Of a stretch of 64,000 bases of DNA, positions 1 through 64,000 are shown piece after piece. This stretch comes from Eledone cirrhosa. Taxonomy: Eukaryota. The position numbers were made by a program, and so were the translations under genes. Where the stretch lies: positions 16,120,001-16,184,000 of the forward strand of contig OZ024745.1 in the NCBI GenBank assembly GCA_964016885.1, in the 5' to 3' direction. Under the pieces are notes generated by a model. That model did no database searches and had not been told where the DNA came from. It was given only the letters and a program-made list of their open reading frames with translations. The first letter of the stretch is position 1. Each line of letters starts with the position of its first letter.

Positions 1-315
1 ATGTCCACCCTCTTCCACCCATGCCTATATGAATCACTTTGATCACTGATTTTGTTTGTGTCTGAGACTAAAAATATACAATAATTACTTATTTAAGTGA
101 TACTGATAATTACTTATTTAAGTTGTACCCAGACTAAAAGTTTAAAAATAATTACTTATATATATATATGATACTCTAAACATATCAATTTCGTCATTAA
201 GTTTATTAAAATCACTCTACAATATATAACACTGAAATTGAGATACCCAGAAAACTTTAAAAAACCCTTCCCCTCCTTCTCAACCCCCCTACCTTCTCCT
301 CCTCCTCTTCTACAG

Positions 316-373
316 TATTTATTATTTGGGGAGTTTGGAATAGAAGACTCTTGTCTTAGGCAAACTATATTTG
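316..373 (+). CDS. Probable penultimate coding exon of an unidentified host gene (YLLFGEFGIEDSCLRQTIF+G)
   Basis: Polypyrimidine tract plus TACAG acceptor ending at 315; open 58-nt exon (19 codons + 1 nt); G|GTAAAT donor at 374; end phase matches the next exon. Confidence 0.65.
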
Positions 374-595
374 GTAAATTTCACTGACATCATGAACAAA
401 TAAGAGAACAAAGACAGAAAGAGAGTTGCACCGATTTGAAATACTGATGCAGACATATATATTATATTTAACAGTTCTTGCGTAGTATTTCACCCCAGGG
501 TTTCACATAAAGAAACCATTTTTAGACGCCTGCAGGCACACTTTTGGAGTCGAATTACATCTACTGAATTCTAATATTTGTTTTTTCTCTCTCAG

Positions 596-717
596 CTAAA
601 CAAAAACTCAGGGAGATGTTAAAAGGCATATCAAAAGAAACATTTGAAACTGAATTCTATAACTTCTTCCTAGGTTTTGCTAACATTTTCCACTACATTA
701 ACAGTCGAGCTACATAA
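596..717 (+). CDS. Probable terminal coding exon of the same gene (AKQKLREMLKGISKETFETEFYNFFLGFANIFHYINSRAT*)
   Basis: CTAAT branch-like site at 571 and TTTTTTCTCTCTCAG acceptor; the phase-1 join gives GCT (Ala) and stays open to TAA at 715-717; AATAAA at 800-805. Protein not recognised. Confidence 0.65.
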
Positions 718-1084
718 ACAAACAAATAGTCTTCTTATTGTTTTCTTTAGCTCGCTTCCTTTTAATCTTTTCTCTCTCAAGAAATAACGCCGTGACAGAA
801 ATAAAACATACTTGACAACTGAAACCACTACGGCAATTAAATGTTTAAAACCCAGTCAGAATAGATAAATATATTTTTCATAATTTGATTAGAAAATTTC
901 AACATTATATTTCAGAAAATGAAATATTTGAGGAAACAAAATTTTCAAAACGAAATATCTCTTTGTAAGAGTACGTTTTTGGAAGCGATAACCATTTAAC
1001 ATTGAATGACAGTAATATAATCGTGGCATAGAAATAATTTGTTTTTACTATTTAGAGAATGATAGTTAAATGGCGGGCCTGACT

Positions 1085-1336
1085 AATCACTTCCTCTTCG
1101 TACCGGTCTCTGTCGAAACCCCTGGTGTACTTGGTCCCCGCACTGCTGATTTTCTCCGTAAAATCGGAAAGATAGCAGCCCACTTGAGGACGGAGCCCCG
1201 TGAGATAGGGTGGCTCTTGCTGCGGGTGTCTCTGGCCATTCTCTATGGTAACACCTTTAGCTATTTTCTCCGTGGAACGCATTTGGAATACCGCTTAGAT
1301 TGGGTCCGCCCCCTTCCTCTTTCTGTCGTTGCTTAA
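1085..1336 (+). mobile_element. 3' remnant of a CRE-clade non-LTR retrotransposon (restriction-like endonuclease C-terminus)
   Basis: FLFVPVSVETPGVLGPRTADFLRKIG...EPREIGWLLLRVSLAILYGN matches the CRE-type pattern F.P..VET.G..GP....FL..LG.....DPRE..FL.QRLS.A..RGN; GC-rich island in AT-rich DNA. Confidence 0.75.
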
Positions 1337-1689
1337 TTCTTTTTTTTCTTTTTCTTCTTTTCATTTCTTTTCTTTTTGTTCCCTTTAATAGTGTTTTGCT
1401 TTCGTATAAACTGTTTAATTAAGGAAAGTAGGGCAGTTTCCATTCCCCCTTTTACCCGAAGATTTGTTGGAGTGAAGGTAGAAGATTTCCTCAAACTTGT
1501 GTTATGGTTCGAATGCTTGCAACAGTGGATTCCGCTAAAGACACACAAGTGAGAAGTGGTGGTGTTAAATAAGGCGAATGTTTATGTCTACCATCCAATT
1601 AGGCCCCCAGTTAATAACTTAGAGCCTTAAACAAATACTGGAATACATCTCATCAGATACTCTAACAATTCCGTCTTATAAATCAATCG

Positions 1690-1820
1690 CTCTAAATTGG
1701 TATTTTATCGAACTTTTATCGAAAATGAATGGCAAAGTTGAAATCAGATTGTAGGGAGCAGGAACAAATACCACAGAAAATTTTGTCTGGCACTCTACCG
1801 ACTCCGACAATTCGCCGTCA
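1690..1820 (-). mobile_element. Degenerate copy of the abundant tRNA-derived (Meta-domain-like) SINE
   Basis: Partial matches TTTTATCGA...ATGAATGGCAAAGTTGA...CTCTACCGACTCCGACAATTCGCCG to the intact copy at 11581. Confidence 0.55.
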
Positions 1821-2089
1821 AGTTACAATAATCATTTACTAACCATTTTCATTAGTTGTATACACTCTGCAGGTTTTAACTCTGCTAATTGTTTTCGTTA
1901 TATTATTGCCACGAAGAGCTCACCATTACAACAATAGTTCTTTCTATATTTAATAAGCCTGAATTAATCATACATGAAACTCTTCTCAGTGATATCATTG
2001 AAGCAGACACGAAGGAGACAAAGGTAGGGAGGACATAGAAACATTGATTTCAGTGTGGATTTAGGGAGTCTTTATCCAGAAAATAGACG

Positions 2090-2470
2090 TAGATAATAGA
2101 TGAAAATAATCGATAAAAGATATAGACATAGATATTAGACGAACATTATAGATAAGAGATAAATGATATATATAATTTTCTATATCATTTATCTATTATA
2201 ATAGAACGTAGGTAGTGATTATAGATAATAGACATAACTAATAGATAATACGTAGATACTATATGATAAATATTACACAGATAATATGATAGACACAGAT
2301 ACGATAGACATAGCTAATACATAATACACAGAAGATATGTAGACGTAACTAATGATAAGGCACAGATATGATAGACATAGCTAATAGATAATACACAGAT
2401 TATATATGATAGACATAGCTAATAGATAATACACAGATTATATATGATAGACAATAGAACTAATAGATTA
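2090..2470. repeat. Degenerate GATA-rich minisatellite (~38-bp unit GATAGACATAGCTAATAGATAATACACAGATTATATAT)
   Basis: Directly visible tandem copies, cleanest at 2370-2450. Confidence 0.8.
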
Positions 2471-3167
2471 TAACCATAATTTAAAAAAAATGAGGTGTTA
2501 CATTTGGCAAAGTCGTTAGAGATTAGCATAAAATACGTTACAAGTTTTGTACCGGCTCTCAGCGTTCAATTCCGGTCGAGGTTTACTATGCCTTTCATTT
2601 TCACGGGATCAATGAAGGAAGTACCAGTCCAATATTGGTGCAGTCCTCTCTCTTTCTCCTCTCTGGATGTTCCATTAAATCAAAAGTATAAGGATTGAGA
2701 GTCTGTTTGTGTCTGTAAAATAAAAACACACAGAAATCATTGACGAAAGCATGTTACCAGCTCCTATGTCTTCCACGTTTGCGAGTGTTGGTCGTAAAAA
2801 GACATACAAATCAATACGTTATATATATTAGACATAAATGAACAATTCTGTCTTTTTTTACTGATCTTTATTTTGTCGTTATGCAAATAATAAGCTAATG
2901 GTATACTTAAATACACACACACAACCGATCCCTTATATATATATATAAGGGATAACAAAATATCGTTATAGGTAATCCAGTTAGAGGTTGTGAATACTTC
3001 TTATTATGGATAGTTTTAGCGTACGGCGTTGTTTGACTCAACAAGATGTTTACGTAGATGACGAGTTTATGATTTCACTTGTATTCCTATGTAAGTTAAT
3101 CTTGGAGTAATAATATTGAAAAAGTGAAGAATAACATGGTCAACAGTACAAAAAAGGGGATTTATTT

Positions 3168-3279
3168 ACAGTTTAACAATTGTTTCTCTGATAAAGTTGT
3201 CTAAATATTGCGGAACACTAGAAGCAGTGCCACTCAATTTCAAATACAATGCTAGCTCGATCAGATCTTCAGAAACTGT
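3168..3279 (-). ncRNA. Type-I hammerhead ribozyme motif with long stem II
   Basis: Minus strand: ACAGTTT CTGAAGA TCTGAT...ATCAGA GAA ACAATTGT T AAACTGT. 7-bp stem I, 6-bp stem II base, palindromic stem III, intact core. Confidence 0.85.
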
Positions 3280-3389
3280 TATAAAAATATATATAATTTA
3301 CAAATTCTAATTACATCATCAATAATAATATTAATAATAAAGATAGAGAGAGAGAAAAAGAAAGAGAGATAGGTACAGGAGAGAAAGAA

Positions 3390-3457
3390 TACATACTTAT
3401 ATTTAGGTATCAGCCGTACTAAGAGTGAGAAATGAAATTTTGTTTCATTCTTTTCCA

Positions 3458-3460
<3 letters not shown>
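3390..3460 (+). mobile_element. Isolated 3' end/tail of the module family also seen at 16650-17168, abutting (TA)n
   Basis: CATACTTATATTTA..CAGCCGTA.TAAGAGTGAGAAATGAAATTT.GTTTCATT..TTCCATT is near-identical to 17100-17168; both are followed directly by (TA)n. Confidence 0.75.
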
Positions 3461-3525
<65 letters not shown>

Positions 3526-3530
3526 TATAT

Positions 3531-3593
<63 letters not shown>

Positions 3594-3597
3594 CGTA

Positions 3598-3640
<43 letters not shown>

Positions 3641-3644
3641 CGTA

Positions 3645-3697
<53 letters not shown>

Positions 3698-3698
3698 T

Positions 3699-3769
<71 letters not shown>

Positions 3770-3770
3770 T

Positions 3771-3813
<43 letters not shown>

Positions 3814-3913
3814 CGTATATATATTATATATATATATATATATACATATGTAAAACCAGTAAAGTTATTGGAAATAAATCTTCTTAAAGACTTCAATTAC
3901 ATTTTCAACTTTC

Positions 3914-3995
<82 letters not shown>

Positions 3996-4030
3996 TATAT
4001 ATATATATATATATACACGCATATATATAC

Positions 4031-4098
<68 letters not shown>

Positions 4099-4112
4099 GC
4101 ATATATATACAT

Positions 4113-4160
<48 letters not shown>
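3461..4160. repeat. Compound (TA)n/(CA)n microsatellite with repeated interruption cassettes
   Basis: Directly visible; source of the poly-YI/HT/CV ORFs. Confidence 0.95.
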
Positions 4161-4163
<3 letters not shown>

Positions 4164-4488
4164 AAAATGTTTAACCCGACGGCAGAGCTGAAGCTATTTC
4201 TACGGCTATTTCTTTCCAGAATATATATAAGTACTATTCCAGCGTGTGTAGGCAGGCAGCAGTGGAGGAAAAGTTTTAATAATGTTTTGAAAAGATGTTG
4301 ACTACTGAAAGTTGATTTATTTTGAAGATGAGCAATTGGATGAGAAATAGAAAAGCTGAAAGGCATTTGTTTCTCTAGAGAGGAGCAGTAGGTCACAGAT
4401 CTAGAAACTGGTGAATATCTGTTGGTATGGTAAAGTTCATTATGTGGAAATACAAGTATAACACCCACATACGCACGTACGCATGTAT

Positions 4489-4531
<43 letters not shown>

Positions 4532-4582
4532 GACACAGACACAGACACACACACACTCAGACACACACACGCACGCACACAC

Positions 4583-4652
<70 letters not shown>

Positions 4653-4853
4653 TTATGTATTTCATAGTGTATTGCAAACACAGGAAACAAAACAGAAGAT
4701 ATAAAAAGATAGTTTTTCAAGATAAAAATATGTATTTCTATCTTCCTTTTTCCTTTTCTATTTCTCTTCCTATCTTCTCTCTCTCATCACCAATCAACTC
4801 CCTCCCCTCTATCTCCCATCTCCCCCTCTCTCTCACTCTCCCCCTCTACTTCT

Positions 4854-4904
<51 letters not shown>

Positions 4905-5276
4905 GAAAGGGAATATTAAATAACGTCAGTGAGTGTACTTCCCGGTGCTAGAAATCAGTCAGGGTGCTGCAATATTTACCAAAGTAGCTGTCAGCTATTC
5001 CTTGGCAAGGAGACAGTGTGAATGACTTATCACATTTCAACAACAAAACACACCCCCTACTATTTCCTCTCTTTGCCAGAAATGTTGTACGGATGAATAT
5101 CATTTTAGAATTTTTACAAGCTGCAAGCTTATATCAGGGAAAAGGAAAACATATATGCTGAGATTCAGATTTAAAAGATAAAAGATAGAGATCCACCCCA
5201 CACATGCATACTTATATTTTCATTATTGTGCGTTCATACGTACATATCTATTATATATAAATACATATACATGTAT

Positions 5277-5589
5277 ATAATTAATTGCATCAGTGACATA
5301 TACACTGTTTAAGTTTCGTTGGGTTATACACCCCAGCCTGTTATATAAAATAAAAAAATAAGATATATTTATTTTTAAAATTTTATATAACAGATTGAAT
5401 GAGTTGGAGTGTATAACCCAACGAAACTTAAGTATCTCTGTATGTCACTGTTGTAACTAATTATACTTAACTTGTCCTATGGACTGAGTGTTCTTACCCT
5501 TGGATATTTCTACCAAACTTATAGAGCGTGAACCTAATAAACTTTTATTTGTACTGTTCTTCTGTTTTTGTTCCCGCCCAAGTTTTCAC

Positions 5590-5592
<3 letters not shown>
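5277..5592 (+). mobile_element. Non-coding inverted-arm-plus-tail module ending at (TA)n (PLE pLTR-like)
   Basis: 5277-5350 is an imperfect reverse complement of ~5381-5465; a unique tail runs to the (TA)n at ~5593; contains an HHR-like motif. Confidence 0.65.
5392..5437 (+). ncRNA. Degenerate hammerhead-like motif
   Basis: AGA TTGAATGA GTTGG...CCAAC GAA ACTTAAGT A TCT. Perfect 5-bp stem II and palindromic stem III, but the core deviates from CUGANGA. Confidence 0.55.
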
Positions 5593-5650
<58 letters not shown>

Positions 5651-5652
<2 letters not shown>

Positions 5653-6215
5653 TAGTAACACAACAGTTAGTTCACCATACCGAGAACAATTGTTTCACCT
5701 TATGCGGATCTTCAGCTCGGACTGGTAATGGTTATACGGAACAGGAAGAACATATAAATGCGCATGTGCAGAAACGGTCACTTCACCCAAGCGATGTAAA
5801 ACCACGGGCGAAATGTGTAAGGGAGATAACTGCGAATGTCCAGAATAAAATGTTCGGGTTGAGGAGAAAATTAGAATGTTGTTGTTATTCAATCCGGAGC
5901 TTTTAGTTATCCAAGAGGTGTTTCCAGACATGTGGACAACGCGAGACGATTTCATTTCTTGAATTTAAGCAATCGCCATTGCGTATTCTCCTTAGAATAT
6001 TTATCCTTTCTTCAATACATAGTCCACATGACGGATTGCCCCTTGCGTGTGGTTTGGACTTAGTGATACCCGAGTCTTTGAGGGACCATACTTGGCTCGC
6101 GACTAAAGTTCGACTGAAGTCCGTCATACCCACATAGGATTTCACCTCCTGTGGTTGATTTGGTTGGTTGGAAGTGACCACAGCTTCATAAACTACAGCG
6201 GGTGTGTTGCATGCT
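5651..6215 (-). mobile_element. 5'-truncated, internally deleted Penelope-like element: GIY-YIG endonuclease C-terminus plus 3' pLTR
   Basis: Minus strand: CNTPAVVYEAVV...KSYVGMT...CGLCIEERINI...CLNSRNEIVSRCPH (VVY/YVG bipartite motif and PLE-type C-terminus); HHR downstream; ends in (TA)n. Confidence 0.8.
5680..5720 (-). ncRNA. Minimal type-I hammerhead ribozyme motif
   Basis: CCGAG CTGAAGA TCCGCATAAGGT GAA ACAATTGT T CTCGG. Perfect 5-bp stem I, palindromic stem III, weak stem II. Confidence 0.8.
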
Positions 6216-6291
6216 GTTGAAGGGGAGAAGCTTCAGGCATTCGGCACTGAGTGCTCTACCACTGCAGATATTACCTTCCAGTGTTCTACGT

Positions 6292-6360
<69 letters not shown>

Positions 6361-7128
6361 ATGATGTTGACATAGAAAAGGATGAGTACTCAATAACGAT
6401 GTAGATTTTGATAATATTTTTTTTATTTCTAAGTGATGTGTTTTGCTACTCTGGATTTTACATGTATACTCATAGGATCATATGACAAGATTCATCTCTG
6501 ATGATTCTGTGAGTACACAGCTGAAACTTCAGAGTAACATCATTCATAAACTAACCATAATAAATAACACTCACCCTATATACTCGTCTATAAAACTGAT
6601 TTAGATATAAGCCGGCTCCTTTATTTTTTATCCGAGAAAAGGGCAAATACCCAAACCCGTATATGAGTCGAGGCAGCTAATAAGCACATGTTTAAATGGC
6701 GCGGTCTTGTAAATTCCAACAAATAGAGGATATTTTTACGAGGTTTTAGTATTTTAGTACCTAAAATGAGAGTAGAGTTTTAATATTTTGATCTGTAAAC
6801 TCCATTTACCATTTCATCCGTTCTACTAAGTTTCAACAAGTTTTTTAAATTTTTGTTTCCTTTCCATTTTCGCAGAAAACAATAACGTCAACCCCCGAAT
6901 GTAACAGATTTTTATTTAACATACAAAACCACTAAAACATTTGTATATATAAGATAAACATGCACACACACACACATACACTCTCTCTCTCTTCCACGCA
7001 GACACACACACATGACACGCACACACACACTGTTTATGTTTACTGTCTATGCATGATTATGTGTGTGAGTGTATGTGTGTGTGTGTATGTGAGTTTGTGT
7101 GGGTGTATGTGTGTGTGTGTGTGTGGGC

Positions 7129-7171
<43 letters not shown>

Positions 7172-7312
7172 AGTATTTAAATATATTTATAAAAGTATAT
7201 ATGTAAGATTTTATATTAATCATAAAAGTGTTCCAATGAATAAGTTATATATGTATCTCTCTCTCTCTCTCGCTCTCTATCTCCCTCTCTCTCTATATAT
7301 ATCTATCTATCT

Positions 7313-7390
<78 letters not shown>

Positions 7391-8818
7391 TGTGTGTGGT
7401 GTGTGTGTACAGCTATAGTGTACTGCCCTCAACTCAGTTTGTTTTCACGCAACTTCTGTAAAATCTACATATGTTGCAGATATATATTCGGAATGTGCAT
7501 ATTACGAGTATGACAATAAAAGATTTTAAAGTAAAATATTATTTTCATATGTATCGCTAAAGATATTTTGACACCCTTTTTATGTAGTTGTTGAAATTTA
7601 TGAAAATCGGTAGAATACTGACCTCGAATAGAGATAAATATTATTTATTTTATGAAAAGCAAAACAAGATGAATAATAAAAAAAAAGCCCTAAAATCATA
7701 AACTAACCAAAACTGACATAAAATTTTAAAGATTTTCGACTTTTCATTTTGAAGAAGTCGAATTTTGACTAAACGGTAAAATCAGTCATCCTAACGTAGA
7801 CAACGGTTTTTTTTATTAGAAGCTCTAGCTGCAAAAAAGTGAACTCTGAAGTGTAAACATTTTTAACTATTCCTCTGTAGACAGAAAAAACATCAGAGAT
7901 TATTCTTATCCCTGCATTTCTGAAGTTATTACATCCTCATCAGAGAATAATTACTCATATGATTTTGAGTTCAGGGGAATATTTCTATAATAAAGCTATA
8001 TATGTCATAGTGTATGTCATGATATATGTCAGAAAATACCTGAAATATAGGCAAAAGAATAATCTATAATGTTTTCTCTGTACGGAGGAATAGTTGAAAG
8101 AGCTGTCTCTCTCATGATTCGATCACCAAAACTTCGGCTCAGCTGTATTTGAACTCAAAGTTGAAATGAATACAACAAAGCGTCCTTTTCGTCGTCTCAG
8201 GCTCTGCCAATTCCCCGCCTTACAGTGCAATAAACGATAATGCTATTTTAAGATATGTAAATTTAATATTTCTCTTTATAATTCTTAACAAGTATAAGAT
8301 ATTTTATAGATCTCCTTAGTCAAAATTGTAACAGTATATTTTCTGTTAATTTGAGTTTAAATTAATTTAAGATTATATTATTTTCTATTAAATATTGGTT
8401 TCTAATTTACTGTAGGCTCGAATTGACGTTATCAATTTATCACGAATTGTTTACAAAACAATTTGAAGACAAACATTTTCTCTTTACTTTCATTTTATTT
8501 TACCAGCTTCCATTTTGTAAGTTTCTTTAATATTTTCGAATATCTTTTCTCTGTGACCTTGTAATAAGTAAAGACATGTATCGTCATTATAATAGATGTG
8601 TTGCTCTTGTCTTTTGCTTTTGTAAAATATTCCTTGACAATTAAAGCAAAATCACTCTCATTTACGCAGCGTGTCTCTCCGTAGATTCCAATCTTGATAG
8701 AAACATTCCTTTTTTCATAATTTAATTAATTGCAAACTTAAAAAAGAAACAAAACATAAATAAAACGTTAAATTATCACTCACACTCACACACACACACG
8801 CGCGCGCGCACACAGATA

Positions 8819-8986
8819 TAATTGTTTCTACTATTGGCACAAGGCCAGCAATTATCCAGTACATTACTGGTACTTTATTTTATCGACGCCGTAAGGATGA
8901 AAGGCAAAGTTAACCTCGGCGGGATTTGAACTCAGAAATGGCAAGGGTCGTAACTCTATGCCTCAAAGCATGGCGTCCGACCCTAT
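8819..8986 (-). mobile_element. tRNA-derived Meta-domain-like SINE, 5'-truncated
   Basis: Reverse complement of the 11581 copy, including the B-box GAGTTCAAATCC and the GCCTTTCATCCTTACG..GTCGATAAAATAAAGTACCAG domain. Confidence 0.85.
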
Positions 8987-9049
8987 AAAAATGCACACGC
9001 ACACACAAATAAACACCTATATACATACATAAATAGATACATATACATA

Positions 9050-9447
9050 TCTCTCTCTTGGTTGTCCATCGTAAACGATGATGACATCTTTTTCATTGTT
9101 GTTCCCAGCCGCCGTGGGTGCGAAGGTGGCTGTGGAGGCCGATCCTTGACTTGCAGGTCCGGGGACAGTGGGGGCAGGGGAAGAGACCGGAGTCGCTTGG
9201 GGCAGCTGCTAATGCCTTTCTCCTCCTTTCACGGGCCTCAGTGACCTCTGCCCGTCTCTTCTCTTCAAAAGAGTCTTTGGCGCGTCTGGTAAGGGCTCGC
9301 CACTCAGTCCTGTCCTGAGCATGGGACTCGAGTCGTTTTGGGGCGATTCCAGTATTGTTGATGCTGGACTTCACACAGTCTTTGAACCTCTTGAGAGGCC
9401 TGCCTTGCTTTCGTTTCCCCGAACAGAGTTCCCCATATATCAGTTGT
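9050..9447 (-). mobile_element. 3' fragment of an RTE-clade LINE with C-terminal C2H2 zinc finger
   Basis: QLIYGELCSGKRKQGRPLKRFKDCVK...AQDRTEWR...FPCPHCPRTCKSRIGLHSHLRTH is the typical RTE/BovB-like C-terminus; short 3' UTR ending in GA repeats. Confidence 0.9.
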
Positions 9448-9722
9448 TCTATAGGTGGAATTATTTATCTCAAAGTGTACGTGACTAGAATTTCGAATTC
9501 TATCTTCCTGTGATATTTCTACAAACGTTAAGCCACTAACATCAATATATAGAATTTACACGGGGGACTTGAATTGCTAAAAATAGCAGCCAAATCACTA
9601 CAATTTAGAGGCGAATGGGAATTTAAGATAATGTTGACAGGAAGGTACAGGCTGGAATACATTTGATCATAAGATTTCTAGACCAGGATCATAGTTATTG
9701 TCAATATATGCTGCCCTCTGGA

Positions 9723-10011
9723 CAGGGTTGGATTTAGACGTTGCAGGCGCCCTGAGTACTTTAGGTTTAGAGGACCTCTCATACTAAAAGAATAGAATAC
9801 TCAGCAACCCGCCTCAGTTTTATATATCAAAGATAGCTTGGCACAAGTAATTGGAATTGAAAAGTTATTAAATTCAAAAATTATAACCACCCTAAAACTA
9901 AAAAGCCCAGCTCAGGGCACGAGTAAATTGCTACGGTCGTCGCTGGTGAGACCCTCCCCCACTACAGGAGGCCCAGGGCAATTGCCCCTCCCCCCATTAA
10001 ATCCGGCCCTG
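9723..10011. mobile_element. hAT-type non-autonomous DNA transposon (MITE)
   Basis: TIRs CAGGGTTGGATTTA / TAAATCCGGCCCTG and GGCCC-rich subterminal motifs; no clean 8-bp TSD visible. Confidence 0.65.
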
Positions 10012-10460
10012 CCTAGGGTTAAAAATGAAGAGAACCACCACCACCAACAATAACAACAATAACAACTATACACATTTAATTAGTTTAAAATATCACCTGA
10101 ATATTTTCTTAGGAATTATTGGTGTTTAGACCCAGAGCAGCGTACACTGAGCATACCTCTATAATCCAATAGTGACCGTCCAGTCTTTATGTAATGTATA
10201 ATAAAGGTAAATAGACCCATATACAACATGTTTACGAGTAATACACATACATTTGATTTAACTGCGAATATTTAAAGCTGTGATCATATCATAGCTACAT
10301 CAGCAGCGCTGTAGTTTGTACTATATACATGATATATATTTCTAAGATATTAAAATATGTTGTCTCTATATAGCATAACGAGGACGAAATATATATCTGT
10401 CTGTCTCTCTGTCTATCTCTGTCTATGCCTGCCTGTCGGTGTTTCTGACCGGCCGTTTAG

Positions 10461-10565
<105 letters not shown>

Positions 10566-10849
10566 ATCATGTGAAGATTGTGATTGTACAAATGTTTATA
10601 TTTAGATATAAATGCTCAAGTCATTAACCAACAATAAAGAACGCAATACTTGATACACACTAACATATTTAATTTCTCTTTACTCGGTAACAGTTACTGC
10701 AATGTTTCGCTAAGTATGCTTTTTCAAATATTGTTTTTCATATATAATAGCAGGCTTACTGAAATATGAGCTGAATAGGATGAAATACGAGATGTTATTT
10801 CAGATATAGTGAATGGTGGGAGAACATTGGGCGTGTGTATATTAGTAGA

Positions 10850-11265
10850 AGTACGTAGCTTAGTTGTTCGGGCATTAGGCTCATGATTTTAAGGTCATGA
10901 GTTCAATTTCTAGACGTGGCGTGCGTTGTGTACTTAAATAGGACGATGTATTTCACGTTGTTTTAGTCAACTCAGTCGGAATAATAATTGTTTCTACTTT
11001 TGGCACAAGGCCAGCAATTATGCCAGTCTATTACTGGTACTTTATTATATCGACCCCGTAAGGATGAAATGCAAAGTTAACCTCGGCGGGATTTGAACTC
11101 AGACCGGAATAATAATGAGTTGTACTTGTCATTCAAAAGCCCAGACTCGTCACATACTGAATCTCCCTGAGAATGGCGTTAAGGGTACACTTGAACGTTA
11201 AATTCACGAGCAGGCTGTTCTGTTAATCGAACAACACATCGTCGAAACCGACTGGGGTTATAACA
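10850..11265 (+). mobile_element. Older tRNA-derived CORE-like SINE interrupted by a younger SINE
   Basis: A-box-like TAGCTTAGTTG and B-box GAGTTCAATTTC, then a TTGTGTACTTAAATAGGAC..TTTCAC CORE-like segment; resumes after the insertion; related 3' part on the minus strand at 14600-14800. Confidence 0.6.
10989..11104 (-). mobile_element. 5'-truncated Meta-domain-like SINE nested in the older SINE
   Basis: 12-bp TSD CGGAATAATAAT at 10977-10988 and 11105-11116. Confidence 0.9.
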
Positions 11266-11380
11266 TTTCATAAAGATATCAAATATATATATGTGTGTGG
11301 TGTAGGAACAATTTTAAAGGTTTATGAAATACTGAAATACATTTTCTAAAATTTAGAATGGCCGTTTTATTTGTAATTGG

Positions 11381-11569
11381 TACGAGAGTCGAAAAGTTCA
11401 TAGGCTGACCAAGATACTCTCATGGAACGAGCAAATGAGGTTTATTTTTCAACATAGTCCCTAGAAAGAAACAATTAATAAGAAGAGCTGAAATTAATAC
11501 ATGAAAGATTTCACAGCCCTAGCATCACCCCTTCATAGTCAGTCTATAACCTTTCATCTGACTATCGTA
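11381..11569. mobile_element. Mariner-derived MITE
   Basis: TA-bounded imperfect TIRs TACGAGAGTC-GAAAAGTTCATAGGCTGAC / GTCAGTCTATAACCTTTCATCTGACTATCGTA; TTTATTTTTCAACATAGTC motif typical of mariner 5' ends. Confidence 0.7.
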
Positions 11570-11580
11570 TTATTAACAAA

Positions 11581-11767
11581 GGCGGTGGATTGGCAGTATC
11601 TGTAGAGGGTCGGACGCCATGCTTTGACGCACAGAGTTACGGCCCTTGCCATTCTGAGTTCAAATCCCGCCGAGGTTAACTTTGCCTTTCATCCTTACGG
11701 GGTCTATAAAATAAAGTACCAGTAATGCACTGAGTAATTGTTGGCCTTGTGCCCAAAAGTAGAAACA
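11581..11767 (+). mobile_element. Full-length tRNA-derived Meta-domain-like SINE
   Basis: A-box TGGCAGTATCTG, B-box GAGTTCAAATCC, central GCCGAGGTTAACTTTGCCTTTCATCCTTACGGGGTC.ATAAAATAAAGTACCAG; TSD ATTATTAACAAA at 11569-11580 and 11768-11779. Meta assignment is from memory of the consensus. Confidence 0.85.
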
Positions 11768-12326
11768 ATTATTAACAAAAACTCCTAAAACGTTATTACA
11801 GAACCAATGTTATGATATATTTTCGCAGAATATCTAATTATTATTATTTTTTTTTTTCATAACGAATTTTAATTTAGATATAATAAAGTAGAAATTCAAA
11901 TTATTATTTATTTCAATACGATGTCTACAATGTTTATATTTTATCAATATTTTAATTTGAATTAAAATAACTTACCAACTTGATAAAAAATTATTTTAGT
12001 ATTAACGGAGAAAAATATATTTCTAAGTAGATGCAAACAAAATAAATACACATACGAGTTTATATTGCAATTGAGATGAAGTAAAATTGTGAGAACGTAG
12101 GACATGTTTTACTGTGTTTGATTCGGATGTCTGTGCTAAACGATTAAATCCCACCAAAACTAGCTTTGTCTTTCATCCTTCCGCGGTCAAATTTACCTGT
12201 CATCCTTTTGTAATCGACAAATTATAGATCCAATCCAGATCCATACTAGTCCAGTCAAGTCCAAATGTATTAGTAGAGTTGTCCGGCACTCTACCGATAC
12301 TGCCAATCGACCATCTTTTTTATAGC

Positions 12327-13594
12327 AACTAGCAGAAAAAGCACCCTTCGGGTGGTTTTCTGCTAGTATGTGTAGTGTGGATATTCATATTATACGCAAC
12401 TATGTATGCATGTAGATTATGATACATCAAATAAAATCGTAATTGACAATATACACAGAAATTGAAAGAAGACTGCCTTACATCCTCTTATGTAATCAGT
12501 AATGTAATCCATGATACATTAAAAAAGACGATATTATATATAAACTGCATTAGGAGAAAATTAGTGACGGAAATATATGAATGTTTATTTAAGCGATCGC
12601 TAACCGGAAGTGTTGACATTTGAAAATGTTAAAGAAGTGAATCTTTAAATAAAAAATAAAATATATTTAATCAACAGCTACAAAATTTAGTAGATAAATT
12701 ATGTAATATTCATTCATTATTTATTCAAAGTAATCCAACTTATTTTACTAATGGGATAAAAAACTATAAACCGTACGCAGTCCCGCACTCCTTACTTTAT
12801 TATAGCTTAGATAATGTGAAGTGTAAGGTATAGAAGTTTTTAAAAATAAACAAAGTTTCAGCCCCAGAGGAAAGTAGACAATAGTTATATCGCAGATTTT
12901 ATTTCTCCCTGGTGAGAAAACGATGGTATCAGTTTACCTAGTTTTACTTATTAAAAACATTTCCCCCAAAGCAGAAAAAATACCTATCTTTTACCACAGC
13001 AGGATTAGTAGCTTATCACTAGTTATAGAGTATAACAACTCGGGACTTAGCTAAACTGGTTTGATGAATTTTCACAGCAGTTCATGCGCTGAAAACGTGG
13101 ATGAATTAATTCACAATGCAAATATATCTAAACTGTAATAAAGTAAGGAGTGCGGGACTGCGTACGGTTTATTTCTTTTAATCCAGTTAGTAAAATAAGT
13201 CGGATTACTTTGAATGAATAATGAATGAATATTACATAATTTATCTACTAAATTTCGTGACTCTTGATAAAATATATTTTATTTCTTATTTAAAGATTCA
13301 CTTCTTTAAAATTTTCAAATGTCAACACTTCTGGTTAGAGATCGCTTAAATAAACATTCATATATTTGCGTCACTAATTTTCTCCTAATGCAGTTTATAT
13401 ATAATATCGTCTGTTTTAATGTATCATGGATTACGTTACTGATTACATAAGAGAGTGTAACGCAGTCTTCGTTCAATTTCTGTGTATAATGTCAATTACG
13501 ATTTTATTTGATCATATATACTTGCGTATAATATCAATATGCACACTACACATGCTAGCAGAAAACCACCCTTCGGGTGGTTTTTCTGTTAGTT
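12327..13594. mobile_element. Foldback-like non-coding element with ~480-bp terminal inverted repeats
   Basis: 12327-12813 is the reverse complement of 13125-13594 with scattered mismatches; ~310-bp spacer; each end carries a ~37-bp hairpin; no clear TSD. Confidence 0.8.
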
Positions 13595-13752
13595 TGTATG
13601 ATGTATTATGTAAAGTACAGTTTTCTTGAATAAACATACAATTGAAAACTTACTGTGAAAATTAAACTAAGCTGTTCTACAACAGGCATTATCTCGTTTT
13701 CTCTGCCCACGTCAACATCAAATCTATGGTGCCACTATTCTCTTTACTTATA

Positions 13753-13819
<67 letters not shown>

Positions 13820-14256
13820 GTTGTTATTGTTGCATTTTCATATGTTTATAACAATTTCACGCGAGATTCTATTGCACCACTAATTGCACTCGTTATGAAA
13901 ACACGCTTTAAGGCGATCTCGAAGAGTTTTGGGAAACCAATAAAACCAGTGATAACATGTTAGATAAACAAACAGAGATAAGAGAAATTTCACTTGAGAA
14001 CGCATTGACAGATACTTAGGAAATAACGAACGAAATTACTAACACATGCTTAACAGTAAAGGGTAGTATGTAATCATAAATACTTAAAACTGAGGTACAT
14101 GCCAAAGCGAAATGGTAGTAGGTGTCAACAAGGTACAGTTTCAATATTCTTAGCTGAAATTAATGGAATTAGCAGGACTTAAGATGAAACAATGAGAATA
14201 GTGATAATATTTCGAGTGCAGTATATATATAGCGACACAGAAATATATTTAGCACA

Positions 14257-14481
14257 GACACAGGTAACCAACTATAATTAGGACACAGGTAGCCAACTCT
14301 AATTAGGACACAAGTAACCAACTATAATTAGGACATAGGTAGCCAACTATAATTAGGACACAGGTAACCAACTATAATTAGGACACAGGTAACCAACTAT
14401 AATTAGGACACAGGTAACCAACTATAATTAGGACACAGTAACCAACTATAATTAGAACACAGGTAACCAAGTATAATTAGA
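14257..14481. repeat. 25-bp minisatellite GGACACAGGTAACCAACTATAATTA, ~9 copies
   Basis: Directly visible tandem array without spacers. Confidence 0.95.
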
Positions 14482-14599
14482 AAACAGTTTTAGAATATCA
14501 ACTGAAGAACTTCGAAAATATCTGGAAAATAGATCAGTTCATATAACTATTAATATAAATTATACCAACCCTATCTGGTAGCAAATGTAGTTCCTCATT

Positions 14600-14800
14600 G
14601 ATCCATTCAAAACAGAACGAATAGAATGGACCTCCGTAGGTTTTGACGATGAGTGTTCCAGTTGTTCAATTTAACGGAGAAGCCAGCTCGGGAAATTGAC
14701 CTTCAGGGGCTGAGCATTCGACGGACATGTGTACCAGTAATGTAATTGTTTAGAATATTCAGCATGACAGTGTATAAGACTCATCCTTTGAATTACAGTA
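14600..14800 (-). mobile_element. 3' portion of the CORE-like SINE family seen at 10850
   Basis: Reverse-complement similarity to 11130-11260 (GACGATGAGTGTTCCAGTTG..CAAT..AACGG...AGCC.GCTCG.GAAATT.AC). Confidence 0.55.
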
Positions 14801-14894
14801 AGAGTCTACCCCAAGGGCTTCCAGATAATTTCCGTTCCCCTAATGTCACTCAAAACGCCCAGGTCAAACTGAATTTATGGTAAATGACACTTGC

Positions 14895-15440
14895 ACATGA
14901 TATCACACAAATCTTGTGGTTCCACAAGATATCACACAGATATTATTATTGCATAAAATACCACATATATATTACTATTCCACAAGATATCACACAGATA
15001 TTATTATTGCATAAAATACCACATATATATTACTATTCCACAAGATATCACACGGATATTATTATTGCATAAGATACCACATATATATTACTATTCCACA
15101 AGATATCACACGGATATTATTATTGCATAAGATACCACATATATATTACTATTCCACAAGATATCACACAGATATTATTATTGCATAAAATATCACATAT
15201 ATATTACTATTCCACAAGATATACCACGTATATTAATATTGCATAAGATACCAGATATATATTACTATTCCACAAGATATCACACAGATATTATTATTGC
15301 ATAAAATACCAGATATATATTACTATTCCACAAGATATCACACAGATATTATTATTGCATAAAATACCAGATATATATTACTATTCCACAAGATATACCA
15401 CGTATATACCACGTATCACACAGATATTATTATTGCGAAG
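14895..15440. repeat. 58-bp minisatellite built from two related 29-bp subunits, ~9 copies
   Basis: CCACAAGATATCACACAGATATTATTATT + GCATAAAATACCACATATATATTACTATT; period 58 (14922 to 14980). Confidence 0.95.
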
Positions 15441-15777
15441 ATATTGCGGAGAATTTGTTAACCTTTCACCTATGATAGGCCCAATTCTAAACAAATAAGG
15501 ATGTGATTAAAAGTCTCCCTTCCCACATGTCACCCCCAGCACGTATACAACAAACGTTAATAACCAATTCTTCTAAACTGTCAACATGTAAGTGCAGCAG
15601 TATATTTTATAAAAAAGACTTCCAACATTGTCTACATTATCCAATATATCTTTTATAAAGATGATAGATTATATTTGAGGCAGATTCATCTGCTATTTCT
15701 AGCAGGCCGAGCGACCATATAGAGGTCTTCTCCCGTTGGTTCGTTATTGTAAGTCTAACTTATTGTTGGATCAAGCT

Positions 15778-15857
<80 letters not shown>

Positions 15858-16227
15858 GCACGCACACACACACACAGACACAGACACACACACACACACA
15901 CCTGATACATCGATAACCAGAATGACCCCATGAAAAGGATAAAGGAATGTGGTATTCCAGTTTCAGGGACCGTTACCCTTCAATCAATGGCAGTAAATTG
16001 AAAGAATCTGTTTCTCTGAGAGTATCATCAAACATTCACTGTAATTATATATGTTGACAGAATGGAGAAAACAGATTAATATTGGTTTATGATCCGTAAA
16101 TACAGATAATGTTCCTAGAGGAATCATAGCAACTTTGAGAGGAACGATTGAAACATATATTTAATATTGTAATTATAAAGACTCACACACACACACACAC
16201 ACACACACATAGACATACATACATACA

Positions 16228-16264
<37 letters not shown>

Positions 16265-16502
16265 ACGCACACATAGACAGACAGGCAGACAGACAAACGC
16301 ACACAGCTACATGTATATACACATACAACTTCCGGCAAATTGCCGTACCACTTGTTCATATATGATCTCATCGAGAAATATCAATACAATGTTTATATAT
16401 GTGTGTATGTATGAATACATACATATATATACGTACACGTACTATACACGTACATGTACCTGTGTTTATATGCGCATGTCTCTCTCTCTCCCTCTCACTC
16501 TT

Positions 16503-16557
<55 letters not shown>

Positions 16558-16582
16558 GTATATAAATATATATATATATATG

Positions 16583-16647
<65 letters not shown>

Positions 16648-16649
16648 AA

Positions 16650-17280
<631 letters not shown>

Positions 17281-17398
17281 CAAAAGGGATATTTAATTTG
17301 TTGGCAATTCAACAAATATATATGGTTATAACTATCCAGGAAAAACTTGAAACACTAAGATCTTCCTGGATATGTCAATATTTATAAAACAAACTTTG

Positions 17399-17459
17399 TA
17401 TTTTATCTGATGAGAACGTACCAAAGTTTTGGTACTCTTGAAATATATATAACAGAATA
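17399..17459 (+). ncRNA. Minimal type-I hammerhead motif in a ~225-bp module (17279-17503) between (TA)n tracts
   Basis: TATTTTAT CTGATGA ..GTACCAA AGTT TTGGTAC.. GAA ATATATAT A ACAGAATA; 7 of 8 positions pair in stem I. Confidence 0.75.
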
Positions 17460-17670
17460 AATATGGTTTTATATATATAGTTTCCATTTATTTAATATCA
17501 TTGATATATATATATATATATATATTGTTATACTTTGGGAGGGTCATGTTGCCAATAAGAAACACACGCACCAGTTGCTTTCACTTCAATTTATTATAAT
17601 AAATTTATAAATTTAGGAATTTATAAATTTCCGGTTGGTTCCACAACCAGATGATTGTTTATATATTGTC

Positions 17671-18165
17671 AAATTTAGAAGGGCCCTAGATAAACATAAA
17701 CTCAATATTAAGATAGTAGAAAGACCAGGTACCTCCATAAAAACACTTATTAGCAATACATACCCTTTTCAAAGACCTCCCTGTATAGATAAGAAATGTA
17801 TAATCTGTAAATTAAGCCCCCATATTAACTGTAAAACTAGAAATGTAGTATATAACATAAGATGCACTGAAGGACAATGTAGAGATAAGAATATAGTGTA
17901 CATAGGTGAGACAGATCGTAGTGTAGGGGAACGGATAAATGAACACTGGCGAGACCTTGAAGATAGTAAAGAATCATCTGTACTCTACCAACATGCTAAA
18001 ATAGAACATAAGGGTAAATTAGAAAACATAGAAATAAAAATAGAATCTACACACAGAAAAGACGCAATGTTTAGACAAATCACAGAGGCAATAAACATAA
18101 ATGAACTCCAACCAAAATTAAATAGAAAACATGAGTGGAACAGCAACATCACAACTTACAATTAA
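17671..18165 (+). pseudogene. PLE GIY-YIG endonuclease domain with Cys-rich linker (N-terminally truncated)
   Basis: CIDKKCIIC...CKTRNVVYNIRC...C...VYIGETDRSVGERINEH...H...RQITEAINI..LQPKLN; the listed ORF start at 17635 lies in the inverted arm and is fortuitous. Confidence 0.9.
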
Positions 18166-18362
18166 GGACAAAATGAAAACACACACACATAGAACAAACA
18201 ACCAACCAGTAAAATGTAAATAAACAAATAAATAAACAAATATAAACACACACAGACACCCGGATGTAACACATGCACAAACTAAGCACACAACACATAC
18301 AAAAACAAGATGGCTACGGACAGAACAAAGGAGAGGCACAAAAACAAAGAAAAGAAGTCCCA

Positions 18363-18405
18363 GTCACTGAAGAGGTCACATAATGAGTGACGAAAGAACT
18401 TTGAC
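18363..18405 (+). ncRNA. Minimal type-I hammerhead motif in the 3' pLTR
   Basis: GTCA CTGAAGA G GTCAC ATAATGA GTGAC GAA AGAACT T TGAC; predicted cleavage between 18401 and 18402. Confidence 0.8.
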
Positions 18406-18629
18406 AATATATAAACAACCATCTGGTTGTGGAATCAACCAACCAACCGGAAATTTATAAATTCCTAAATTGATAAATTTATTATAATAAATTGAAGTGA
18501 AGGCAACTGGTGCGTGTGTTTCTTATTGGCAACATGACCCTCCCAAAGTATAACAATATCGGTTTCAACACACGTTTTCAGATAAAGATTCTTGCTAAAC
18601 AAATTCAGAAACGATATATATATATATAC

Positions 18630-18681
<52 letters not shown>

Positions 18682-18817
18682 AGTGTAATTTTCTACACAA
18701 AACGAAGGTTATAGAGAAAATTGAGGTTGGTAATGGCACATGGAATATATAAGAGACAGAATACTTTTTTGTGAAAAAACATAATTTTATAAGGTAAGGA
18801 AATAATAAAGGGTATAA

Positions 18818-18865
18818 AAAATGACCGGTTTCGATGGGTCTGCAAAAGCGATCTTTTCAAATGTT
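18818..18865 (-). ncRNA. Hammerhead motif, U3-A8 core variant (3' pLTR copy)
   Basis: AACAT TTGAAAA GATCG...CCATC GAA ACCGGT C ATTTT. Confidence 0.7.
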
Positions 18866-19135
18866 GATTAATATTAAGAAAAATTAATAATACGAAGAGT
18901 TAAAATTTGAGACTTGAAAATTCAAGTATAAAATTCATTGTGGGATTTCATAGCAGTTTTCATCTAGGTAGCAACAACAGGTTGACTGCTGTGTCCCTTT
19001 CTGGTAGTGAATGAGAAGTTATTTGGGGTGTGGGTTATTTTATAAAGGTCAGATTTAGCAATCGCCAGCTGCTGGTCAGTGAGGGGGTGGAAGCAATATA
19101 CACACACATATCTTCCTGTGATGGGTAGGAGAGTG

Positions 19136-19166
<31 letters not shown>

Positions 19167-19336
19167 CCCCACACATACATACACACACACATATATATAT
19201 ACATACACACATACAAACATCCACACACACACACACACACATATATATACACACATACACACACATATATATATACACACACACACACACACGCATATAT
19301 ATATATATATACACATACGCATACATCCAGATACCC

Positions 19337-19377
<41 letters not shown>

Positions 19378-19778
19378 CAATACATACATCCACATGCACA
19401 CACATACTCACACACACACACACACACATACATACACCCACACACAGAGAAATGGCCCTCAAATATATATATATATATATACATACAGACATATATTTTT
19501 TCCATAATATAAGAAGTTGGGGCAGTGAAATTAAAATACAAGTCATTCTGATCACATTGAGTTCTTCATGTAGATTGGGCCCCGCAACCGACAGTGGTGA
19601 ATTCTGTGTGCGCATATATATATAGATATATGTGTGTGCACGTGCAGGGTTTAACATGGATGTGTTGGTCACACAAAGGCATGGTCTGTCAATGAATAAA
19701 CCTGATTCTACAGAATTGGTCTCTGGTCTTTAATAGTAGTGATTCCGTGCGTATGTGTGTTTATATTTTATGACAATT

Positions 19779-20497
19779 CTATTGGGGTGATAACCCGTTT
19801 AGTTTTGGTTTAAATTTGTTAAGGAATAGATTTTCTTTGTTTATTCTTTGTTGTTGTGTGAACGAATCTGAGCACTTGTAGAAGGGGAAGATTTTAAAGT
19901 TGGGTAGTGTCATTCCTGCGCAGTTCGCAATATGGCTGCTCAAGGGGATTTTTCTTGTGTTAGCGTCCCGGATTTGTTGGCGGTGGATGGTCATTCTTTT
20001 GCGTAATGAGGTGCCCGTCTGTCCTATGTAGTTGTGTTTGCACCCACCGCAAGTTATTGCGTAAATCAAGTTCTCCGAGTTGCAGGTGAAATTGTTTTTT
20101 ACTGTAAATGTTTGGCCATCTTTGAATGTAAATGTTTGTCCTTCAGTGAGGTAGAGGCACGTTCCACAGTTTGTTCTACCACATTTGGTAACTGTAGGGT
20201 TGAGGATTGGTTTGGGTATATTTGGTCCAGTGAGAATGCGTTTAAGTGATTTGGGTTGTCTTTTACTTTTAAGGATCTTGTGTGTTTCAAGAATAGACTT
20301 CATTTTTACATCTTTAAGTAGGATGGGGAGGTTTTTGTGTAGGTGATCAAACATTTCGGTATTTCTGGGGTTGAAAGTGGATACATATGGCAGGGTGTTG
20401 AGTGTGGTTTTCTGTTTTGGATTGTTAAGTTGATGGGGATTTAGGTGTTTTGCCCTGTCTATTCCATTGTTGATTATTTCAAGTGGAAAGGCTCTTA
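19779..20497 (-). pseudogene. PLE linker + GIY-YIG endonuclease, uninterrupted frame, N-terminally truncated
   Basis: Frame extends upstream of the listed Met (RAFPLEIINNGIDRAK...LPYVSTFNP); KRQPKSLK, CGRTNCGTC, FTCNSENLIYAITCGGCKHNYIGQT..LRKRMTIH, E...PKLN. Confidence 0.9.
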
Positions 20498-20779
20498 TAT
20501 ATATATATACACTCTCCTACCCATCACAGGAAGATATGTGTGTGTATATTGCTTCCACCCCCTCACTGACCAGCAGCTGGCGATTGCTAAATCTGACCTT
20601 TATAAAATAACCCACACCCCAAATAACTTCTCATTCACTACCAGAAAGGGACACAGCAGTCAACCTGTTGTTGCTACCTAGATGAAAACTGCTATGAAAT
20701 CCCACAATGAATTTTATACTTGAATTTTCAAGTCTCAAATTTTAACTCTTCGTATTATTAATTTTTCTTAATATTAATC

Positions 20780-20827
20780 AACATTTGAAAAGATGGCTTT
20801 TGCAGACCCATCGAAACCGGTCATTTT
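20780..20827 (+). ncRNA. Hammerhead motif, U3-A8 core variant (inverted pLTR copy)
   Basis: AACAT TTGAAAA GATGG CTTTTGCAGAC CCATC GAA ACCGGT C ATTTT; 5-bp stem II, palindromic stem III, GUC cleavage triplet. Confidence 0.75.
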
Positions 20828-21087
20828 TTATACCCTTTATTATTTCCTTACCTTATAAAATTATGTTTTTTCACAAAAAAGTATTCTGTCTCTTATATAT
20901 TCCATGTGCCATTACCAACCTCAATTTTCTCTCTCTCTCTATATATATATATATATAAATATGTCTATATATATATATATATATATACATACGTGTGTGT
21001 GTACACCTGGAAAGGAAATTCCATGTGAACGTGTCAAAAAGTTGAAATGAAAAGGGGGACGAATGTATAAAGTTGTATGAATAAACC

Positions 21088-22830
21088 TAATGGTGGTGGT
21101 GGTGGTGATGTGATGGTAGTTGTGGTGGTGGTGATGATGTGATGGTAGTGATGGTGGTGATGATGATGTGATGGTAGTGGTGGTGGTGGTGGTAGTGTGA
21201 TGGTAGTGGTGGTGGTGTTGATGATGTGATGGTAGTGGTGGTGTTGGTGTTGATGTGATGGTAGTGGTGGTGGTGGTGGTGGTAGTGGTGGTGGTGTTGA
21301 TGTGATGGTAGTGGCGGTGGTGGTGCTAGTGTAATGGTAGGGTTGGTGGTAGTAGTGTAATGGTGATGGTGATGATAGTGCAATTATAGTGTTCGTGGTA
21401 GTGCTGTTGATGGGAGTGTAATTGTAAGGATGGTGGCGTTAGTGGTGAGGATGGTGGCGTTGGTGGTGAGGATGGTGGCGTTGGTGGTGAGGATGGTGGC
21501 GTTGGTGGTGAGGATGGTGGCGGTGGTGGTGAGGATGGTGGCGTTGGTGGCATTAATGGTGAAAAAAACAGTATCAGATTATTACGTCACCTTGAAAAGA
21601 AGAAACAGTGAAACATCGTTGAAACCAACACCAACACCAACACCACCACCACCACCAACACCAACACTACCACCACCAACAACACCACCACCAACACCAC
21701 CACCAACAACAACACCACCACCAACACCAACACCAAAACTACCACCACCAACAACAACACCACCACCAACACCACCACCAACACCAATACCACCACCAAC
21801 AACAACACCACCACCAACACCAACACCAACACCACCACCACCAACACCACCACCAACACTAACACCTCAAACAACACCACCACCAACACCAACACCAACA
21901 CCACCACCAACACCAACACCACAAACAACACCACCACCAACACCAACACCACCAAAAACAACAACAACACCACCACCAACACCACCACCAACACCACCAC
22001 CAACACCAACACCAACACCACAAACAACACCACCACCAACACCACCACCAACACCAACACCACCACCAACACCAACACCAACACCACCACCAACACCAAC
22101 ACCACCACCAACACCACCACCAACACCAACACTAACACCTCAAACAACACCACCACCAACACCAACACCACCAAAAACAACAACAACAACACCACCACCA
22201 ACACCACCACCAACACCACCACCACCAACACCACCACCAACACCAACACCACCAAAAACAACAACAGCAACACCACCACCAACACCAACATTAACACCAC
22301 AAACAACACCAACACCACCACCAACACCAACACCAACACCAACACCACCACCAACACCAACACCAACACCACCACCAACAACAACACTAACACCACAAAC
22401 AACACCACCGCCAACACCAACACCACCCAAAACAACAACAACACCACCACCAACACCACCACCAACACCAACACTAACACCACAAACAACACCACCACCA
22501 ACACCACCACAAACACCACCACCAACACCACCACCACCACCACCACCACCACCACCACCAACACCACCACCAACACCAACACCACAAACAACACCACCAC
22601 CAACACCACCACAAACACCACCACCAACACCACCACCACCACCACCACCACCACCACCACCAACACCACCACCAACACCAACACCACAAACAACACCACC
22701 ACCAACACCACCACCAACACCACCACCAACACCGCCACCAACACCACCACCAACACCACCACCACCAACACCACCACCACCAACACCACCACCAACACCA
22801 CCACCAACAACAAAAACAACAGCAATAACA
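21088..22830. repeat. Divergent trinucleotide-based low-complexity block: (GGT/GAT)n to ~21560, then (CCA/ACA)n from ~21620
   Basis: Directly visible, with internal sub-repeats such as the 21-bp GGATGGTGGCGTTGGTGGTGA. Confidence 0.9.
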
Positions 22831-23110
22831 ACAGTAAGAACAACATCAGCCGTGACAGAAACACAAACAACAACATGTGAAACACCAATACAATGACATA
22901 AACAACGACATTAATAACAACAACAACACCAGGCCGGCAATTTGGGGGCAGGGGAAAGTTGATTAAATCAAAACCAGTGCATTACTGGTACTTTATTTTA
23001 TCAACCTCGGAAGGATGAAAGACAAAGCTAACCTAAACAATAAAAACAGCAACAACGCCAACCAAATAAACAACAACAGCAGCACCACTTACAATGACAA
23101 AAACAACGCC

Positions 23111-23214
<104 letters not shown>

Positions 23215-23580
23215 CCACATGTAGAAAAGCTAGGTTTAACGTGCAATAAACGTAACAGAGTTGTTCCCAAGAGGAAAAGAAAGACAATTGACCATTGTTT
23301 TCAATCAATATTTTTTCATCAATAAGATTATAACATATAATGTTTGTTGATAAATTTATAAGCTATAAATTTGGTCGTTCCATTTAGGTTTTGTCATGCA
23401 AAACTATTATATTAGTCCACTTATTACTTTATATGCTCTGATTGCTTCCATTACTGTCTAATTTTTTTTATTGCTTCCATATAACGTGTTTTGCCTCAAT
23501 AAAAAATTGGTTTTGGATATTGAATTAAATTATTTTATCAATAATAGATAGAAATTTCCATTTGCCTCTCCGTACAACAA

Positions 23581-23687
<107 letters not shown>

Positions 23688-24656
23688 TGTGTGTGTGTGT
23701 GTTTGTGTGTTTGTCTGTTTGTGTGTGTAGATATATACATATGTATATATATATATATATATATGTAGATATGTATAAATGCGTAAACACATACATATAT
23801 ATATGTTTGTAGATATGTATAAATATGTAGATATTTATATACATATACACACAGGTATGTATCTATATTATATACACACACATACATATAAATAGTTTAG
23901 GCAATTTCAATTTTGAGCTACCACCCAGTTGTTAAGATTAACAATAAAAAGAATATTAATTTTATTTGATATTGTTTGTATCTGTGGAAACAGTTAAACA
24001 CATATTGAGAGCCAAACTTTGTTAAGTAAAAAGACAGTAAATTTACTCAATGATTATGTTAGCGATTGAACCAATATCGTAAAGATTTCTATGTAAATCT
24101 TCCAAATTTTTTCATAGTTATAAAACAACTTATTCTATTTGTTTCCCCACCCCACATTACTGATTCGTATTCTACGTCTATTAATAAGGCAATCTATTAT
24201 ATTTATATTGCTATGTCTTCTCCAGACTGTTCCGAATTTTTTCTTGTCCATGCTTCATTAATTATATTTTTAATATAACCTACTGTTAGTATTTTACATT
24301 GGCAAGGACAAACTTTCAAGTGCATTCCAATGTAACTTTTCATGATAACAGTCTATTGTTATTGACATGACGCTTGTTAAAGTACGGAAGCTTTAAGATA
24401 CCAGATGTACTTCTCTTTCTTCTTGTTTTTCTTGTGCTTCTTGTTCTTCTTGTTCTTGTTGTTATTGTAATTGTTGTCGTTGTTGTGGGAGGATCGGTGT
24501 TGTATGGGGGTAGGGTGGGGTGTCAGAGACCTCAAATACTGATTGAAGAGAGATGGATTAAAACATCTGATATATGGCTTCTCTCAGAAGATAGGAGATG
24601 AGAAAACATTTGAAACATTCCGTATTTGCACAACATCAATAAAGGTTCAGTATGCA

Positions 24657-27600
24657 ATGTGGTTGTGAGTTTAAAGGTGATGTGGTTGTGAGTTTAAAGG
24701 TGATGTGGTTGTGAGTTTAAAGGTGATGTGGTTGTGAGTTTAAAGGTGGTGTGGTTGTGAGTTTAAAGGTGGTGTGGTTGTCAGTTGAAAGGTGTTGTGG
24801 TTGTGAGTTTAAAGGTGGTGTGGTTGTGAGTTTAAAGGTGGTGTGGTTGTGAGTTGAAAGGTGATGTGGTTGTGAGTTGAAAGGTGGTGTGGTTGTGAGT
24901 TTAAAGGTGGTGTGGTTGTGAGTTGAAAGGTGATGTGGTTGTGAGTTGAAAGTTGATGTGGTTGTGAGTTGAAAGGTGGTGTGGTTGTGAGTTTAAAGGT
25001 GATGTGGTTGTGAGTTTAAAGGTGATGTGGTTGTGAGTTGAAAGGTGATGTGGTTGTGAGTTTAAAGGTGATGTGGTTGTGAGTTGAAAGGTGATGTGGT
25101 TGTGAGTTGAAAGGTGATGTGGTTGTGAGTTTAAAGGTGATGTGGTTGTGAGTTTAAAGGTGATGTGGTTGTGAGTTGAAAGGTGGTGTGGTTGTGAGTT
25201 GAAAGGTGGTGTGGTTGTGAGTTGAAAGGTGATGTGGTTGTGAGTTTAAAGGTGATGTGGTTGTGAGTTTAAAGGTGATGTGGTTGTGAGTTTAAAGGTT
25301 ATGTGGTTGTGAGTTGAAAGGTGGTGTGGTTGTGAGTTGAAAGGTGGTGTGGTTGTGAATTTGAAAGGTGGTGTGGTTGTGAGTTGAAAGGTGGTCTGGT
25401 TGTGAGTTTAAAGGTGGTGTGGTTGTGAGTTTAAAGGTAGTGTGGTTGTGAGTTGAAAGGTGATGTGGTTGTGAGTTAAAAGGTGGTATGGTTGTGAGTT
25501 GAAAGGTGGTGTGGTTGTGAGTTGAAAGGTGATGTGGTTGTGAGTTTAAAGGTGATGTGGTTGTGAGTTGAAAGGTGGTGTGGTTGTGAGTTTAAAGGTG
25601 ATGTGGTTGTGAGTTGAAAGGTGATGTGGTTGTGAGTTGAAAGGTGGTGTCGTTGTGAGTTGAAAGGTGGTGTGGTTGTGAGTTGAAAGGTGGTGTCGTT
25701 GTGAGTTGAAAGGTGGTGTGGTTGTGAGTTGAAAGGTGGTGTGGTTGTGAGTTGAAAGGTGGTGTGGTTGTGAGTTTAAAGGTGATGTGGTTGTGAGTTT
25801 AAAGGTGATGTGGTTGTGAGTTGAAAGGTGATGTGGTTGTGAGTTGATAGGTGGTGTGGTTGTGAGTTGAAAGGTGGTGTGGTTGTGAGTTGAAAGGTGG
25901 TGTGGTTGTGAGTTTAAAGGTGATGTGGTTGTGAGTTTAAAGGTGATGTGGTTGTGAGTTGAAAGGTGGTGTGGTTGTGAGTTGAAAGGTGGTGTGGTTG
26001 TGAGTTGAAAGGTGGTGTGGTTGTGAGTTGAAAGGTGGTGTGGTTGTGAGTTGAAAGGTGATGTGGTTGTGAGTTTAAAGGTGATGTGGTTGTGAGTTGA
26101 AAGGTGATGTGGTTGTGAGTTGAAAGGTGGTGTCGTTGTGAGTTGAAAGGTTGTGTGGTTGTGAGTTGAAAGGTGATGTGGTTGTGAGTTGAAAGGTGAT
26201 GTGGTTGTGAGTTGAAAGGTGGTGTCGTTGTGAGTTGAAAGGTGGTGTGGTTGTGAGTTGAAAGGTGGTGTGGTTGTGAGTTGAAAGGTGGTGTGGTTGT
26301 GAGTTGAAAGGTGATGTGGTTGTGAGTTTAAAGGTGGTGTGGTTGTGAGTTGAAAGGTGATGTGGTTGTGAGTTGATAGGTGGTGTGGTTGTGAGTTGAA
26401 AGGTGGTGTGGTTGTGAGTTGAAAGGTGGTGTGGTTGTGAGTTTAAAGGTGATGTGGTTGTGAGTTGAAAGGTGGTGTGGTTGTGAGTTGAAAGGTGATG
26501 TGGTTGTGAGTTGAAAGGTGGTATGGTTGTGAGTTTAAAGGTGATGTGGTTGTGAGTTGAAAGGTGGTGTGGTTGTGAGTTTAAAGGTGATGTGGTTGTG
26601 AGTTTAAAGGTGGTGTGGTTGTGAGTTGAAAGGTGATGTGGTTGTGAGTTGATAGGTGGTGTGGTTGTGAGTTGAAAGGTGGTGTGGTTGTGAGTTTAAA
26701 GGTGGTGTGGTTGTGAGTTTAAAGGTGATGTGGTTGTGAGTTTAAAGGTGATGTGGTTGTGAGTTGAAAGGTGGTGTGGTTGTGAGTTGAAAGGTGATGT
26801 GGTTGTGAGTTGAAAGGTGATGTGGTTGTGAGTTGAAAGGTGATGTGGTTGTGAGTTGAAAGGTCGTGTCGTTGTGAGTTGAAAGGTGGTGTGGTTGTGA
26901 GTTGAAAGGTGATGTTGTTGTGAGTTGAAAGGTGGTGTGGTTGTGAGTTGAAAGGTGGTGTGGTTGTGAGTTGAAAGGTGGTGCGGTTGTGAGTTGAAAG
27001 GTGGTGTGGTTGTAAGTTGAAAGGTGATGTGGTTGCGAGTTTAAAGGTGATGTGGTTGTGAGTTGAAAGGTGATGTGGTTGTGAGTTGAAAGGTGGTGTC
27101 GTTGTGAGTTGAAAGGTTGTGTGGTTGTGAGTTGAAAGGTGATGTGGTTGTGAGTTGAAAGGTGGTGTGGTTGTGAGTTGAAATGTGGTGTGGTTGTCAG
27201 TTGAAAGGTGATGTGGTTGTGAGTTGAAAGGTGGTGTGGTTGTGAGTTGAAAGGTGGTGTGGTTGTGAGTTGAAAGGTGGTGTGGTTGTGAGTTGAAAGG
27301 TGATGTGGTTGTGAGTTGAAAGGTGGTGTGGTTGTGAGTTGAAAGGTGGTGTGGTTGTGAGTTGAAAGGTGATGTGGTTGTGAGTTGAAAGGTGATGTGG
27401 TTGTCAGTTGAAAGGTGATGTGGTTGTGAGTTGAAAGGTGGTGTGGTTGTGAGTTGAAAGGTGGTGTGGTTGTGAGTTGAAAGGTGATGTGGTTGTGAGT
27501 TGAAAGGTGGTGTGGTTGTCAGTTGAAAGGTGATGTGGTTGTGAGTTGAAAGGTGGTGTGGTTGTGAGTTGAAAGGTGGTGTGGTTGTGAGTTGAAAGGT

Positions 27601-30600
27601 GATGTGGTTGTGAGTTGAAAGGTGGTGTGGTTGTGAGTTGAAAGGTTGTGTGGTTGTGAGTTGAAAGGTGATGTGGTTGTGAGTTGAAAGGTGGTGTGGT
27701 TGTGAGGTGAAAGGTGATGTGGTTGTGAGTGTTGAAAGGTGGTGTGGTTGTGAGGTGAAAGGTGGTGTGGTTGTGAGTTGAAAGGTGGTGTGGTTGTGAG
27801 TGTTGAAAGGTGGTGTGGTTGTGAGTTGAAAGGTGGTGTGGTTGTGAGTGTTGAAAGGTGGTGTGGTTGTGTGTTGAAAGGTGGTGTGGTTGTGAGTTGA
27901 AAGGTGGTGTGGTTGTGAGTTGAAAGGTGATGTGGTTGTGTGTTGAAAGGTGGTGTGGTTGTGAGTTGATAGGTGGTGTGGTTGTGAGTTGAAAGGTGAT
28001 GTGGTTGTGAGTTGAAAGGTGATGTGGTTGTGAGTTGAAAGGTGGTGTGCTTGTGAGTTGAAAAGTGGTGTGGTTGTGATTCGAAAGGTGGTGTGGTTGT
28101 GAGTTGAAAGGTGATGTGGTTGTGAGTTGAAAGGTGATGTGGTTGTGAGTTGAAAGGTGATGTGGTTGTGTGTTGAAAGGTGGTGTGGTTGTGAGTTGAT
28201 AGGTGGTGTGGTTGTGAGTTGAAAGGTGATGTGGTTGTGAGTTGAAAGGTGATGTGGTTGTGTGTTGAAAGGTGGTGTGGTTGTGAGTTGATAGGTGGTG
28301 TGGTTGTGAGTTGAAAGGTGATGTGGTTGTGAGTTGAAAGGTGATGTGGTTGTGTGTTGAAAGGTGGTGTGCTTGTGAGTTGAAAAGTGGTGTGGTTGTG
28401 ATTCGAAAGGTGGTGTGGTTGTGAGTTGAAAGGTGATGTGGTTGTGAGTTGAAAGGTGATGTGGTTGTGAGTTGAAAGGTGATGTGGTTGTGTGTTGAAA
28501 GGTGGTGTGGTTGTGAGTTGATAGGTGGTGTGGTTGTGAGTTGAAAGGTGATGTGGTTGTGAGTTGAAAGGTGATGTGGTTGTGTGTTGAAAGGTGGTGT
28601 GGTTGTGAGTTGATAGGTGGTGTGGTTGTGAGTTGAAAGGTGGTGTGGTTGTGTGTTGAAAGGTGATGTGGTTGTGAGTTGAAAGGTGATGTGGTTGTGA
28701 GTTGAAAGGTGGTGTGGTTGTGAGTTGAAAGGTGATGTGGTTGTGAGTTGAAAGGTGGTGTGGTTGTGAGTTGAAAGGTGGTGTGGTTGTGAGTTTGAAG
28801 GTGATGTGGTTGTGAGTTGAAAGGTGATGTGGTTGTGAGTTGAAAGCTGGTGTGGTTGTGAGTTTAAAGGTGGTGTGGTTGTGTGTTGAAAGGTGATGTG
28901 GTTGTAAGTTGAAAGGTGATGTGGTTGTGAGTTGAAAGGTGGTGTGGTTGTGAGTTTAAAGGTGGTGTCGTTGTGAGTTGAAAAGTGGTGTGGTTGTGAG
29001 TTGAAAGGTGATGTGGTTGTGAGTTGAAAGGTGATGTGGTTGTGAGTTTAACGGTGATGTGGTTGTGAGGTGAAAGGTGGTGTGGTTGTCAGTTGAAAGG
29101 TGATGTGGTTGTGAGTTGAAAGGTGGTGTGGTTGTGAGTTGAAAGGTGGTGTGGTTGTGAGTTGAAAGGTGATGTGGTTGTGAGTTGAAAGGTGGTGTGG
29201 TTGTGAGTTGAAAGGTTGTGTGGTTGTGAGTTGAAAGGTGATGTGGTTGTGAGTTGAAAGGTGGTGTGGTTGTGAGGTGAAAGGTGATGTGGTTGTGAGT
29301 GTTGAAAGGTGGTGTGGTTGTGAGTTGAAAGGTGGTGTGGTTGTGAGTTGAAAGGTGGTGTGGTTGTGAGTGTTGAAAGGTGGTGTGGTTGTGAGTTGAA
29401 AGGTGGTGTGGTTGTGAGTGTTGAAAGGTGGTGTGGTTGTGTGTTGAAAGGTGGTGTGGTTGTGAGTTGAAAGGTGGTGTGGTTGTGAGTTGAAAGGTGA
29501 TGTGGTTGTGTGTTGAAAGGTGGTGTGGTTGTGAGTTGATAGGTGGTGTGGTTGTGAGTTGAAAGGTGATGTGGTTGTGAGTTGAAAGGTGATGTGGTTG
29601 TGAGTTGAAAGGTGGTGTGCTTGTGAGTTGAAAAGTGGTGTGGTTGTGATTCGAAAGGTGGTGTGGTTGTGAGTTGAAAGGTGATGTGGTTGTGAGTTGA
29701 AAGGTGATGTGGTTGTGAGTTGAAAGGTGATGTGGTTGTGTGTTGAAAGGTGGTGTGGTTGTGAGTTGATAGGTGGTGTGGTTGTGAGTTGAAAGGTGAT
29801 GTGGTTGTGAGTTGAAAGGTGATGTGGTTGTGTGTTGAAAGGTGGTGTGGTTGTGAGTTGATAGGTGGTGTGGTTGTGAGTTGAAAGGTGATGTGGTTGT
29901 GAGTTGAAAGGTGATGTGGTTGTGTGTTGAAAGGTGGTGTGCTTGTGAGTTGAAAAGTGGTGTGGTTGTGATTCGAAAGGTGGTGTGGTTGTGAGTTGAA
30001 AGGTGATGTGGTTGTGAGTTGAAAGGTGATGTGGTTGTGAGTTGAAAGGTGATGTGGTTGTGTGTTGAAAGGTGGTGTGGTTGTGAGTTGATAGGTGGTG
30101 TGGTTGTGAGTTGAAAGGTGATGTGGTTGTGAGTTGAAAGGTGATGTGGTTGTGTGTTGAAAGGTGGTGTGGTTGTGAGTTGATAGGTGGTGTGGTTGTG
30201 AGTTGAAAGGTGGTGTGGTTGTGTGTTGAAAGGTGATGTGGTTGTGAGTTGAAAGGTGATGTGGTTGTGAGTTGAAAGGTGGTGTGGTTGTGAGTTGAAA
30301 GGTGATGTGGTTATGAGTTGAAAGGTGGTGTGGTTGTGAGTTGAAAGGTGGTGTGGTTGTGAGTTTAAAGGTGATGTGGTTGTGAGTTGAAAGGTGATGT
30401 GGTTGTGAGTTGAAAGGTGGTGTGGTTGTGAGTTTAAAGGTGGTGTGGTTGTGTGTTGAAAGGTGATGTGGTTGTGAGTTGAAAGGTGATGTGGTTGTGA
30501 GTTGAAAGGTGGTGTGGTTGTGAGTTTAAAGGTGGTGTCGTTGTGAGTTGAAAAGTGGTGTGGTTGTGAGGTGAAAGGTGATGTGGTTGTGAGTTGAAAG

Positions 30601-33600
30601 GTGATGTGGTTGTGAGTTTAAAGGTGATGTGGTTGTGAGGTGAAAGGTGATGTGGTTGTGAGTTGAAAGGTGGTGTGGTTGTGAGTTGAAAAGTGGTGTG
30701 GTTGTGAGGTGAAAGGTGATGTGGTTGTGAGTTGAAAGGTGGTGTGGTTGTGAGTTGAAAGGTGATGTGGTTGTGAGTTGAAAGGTGATGTGGTTGTGAG
30801 TTTAAAGGTGGTGTGGTTGTGAGTTGAAAGGTGATGTGGTTGTTAGTTGAAAGGTGATGTGGTTGTAAGTTGAAAGGTGGTGTGGTTGTGTGTTGAAAGG
30901 TGATGTGGTTGTGAGTTTAAAGGTGGTGTGGTTGTGAGTTGAAAGGTGGTGTGGTTGTGAGTTGAAAGGTGTTGTGGTTGTGAGTTGAAAGGTGGTGTGG
31001 TTGTGAGTTGAAAGGTGGTGTGGTTGTGATTTGAAAGGTGGTGTGGTTGTGAGTTGAAAGGTGGTGTGGTTGTGAGTGTTGAAAGGTGGTGTGGTTGTGA
31101 GTTGAAAGGTGGTGTGGTTGTGAGTTGAAAGGTGGTGTGGTTGTGAGTGTTGAAAGGTGGTGTGGTTGTGAGTTGAAAGGTGGTGTGGTTGTGAGTTGAA
31201 AGGTGGTGTGGTTGTGAGTGTTGAAAGGTGGTGTGTTTGTGAGTTGAAAGGTGGTGTGGTTGTGAGTGTTGAAAGGTGGTGTGGTTGTGAGTTGAAAGGT
31301 GGTGTGGTTGTGAGTTGAAAGGTGGTGTGGTTGTGAGTTGAAAGGTGGTGTGGTTGTGAGTTGAAAGGTGGTGTGGTTGTAAGTGTTGAAAGGTGGTGTG
31401 GTTGTGAGTTGAAAGGTGATGTGGTTGTGAGTTGAAAGGTGAAGTGGTTGTGAGTGTTGAAAGGTGGTGTGGTTGTGAGTTGAAAGGGGGTGTGGTTGTG
31501 AGTTGAAAGGTGATGTGGTTGTGAGTTGAAAGGTGGTGTGGTTGTGAGTGTTGAAAGGTGGTAGGGTTGTGAGTTGAAAGGTGGTGTGGTTGTGAGTGTT
31601 GACAGATGGTGTGGTTGTGAGTTGAAAGGTGATGTGGTTGTGAATTGAAAGGTGATGTGGTTGTGAGTTGAAAGGTGGTGTGGTTTTGAGTTGAAAGGTG
31701 GTGTGGTTGTGAGTTGAAAGGTGGTGTGGTTGTGAGTTGAAAGGTGATGTGGTTGTGAGTTGAAAGGTGGTGTGGTTGTGAGTTGAAAGGTGGTGTGGTT
31801 GTGAGTTGAAAGGTGTTGTGGTTGTGAGTTGAAAGGTGGTGTGGTTGTGTGTTGAAAGGTGATGTGGTTGTGAGTTGAAAGGTGGTGTGGTTGTGAGTTG
31901 AAAGGTGGTGTGGTTGTGAGTTGAAGGTGGTGTGGTTGTGAGTTGAAAGGTGATGTGGTTGTGAGTTGAAAGGTGGTGTGGTTGTGAGTTGAAAGGTGGT
32001 GTGGTTGTGAGTTGAAAGGTGTTGTGGTTGTGAGTTGAAAGGTGGTGTGGTTGTGAGTTGAAAGGTGTTGTGGTTGTGAGTTGAAAGGTGGTGTGGTTGT
32101 GAGTTGAAAGGTGATGTGGTTGTGAGTTGAAAGGTGATGTGGTTGTGAGTTGAAAGGTGGTGTGGTTGTAAGTTGAAAGGTGATGTGGTTGTGAGTGTTG
32201 AAAGGTGGTGTGGTTGTGTGTTGAAAGGTGGTGTGCTTGTGAGTTGAAAAGTGGTGTGGTTGTGAGGTGAAAGGTGGTGTGGTTGTGAGTTGAAAGGTGG
32301 TGTGGTTGTGAGTTGTAAGGTGATGTGGTTGTGAGTTGAAAGGTGGTGTGGTTGTGAGTTTAAAGGTGATGTGGTTGTGAGTTTAAAGGTGATGTGGTTG
32401 TGAGTTGAAAGGTGGTGTGGTTGTGAGTTGAAAGGTGATGTGGTTGTGAGTTGAAAGGTGATGTGGTTGTGAGTTGAAAGGTGATGTGGTTGTGAGTTGA
32501 AAGGTCGTGTCGTTGTGAGTTGAAAGGTGGTGTGGTTGTGAGTTGAAAGGTGATGTTGTTGTGAGTTGAAAGGTGGTGTGGTTGTGAGTTGAAAGGTGGT
32601 GTGGTTGTGAGTTGAAAGGTGGTGCGGTTGTGAGTTGAAAGGTGGTGTGGTTGTGAGTTGAAAGGTGATGTGGTTGCGAGTTTAAAGGTGATGTGGTTGT
32701 GAGTTGAAAGGTGATGTGGTTGTGAGTTGAAAGGTGGTGTCGTTGTGAGTTGAAAGGTTGTGTGGTTGTGAGTTGAAAGGTGATGTGGTTGTGAGTTGAA
32801 AGGTGGTGTGGTTGTGAGTTGAAATGTGGTGTGGTTGTCAGTTGAAAGGTGATGTGGTTGTGAGTTGAAAGGTGGTGTGGTTGTGAGTTGAAAGGTGGTG
32901 TGGTTGTGAGTTGAAAGGTGGTGTGGTTGTGAGTTGAAAGGTGATGTGGTTGTGAGTTGAAAGGTGGTGTGGTTGTGAGTTGAAAGGTGGTGTGGTTGTG
33001 AGTTGAAAGGTGATGTGGTTGTGAGTTGAAAGGTGATGTGGTTGTCAGTTGAAAGGTGATGTGGTTGTGAGTTGAAAGGTGGTGTGGTTGTGAGTTGAAA
33101 GGTGGTGTGGTTGTGAGTTGAAAGGTGATGTGGTTGTGAGTTGAAAGGTGGTGTGGTTGTCAGTTGAAAGGTGATGTGGTTGTGAGTTGAAAGGTGGTGT
33201 GGTTGTGAGTTGAAAGGTGGTGTGGTTGTGAGTTGAAAGGTGATGTGGTTGTGAGTTGAAAGGTGGTGTGGTTGTGAGTTGAAAGGTTGTGTGGTTGTGA
33301 GTTGAAAGGTGATGTGGTTGTGAGTTGAAAGGTGGTGTGGTTGTGAGGTGAAAGGTGATGTGGTTGTGAGTGTTGAAAGGTGGTGTGGTTGTGAGGTGAA
33401 AGGTGGTGTGGTTGTGAGTTGAAAGGTGGTGTGGTTGTGAGTGTTGAAAGGTGGTGTGGTTGTGAGTTGAAAGGTGGTGTGGTTGTGAGTGTTGAAAGGT
33501 GGTGTGGTTGTGTGTTGAAAGGTGGTGTGGTTGTGAGTTGAAAGGTGGTGTGGTTGTGAGTTGAAAGGTGATGTGGTTGTGTGTTGAAAGGTGGTGTGGT

Positions 33601-36600
33601 TGTGAGTTGATAGGTGGTGTGGTTGTGAGTTGAAAGGTGATGTGGTTGTGAGTTGAAAGGTGATGTGGTTGTGAGTTGAAAGGTGGTGTGCTTGTGAGTT
33701 GAAAAGTGGTGTGGTTGTGATTCGAAAGGTGGTGTGGTTGTGAGTTGAAAGGTCATGTGGTTGTGAGTTGAAAGGTGATGTGGTTGTGAGTTGAAAGGTG
33801 ATGTGGTTGTGTGTTGAAAGGTGGTGTGGTTGTGAGTTGATAGGTGGTGTGGTTGTGAGTTGAAAGGTGATGTGGTTGTGAGTTGAAAGGTGATGTGGTT
33901 GTGTGTTGAAAGGTGGTGTGGTTGTGAGTTGATAGGTGGTGTGGTTGTGAGTTGAAAGGTGATGTGGTTGTGAGTTGAAAGGTGATGTGGTTGTGTGTTG
34001 AAAGGTGGTGTGCTTGTGAGTTGAAAAGTGGTGTGGTTGTGATTCGAAAGGTAGTGTGGTTGTGAGTTGAAAGGTGATGTGGTTGTGAGTTGAAAGGTGA
34101 TGTGGTTGTGAGTTGAAAGGTGATGTGGTTGTGTGTTGAAAGGTGGTGTGGTTGTGAGTTGATAGGTGGTGTGGTTGTGAGTTGAAAGGTGATGTGGTTG
34201 TGAGTTGAAAGGTGATGTGGTTGTGTGTTGAAAGGTGGTGTGGTTGTGAGTTGATAGGTGGTGTGGTTGTGAGTTGAAAGGTGGTGTGGTTGTGTGTTGA
34301 AAGGTGATGTGGTTGTGAGTTGAAAGGTGATGTGGTTGTGAGTTGAAAGGTGGTGTGGTTGTGAGTTGAAAGGTGATGTGGTTGTGAGTTGAAAGGTGGT
34401 GTGGTTGTGAGTTGAAAGGTGGTGTGGTTGTGAGTTTGAAGGTGATGTGGTTGTGAGTTGAAAGGTGATGTGGTTGTGAGTTGAAAGCTGGTGTGGTTGT
34501 GAGTTTAAAGGTGGTGTGGTTGTGTGTTGAAAGGTGATGTGGTTGTAAGTTGAAAGGTGATGTGGTTGTGAGTTGAAAGGTGGTGTGGTTGTGAGTTTAA
34601 AGGTGGTGTCGTTGTGAGTTGAAAAGTGGTGTGGTTGTGAGTTGAAAGGTGATGTGGTTGTGAGTTGAAAGGTGATGTGGTTGTGAGTTTAACGGTGATG
34701 TGGTTGTGAGGTGAAAGGTGGTGTGGTTGTCAGTTGAAAGGTGATGTGGTTGTGAGTTGAAAGGTGGTGTGGTTGTGAGTTGAAAGGTGGTGTGGTTGTG
34801 AGTTGAAAGGTGATGTGGTTGTGAGTTGAAAGGTGGTGTGGTTGTGAGTTGAAAGGTTGTGTGGTTGTGAGTTGAAAGGTGATGTGGTTGTGAGTTGAAA
34901 GGTGGTGTGGTTGTGAGGTGAAAGGTGATGTGGTTGTGAGTGTTGAAAGGTGGTGTGGTTGTGAGTTGAAAGGTGGTGTGGTTGTGAGTTGAAAGGTGGT
35001 GTGGTTGTGAGTGTTGAAAGGTGGTGTGGTTGTGAGTTGAAAGGTGGTGTGGTTGTGAGTGTTGAAAGGTGGTGTGGTTGTGTGTTGAAAGGTGGTGTGG
35101 TTGTGAGTTGAAAGGTGGTGTGGTTGTGAGTTGAAAGGTGATGTGGTTGTGTGTTGAAAGGTGGTGTGGTTGTGAGTTGATAGGTGGTGTGGTTGTGAGT
35201 TGAAAGGTGATGTGGTTGTGAGTTGAAAGGTGATGTGGTTGTGAGTTGAAAGGTGGTGTGCTTGTGAGTTGAAAAGTGGTGTGGTTGTGATTCGAAAGGT
35301 GGTGTGGTTGTGAGTTGAAAGGTGATGTGGTTGTGAGTTGAAAGGTGATGTGGTTGTGAGTTGAAAGGTGATGTGGTTGTGTGTTGAAAGGTGGTGTGGT
35401 TGTGAGTTGATAGGTGGTGTGGTTGTGAGTTGAAAGGTGATGTGGTTGTGAGTTGAAAGGTGATGTGGTTGTGTGTTGAAAGGTGGTGTGGTTGTGAGTT
35501 GATAGGTGGTGTGGTTGTGAGTTGAAAGGTGATGTGGTTGTGAGTTGAAAGGTGATGTGGTTGTGTGTTGAAAGGTGGTGTGCTTGTGAGTTGAAAAGTG
35601 GTGTGGTTGTGATTCGAAAGGTGGTGTGGTTGTGAGTTGAAAGGTGATGTGGTTGTGAGTTGAAAGGTGATGTGGTTGTGAGTTGAAAGGTGATGTGGTT
35701 GTGTGTTGAAAGGTGGTGTGGTTGTGAGTTGATAGGTGGTGTGGTTGTGAGTTGAAAGGTGATGTGGTTGTGAGTTGAAAGGTGATGTGGTTGTGTGTTG
35801 AAAGGTGGTGTGGTTGTGAGTTGATAGGTGGTGTGGTTGTGAGTTGAAAGGTGGTGTGGTTGTGTGTTGAAAGGTGATGTGGTTGTGAGTTGAAAGGTGA
35901 TGTGGTTGTGAGTTGAAAGGTGGTGTGGTTGTGAGTTGAAAGGTGATGTGGTTATGAGTTGAAAGGTGGTGTGGTTGTGAGTTGAAAGGTGGTGTGGTTG
36001 TGAGTTTAAAGGTGATGTGGTTGTGAGTTGAAAGGTGATGTGGTTGTGAGTTGAAAGGTGGTGTGGTTGTGAGTTTAAAGGTGGTGTGGTTGTGTGTTGA
36101 AAGGTGATGTGGTTGTGAGTTGAAAGGTGATGTGGTTGTGAGTTGAAAGGTGGTGTGGTTGTGAGTTTAAAGGTGGTGTCGTTGTGAGTTGAAAAGTGGT
36201 GTGGTTGTGAGGTGAAAGGTGATGTGGTTGTGAGTTGAAAGGTGATGTGGTTGTGAGTTTAAAGGTGATGTGGTTGTGAGGTGAAAGGTGATGTGGTTGT
36301 GAGTTGAAAGGTGGTGTGGTTGTGAGTTGAAAAGTGGTGTGGTTGTGAGGTTAAAAGGTGATGTGGTTGTGAGTTGAAAGGTGGTGTGGTTGTGAGTTGA
36401 AAGGTGATGTGGTTGTGAGTTGAAAGGTGATGTGGTTGTGAGTTTAAAGGTGGTGTGGTTGTGAGTTGAAAGGTGATGTGGTTGTTAGTTGAAAGGTGAT
36501 GTGGTTGTAAGTTGAAAGGTGGTGTGGTTGTGTGTTGAAAGGTGATGTGGTTGTGAGTTTAAAGGTGGTGTGGTTGTGAGTTGAAAGGTGGTGTGGTTGT

Positions 36601-39600
36601 GAGTTGAAAGGTGTTGTGGTTGTGAGTTGAAAGGTGGTGTGGTTGTGAGTTGAAAGGTGGTGTGGTTGTGATTTGAAAGGTGGTGTGGTTGTGAGTTGAA
36701 AGGTGGTGTGGTTGTGAGTGTTGAAAGGTGGTGTGGTTGTGAGTTGAAAGGTGGTGTGGTTGTGAGTTGAAAGGTGGTGTGGTTGTGAGTGTTGAAAGGT
36801 GGTGTGGTTGTGAGTTGAAAGGTGGTGTGGTTGTGAGTTGAAAGGTGGTGTGGTTGTGAGTGTTGAAAGGTGGTGTGTTTGTGAGTTGAAAGGTGGTGTG
36901 GTTGTGAGTGTTGAAAGGTGGTGTGGTTGTGAGTTGAAAGGTGGTGTGGTTGTGAGTTGAAAGGTGGTGTGGTTGTGAGTTGAAAGGTGGTGTGGTTGTG
37001 AGTTGAAAGGTGGTGTGGTTGTAAGTGTTGAAAGGTGGTGTGGTTGTGAGTTGAAAGGTGATGTGGTTGTGAGATGAAAGGTGAAGTGGTTGTGAGTGTT
37101 GAAAGGTGGTGTGGTTGTGAGTTGAAAGGGGGTGTGGTTGTGAGTTGAAAGGTGATGTGGTTGTGAGTTGAAAGGTGGTGTGGTTGTGAGTGTTGAAAGG
37201 TGGTAGGGTTGTGAGTTGAAAGGTGGTGTGGTTGTGAGTGTTGACAGATGGTGTGGTTGTGAGTTGAAAGGTGATGTGGTTGTGAATTGAAAGGTGATGT
37301 GGTTGTGAGTTGAAAGGTGGTGTGGTTTTGAGTTGAAAGGTGGTGTGGTTGTGAGTTGAAAGGTGGTGTGGTTGTGAGTTGAAAGGTGATGTGGTTGTGA
37401 GTTGAAAGGTGGTGTGGTTGTGAGTTGAAAGGTGGTGTGGTTGTGAGTTGAAAGGTGTTGTGGTTGTGAGTTGAAAGGTGGTGTGGTTGTGTGTTGAAAG
37501 GTGATGTGGTTGTGAGTTGAAAGGTGGTGTGGTTGTGAGTTGAAAGGTGGTGTGGTTGTGAGTTGAAGGTGGTGTGGTTGTGAGTTGAAAGGTGATGTGG
37601 TTGTGAGTTGAAAGGTGGTGTGGTTGTGAGTTGAAAGGTGGTGTGGTTGTGAGTTGAAAGGTGTTGTGGTTGTGAGTTGAAAGGTGGTGTGGTTGTGAGT
37701 TGAAAGGTGTTGTGGTTGTGAGTTGAAAGGTGGTGTGGTTGTGAGTTGAAAGGTGATGTGGTTGTGAGTTGAAAGGTGATGTGGTTGTGAGTTGAAAGGT
37801 GGTGTGGTTGTAAGTTGAAAGGTGATGTGGTTGTGAGTGTTGAAAGGTGGTGTGGTTGTGTGTTGAAAGGTGGTGTGCTTGTGAGTTGAAAAGTGGTGTG
37901 GTTGTGAGGTGAAAGGTGGTGTGGTTGTGAGTTGAAAGGTGGTGTGGTTGTGAGTTGTAAGGTGATGTGGTTGTGAGTTGAAAGGTGGTGTGGTTGTGAG
38001 TTGAAAGGTGGTGTGGTTGTGAGTTGAAAGGTGATGTGGTTGTGAGTGTTGAAAGGTGATGTGGTTGTGAGTTGAAAGGTGGTGTGGTTGTGAGTGTTGA
38101 AAGGTGGTGTGGTTGTGAGTTGAAAGGTGGTGTGGTTGTGAGTGTTGAAAGGTGGTGTGGTTGTGAGTTGAAAGGTGATGTGGTTGTGAGTTGAAAGGTG
38201 ATGTGGTTGTGAGTGTTGAAAGGTGGTGTGGTTGTGAGTTGAAAGGTGGTGTGGTTGTGAGTGTTGAAAGGTGATGTGGTTGTGAGTTGAAAGGTGGTGT
38301 GGTTGTGAGTGTTGAAAGGTGGTGTGGTTGTGAGTTGAAAGGTGGTGTGGTTGTGAGTGTTGAAAGGTGGTGTGGTTGTGAGTTGAAAGGGGGTGTGGTT
38401 GTGAGTTGAAAGGTGATGTGGTTGTGAGTTGAAAGGTGGTGTAGTTGTGAGTGTTGACAGATGGTGGGGTTGTGAGTTGAAAGGTGATGTGGTTGTGAGT
38501 GTTGAAAGGTGGTGGGGTTGTGAGTTGAAAGGTGGTGTGGTTGTGAGTGTTGACAGATGGTGTGGTTGTGAGTTGAAAGGTGATGTGGTTGTGAGTTGAA
38601 AGGTGATGTGGTTGTGAATTGAAAGGTGGTGTGGTTGTGAGTTGAAAGGTGGTGTCGTTGTGAGTTGAAAGGTGGTGTGGTTGTGAGTTGAAAGGTGGTG
38701 TGGTTGTGAGTTTAAAGGGGATGTGGTTGTGACTTTAAAGGTGATGTGGTTGTGAGTTGAAAGGTGGTGTGGTTGTGAGTTGAAAGGTGATGTGGTTGTG
38801 AGTGTTGACAGATGGTGGGGTTGTGAGTTGAAAGGTGATGTGGTTGTGAGTGTTGAACGGTGGTGTGGTTGTGAGTTTAAAGGTGATGTGGTTGTGAGTT
38901 TAAAGGTTATGTGGTTGTGAGTTGAAAGGTGATGTGGTTGTGAGTTGATAGGTGGTGTGGTTGTGAGTTTAAAGGTGATGTGGTTGTGAGTTTAAAGGTT
39001 ATGTGGTTGTGAGTTGAAAGGTGATGTGGTTGTGAGTTGAAAGGTGGTGTGGTTGTGTGTTGAAAGGTGATGTGGTTGTGAGTTGAAAGGTGGTGTGGTT
39101 GTGAGTTGAAAGGTGGTGTGGTTGTGAGTTGAAAGGTGGTGTGGTTGTGAGTTGAAAGTTGATGTGGTTGTGAGTTGAAAGGTGGTGTGGTTGTGAGTTG
39201 AAAGGTGGTGTGGTTGTGAGTTGAAAGATGGTGTGGTTGTGAGTTGAAAGGTGGTGTGGTTGTGAGTTGAAAGGTGGTGTGGTTGTGAGTTGAAAGGTGG
39301 TGTGGTTGTGAGTTGAATGATGGTGTGGTTGTGAGTTGAAAGGTGGTGTGGTTGTGAGTTGAAAGGTGGTGTGGTTGTGAGTTGAAAGGTGGTGTGGTTG
39401 TGAGTTGAAAGGTGGTGTGGTCGTGAGTTGAAAGGTGATGTGGTTGTGAGTTGAAAGGTGGTGTGGTTGTGAGTTGAAAGGTGGTGTCGTTGTGAGTTGA
39501 AAGGTGGTGTGGTTGTGAGTTGAAAGGTGGTGTGGTTGTGAGTTTAAAGGGGATGTGGTTGTGACTTTAAAGGTGATGTGGTTGTGAGTTGAAAGGTGGT

Positions 39601-42600
39601 GTGGTTGTGAGTTGAAAGGTGATGTGGTTGTGAGTGTTGACAGATGGTGGGGTTGTGAGTTGAAAGGTGATGTGGTTGTGAGTGTTGAAAGGTGGTGTGG
39701 TTGTGAGTTTAAAGGTGATGTGGTTGTGAGTTTAAAGGTTATGTGGTTGTGAGTTGAAAGGTGATGTGGTTGTGAGTTGATAGGTGGTGTGGTTGTGAGT
39801 TTAAAGGTGATGTGGTTGTGAGTTTAAAGGTTATGTGGTTGTGAGTTGAAAGGTGATGTGGTTGTGAGTTGAAAGGTGGTGTGGTTGTGTGTTGAAAGGT
39901 GATGTGGTTGTGAGTTGAAAGGTGGTGTGGTTGTGAGTTGAAAGGTGGTGTGGTTGTGAGTTGAAAGGTGGTGTGGTTGTGAGTTGAAAGTTGATGTGGT
40001 TGTGAGTTGAAAGGTGGTGTGGTTGTGAGTTGAAAGGTGGTGTGGTTGTGAGTTGAAAGATGGTGTGGTTGTGAGTTGAAAGGTGGTGTGGTTGTGAGTT
40101 GAAAGGTGGTGTGGGCGTGAGTTGAAAGGTGATGTGGTTGTGAGTTGAAGAGTGATGTGGTTGTGAGTTGAAAGGTGATGTGGTTGTGAGTTGAAAGGTG
40201 GTGTGGTTGTGAGTTGAAAGGTGATGTGGTTGTGAGTTGAAAGGTGATGTGGTTGTGAGTTGAAAGGTGGTGTGGTTGTGAGTTGAAAGGTGGTGTGGTT
40301 GTGAGTTGAAAGGTGATGTGGTTGTGAGTTGAAAGGTGGTGTGGTTGTGAGTTGAAAGGTGGTGTGGTTGTGAGTTTAAAGGTGGTGTGGTTGTTATTTT
40401 AAAGGTGGTGTGGTTGTGAATTGAAAGGTGTTGTGGTTGTGAGCTGAAAGGTGTTGTGGTTGTGAGTTTAAAGGTGATGTGGTTGTGAGTTGAAAGGTGA
40501 TGTGGTTGTGAGTGTTGAAAGGTGGTGGGGTTGTGAGTTGAAAGGTGGTGTGGTTGTGAGTGTTGACAGATGGTGTGGTTGTGAGTTGAAAGGTGATGTG
40601 GTTGTGAATTGAAAGTTGGTGTGGTTGTGAGTTGAAAGGTGGTGTCGTTGTGAGTTGAAAGGTGGTGTGGTTGTGAGTTGAAAGTGGTGTGGTTGTGAGT
40701 TGAAAGGTGGTGTGGTTGTGAGTTGAAAGGTGATGTGGTTGTGAGTTGAAAGGTGGTGTGGTTGTGAGTTGAAAGGTGGTGTGGCTGTGAGTTGAAAGGT
40801 GGTGTGGTTGTGAGTTGAAAGGTGATGTGGTTGTGAGTTGAAAGGTGGTGTGGTTGTGAGTTGAAAGGTGATGTGGTTGTGAGTTGAAAGGTGGTGTGGT
40901 TGTGAGTTGAAAGGTGGTGTGGTTGTGAGTTGAAAGGTGGTGTGGTTGTGAGTTTAAAGGGGATGTGGTTGTGACTTTAAAGGTGATGTGGTTCTGAGTT
41001 TAAAGGTTGTGTGGTTGTGAGTTGAAAGGTGATGTGGTTGTGAGTTGAAAGGTGGTGTGGTTGTGAGTTGAAAGGTTGTGTGGTTGTGAGTGTTGACAGA
41101 TGGTGGGGTTGTGAGTTGAAAGGTGATGTGGTTGTGAGTGTTGAAAGGTGGTTTGGTTGTGAGTTTAAAGGTGATGTGGTTGTGAGTTTAAAGGTGGTGT
41201 GGTTGGGAGTTGAAAAGCGGTGTGGTTGTGAGTTGAAAGGTGATGTGGTTGTGAGTTGAAGAGTGATGTGGTTGTGAGTTGAAAGGTGATGTGGTTGTGA
41301 GTTGAAAGGTGGTGTGGTTGTGAGTTGAAAGGTGGTGTGGTTGTGAGTTTAAAGGTGATGTGGTTGTGAGTTTAAAGGTGATGTGGTTGTGAGTTGAAAG
41401 GTGATGTGGTTGTGAGTTGAAAGGTGGTGTGGTTGTGAGTTGAAAGGTGATGTGGTTGTGAGTTGAAAGGTGGTGTGGTTGTGAGTTGAAAGGTGGTGTG
41501 GTTGTGAGTTTAAAGGTGATGTGGTTGTGAGTTTAAAGGTGATGTGGTTGTGAGTTGAAAGGTGGTGTGGTTGTGAGTTGAAAGGTGGTGTGGTTGTGAG
41601 TTGAAAGGTGATGTGGTTGTGAGTTGAAAGGTGATGTGGTTGTGAGTTGAAAGGTGATGTGGTTGTGAGTTGAAAGGTGGTGTGGTTGTGAGTTGAAAGG
41701 TGATGTGGTTGTGAGTTGAAAGGTGGTGTAGTTGTGAGTTGAAAGGTGGTGTTGTTGTGAGTTGAAAGGTGGTGTGGTTGTGAGTTGAAAGGTGGTGTGG
41801 TTGTGAGTTGAAAGGTGGTGTGGTTGTGAATTGAAAGGTGATGTGGTTGTGAGTTTAAAGGTGGTGTGGTTGTGATTTTAAAGGTGGTGTGGTTGTGAAT
41901 TGAAAGGTGTTGTGGTTGTGAGCTGAAAGGTGGTGTGGTTGTGAGTTGAAAGGTGGTGTGGTTGTGAGTTGAAAGGTGATGTGGTTGTGAGTTTAAAGGT
42001 GGTGTGGTTGTGAGTTTAAAGGTGATGTGGTTGTGAGTTGAAAGGTGATGTGGTTGTGAGTTGAAAGGTGTTGTGGTTGTGAGTTGAACGGTGTTGTGGT
42101 TGTGAGTTGAAAGGTGGTGGGGTTGTGAGTTTAAAGGTGGTGTGGTTGTGAGTTGAAAGGGGGTGTGGTTGTGAGTTGAAAGCTGTTGTGGTTGTGAGTG
42201 TTGAAAGGTGGTGTGGTTGTGTGTTGAAAGGTGGTGTGGTTGTGAGTGTTGAAAGGTGATGTGGTTGTGAGTTGAAAGGTGATGTGGTTGTGAGTTGAAA
42301 GGTGATGTGGTTGTGAGTTGAAAGGTGATGTGGTTGTGAGTTTAAATGTGGTGTGGTTGTGAGTTTAAAGGTGATGTGGTTGTGAGTTTAAAGGTGATGT
42401 GGTTGTGAGTTGAAAGGTGGTGTGGTTGTGAGTTGAAAGGTGGTGTGGTTGTGAGTTGAAAGGTGATGTGGTTGTGAGTTGAAAGGTGGTGTAGTTGTGA
42501 GTTGAAAGGTGGTGTGGTTGTGAGTTGAAAGGTGATGTGGTTGTGAGTTGAAAGGTGGTGTGGTTGTGAGTTGAAAGGTGATGTGGTTGTGAGTTGAAAG

Positions 42601-42800
42601 GTGGTGTAGTTGTGAGTTGAAAGGTGGTGTTGTTGTGAGTTGAAAGGTGGTGTGGTTGTGAGTTGAAGGTGGTGTTATTGTGAGTTGAAAGGTGATGTGG
42701 TTGTGAGTTGAAAGGTGGTGTGGTTGTGAGTTGAAAGGTGATGTGGTTGTGAGTTGAAAGGGGGTGTGGTTGTGAGTTGAAAGGTGGTGTGGTTGTGAGA
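24657..42800. repeat. 18-kb satellite array, 23-bp unit GTGGTTGTGAGTTGAAAGGTG(G/A)T, roughly 790 copies
   Basis: Directly visible and uninterrupted; near absence of C on the + strand; recurring 25-bp variant units (GAGTGTTGAAA). Confidence 0.98.
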
Positions 42801-43317
42801 GTTGAAGTGACCGAAGTCGATGACTTCAGGGTGGAGTTTTAGATAAATATCATTTCATGCAGCAAGAGATAAGATCAAAGATATTTTGGAAAGCAGCTTA
42901 AACAGATTTATTTAGGAGAGGGAGACTTTGATCCAAACAGAATAACCGGAACTATTTGTCTCAGACGTACAAGTAACAGAAGCAGATCAGTAATGGAGAA
43001 AGTGGAATCAACATGGACCGAGGCATCACCTTCACACACTACTCCATTAGACTGGACCGGAAGTTGTTAGAAAAGAGGAAGGAGAATTTTCTAACAGGTT
43101 TTATTTTAAGTTTTACCGACTAGAAAAGTTTAGACGGTGAAGGAAAATCATGCGGTTATGATAATTTCTTGTCTGAAGCCTGGTCCAAATACCTGCAATA
43201 GAGCAATAGAGCAAACTCCGTTATCCATGGGTCGGGATAGTGGTACTACACGAATTGGTGTGATATTCTTACTCTCTCCTACAAGATGAGGGTGACTTCT
43301 ACACGAGATAAATAATG

Positions 43318-43683
43318 TTTCTTAGTTAGGCACAAGGCCAGCAATTTTGGGGGAGGAGAAAGTCGATATATACCTCTATCTCTTGAAGCTGTTCTAAAAC
43401 TGACAAATATTAGTTCCTTTCCTACAAATATTTGAGAAATATTTATGTTATTTCCCAACCTAATGGTTTCCGGTTTAGGCACAAGGCCAACAATTTATGG
43501 GGAGGGGAAAGTCAATTAAATCGACCCCAGTGCGTGACTGTTACTTTATTTTATTGACCCCCGTAAGGATGAAAGGCAAAGTCAACCTCGGTGGCATTTG
43601 AACTCAGATCATAAAGGGCCGTAACCCTATACTACAAAGAATGGCATCCGACCCTCTATTGATACTGCCAATCCACCACCCTC
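43318..43683 (-). mobile_element. Meta-domain-like SINE plus extra 3' sequence and a second SINE tail inside one TSD
   Basis: 17-bp TSD ACACGAGATAAATAATG at 43301-43317 and 43684-43700; tail motif GGCACAAGGCCA occurs twice. Confidence 0.85.
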
Positions 43684-44207
43684 ACACGAGATAAATAATG
43701 ACCCCAAATGAAACAACATGTACACAGATACGTTGTTTCTCTACTGTTATGACGTATACATGCATATACCAACATCAGCAACAGTAACAAATGTTTAAAG
43801 GCAATTATGCCTGCTAAAGAAGAGTTAACTCTAAAGCCCCTATGATAGGTTTCGTAACCATTATGGGATACTTTTTGAGGCAATAGTTTACGGAAGGATG
43901 CTTTTCTTAGTACCAACTCTTTTAGTCACTTCTTATGACACGCAAATACACGATGTACCTATTCTAAACTACGTCGGATGCAGTACTGACAAATGTTGCA
44001 AAGTAATTTAGAAATCGCTATGTGAATTAGAAAGAAACCATACATCTGTTAGAATGTCTAGTTAATTAGATTTAATCACGTGATATTAACATTTGACATT
44101 CTTAATGAAAAGCTTTCAGTTTGTAATTTGACGAACAGGAAAGCATTTAGACACAAGCTGCAACATTTTGTTATAATATCTAGAATAAAGCCCACCTCTT
44201 TAATAAT

Positions 44208-44379
44208 TGTTTCTATTTTGGGGCACAAGGCCAGTAATTATCCCAGTACTTTATTTTATCGACCCCATAAGGATGAAAGGCAAAGTTAACCTCGGCGGTA
44301 TTTGAACTCAGACCATAAAGGGACGTAACTCTGCTGGAAAGCATGGCGTCCGACCCTCTACCGATACTGCCAATCTACC
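44208..44379 (-). mobile_element. Meta-domain-like SINE
   Basis: TSD GCCCA(C/T)CTCTTTAATAAT at 44190-44207 and 44380-44397. Confidence 0.9.
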
Positions 44380-45121
44380 GCCCATCTCTTTAATAATACA
44401 TTATTTATAGACCCGTCTTTTTATTTCAATCTGAATGTAAAAATTGTTTTGAAACGTTAGAAATCTTGTCCCAGTTGCTATGTTCCATTAAACATATTTT
44501 ACCAATGTGCAATGTTACATCCCAATGCTAGTCCTTAAGCAATGCTGTCCAAATAAAATATAAAATTGATTTAATTTAAATTCTAAATAAGTATTTGCCT
44601 GAACAATATGTAATTTGGCCAATATTCTCAAAAATCTCTATTATTCTATATTGATTTAATAAAATGAAATTAATTCAATTTCAACACAGCATTTCAATTA
44701 TAAAATTAAAGTATCTAGGTATTTGCCACCAGTGATTAATTACCAACCTACCTCACCCCACTTACACACTACACCAAATATGTCAACATGTCATGCTGTT
44801 TAGGCAATAGAAATTATTATTTTCCAAAAATAAAATACAGCTTCATGATTTTATTTCTTTCCAGAGATGATTTTGCTGAAATAGAAATTATAAATTAATA
44901 AATAAAAATTATTTTGTCAGGCTGTGATATACGCCATTTATACACAATTATATTAATTGTATTTCTAGCAATAGTCTTTCTGTTTCCTCTGTCACTGGGT
45001 AGAAAGCTATCGAGATACTTTTACAGGCGTTAATGTTAACATATCAATATTTTCAATTTTATATCTCGTGGTCTAGTGCTAAAAAGGGAGGCGAGGGAAA
45101 TCATTACTGAGAGGTTGGAGG

Positions 45122-45185
<64 letters not shown>

Positions 45186-45192
<7 letters not shown>

Positions 45193-45384
45193 GACGTAAA
45201 ATAAGAAAATTATAAAAATTTACTTACTTACTAAAAGTAAATTTTTATAATTTTCTTATTTTACGTCTTTCATATAATTGTTCTGCATCCCCTTGCATTG
45301 AACCACAAAGTTACTAAGACAAAACCTATATATTTGCTAGCATAGGTATACATCTGTATATATATGTTGGTAGATATACTAATT

Positions 45385-45388
<4 letters not shown>
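45186..45388 (+). mobile_element. Short hairpin-plus-tail copy of the family at 55381 and 59136, between (TA)n tracts
   Basis: ATGAAAGACGTAAAATAAGAAAATTATAAAAATTTAC / GTAAATTTTTATAATTTTCTTATTTTACGTCTTTCAT inverted pair, then tail homologous to 59705-59820. Confidence 0.85.
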
Positions 45389-45443
<55 letters not shown>

Positions 45444-47029
45444 CACACACACTTACACGGCCTTACACACACACACATATATATATATACATATATATGT
45501 ATATATACATATATGTAGGTTTGCATACTCAGGAGTATATATGTATATATATATATACATACGTCTGAGTATGCAAACCTACATAAATACTTCGCCAAGT
45601 GCTTTAGCCTGCGTACATTAGTGTCAGTTGTTTAACTAACACATATTATACCAAATACATATATATATATATATCCGCGTGTAGTTGATGGAAGAGAGAA
45701 AAGAGCACTCAATACTGAAATAGAGTTGAAATATTCATTTATTATCGCTAAATAGTGAGTCTTGTTATACCAGAGTTTCACCTGCACTCACATAGTTGTC
45801 AGGCATGTCTTCTCTGATGACCCTGTGTGTGCAGAGGGTCATCAGAGTAACAAGACTCACTGTTTAGCCCTAAGACTGGTTATAATTAATTGGCAGTGGT
45901 ACTTAGATATCATTGATGTTAATAGTGATGTATATGAAGGCATGTGCTATAGCTTTATACACCTGAGAACCTCATCAAAGATCCCTTTTTATTTCTTTAT
46001 GAAAGTAAAAAGTCTTTCTTTTGCAAAACGAAAAAGTATTTTTTTTATAGCGAGGTTCACATGTGTTTATTGTATATAAAACATATAGAATATCCTTTCA
46101 TATATACCCCCATTATGCTTAACACTATCTTAATGCCACTGCAAATACACACACACACACACACACACACACAGCTGACTAAATACGTGCATGTGTTTTT
46201 TTTTGTTGTCATTTTTGTTCTGTTCCTTCCTCTCTTCACTCTCTATCTTCCAATTTCATCTATTATGTCTCATTCTATCTTCCGATGAATAACTAGCGTC
46301 CGAAACGTTAAGGCTCTTTTCCGCCTTTTTCAAGTGTTAAACTAATATATTTCTTCATTGTTATTTGTCGTTTGCTTTATTATTTCTGTTTACTTTTTGC
46401 ACCCCCGCCCATACACACCTGCACCTACCCCCACCCCACACATATATATATTACGTGCTTTGTATGTATATTATATAGAGTGTGTATACAGCTGATGTGT
46501 CAATATATAAGTAATGTGATTATATGCTTCAGTTGTATATATATAGACAGTGTGATGTGTATCGATTTTCTTTCATCCTTTTTAACTGAATAGTGATCAT
46601 TAGTGGTGATAATAATCTCCGCTAATTAAGGCAACAATTAATCGTCTATCAATCATATAGTTTGTCATGTGACAATATGCCATAGTGTGAGGTGGTGGTG
46701 GTGTATGTGACTGAATACACTAGTCAAACTCCCTACTAATTGTTGGAGCTGGGTACATCAGAGAGTTGCTTGTGACTGTCCATCAAATATATAGAGCGTG
46801 TACTGAAGAATTACTCATTATCTGCTTTACGGCATAGGACAAATCTTTTCCTGAGTCCTTTTCTGGTGATGCGGCTGGACTGCCGATCACTATATTTGAT
46901 TTGCTAAGCTGTCTAAACGTATTGTTACTACTCTGGAGTACTTTTCCCCATCCGAGTGCTAAAGCTACAGACCGAATTTGCATTCGTTAGCTTGGCCGCG
47001 AAATAAAGCTTTGTTAATGCTGTACTAAA

Positions 47030-47115
<86 letters not shown>

Positions 47116-47246
47116 GTGAGGTTTTTTTTACAAAATGAAAAATAACCGAGGTGTCCTACACGAGTGAAAGCATAAAGAAAAAGAGATGAAATCGAAAATG
47201 CAACTGGAGTCTTATTTAAAAAAAATATATATATATTTATTTGGTT

Positions 47247-47284
47247 CCTTTACCGGTTTCCCAGTTCTTCTGCTTTTCAAAAGG
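47247..47284 (-). ncRNA. 38-nt minimal hammerhead motif, U3-A8 core variant
   Basis: CCTT TTGAAAA GCAG AAGAA CTGG GAA ACCGGT A AAGG; perfect stem I; G.G mismatch at the base of stem II in this copy. Confidence 0.75.
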
Positions 47285-48159
47285 TGAGTTGAGATGGAGG
47301 GTCTGTGGTTTTTCTCACATCTGGTTGGTCTCTGAATGTTACTTATTTTATATGGAAAAAGTGGCTCGAAATGCCAGGTTTTTCGAGAAGTAATTTGATT
47401 GGTTTGTCAATAATTATAATAAATTTCGCGCCAGTTCGCGTTACAATAGTTCTTCAAATAAGAGGGGGGAGGGGTTTTCACAGGTTGTTTTTTCATATAT
47501 GAGTGTTTGAATTTTTTTACTTGAAAAAAGGGGGCTCACGAAGGCTTTTTTTTGGTTGGTTATAAATGAAATTATGGCTGTCACGTGAACAAGTTTTCAT
47601 TAAATATTCGTGCCCTTATTTGGAAATCCATTCTGTAGCCTTTTTAGAGAATTTTATGATAAGTGAAAGATAATGGTCAAGAGAAAGGGATGGAAGAATT
47701 GTTCTGGTTCAGTGAATATGGTTAGTTCGCTGGGGTGTCAGAATTCAGATTTTCTATTGAATAAAGAAAGTAAAGATATGTATGTTTATTTGTGTGCTTG
47801 TGTGTGTGCGTGCGTGTGTGTGTGTGTGTGTTGTGTGTGTGTGTGTTTGAATTTCTTTACTTTAAAAAAAGGTGGCTCACGAAGGCTTTTTTTTAATAAA
47901 GGTGATTTGATTGGTTATAAATGAAATTTGGCTGTCACGTGAACAAGTTTTCATTACATTTTTGCGCCCTTATTTGGAAATCTATTCTGTAGCCTTTATA
48001 GAGAATGTTATGACAATGAAAAGATAGTGGTCAAGAGAAATGGGTTTGGGAGAATTGTTCTGATTCAGTGAATATGGTTAGTTCGCTGTGGTGTCAGAGT
48101 TCAGATTTTCTATTGAAGTGAAGATATGTATGTTTATTTGTGTGCTTGTGTGTGTGTGT

Positions 48160-48215
<56 letters not shown>

Positions 48216-48482
48216 TGGAAGATGATTCTATTAGTAGAAATGGGGGAGGGAGTTGTGTGTGTGTGTATATGGGTGTCATGTATGTGTGTGCGAGTATGTT
48301 AAGATGGAGAGAATATATATTTTGTGTGTGTGTATATATGTGTGTAGGAAAGTGGTTCTATTAGTAGAAATGGGGGTGGGAGTTGTGGGTGTTGTTATGT
48401 GTGTGTATGGGTGTTATGTGTGTGGGAGTATGGTTAGCATGTTAAGATGAAGAGGATATATATATATATATATATATATTGT

Positions 48483-48514
<32 letters not shown>

Positions 48515-48705
48515 AGGAAAATGATTCCTTTAGTAGGAATATTTTTGAATGAACATATTTTCCTTACTTATTCGTATTTGTTCTGTTGTATTGTCAGTGC
48601 AAACGTATGTTAAGGTTTATTTAGTTCGGGTTTTTATTTTCTAAAGTAGGTGTTATGTGTGTGTGTGTGTGTGTATGTCATATTATGGTGTTGACACAAT
48701 GTATA

Positions 48706-50350
48706 TTAAACCATATTTAATGTTGGTGTATATTTTTGAATAAACATATTTTCCTTATTTATTCGTATTTGTTCTGTTGTATTGTTAGCGCAAAGGTAAA
48801 ATGGGAAGACTTGGAATTTGGGTGTCTTATTACTTGCGCAAATGTCTAGATGTGCACTTAGTGGTATCTGTCTCGTGGTTGGATCTCGTAATTGTTGGCG
48901 ATGAACTGTCATTCTGTTTCTGAGTGTGAGTTTAGTTTGTCCTATATAATCTTCATTGCATCCTTTACATTTAATGGCATAAATTAGGTTTTTTGATGAG
49001 CAAGTGAAGTGATTTTTTACAGTAAAATTTTGTCCTGATTTAAATGTATACGTGTTGCCTTCAATGAGGTGAGTGCAGGTTCCACAATTAGAGCGACCAC
49101 ATTTTTTGGTACTTGGTTGTGGGTTTGTGGTAGGTAATTTAGCATTGGTGAGTAATGTTTTCAGTGATTTTGGTTGTCTTTTTGCTTTTGATTATTTTGT
49201 GTGTTTCAAGGGCTTTTTTCATTCTTGGGTTTTGTTTTAGTAGTGGGATGTTATTGTGTATAGTGTTGTAAGCTTCCGCATTTCTTGGGTTGTGTGTTGA
49301 GATATATGATAGAATATTGGACGTACCTTGAATTTGTTTCTGTTTCCGTAATTCATCAATGCCTATTGCTTTAGCCCTCTCTATTCCATTATTTATTAGT
49401 AATAGTGGGTACTCTCTCTTGAGTAGAATTTCCTTTAATTCTTGAAGTCTTTTATTTAGCGCTTCATAATTGGAGACAATTGTGCAAATTCTTCTTGCTA
49501 GGTTAAAAGGAATGTTCGTCTTCGTGTGCTTTGGATGGTTGGAGGTGAATAGCAGATATTGTTTGGAATCTGTTGGTTTGTAGTGTATGTCAGTTTCGAT
49601 ATTTGTGTCTTTTTTTAAGATTAAGATGTCCAGAAATGGGAGTTGATCTTGGCTGTATTCCACTGTGAATTGGATGTGGTTATTGATGCCGTTTATTAAG
49701 TTTTTGAAATCCTTCAGTTGGTCGAGTGTGTGGGACCAAAGAATGAGGCAATCATCCAAGTAGCGTTTCCAATTCTCTGATAAATATTTGTGGAAGTTCA
49801 ATCCGTATTTTGATTTGGACTGTTCATATATCTGGACTTCTAAGTATGCCATGACTAAGTTGGCATAAGTTGGAGCGGCTTTTGTACCCATCGCAGTCCC
49901 CGATATTTGCTTGTAAGTATTGCCATCGAAATCAAAAAAGTTGTTCTGTAGGATGAATTTTAATCCCTCGGTGATGAAGCTTTTTTCTATTCTGTCAGGT
50001 ATCTCATTGGGATATTTCTCTAGCCAGAATCCTATTGCTTCTAGTCCGTATTGGTGTGTGATCCTTGTGTAGAGATTCACTACATCGAAAGACACAATAA
50101 TAGTGTCGTTGTTGACATGTTTGGGGAGGTGGTTTAAGAGGTCCAGATCGTCTCTTACAAAGCTTGGTATGTGTTTCACAATTGGTTTCAGTAGTATGTC
50201 TATAAAGTTGCTCAATCTGTGTGTTTCACATTGTGGGCCCGCTACAATTGGTCTTAATTTAAAGTCTGTGGGGTATTGTGTGCTCACGCAGGCTGAGGTG
50301 GATTGTTTACAGGCATCGTTGATTATTTTACACTTGTGGATCTTCGGAAG
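48706..50350 (-). pseudogene. PLE reverse transcriptase + GIY-YIG endonuclease, single frameshift at ~49180
   Basis: LPKIHK...LRPIVAG...SFDVVNLYT...GTAMGTKAAPTYANL...RYLDD...LPFLD...YKPTD...HPKH. Removing one T from the run at 49179-49183 restores KSKRQPKSLK and joins NLIYAIKCKGCNEDYIGQT...PTLN. Confidence 0.92.
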
Positions 50351-50364
50351 TATATATATATATA

Positions 50365-52243
<1,879 letters not shown>

Positions 52244-52587
52244 CGATTATGTTCAATTAGACAAAATCAAGATACAGATTAGGTGACACGCAGAGTGTAA
52301 ATAGTGGGCTAGGAATAGCCACATCTGAGCGGTATGGTAACACTGAGACAAAAGAACGAGACAATAGAGTCAAGTGATAGAAGAGGTGATAGGTCGTGGT
52401 AAAAGTAATGAACAACTCAACAAAATAGGAGGAAGAGCCGCGTGAATCGCAGAAAATATTGGAAAATTGGCAACAAAAAACAATGAGAACCCGACACAAG
52501 CACAGGGATGGAGAAATACGGAACAAGGTGGTATGGTATATAAGAAAAAAAGAAATTATCAACTTTCGGATATATATATATATATAT

Positions 52588-52795
52588 ATGTGAGAAAAAC
52601 CACAGACCCTCCATCTCAACTCTACTTTTGAAAAGCAGAAGAACTGCGAAACCGGTAAAAGGACCAAATAAATATATATATATTTTTTTAAATAAGACGC
52701 CAGTTGCATTTTCAATTTCATCTTTTTTTCTTTATACTTTCACTTGTGTAGGACACCTCGGTTATTTTTCATTTTGTAAAAAAACCTCATTTTCT

Positions 52796-52798
<3 letters not shown>
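52588..52798 (+). mobile_element. Solo/inverted pLTR fragment of the 47109 PLE family, between (TA)n tracts
   Basis: Reverse complement of 47109-47320 with multiple substitutions; same 3' endpoint. Confidence 0.85.
52625..52661 (+). ncRNA. Minimal hammerhead motif, U3-A8 core variant
   Basis: CTT TTGAAAA GCAG AAGAA CTGC GAA ACCGGT A AAAG; perfect stem II, weakened stem I. Confidence 0.75.
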
Positions 52799-52860
<62 letters not shown>

Positions 52861-52864
<4 letters not shown>

Positions 52865-53433
52865 TTCAAGAGTAAACCCATCTTAAATAGAGAGATGGAG
52901 ATAGGAGAGGAGAAGAGAGATTGGTGAAGGTATTAGAAGCCAAAGCGTAAAGGCATGTGCTCAATGTGCAATATGCAGTGGGAAGCAGCTAGAGAACTGG
53001 ATTGATGAAGAGGTTAGGTGCACAGAGCTGGAAATATTCATTAGTTAAGCAAAACAAGACCACAAAATTCACAAGGAAGATGTTAGTTAAAGCGTGTCAA
53101 CATAGTTGCAGTTTAATGTAAGGAATATATTTCTTATTCCATTTTATTTATATCAATATTTTCATTATCTCATCTGACGTTCTGAAGAACTGCTCCATAA
53201 TATTATTTAAGTTACTTATCTTCCTCTGAACCAGATCAATAACGATCTAATAATCAATTCATCCAGAAACATTATATGGAGTAGTGAAACAATTGTAAAC
53301 GGACATTATTATTCCTTATATTAAACTACAATTAATGTACACTCTTTATTCCTTACATTAAACTGCAACTATGTTGACACTCTTTAACTAACGTCTTCCA
53401 TGTGAATTTTGTGGTCTTGTTTGGCTTAACTAA

Positions 53434-53440
<7 letters not shown>
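52861..53440. mobile_element. Non-coding inverted-arm-plus-tail module between (TA)n tracts
   Basis: 53033-53127 is inverted relative to 53347-53440; unique extension 52861-53032; HHR in the spacer. Confidence 0.8.
53178..53301 (+). ncRNA. Type-I hammerhead motif with long stem II
   Basis: CGTT CTGAAGA ACTGCTCCATA...TATGGAGTAGT GAA ACAATTGT A AACG; 11-bp stem II base, palindromic stem III, GUA triplet. Confidence 0.88.
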
Positions 53441-53514
<74 letters not shown>

Positions 53515-53593
53515 CACAGATTGATTTTTTTAGTTTCAGAAGATCCCGTTAAGGTTGAAAGTAGCGATTCTTTACTCTAGCTTTAATCTGTTA

Positions 53594-53668
<75 letters not shown>

Positions 53669-53673
<5 letters not shown>

Positions 53674-53897
53674 CAACTCTGGATGTCGGTGAGCATGTCC
53701 AGCTAACCTCAGTCTCCTCTGTGTCACTTTTGAGCTGACTTTTGGGAGGCTCCCATACAGCTCTGAGTTTTTCATTCTCAGTGTATACTGATTAATGTTG
53801 ACATTGCACTCAGTGCTCCTGTGGGAGCCCCTACATGGTCACACTGGAAGAGGAAGACCAAGGTTAACGTATGTTGATGCCCTAAGGACAGACACTG
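53669..53897. mobile_element. RTE-clade LINE fragment with inverted 5' half
   Basis: Minus 53802-53669: NSELYGSLPKVSSKVTQRRLRLAGHAHRHPEL; plus 53803-53897: LHSVLLWEPLHGHTGRGRPRLTYVDALRTDT. These are consecutive RTE C-terminal motifs. Confidence 0.85.
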
Positions 53898-53945
53898 TAT
53901 ATATTGTCCCCCACCCCCACTCTCAAGCGTGAAACTAATAATAAT

Positions 53946-54110
53946 TGTTTCTACTTTAGGCACAAATTAACCAGTGCATTACTGGTACTTTATTTTATCG
54001 ACCCCGTAAGGATGAAAGGCAAAGTCAACCTCGGCGGGATTTGAACTCAGATCGTAAAGGGACGTAACTATGCTGGAAAGAATGGCGTCCGACCCTCTAC
54101 CGATACTGCC
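53946..54110 (-). mobile_element. Meta-domain-like SINE
   Basis: Reverse complement of the 11581 family; flanking AATAATAA direct repeat. Confidence 0.88.
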
Positions 54111-54165
54111 AATAATAAAATTTTTACTGCCTCTTCGTTTTTCTGTTTTTCTCTGTTTACTCTTT

Positions 54166-54286
<121 letters not shown>

Positions 54287-54355
54287 CCAGTGACTGTGTA
54301 TTTTTGAAAATACCATATATTTTCACTAGCTCTGACAGTTTGACAGGTGAAGAGT

Positions 54356-54405
54356 GAGCTGTACTGATGAAGGGTGATACCCAGAAACATTAGTGTCTGC
54401 AGTTC
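54356..54405 (+). ncRNA. Minimal type-I hammerhead motif in a ~245-bp module (54286-54530) between microsatellites
   Basis: GAGCTGTA CTGATGA A GGGT GAT ACCC A GAA ACATTAGTGT C TGCAGTTC; 8-bp stem I with 2 G-U pairs, GUC triplet, near-palindromic stem III. Confidence 0.88.
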
Positions 54406-54531
54406 TGTTCGAATGCCAACACAAGAGCAAGAATGAAGGGTTCATTCTACTGACATGGCTATAAAATTGAGGTTTGTTTGAAAAATTGCAAATGAATCGA
54501 ATGTTATTATTAATATTCGAAAAAATCAGAT

Positions 54532-54574
<43 letters not shown>

Positions 54575-54579
<5 letters not shown>

Positions 54580-54766
54580 AAAAAGTATGACCTCGACGGC
54601 AGAGCTCAAGCCGTTTCGACGGCTATTTTTGGACCAAAATAGCCGTCGAAACGGCTTGAGCTCTGCCGTCGGGGTCATATTTTTTCCTATTTCCCACTCT
54701 ACTACCCTAAGTATTGAGTACTCTGGTGCGTTATGGTCCATCTGGTTCCTTACCACAATTCCTTTG

Positions 54767-54767
<1 letters not shown>
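54575..54767 (+). mobile_element. GC-rich hairpin (~57-bp arms, centre 54633) plus ~77-bp tail between (TA)n tracts
   Basis: GACGGCAGAGCTCAAGCCGTTTCGACGGCTATTTT / AAAATAGCCGTCGAAACGGCTTGAGCTCTGCCGTC; arm homologous to 4161-4212. Confidence 0.85.
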
Positions 54768-54799
<32 letters not shown>

Positions 54800-55250
54800 T
54801 TAAAAAAATGAAATAAAAATTCAAGTCATTAGAAATATACTTCACTGCTTTACGATCGTTTCTAGGTGATAATAATACATCGTACACATATTTCGTTATC
54901 GATCTATGTAGGTTTAGTTACAAAATATCAGATAAGGAATATATTTACTTACATGTATATAATCAGCTGTTGTCAAAAGCAATGTGTATATATTTATATA
55001 TATATATATACATTCGTATTTGCAAACAGGAGGAAAAGATCCTCAATACCGAAGTAGAGGAGGTTGTATATTTTACCTATATTAATGAAATTATTCTTAG
55101 TTGCGTGATCAGCGAATAACTTAAAATAGGATAGAAGTAGTAATACAATAACACACACGCCCACACCTCCGCACGTACAGACATACACCCTAACACACAT
55201 ACATATATATAGCGTTGCAATTATCATTCATAGTTTATCTCTCTCTATCT

Positions 55251-55294
<44 letters not shown>

Positions 55295-55326
55295 TTACAA
55301 TTAATTCTCAGTCATAGAAAATTGAG

Positions 55327-55386
<60 letters not shown>

Positions 55387-55552
55387 AATTTATATCTAGT
55401 AACATTTATATACACACAGATGCATATCAATGCTAGCAAATATATAGGTTTTGTCTTATTAACATTGTGTTTCAATGCATGGGGTTGCAGAACAATAATA
55501 TGAGAGACGTAAAATAAGAAAATTATAAAATTAACTTACTTACTAAAAAATC

Positions 55553-55634
55553 ACTTCCAACTAATTAGTTTCTGGAATGGAGTAAATATATTTTCCGAAG
55601 AATATATAGAAAAGCATTTCGTCATCAGGAAAGT
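55553..55634 (-). ncRNA. Hammerhead motif, tandem unit 1
   Basis: ACTTTC CTGATGA C GAAATG...CATTCC A GAA ACTAATTAGT T GGAAGT. Confidence 0.75.
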
Positions 55635-56077
55635 CTTTTTCCGTGTAAGTCTCCAGGCATAGCGAGGACTCTGGAAACTTATTAAAAAAATAATTCAGTG
55701 GAAAGGAAATAGCAAAGCGTGGACTGGATTCCTAGCCATTGAGAAAATCACTGCCTCTACGTCTGTGGCAAATTCAAAAAGAATCAATCACGTGACATCG
55801 AGGTCAATCAGTGGAAAGCGAGTGGTTAATAAGACAGCGGCCAGCCTACTACCATAGTAGCAGTCATGGCCAAATATTGCTCGACAAATGAATTGGAGAT
55901 AATTATAAGGGATTTTATATCTAGTAACATTTATATACACACAGATGCATATCAATGCTAGCAAATATATAGGTTTTGTCTTATTAACATTGTGGTTCAA
56001 TGCATGGGGTTGCAGAACAATAATATGAGAGACGTAAAATAAGAAAATTATAAAATTAACTTACTTACTAAAAAATC

Positions 56078-56160
56078 ACTTCCAACTAATTAGTTTCTGG
56101 AATGGAGTAAATATATTTTCCGAAGAAACATATAAAAAATCATTCCGTCATCAGGAAAGT
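56078..56160 (-). ncRNA. Hammerhead motif, tandem unit 2
   Basis: ACTTTC CTGATGA C GGAATG...CATTCC A GAA ACTAATTAGT T GGAAGT; 6-bp stem I, 6-bp stem II, 10-nt palindromic stem III. Confidence 0.82.
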
Positions 56161-56308
56161 CTTTTTCCGTGTAAGTCTCCAGGCATAGCGAGGACTCTGG
56201 AAACTTATTAAAAAAATAATTCAGTGGAAAGGAAATAGCGAAGCGTGGACTGGATTCCTAGCCATTGAGAAAATCACTGCCTCTACGTCTGTGGCAAATT
56301 CAAAAAAG

Positions 56309-56391
56309 ACATTCCTGATGACGGAATGATTTTCTATATGTTTCTTCGGATAATATATTTACTCCATTCCAGAAACTAATTAGTTGGAAGT
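56309..56391 (+). ncRNA. Hammerhead motif in the inverted arm
   Basis: ACATTC CTGATGA C GGAATG...CATTCC A GAA ACTAATTAGT T GGAAGT. Confidence 0.78.
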
Positions 56392-56436
56392 GATTTTTTA
56401 GTAAGTAAGTTAATTTTATAATTTTCTTATTTTACG

Positions 56437-56510
<74 letters not shown>

Positions 56511-57545
56511 ACACATACATAAGTGTATGATTGTGTATTATAGTAAATATATAGATATTTAAGTCTACGTCATTTTGTGCCAGCTCTGTTTTACTGTTTC
56601 TACACACGACCCTCCCCCCCCCATTCAATTTAAAGTTTTCCTTTCCTCTCAATATTCTATTGTTAATTCTTATCATTGTCTTATAATCCCAGTAGACATT
56701 CTCATGATAACTTAGTTCTTCGAAATTGTTGCTTTGGCTATATTTTTCAACGACCGTCATGTTTGACCTAGTCAAAGGTTTTGGTAGTAATCAATAGCAT
56801 ACGCCGGCAGCGCCATCTGTTGTGAACATTCGTTCTGTCTGACAAAACATTTACTACTTTCACTATCTTATCATTCCTGCATTGTCCCAGATATTCAATA
56901 GTGATTATATGTTGAACAGCAAACGCAGAAGAATCCATACTATAGTGTTAATGAGTTATATTATGTGACAAAGTAATATAGGAAAAGATAATAGGCAGAA
57001 GAGTATCTCTTTTAATATCTTACAACGGCAGCTTGTATTCATGGCTGGAAGCAATATATTTTATGCATTTCAATTTAATAACAATTCATAACATTTAAAC
57101 ACCAATCTTGTCAACATTCACATTGGTATCTATAAATGTACCACCCCCAGAGTATTCTGTCTTCGCAATCTTTCATTCTTGTTATTGGCATATTCAGTTT
57201 TTACTTAGAGTAAATAATAATTTGTCTTTGAAATAGTTTTGGTTTTGACACACAAATCTTTTATTATTAGTATTCAATTCTCTCAACCATGGTATATTTA
57301 ATATCGTATCATATTGTAATATAAAATAAGATAAACGAGTAAATGACATATATACACATAAACACAGTCTCACATACAAACACATACCTATATATAAATA
57401 CACACACACACGCATACACACCCACATATATATATATATGAATACACACACACACCTATTTATGACCCCCCCCACACACACACCTATATATGAACACACA
57501 CACATATATATATACACACATAAATGTGTACATAGATATAAGCAC

Positions 57546-57610
<65 letters not shown>

Positions 57611-58621
57611 CATATATACATACATGCACGCACATATACATACATCCACAAATGATAGTTGATTCAACTTGTGAATATCCCGTCGTCTCCTATGAATTAT
57701 CAGTACATCATTGGATTGCAGTGCAGCTCAGACGAAAATATTTCTGCCTGAGGATAAATGGGAAATTATTTCACTAATATTAACTATAACACTCTTTATT
57801 ATAGCCGGGCAATGGTGGTGGCAGCTTGTTATAATGAGGCGTTAGCTGGAAGTAGCCTTAAAGAGAATATAATGTATATGAACTATCAACTACCCATACC
57901 GAAAAGAATTAGGAATAGAAAATAATTTGATTTAATGCCTCTTTCAATCTAATTAGGAAACATTTCCAAAGAACACTCAAACGTTTTAATACATATAACA
58001 TAAAGGTGAGTTACTCTTGCCAAGATAATATCGCTTCCAGCATCGGATGTTACAATAGAAAATAGAAAAAGCAAGTACACCTATATAAACTTTATTACAA
58101 GTCCCAAACAGAAACTGCTGAAATCAAACAACATGTTTACTGATAAATCCTTGCCTTCCGAAAGTAGTGGATTTCAGAGCGAATCTCGTTAGGTGTAGGG
58201 ACAGAGCAAAAACAATTTTTCCAACTTGTATTTTGTTAAGACTCTGGACGAGTAAATTCTTCTAGTCACTACAATTGTTTATAATATCACTAGAATTCCT
58301 AACTGTCGTATGGAAGATCAATTTAACACATTGTGCTGATATTTCTATTAAGTAGCAGTCAACAACCATCAATTCACCCAGCAGCTGTTAACACAAGCCA
58401 CTAGATTCCGATCAACAAATGAGGAATGGCTTTACTCAACCTCAGCTGAGAGTATCGTAGCTAAACTATTAGAAATGGTTTTGTATTTTTCCTGTGAGAT
58501 TTTGCAATTCTAAGTCAAACTTTATAGAAACAAATATACACAAACTCTACAAAACGTATTAAATGATCTTTTCGTTTGTTTGTACACACACACACACGCA
58601 CACGCACACGCACGCACACGC

Positions 58622-58683
<62 letters not shown>

Positions 58684-59135
58684 CCACACACATTGTTATA
58701 CTTCGGGAGGTTCATTCTGCAAATATATAAAATAGAACGCACGAACGGGTTTTATTTCACTTGAATTAATTAGATAATTAGTTTATAAATAAATAAATAA
58801 TTTTTGGAAAGTTCTTTGTCGCATGCTATGAGGAAAGAACTTTGATAAATCAATTAATCAAATCATTTATCATTTTACTTATTAATTAACTAATTTTACA
58901 GTTAATTGGTAATAAAAATGAAGTGATGTCCTAACAGGTCTCATGATTTTATTGGAAGAATGACCCTGACAAATTACAACATATGTTCCAAGACAGATTT
59001 CACGAATGCAAATATATATATATACATATGTGTGTGTGTGTGTGTGTGTTTGTTGAGTGAGTTGGAAATTGGTCGCAGTATCGATATTAGCTTTCTCCGT
59101 TTATGTAATTATGTATATATATATATATATATATA

Positions 59136-59820
59136 TATGAAAGACGTAAAATAAGAAAATTTTAAAAATTAAAAATTAACTTACTTACTAAAATTTTCAC
59201 TCCAACTAATTAGTTTCTGTAATGGGATAAAGATAGTTACGTAATGTAACTGTCGAGAATTCATTACGTCATAAGGGAGTCTATTCTACCACTACAATAA
59301 GTTAGTAGTGGATTTGGCAGGTTTGCTCAACAAATAAATAATTTGGAGATAAATATAGAGAATTAGTATATTTACGAACATATGCGTACAGATGTACACT
59401 AATGCTAGCAAATACATAAGTTATGTCATAGTACCTAGGTGGTTCAATGCAGGAGGATGCAGAACAATTATATGAAAGACGTAAAATAAGGAAATTTTAA
59501 AAATTAAAAATTAACTTACTTACTAAAATTTTCACTCCAACTAATTAGTTTCGGTTATGGGATAAAGATAGTTACGTAATGTAACTGTCGAGAATTCATT
59601 ACGTAACTATCTTTATCCCATTACAGAAACTAATTAGTTGGAGTGAAAATTTTAGTAAGTAAGTTAATTTTTAATTTTTAAAATTTTCTTATTTTACGTC
59701 TTTAATATAATTGTTCTGCATCCTCCTGCATTGAACCACCTAGGTACTATGACATAACTTATGTATTTGCTAGCATTAGTGTACATCTGTACGCATATGT
59801 TCGTAAATATACTAATTCTC
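59136..59820. mobile_element. Related subfamily: 335-bp tandem units plus inverted arm with tail, in (TA)n
   Basis: TATGAAAGACG at 59136 and 59471 (period 335); 59597-59820 is an inverted copy of ~59358-59580. Confidence 0.85.
59199..59280 (-). ncRNA. Hammerhead motif with G5-to-U core substitution (probably inactive copy)
   Basis: ACTCC CTTATGA C GTAATG...CATTAC A GAA ACTAATTAGT T GGAGT; stems covary relative to the 56078 copy. Confidence 0.7.
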
Positions 59821-59949
59821 TCTCTATATATATGTATGGAGATGAAGATAAAATTCGTCAGAGTTTCTGAACAGTTTAATCTCAGTTGAAAATAAGTTAA
59901 CTGAGCTGCAGCTGGCCACTAAATATAAGGATTAATATTTATAATTCCT

Positions 59950-60023
<74 letters not shown>

Positions 60024-60701
60024 AGTATTAAAGTGTAGTATTAATGTGTAGTATTAAAGTGCAGTATTAAAAAATGGTATACGACATTTGTAAGTGAAAA
60101 GCAGCTGTTGTTTCGTTGTTAAGCAAACAAAACATATTATATCGTACACTGCTTCCGTTGCTTCTAGGGTTTGGTAGTGATGTGGTAAGTTTTAAAATGT
60201 TACCTGCCATGTGATAGTTAACCTCTCGCCCTACATACTCTTGACGCCATAAATATAGAACTAAACATTGGCTTAGATTTCACTGACATCGAAGATTGCG
60301 CTCACACATTTGTATTTAAGCATAAATAGATGTACACACACAGAGAGATACGGGCATACATACAGGCGTGCACATACATACATACACGCGTGCACATACA
60401 TACAGACACGCAACTTTAAGCACGTGCCATGAATTGGAAGCAAAAAATCTGGTTGGCATTAACTTCACCCAAATATATATGTATATATATACATAGATGC
60501 ATACATATATACATACGTACATAGATACATACATGAGTGTTTCATTTGTTACGATGATGTGTGTTCCAGTTCGACCAATCAGTGTACTTTATTTTATCGA
60601 CCCCGTAAGCATGAAAGGCAAAGCTAAACATGAGGTAATACGCCCAAACCAGATATGAGGCCAACAATCTGTTAAGAGGTTCAGGTCAGATGTGAAATGT
60701 A

Positions 60702-60906
60702 GGTTACCTAATTATATAATTGTTTCTACTTTTGGCACAAGGCCAGGAATTACCCCAGTGCATTACTGGTACTTATTTTACCGACCCTGTAATGATTAAA
60801 GGCAAAGTTAACCTAGGTGGGATTTGAACTCAGGCCGAAAAGGGCCGCAACTCTATGCTGCAAAGCATGGCGTCCGGCCCTCTACCGATACTGCCAATGC
60901 CGCACT
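60702..60906 (-). mobile_element. Meta-domain-like SINE
   Basis: 14-bp TSD AGATGTGAAATGTA at 60688-60701 and 60907-60920. Confidence 0.88.
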
Positions 60907-62392
60907 AGATGTGAAATGTAAGCACACATTTAAACTGCTCATTAAGTCTTTTAGCAATCAGTGTTAATTGCATGTAATTTATGTATGTGTCACATGAATA
61001 TGCATGTAGTGTAGATAATGTATTTAGAAATAATAAAACAGAACTGACTCCCCTGTCCCCTTATTGTCAATAGTCTTTCTATATAGTTAAATACAATTAA
61101 AATAAATATGAACAATTCCTCAGGCCTAGAAATACTGAACATCAAAATCTTTGTTATTTTACTCCCAAAGGTCGTTAATTCTGAAATTGAGTAGCAATTA
61201 TTGTTTAATTCATGGAAATACACACAGCTAATTTACAAATATGGGCGTTACTAAGGAGACCGAAATTTATAGCTGAAATGTTTGTTGAAGATGATTTCAT
61301 TTGAAGAAAGATGATGATACAGATTTGAGAAGGAAGATAAACATTTTATGATTTCTTTGTAATGTAAATCAATTGTTAAAGTATCCTCAAGATTGCAAAG
61401 AAATGAATTCAACAAAGTTTTCGTTAAGACACATCTCTTATTTTGGAACAATACAAACGAACAGTTGTTGTGGCAACATATGGTAGAATCGTGAAGAAAT
61501 AACGGACAAAAACAATATAAAGCACAAACAAACAAAACAAAAAAAAAAAACAATAAAAAGAGGAAAAAAAGGAGGGTATTAATTTATTGCAATGATGAGA
61601 TAATACAACAATAGTTATAAGTTGCGTTCAGAATGAGAAGTAAACGTACATAAAATGGTTTCTATTGCTGAAACTATAAGATAAACTATTGGAAAAGGAA
61701 AACAACAAACAACAAACTATTTGAAATAGAGTCTCCCTAAAAAAAAACGCAGAACAGGACAGAGATGTAAAATAAAACCACTTCATAGAAGATCTAACAT
61801 CGTTGTAGGTTGCATTAGTAATGAAATAAGAAATAAAATTGTTGGAAAACTTTTGAAGAGCTTCCATTCAAGGGAGACTTCATTGAAAAGCGTCGTGAAG
61901 GATTTCAAGTGGTTATCTTAGAAGCACTCAGTATTCCGTGAGTAGAATGTAATAAACGGAACATTTCTTATACATATAAACACTGCTTGCAATTAAGAGG
62001 TGTAAGCATAGCTGTGTTTCTTCTCTTCAAGGTGGATTTTCTTTGGCTTTTCTTGTTGATAGAGTAAGATATTCCCCAAATTGTAAAGTCTATACACACA
62101 CAGAGAGGATCTTTTTTATTTTATATGGGGTATAACTATTGTTTGCATTGCCTGTATATGTTTGAGTGTTTATTACATGCATGTGTGTCTTTATGAATGA
62201 CTGTGTAGTTCTGTATATAGATGCACCACTTACACACATATTTCTGTATACACACACACACACACATATCTATCTATCTATCTATCTATATATATATATA
62301 CATGCATAAACACACACACACACATATATGTATATATATATATATATATAGATGCACCACTTAGACACACATCTCTGTATACACACACACAT

Positions 62393-62502
<110 letters not shown>

Positions 62503-63147
62503 TGAGAGAGAGAACAAAAAAGAGAAAAAGAGAAAAAAAGAGAGAAAGGAAAAGTGAAATAGAGGGATGAGACGTGACGTGAATGTCCATTTCATTTCCT
62601 TTTACCAATTCTGGTGCCTCCAGCCAGGGATCAATAAACAGAAACGCTATACTCCATTCTTTCCTAAATGCAAATATGCAGTCTACATTATTGATCTTCA
62701 AGTCCACATTACACAATATCCCTTTTTATAGTCTTTTCCCCGCAATTAAATCATACCCCGACTCTTACACATACACATCCAGACATATAGTTCTAAAGCT
62801 TTTACTCGTTTATCACTAGCTGGCCGTATATCTACATGTCAAAATCGTTTTTCTGTAGTTATATATCATTCCCTAGCAATGTGACTGAATATTACTAGAT
62901 GTTTGATGGTATATTACAGTTCAGGTTTAAAATATTACTGTTGCGCTGATATGTTAATATCTGTTTATATCACTATATATCTATTTAAATTCTATAGATT
63001 TGTATTTCTACAACAGTTAGATATTAGAGATCTATTTGTACACACACACCCACACACTCTCACACACACACATATACATATAGTTCAAGGAAACGACGAA
63101 ACAGAGGTACAAAAAAGTCTTATTAGTTTCACGCTTTACACACACAG

Positions 63148-63190
<43 letters not shown>

Positions 63191-63194
63191 GATA

Positions 63195-63321
63195 TTTATG
63201 TAGATATAGACTGGTTGTTGAAGCTGTAGTTCTGGAGGTGTATCTTAGATTGCTGTGTATAATATATAAAGCAATGCTGTCAAGAGAAGAATAAGTAATA
63301 TACCGTGTATATATATATATG

Positions 63322-63387
<66 letters not shown>

Positions 63388-63493
63388 GATATATTATTTA
63401 TTCTTCTCTTGACAGCATTGCTTTATATATACAGCAATCTAAGATACATCTCCAGAACTACAGCTTCAACAACCAGTCTATATCTACATAAAT
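63195..63493. repeat. ~105-bp inverted repeat pair separated by a (TA)n/(CA)n tract
   Basis: 63195-63302 is the reverse complement of 63389-63493 with few differences. Confidence 0.85.
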
Positions 63494-64000
63494 CCCTGAC
63501 CTGGCAGACCTACCGATGACGTAGTGTCAGACAGAACGCCGAAACCGTTTTGCACGTACTTGTACAGTGTTCAGGCATTGCTGACTTTTGTCGAACAGCT
63601 TTTGTTACGTATGGGACGGATTTGACTATTGGCTGAATCCAACATGAAAATCGCCCCACCGCCTTCTTGTGGCTACGAGGGGGAAGCAATTTGTTTCTGT
63701 CTGGTGGCTGTAGTAAAGAGGTTTCATGGTGGATGCGACTGAAAGGACTGAAGATAGACACATCGCTCTTCGGTCAATCACAAACTTTTCAAGTTCAACT
63801 TTGAAAAGAAGGTGAGGTTGGAGAAGGAAGTGCTACTCTCCATTATATTTTGTTAAAAGGTGGGTGTATGTAGCGAGGATGGCCCTAGTGAAAGAGCCTT
63901 CTCTGAGCATGCGCCTCTAGGTAGGTGAGTTCAAAGAGGAAGGTGATACCTTCCTACGGTGATCTTGGCAATTATGATGGGTTTGGATCTGTGCGGTTTC

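What the first reader, a model, noticed from the sequence alone, without database searches (positions are those of the whole stretch)
47247..47284. PLE lineage carrying hammerhead ribozymes with a compensatory U3-A8 core (UUGAAAA)
Seen: four motifs (18818-18865, 20780-20827, 47247-47284, 52625-52661) read TTGAAAA-[stem II]-GAA-ACCGGT-H-[stem I]. They belong to two PLE families with clearly homologous proteins but dissimilar pLTRs. Stems differ completely (GATGG/CCATC vs GCAG/CTGC; AACAT/ATTTT vs CCTT/AAGG) while the core and the ACCGGT palindrome are kept. Established: C3 and G8 form a Watson-Crick pair in the active hammerhead, and the U3-A8 double change is a known tolerated natural variant; minimal PLE HHRs use palindromic stem III to act as dimers. 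Inference: this is a selected, clade-specific variant rather than decay, and CUGANGA-based searches would miss it.
Basis: partly seen in the sequence, partly recalled or inferred. Interest (0 to 1): 0.85.

Follow-up and report, generated by a model that had tools for sequence, protein, structure and literature searches.

The report
Penelope retrotransposon hammerhead, U3-A8 core
The motif is a real copy of the small hammerhead-shaped RNA carried by Penelope-like jumping genes, and its swapped U-A core pair is the normal form of several very abundant families in this genome, but the same swap has been in print for such elements since 2014, its cutting is only predicted, and this particular copy is likely crippled.

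Summary
All four motifs are present. U3-A8 is the family norm, not decay: 20,144 genomic matches (control 25), against 141 C3-G8, 228 U3-G8 and 289 C3-A8 with the same GAAACCGGT anchor. At least five families vary in stems and position 7 but keep U3-A8; their RT-endonucleases form one Neptune-like group, and the nearest relatives with a readable motif have C3-G8. In Penelope-like loci from other hosts, 29 of 29 distinct motifs pair at 3-8, so selection holds the pair.

The variant is not confined to one clade: it recurs in distant lineages, including a second family in this genome. It is also published: natural U3-A8 hammerheads (Perreault 2011) and about 1,300 U3-A8 minimal motifs in Schistosoma Penelope elements (Cervera 2014). 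This scan found it earlier in seven reports on other genomes.

The 47247 copy has lost the G10.1-C11.1 pair and is predicted to misfold. No pile-up of copies starts at the cut site. Cleavage is untested. Verdict: new member of a known kind.

The parts
47247..47284 (-). Family A minimal type I hammerhead motif: stem I 5' arm 47284-47281, core UUGAAAA 47280-47274, stem II 47273-47261 with G10.1.G11.1 mismatch, GAA, palindrome ACCGGU 47257-47252, A17 at 47251, predicted cut 47251/47250, stem I 3' arm 47250-47247. This copy is likely inactive.
   Evidence: sequence; folding
47112..48705 (-). Family A 3' UTR and pseudo-LTR; the element ends about 135-140 nt past the predicted cut site, at a (TA)n tract
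   Evidence: match to natural full-length copy L188
48706..49191 (-). Family A GIY-YIG endonuclease with CX4CxxC linker
   Evidence: Pfam GIY-YIG E 6.3e-07
49139..50383 (-). Family A reverse transcriptase, 5'-truncated (homology begins about 50351); frame broken near 49180 in this copy
   Evidence: Pfam RVT_1 E 1.4e-06, just under cut-off; 96-98% identical to genomic copies with open frames of about 775 aa
52588..52800 (+). Second family A pseudo-LTR fragment, opposite strand, with motif at 52625-52661 (intact stem II, 2-bp stem I); probably a separate insertion
18676..20516 (-). Family B 5'-truncated insertion: GIY-YIG frame 19779-20516, 3' UTR, motif at 18818-18865 (one stem II pair broken), end at (TA)n
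   Evidence: 100% identical protein copies with 777-aa frames in the genome
20510..20932 (+). Inverted copy of the family B pseudo-LTR, with motif at 20780-20827
   Evidence: 99.8% identity to 18713-19135
17617..18559 (+). Comparison element: distant PLE family C (endonuclease 26% identical to A and B) with a canonical C3-G8 minimal hammerhead at 18363-18405

Best explanation
The motif is a minimal type I hammerhead motif with a U3-A8 core pair in the pseudo-LTR of a group of Neptune-like Penelope retrotransposons, and it likely cuts its RNA only weakly, as a dimer of two tandem copies and probably with help from the element's protein. Shown: the motif sits about 1 kb after the RT-endonuclease gene and, in tandem units of about 4.7-4.9 kb, about 175 nt before the next start codon. 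U3-A8 is the consensus of families A, B, B2, D, E and F, whose stems, loops and position 7 differ. Position 3-8 is a Watson-Crick pair in every distinct PLE-linked motif found in other hosts. Inferred: one C-G to U-A switch in the ancestor of this group. Selection keeps a pair at 3-8, and U-A is one tolerated state that arose repeatedly. Predicted: a monomer cannot close stem III over CCGG, but two copies on one tandem transcript pair their ACCGGU palindromes into a 6-bp duplex and cut after GUH, trimming multimers to unit length. Inferred: most copying is done on uncut or re-joined RNA, because insertions run through the cut site and end 85-150 nt beyond it. The four window copies lie in opposite-strand pairs and have no same-strand partner of their family. 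The 47247 copy has also lost its first stem II pair, so it is likely inert.
For: Counts with the same anchor: U3-A8 20,144; C3-G8 141 (control 170); U3-G8 228; C3-A8 289. More families 3,835. B-like set 649, with 93 of the first 100 U3-A8, 5 U3-G8, 2 C3-A8, 0 C3-G8. Young families with open 775-777-aa frames. Tandem units. Search blind to positions 3 and 8 on all 119 external loci: 29 distinct sense-strand motifs in 30 loci, 29 of 29 Watson-Crick (22 C-G, 5 U-A, 1 A-U, 1 G-C), permutation mean 17.6, 0 of 20,000 as high; shuffles gave 0-1 motifs per replicate. Tree: 7 own rows in one 100/99 group with 6 homologues of unknown motif; nearest motif-bearing relatives C3-G8. Common family A form: designated dimer -21.1 kcal/mol against dimer minimum -22.5; monomer active fold -0.4 against -7.5. 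Literature: natural U3-A8, stated to be active in vitro (PMC3088659); PLE minimal motifs cut weakly and only as multimers (PMC4209133); a PLE hammerhead needs its protein, is partly rescued by a 3-8 swap, and uncut RNA is the main template (PMC11167929).
Against: No cleavage was measured here. No excess of copies begins at the cut site: among the first 100 of 278 broken-motif copies, 13 broke there, against 5-16 at each of seven neighbouring positions (counted by eye). Stem I has only 2 contiguous bp in families B, D and E, and their designated dimers lie 12-15 kcal/mol above the minimum-energy fold (B -7.9 vs -22.7, D -8.1 vs -20.1). The permutation test is not corrected for relatedness. Six homologues inside the group have no DNA, so a single origin is not shown. 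Two of the 7 own tree rows are single U3-G8 copies labelled by their family.
Confidence: 0.75

Rival explanations
1. The fold is kept as a protein-binding or folding signal in the retrotransposon RNA and no longer cuts.
For: Weak stem I in B, D and E; flat break-point profile at the cut site; insertions cross the cut site; ribozyme mutants did not affect insertion in vitro in another PLE (PMC11167929).
Against: The 3-8 pair that covaries belongs to the active hammerhead conformation (PMC3088659). H17 was A, C or U right after the ACCGGT anchor in nearly all family copies inspected, although the genome patterns did not require it. The related PLE ribozyme does cut when its protein is present.
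Confidence: 0.12
2. U-A was positively favoured in this lineage because a slower ribozyme leaves more uncut template, helping these families spread.
For: U3-A8 is fixed across families whose proteins are only about 55% identical, and these families are abundant and young. A second distant family here also has U3-A8.
Against: C3-G8 motifs are at least as successful in the same genome: 42,464 matches with ACUAGU, 98 of the first 100 C3-G8, and family C has many copies. Both changes (C to T, G to A) follow ordinary mutation bias in a 37% G+C window. No rate was measured.
Confidence: 0.1
3. The copies are random decay of a CUGANGA consensus.
For: The window copies do carry private damage, at 11.1 (47247) and in stem II (18818).
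Against: U3-A8 outnumbers C3-G8 about 140 to 1 with this anchor, and C3-G8 is at control level. Full-length copies with open frames carry U3-A8.
Confidence: 0.02

Closest known systems
U3-A8 minimal hammerheads of Cercyon Penelope-like elements in Schistosoma mansoni (Cervera and De la Pena 2014, PMC4209133; text parts 1-2 of 4 read, figures and supplements not seen)
   Same: Type I minimal motif in the pLTR, U3-A8 core, short stem I, many solo copies, opposite-strand pairs close together, predicted dimer action.
   Different: About 15 times more copies here (20,144 vs about 1,300). Stem III is a 6-nt palindrome. Stem II is 4-5 bp rather than 7-8. Families A and B lack the extra base between 9 and 10.1. 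The host element is Neptune-like.
PLE hammerheads with a small palindromic helix III (Drosophila, rotifer, shrimp and mosquito; same paper)
   Same: Small palindromic stem III; stem I as short as 2 bp.
   Different: U3-A8 is not stated for them in the text read.
Natural core variants of Perreault et al. 2011 (PMC3088659; passages and section 8 read)
   Same: Natural U3-A8 covariation; a U10.1-U11.1 mismatch, as seen here in families D and F.
   Different: The section read does not tie them to PLEs.
PAc Poseidon hammerhead of Anolis (Frangieh et al. 2024, PMC11167929; parts 1-2 of 4 read)
   Same: pLTR ribozyme; insertions end downstream of it; A+T-rich targets; no sign of ends at the cut site.
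   Different: C3-G8 core, Poseidon clade, ribozyme overlaps the start codon. Here the motif lies about 175 nt upstream of ORF1, and 3' ends fall at TA steps of the element's own tail.

Membership tests
PLE minimal type I hammerhead (Cervera 2014) | Lies in the pseudo-LTR of a PLE, sense to the RT gene | tested here: met
PLE minimal type I hammerhead (Cervera 2014) | Core 3-UGAN-8-A ... GAAA ... UH with paired 3-8 | tested here: met
   U3-A8, the published variant
PLE minimal type I hammerhead (Cervera 2014) | Palindromic stem III region allowing a dimer | tested here: met
   ACCGGU; a 6-bp intermolecular duplex forms in the predicted dimer of the common A form and of D
PLE minimal type I hammerhead (Cervera 2014) | Stem II closed by G10.1-C11.1 | tested here: met
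   Met in the common forms of A and B; not met in the single copy at 47247; U.U, U-A or A-U in D, E and F
PLE minimal type I hammerhead (Cervera 2014) | Unpaired base between positions 9 and 10.1 (a common trait, outside the paper's descriptor) | tested here: not met
   Absent in A and B; present in family C and in many external motifs
PLE minimal type I hammerhead (Cervera 2014) | Self-cleavage after NUH as a dimer | not testable with these tools
   Needs a bench assay; the indirect genomic footprint was flat
Neptune/Nematis EN+ PLE (Craig 2021, PMC8557442) | [quoted passage not shown] | tested here: met
Neptune/Nematis EN+ PLE (Craig 2021, PMC8557442) | CX2-5CxxC linker motif | tested here: met
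   In A and B; a match to the pattern in the last 220 aa of 111 of 111 homologues
Neptune/Nematis EN+ PLE (Craig 2021, PMC8557442) | (TA)n target preference | tested here: met
   Ends of the window copies and of L188 and L232 abut (TA)n or a CT/TA tract
Neptune clade proper | RT groups with named Neptune references rather than Nematis | not tested
   No named reference sequences were in hand; 'Neptune-like' rests on the linker and the target

The most novel reading that the evidence does not exclude
Core pair and palindrome act together as a lineage code. In this genome ACCGGU goes with U3-A8, ACUAGU with C3-G8 and ACGUACGU with U3-A8. The ACCGGU lineage would thereby avoid cross-pairing with the roughly 42,000 ACUAGU ribozymes, and would run a throttled, protein-gated ribozyme that leaves its template uncut until copying is done.
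Probability: 0.1. Interest if true: 0.55.

Novelty: new member of a known kind. Interest (0 to 1): 0.24.

Why it matters
Modestly. It shows that more than 20,000 ribozyme motifs in one animal genome escape a strict CUGANGA search. It supplies young, intact, tandem elements (family B protein copies are 100% identical) in which the role of the PLE hammerhead, still an open question, could be tested with a natural core variant. It does not add a new ribozyme type or a new association.

Tried and rejected
Rfam: no hammerhead among the 150 listed of 224 window matches, and none in three narrow scans, one of them over the canonical motif. It says nothing about U3-A8.

Sequencing runs: no RNA holder listed; read laying was not used, since contigs cannot show ends.

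Cut-site footprint: flat (first 100 of 278, counted by eye).

A U3-G8 intermediate family: suspected, but only 5 of the first 100 B-like copies. Rejected.

A C3-G8 sister family with ACCGGU in this genome: matches are at control level (141 vs 170). A recurring set among them shows no clear stem II and was not followed up. One A-like copy with CUGAAGA was listed, but the stretch fetched beside it (L246) did not include it.

One clade for all U3-A8 motifs: rejected.

The first tree run timed out and was replaced; two searches were script errors.

Papers not held: Lunse 2017, Przybilski and Hammann 2007 (59), Nelson and Uhlenbeck 2008 (60), Martick and Scott 2006 (62). Only their titles were seen in reference lists. 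They, and the Cervera supplements that I did not open, may hold rates or more U3-A8 PLE examples.

Full report
Observation. The four motifs are in the window as stated. On the minus strand 47284-47247 reads stem I arm CCUU, core UUGAAAA, stem II GCAG/CUGG around AAGAA, GAA, palindrome ACCGGU, A17, stem I arm AAGG. The copy named in the finding has G at 11.1 (3 of the first 100 copies). It is predicted to fold the G12-A15 stretch into a competing hairpin, and its designated dimer lies 10.5 kcal/mol above the dimer minimum, against 1.4 for the common form (secondary-structure energies only).

Surroundings. Family A is a 5'-truncated element at about 47112-50351 (-), with RT (Pfam RVT_1 E 1.4e-06) and GIY-YIG (E 6.3e-07); its frame is broken once in this copy. 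Family B is a 5'-truncated element at about 18676-20516 (-) with an inverted pLTR copy at 20510-20932. A and B proteins are 57% identical at full length, and their pLTRs do not align. Both carry a CX4CxxC linker and end at (TA)n, the traits given for Neptune-type elements in Craig 2021 (PMC8557442; passages and Introduction read). No named Neptune reference was tested. A third, distant PLE (family C, 17617-18559) has a canonical CUGAAGA motif at 18363-18405. The host was not determined; one partial hit to an Octopus protein and hits from bivalve symbiont assemblies suggest a mollusc (inference).

Norm or decay. In the 3.0-Gb genome, with the same GAAACCGGT anchor: UUGAAAA 20,144 (control 25), C3-G8 141 (control 170), U3-G8 228 (control 64), C3-A8 289 (control 42). 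A pattern that excludes the G-started stems finds 3,835 (control 63; it overlaps in part), showing families D, E and F with UUGAUAA, UUGAAAA and UUGACAA. B-like subfamilies with position 7 not A number 649; of the first 100, 93 are U3-A8, 5 U3-G8, 2 C3-A8 and none C3-G8. The free position 7 and the stems thus vary between families while 3 and 8 stay. Families A and B are young: 125 of 125 scored A matches are 96-100% identical, and 150 of 150 scored B matches 99-100%, many with open frames of 775-777 aa (only the best candidates are scored). Full-length copies carry U3-A8.

Covariation. Searches with an alignment of A, B and 28 homologues gave 119 loci from other hosts. A descriptor blind to positions 3 and 8, run on all 119, found 29 distinct sense-strand motifs in 30 loci: 22 C-G, 5 U-A, 1 A-U, 1 G-C, none unpaired. 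The permutation mean was 17.6 and 0 of 20,000 permutations reached 29; relatedness was not corrected. Shuffled loci gave 0-1 motifs per replicate. The antisense strands gave 6 motifs, 5 of them paired.

Clade link. The FastTree run held 67 rows: 12 from this genome, 41 of the 119 external loci (chosen for a called motif or closeness) and 14 of 116 homologues. The IQ-TREE run held 36 of these. The 7 own rows fall in one group (100/99) with 6 homologues that have no DNA; two of these 7 rows are single U3-G8 copies labelled by their family. The four nearest outside loci with a readable motif (41-49% identity) are C3-G8 with 6-nt palindromes, one of them ACCGGU. This fits one switch at the base of the group, but does not prove it. 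U3-A8 also sits at six scattered external rows, and forcing all U3-A8 rows together is rejected (p-AU 1e-129). In this genome a further family with UUGAGAA and an ACGUACGU palindrome has 1,790 matches (97 of the first 100 U3-A8, 3 C3-A8). Its RT aligns only weakly with the tree set (22-36% over short stretches, best E 1e-09), so it is a separate origin. Canonical motifs are also abundant: 42,464 with ACUAGU (control 719), 98 of the first 100 C3-G8, many in tandem arrays of about 466 nt.

Mechanism. In tandem units (B 4.9 kb, A about 4.7 kb) the motif lies about 145-150 nt before an internal ATATATA and about 175 nt before the ORF1 start. Insertions end 85-150 nt past the predicted cut, at TA steps joined to (TA)n, so reverse transcription crossed the cut site on uncut or re-joined RNA (inference). 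For the common A form the dimer is near the minimum-energy fold and the monomer is not. For B and D the designated dimer is 12-15 kcal/mol above the minimum because stem I has 2 contiguous pairs. I looked for copies that begin exactly at the cut site. Of the first 100 of 278 copies with a broken motif, break points were spread evenly: 11, 15, 13 (cut site), 15, 14, 16, 11 and 5 over eight positions (counted by eye). This gives no support for frequent cutting of templates. It matches Frangieh 2024 (PMC11167929, parts 1-2 of 4 read): a PLE hammerhead that cut only with its protein, was partly rescued by a 3-8 swap, was not needed for insertion in vitro and left no read ends at its site. My reading is weak, dimeric, likely protein-assisted cleavage (0.75). 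Rivals are a non-cutting signal (0.12), positive selection for a slower U-A ribozyme (0.10) and decay (0.02). The window copies lie in opposite-strand pairs and are likely inert.

What is known. Cervera and De la Pena 2014 (PMC4209133; parts 1-2 of 4 read, figures and supplements not seen) report minimal hammerheads in PLE pLTRs. They describe a U3-A8 variant in Schistosoma Cercyon elements with about 1,300 hits from a dedicated descriptor, small palindromic helix III forms, and low activity only as multimers. Perreault 2011 (PMC3088659; passages and section 8) reports natural U3-A8, states that it was active in vitro, and notes U10.1-U11.1 mismatches like those in D and F. Also seen: bioRxiv 10.64898/2026.07.22.740005 (part 1 of 5) and passages of PMC6765202, PMC2920678 and PMC7151607, which did not change the reading. 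A search for 'hammerhead' with 'U3-A8' returned only Cervera 2014. A search for 'hammerhead ribozyme', 'octopus' and 'Penelope' returned only Craig 2021. Four relevant papers were not held. Seven earlier reports of this scan describe U3-A8 PLE hammerheads in other genomes, and most call them known (AI notes, not evidence); none exist for this genome.

Verdict. The variant is lineage-linked here but recurrent, and it is already in print for PLEs. New member of a known kind; interest 0.24.

Noticed in passing
L188:3430-3517, L233:5817-5901, L194:1699-1738; external L252, L253, L258, L263: These PLEs have two frames: an ORF1 of about 400-430 aa with no Pfam match overlaps the RT-endonuclease frame by -1, with a U UUU UUA heptamer in the correct frame in families A, B and D and in four external loci. 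All 20 family A loci that held the site kept the T6 run. This is likely a programmed -1 frameshift. Craig 2021's Fig. 1 legend mentions a frameshift after ORF1 in some PLE types (figure not seen); a search for 'Penelope-like' with 'programmed ribosomal frameshift' found nothing.
   Followed up: partly
L299:1969 and L302:117: Natural A3-U8 and G3-C8 cores beside PLE genes from other hosts, so all four Watson-Crick pairs occur at 3-8. One locus each. A search for these terms listed one paper, with G3-C8 once, not read.
   Followed up: partly
L249:4512 (-), L371-L374: Second U3-A8 family in this genome with an 8-nt ACGUACGU palindrome, 1,790 matches, on a very distant PLE with a short cysteine motif before its endonuclease (possibly Hydra-type; label recalled, not tested).
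   Followed up: partly
window 16853-16904 (-): Canonical C3-G8 hammerhead of the ACUAGU type, which forms tandem arrays of about 430-470 nt elsewhere in the genome, like non-LTR retrozymes.
   Followed up: partly
window 17522-18559: Third PLE family (C) with a canonical motif whose stem III (AGAACU) is an imperfect palindrome, and an inverted pLTR fragment at 17522-17676.
   Followed up: partly
L188:2285-2300, L232:5040-5050: Each element carries its own ATATATA about 30 nt before the ORF1 start, and the longest 3' ends stop there against genomic (TA)n, which suggests priming by short RNA-target homology.
   Followed up: partly
genome, one search list: Many family A motifs occur as head-to-head pairs only 50-330 nt apart, short 5'-inverted stubs that would be transcribed into hairpin RNA.
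   Followed up: no
window 25500-42900: About 17 kb of low-complexity tandem repeat that gives long repetitive open frames.
   Followed up: no
window 9093-9464 (-): Frame ending in a weak C2H2 zinc-finger match, resembling the end of an RTE-type LINE (label recalled).
   Followed up: no
window 51181-51734: Tandem array of a 37-nt unit between the two family A pieces.
   Followed up: no

What the first reader, a model, noticed from the sequence alone, without database searches (positions are those of the whole stretch)
59136..59820. Sister subfamily with 335-bp unit shows compensatory changes in both ribozyme stems
Seen: relative to the 525-bp family, stem II changes GGAATG/CATTCC to GTAATG/CATTAC and stem I changes ACTTTC/GGAAGT to ACTCC/GGAGT. 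The GAA-ACTAATTAGT-T segment is invariant while the stem II loop is replaced. The inverted arm starts at the internal self-complementary CATTACGTAA.., consistent with a hairpin-guided template switch. Inference: structure-level selection on a non-coding element, and a family radiating in unit length. This copy has CTTATGA and is probably dead.
Basis: partly seen in the sequence, partly recalled or inferred. Interest (0 to 1): 0.7.

Follow-up and report, generated by a model that had tools for sequence, protein, structure and literature searches.

The report
Deleted copy of Penelope-driven hammerhead repeat
This is a single, likely dead copy, missing 206 bases, of an abundant non-coding repeat whose predicted self-cutting RNA fold is kept by paired changes across subfamilies and which Penelope-type jumping-gene enzymes likely pasted into the genome; copies often begin just past the predicted cut site, a hint that the RNA cuts itself in living cells.

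Summary
The sequence features are real, but there is no 335-bp subfamily. The unit is one copy of a 537-541-bp subfamily with a private 206-bp deletion (junction found once in the genome) and a private CTTATGA core (1 of 78; 66 of 78 have CTGATGA). The family has about 9,000 exact hammerhead cores and units of 521-571 bp (68 of 71). Stem II covariation is real: four pair types at one position, at least five independent double changes on a tree. The 'replaced loop' is a second covarying helix; the stem I change is a paired indel. Insertions carry the Penelope signature: (TA)n targets, partial tandems, an inverted arm and a one-sided tail (54 of 60). This favours priming from both target ends over one fold-back. 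5' truncations pile up just past the predicted cut site (24 of 183 against 124 of 2456): indirect evidence of cleavage in vivo, or of RT stalling. It is a new member of a known kind (non-autonomous Penelope-like element / non-LTR retrozyme). The scan has noted the same layout in other families of this genome. No autonomous partner was found.

The parts
59110..59138 (.). (TA)n target microsatellite at the tail-less end (site A)
   Evidence: 2,580 exact site-A/(TA)n junctions in the genome
59138..59472 (-). Unit 1, 335 bp: a 537-541-bp subfamily unit with a 206-bp internal deletion; its 3' end is site A
   Evidence: 3 mismatches in 335 to the L004 unit
59199..59280 (-). Predicted type I minimal hammerhead, the only complete one at this locus: stem I ACTCC (59276-80) / GGAGT (59199-203); core CTTATGA (59269-75, G5 changed to U); stem II GTAATG (59262-67) / CATTAC (59219-24) with one extra base on each side; palindromic stem III; predicted cut between 59204 and 59203
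   Evidence: cleavage itself not tested
59232..59254 (-). Second helix inside 'loop II' (GACAGTTAC / GTAACTATC), homologous to the UUCG-capped helix of the 525-bp family
   Evidence: (5 of 5 pairs with both-side changes)
59285..59288 (.). Deletion junction (206 bp lost, 2-nt microhomology); the lost part held the invariant 15-nt block TGTCACGTGATTGAT, a possible promoter element (inference)
59473..59604 (-). 5'-truncated second unit; ends inside stem II before the catalytic box
59597..59604 (.). Inversion junction, 8-nt overlap CATTACGT derived from the self-complementary stem II region
59597..59829 (+). Inverted 5'-truncated arm: 3' half of the hammerhead, site A, then the ~120-nt tail ending at site B in (CT)/(TA) repeats
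   Evidence: 7 differences in 233 from the opposite arm
55380..56442 (-). Related insertion of the 525-bp subfamily (about 81% identical units): tail, full unit, partial unit, inverted arm (56303-56442, +); three CTGATGA cores
45188..45404 (.). Short fold-back insertion of a third subfamily: 49-nt site-A arm and 165-nt tail arm between (TA)n tracts

Best explanation
This locus is a likely dead, internally deleted copy of an abundant non-coding element whose 521-571-nt unit carries a predicted dimer-type hammerhead ribozyme and which is likely copied into (TA)n tracts by the reverse transcriptase-endonuclease of a Penelope-like (probably Neptune-type) element. Shown: unit structure, copy number, covarying stems, two fixed 3' ends, A+B polarity of inverted insertions, excess of 5' ends just past the predicted cut. 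Inferred mechanism: a multimeric (or circularised) transcript is bound by the Penelope protein, which cuts both strands of a (TA)n target. One strand primes at site A (about 60 nt 3' of the cut site), the other at site B (about 180 nt 3', just below a conserved hairpin). The two cDNAs stop at variable points, more often at a ribozyme-made RNA 5' end or in stem II, and are joined head to head through 0-8 nt of complementarity. Here both stopped in stem II and annealed through CATTACGT. Selection on the ribozyme acts through the few source copies that found subfamilies. This copy lost 206 bp and took a G5U core change.
For: Penelope layout as described in PMC8557442 (passages): partial tandems, adjacent inverted 5'-truncated copy, one-sided tail, (TA)n bias. 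Here 256 of 282 distinct arms end at site A (150) or B (106); 54 of 60 inverted partners of site-A arms end at B, 2 at A, 4 elsewhere. Hammerhead traits match the minimal HHRs of PMC4209133 (parts 1-2 of 4 read): short helix I, long helix II, extra base after A9, G10.1-C11.1, palindromic helix III. Covariation: 91% of cells paired against 79% shuffled, pair 19-69 AU10/UA9/GC3/CG1 with none broken; at least 5 double changes on an independent tree. No ORF over 64 codons in 5 subfamily units. The genome holds RT + CxxC + GIY-YIG ORFs, some of whose hammerheads also carry an extra base on both sides of stem II and lie about 170-190 nt from their 3' end. Two internal RT start sites define the tail of a Poseidon element in vitro (PMC11167929, parts 1-2 of 4).
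Against: No autonomous partner with matching ends among 70 of 150 GIY-YIG loci examined; only a weak 31-32-nt terminal likeness (E about 1e-4) in L228/L229. The tail is 116-125 nt against the 30-40 bp of the literature. No strand-specific A>G excess that would mark an edited RNA stage (25 A>G, 41 T>C singletons). Rfam gave no hit at gathering thresholds. In 41 of 54 A+B insertions one arm's sequence is contained in the other, so fold-back is not excluded case by case. Cleavage, transcription and circles were not tested.
Confidence: 0.82

Rival explanations
1. One reading: a distinct 335-bp subfamily, amplified in its own right, sister to the 525-bp family.
For: 335-bp spacing in the window; stems differ from the 525-bp family.
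Against: Junction found once in the genome; 1 of 71 distinct units is 335 bp; 99.1% identical to a 541-bp unit apart from one gap; not sister on the tree.
Confidence: 0.03
2. The inverted arm arises by fold-back of one cDNA on the stem II hairpin (single template switch), not from two primed cDNAs.
For: 8-nt overlap at a self-complementary site; stem II region is a secondary truncation hot spot (22 of 200 against 179 of 3233, p 0.003, post hoc); some junctions are near-perfect palindromes.
Against: The outer end of the inverted arm sits at the fixed site B in 54 of 60 cases, which a fold-back copy has no reason to do. In 13 of 54 neither arm contains the other. Overlaps are mostly 0-6 nt.
Confidence: 0.15
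3. For the truncation hot spot only: reverse transcriptase stalls at the 3' edge of the folded ribozyme, and the RNA need not be cleaved.
For: 32 of 43 ends in the c0-20 bin lie at c5-20, outside stem I; six sit at an AAAATTTT palindrome; 78-87% of passes read through the site; cleavage was dispensable in vitro for the anole element (PMC11167929).
Against: Sharp step at the cut site (43 of 270 at c0-20 against 13 of 228 at c-21 to -1, p 3e-4). Clean junctions exactly at the cut in L020, L037 and L170, two of them palindromes centred on it. The 525-bp family, which lacks the palindrome, shows ends there too.
Confidence: 0.4
4. A dispersed satellite spread at the DNA level, with the hammerhead as a passenger relic.
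For: Tandem units; no RNA-stage scar found.
Against: Fixed 3' ends, variable 5' ends, mostly 1-3 units per site on many contigs, and continued covariation across young subfamilies.
Confidence: 0.04

Closest known systems
EN+ Penelope-like elements (Neptune, Poseidon) and their pseudo-LTR minimal hammerheads (Cervera and de la Pena 2014, PMC4209133; Craig et al. 2021, PMC8557442; Frangieh et al. 2024, PMC11167929)
   Same: Partial tandems, inverted 5'-truncated arm, one-sided tail, (TA)n targets; minimal type I hammerhead with extra base after A9, G10.1-C11.1 and palindromic helix III; consensus families 'full of covariations' within one genome are already described.
   Different: No ORF. Tail 116-125 nt rather than 30-40. 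Helix II extended by an internal loop and a second helix, with an extra A before G12 (not in the text I read; figures and supplements not seen). Strict A+B polarity, whereas the in vitro study saw no start-site difference between strands.
Metazoan non-LTR retrozymes (Cervera and de la Pena 2020, PMC7229834, passages; Li, Clavereau and Pollet 2026, 10.64898/2026.07.22.740005, part 1 of 5 and passages)
   Same: Non-coding, low-GC, head-to-tail units each with a type I hammerhead; proposed non-autonomous derivatives of Penelope pseudo-LTRs.
   Different: Units 521-571 bp against about 220-390 bp in the passages read; short arrays; minimal-type rather than canonical hammerhead; circular RNA not shown here.
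Non-autonomous Chlamys elements such as MRC1 (PMC8557442, passage)
   Same: Non-coding PLE derivatives forming pseudo-LTRs and head-to-tail multicopy insertions.
   Different: Chlamys/Naiad lack canonical hammerheads, and their autonomous partners are known.

Membership tests
Minimal type I hammerhead of PLEs | Catalytic boxes CUGANGA and GAAA...UH | tested here: met
   Family: 66 of 78 CTGATGA, 8,993 exact cores; subfamilies with CTGACGA vary only at the free position 7. The window copy itself fails (CTTATGA).
Minimal type I hammerhead of PLEs | Helix I short, helix II long with G10.1-C11.1 and an extra base after A9, supported by covariation | tested here: met
   R-scape itself not available
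Minimal type I hammerhead of PLEs | Short palindromic helix III (dimer cleavage) | tested here: met
   ACTAATTAGT palindrome, invariant across 8 subfamily representatives; it was also the search anchor, so its invariance is partly by selection
Minimal type I hammerhead of PLEs | Self-cleavage | not testable with these tools
   only indirect: truncation step at the predicted cut
Penelope-like element (autonomous, EN+) | RT + GIY-YIG ORF | tested here: not met
   longest Met-started frame 27-64 codons in 5 units: non-autonomous
Penelope-mobilised insertion | Partial tandem, adjacent inverted 5'-truncated copy, tail at one end, AT-rich or microsatellite target | tested here: met
   tail longer than published
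Penelope-mobilised insertion | Sequence shared with the pseudo-LTR of an autonomous partner | tested here: inconclusive
   none clear in 70 of 150 GIY-YIG loci, out of 10,597 first-look candidates
Non-LTR retrozyme | Non-coding tandem units, each with a type I hammerhead | tested here: met
   71 distinct hammerhead-to-hammerhead units. The window locus has only one complete, mutated ribozyme.
Non-LTR retrozyme | Monomer of about 300 bp with canonical loop 1-loop 2 contacts | tested here: not met
   521-571 bp and minimal-type fold; tertiary contacts not modelled
Non-LTR retrozyme | Expressed linear and circular monomer RNAs | not testable with these tools

The most novel reading that the evidence does not exclude
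The copies record the chemistry of their own mobilisation. The Penelope-type hammerhead cleaves in vivo, and a measurable share of cDNAs run off the ribozyme-made 5' end, sometimes on both arms at once (L020, L170). The two target strands prime at two different fixed RNA sites about 120 nt apart. This would be genomic evidence for a step that the papers read here left open, in a family with thousands of young copies and a structurally distinct, extended-helix-II hammerhead.
Probability: 0.45. Interest if true: 0.6.

Novelty: new member of a known kind. Interest (0 to 1): 0.35.

Why it matters
As flagged (a 335-bp subfamily) it does not stand, and covarying hammerhead families in Penelope-rich genomes are known since 2014. 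What remains useful is the family as a natural experiment. [quoted passage not shown] A step in 5'-end frequency at the predicted cut, and a 54-of-56 preference for one tail-less and one tailed end, give precise predictions (cut position, two priming sites, strand assignment) that 5'-end RNA sequencing and an in vitro integration assay can test directly.

Tried and rejected
Rfam at gathering thresholds: no hit in the window. Autonomous partner: GIY-YIG scan, 70 of the 150 scored loci read, none shares the unit; an apparent neighbour (L252) carries a different hammerhead family. A shorter-stem-II pattern returned, among its first 100 listed of 1,112 matches, mostly the same family and its junction products, by eye. 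Sequencing runs: no RNA holder listed. Contigs of four runs of unknown type, one study, laid on the part of unit 1 around the deletion: no listed piece bridges the junction, and loose ends at 59286-59287 continue into the full-length unit. This fits a rare deletion but neither confirms nor excludes it in those samples; the inversion junction was not checked in reads. Lunse et al. on dimeric PLE hammerheads is not held and was seen only as a reference in PMC6765202. Literature searches for this family in cephalopods ('Neptune, Penelope, octopus'; 'octopus, hammerhead ribozyme') and for truncation at the cut site listed no paper on it by title or start of abstract; the library lacks most subscription papers and Repbase/Dfam, so absence from print is not shown. 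Stem I 'covariation' (three pairs) was rejected as an artefact of an ungapped alignment of a paired indel.

Full report
1. What is in the window. Between a (TA)n tract (59110-59138) and a (CT)/(TA) run at about 59820-59835 lies a 690-bp insertion. It has a 335-bp unit on the minus strand (59138-59472), a 5'-truncated second unit (59473-59604) and an inverted arm (59597-59829, 233 nt, 7 differences from the opposite arm). On the minus strand the first unit folds as a type I hammerhead: ACTCC - CTTATGA - C - GTAATG ... CATTAC - A - GAAA CTAATTAG TT - GGAGT. The 525-bp insertion at 55380-56442 has the same frame with ACTTTC/GGAAGT and GGAATG/CATTCC. The genome is a 3.0-Gb animal assembly. A cephalopod origin is my guess and that of earlier notes; it was not tested.

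2. There is no 335-bp subfamily. Searching the genome with the unit gave 173 matches (150 listed) from 40 scored candidates. Apart from the window itself, the listed matches break at query 187/188. Aligned to the closest full unit (L004, 541 bp), the window unit has 3 mismatches in 335 columns and one 206-bp gap with a 2-nt microhomology. The junction 24-mer occurs once in the genome with up to one mismatch. Of 71 distinct hammerhead-to-hammerhead units from 181 loci, 68 are 521-571 bp, one is the window's 335, and two are longer composites. The deleted part contains a 15-nt block invariant in 8 subfamily representatives (TGTCACGTGATTGAT); that it is a promoter element is inference. Among 78 distinct cores of the 541-type and its close relatives, 66 read CTGATGA and one reads CTTATGA, the window's. 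That G5 is essential is recalled knowledge.

3. The covariation is real, and wider than two families. The pattern CTGATGA-N45-70-GAAACTAATTAGTT has 8,993 exact matches against 0 for the reversed control. From 184 distinct hammerhead sequences in 38 clusters I aligned 23: the medoids of the 15 clusters with two or more members, the window copy, and 7 of 23 singletons chosen by eye. With the named structure, 91.1% of cells pair against 79.4% in shuffles and 32-45% in slid controls; RNAalifold recovers the same helices. In stem II, the second pair is AU 10, UA 9, GC 3, CG 1 with none broken, and the fifth is GC 12, UA 9. The 'replaced loop' is an internal loop plus a second helix, with both-side changes in 5 of 5 counted pairs. 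Because related rows inflate such counts, I built a tree from 30 units without their ribozyme. Read by eye, it needs at least three double changes at pair 2 (UA to CG, UA to AU, AU to GC) and at least two at pair 5. It also shows that the two window families are not sisters: the 541-type groups with the 554-571-bp units, and the 525-type is nested among AU-pair families. Stem I varies as ACTCC/GGAGT, ACTTC/GGAGT, ACTTCC/GGGAGT, ACTTCC/GGAAGT, ACTTTC/GGAAGT. These changes keep the structure, but by a paired indel and G.U steps. R-scape was not available.

4. Insertion anatomy points to Penelope. Counting c from the first base after the predicted cut, 282 distinct arms end at their 3' side at site A (c50-75; 150), at site B (c165-200; 106) or elsewhere (26); the sample is enriched for A by design. 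There are 2,580 exact site-A/(TA)n junctions. I took 90 of the first 100 listed, all on contig C1; I left out two duplicates already held and the last eight. Of these, 60 have an inverted partner arm, which ends at B in 54, at A in 2 and elsewhere in 4; junction overlaps are mostly 0-6 nt. This is the layout described for Penelope-like elements: partial tandem, adjacent inverted truncated copy, tail at one end, (TA)n bias (PMC8557442, passages). The tail has been traced to two internal RT start sites (PMC11167929, parts 1-2 of 4). Here the tail is 116-125 nt. The ribozyme matches the minimal hammerheads of PMC4209133 (parts 1-2 of 4), which already reports within-genome families full of compensatory changes and pairs on opposite strands 100-700 bp apart. 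Its figures and supplements, and the supplements of the 2026 preprint, were not seen and may show the extra A or the extended helix. The genome has many RT-CxxC-GIY-YIG ORFs; the Neptune label rests on the linker motif described. One of these families has a hammerhead with an extra base on both sides of stem II, about 170 nt from its 3' end. No partner sharing the unit was found in 70 of 150 loci.

5. How the inversion arose. The window's junction is an 8-nt overlap from the self-complementary stem II region, and that region is a secondary truncation hot spot (22 of 200 passes against 179 of 3233, post hoc). So the hairpin matters. But a single fold-back would not stop at site B, and in 13 of 54 A+B insertions each arm holds more than 20 nt that the other lacks. 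Two cDNAs primed from the two target strands and joined by microhomology is the better reading; this is inferred. In the other 41, fold-back cannot be excluded case by case.

6. A trace of cleavage. In loci L001-L061 I noticed 5' ends near the predicted cut, then tested this in the separately chosen set L092-L181. Arms not ending at A or B, arms touching a locus edge, and the first 35 nt of each arm were left out. There 24 of 183 passes end at c0-20 against 124 of 2456 in all other 21-nt bins (p 7e-5), 9 of 159 in the bin just upstream and 4 of 97 just downstream. For tail arms alone it is 12 of 60 against 1 of 48 upstream. The earlier loci, which include the discovery set, give 19 of 87 against 77 of 977. 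L037 begins exactly at the cut, and in L020 and L170 both arms do so within one base, forming a palindrome centred on it. Against this: 32 of the 43 ends lie at c5-20, six at a short palindrome, alignment ends are uncertain by a few bases, and most passes read through. RT stalling at the 3' edge of the folded ribozyme is a live rival, and two earlier notes on other genomes favoured an end at the ribozyme's edge rather than its cut (unchecked). I put cleavage run-off at somewhat better than even for part of the excess. I found no editing-type strand bias.

7. Comparison and verdict. It works like a non-autonomous Penelope-like element and fits the non-LTR retrozyme concept (PMC7229834, passages; 10.64898/2026.07.22.740005, part 1 and passages), with longer units and a minimal-type ribozyme. 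Earlier notes of this scan describe the same two-armed layout for 310-478-bp families in this genome; none matched this family by sequence or place. I had reached the Penelope reading before seeing them. Verdict: observation partly confirmed, interpretation partly supported, new member of a known kind, interest 0.35. The part worth following is the truncation step at the cut site and the A+B polarity.

Noticed in passing
window 47035-50351 (- strand), with a piece at 52588-52861: A 5'-truncated Penelope-like copy with pseudo-LTR duplications, 95% identical over 2.2 kb to the RT/GIY-YIG element in L212. The 354-bp repeat is its pseudo-LTR. A different family from the finding.
   Followed up: partly
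window 17331-17516: Another hammerhead-like motif (CTGATGA ... GAAA, palindromic ATATATAT helix III, 7-bp stem I in relatives), 91% to a segment beside a GIY-YIG ORF in L252.
   Followed up: partly
window 24658-42799: An 18-kb array of a 23-bp unit (784 copies, 92% matches) with extreme G/C strand skew of about 0.98.
   Followed up: no
L183:~2200, L184, L228, L229: A Penelope family whose hammerhead-like motif reads TTGATAA ... GAAACCGGTA, like the U3-A8 core variant described in PMC4209133.
   Followed up: partly
family units, about c118-172 after the cut site (window ~59358-59415 and the mirror in the right arm): A long hairpin predicted in all 8 subfamily representatives just 5' of site B, a candidate RT-binding or initiation structure; covariation not counted.
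   Followed up: partly
window 45795-45870: A short inverted repeat with CTGATGAC on both strands flanking a hairpin; no GAAA box seen.
   Followed up: no
L004 and L005: The same insertion appears twice 5.3 kb apart on contig C1 (segmental or assembly duplication).
   Followed up: no
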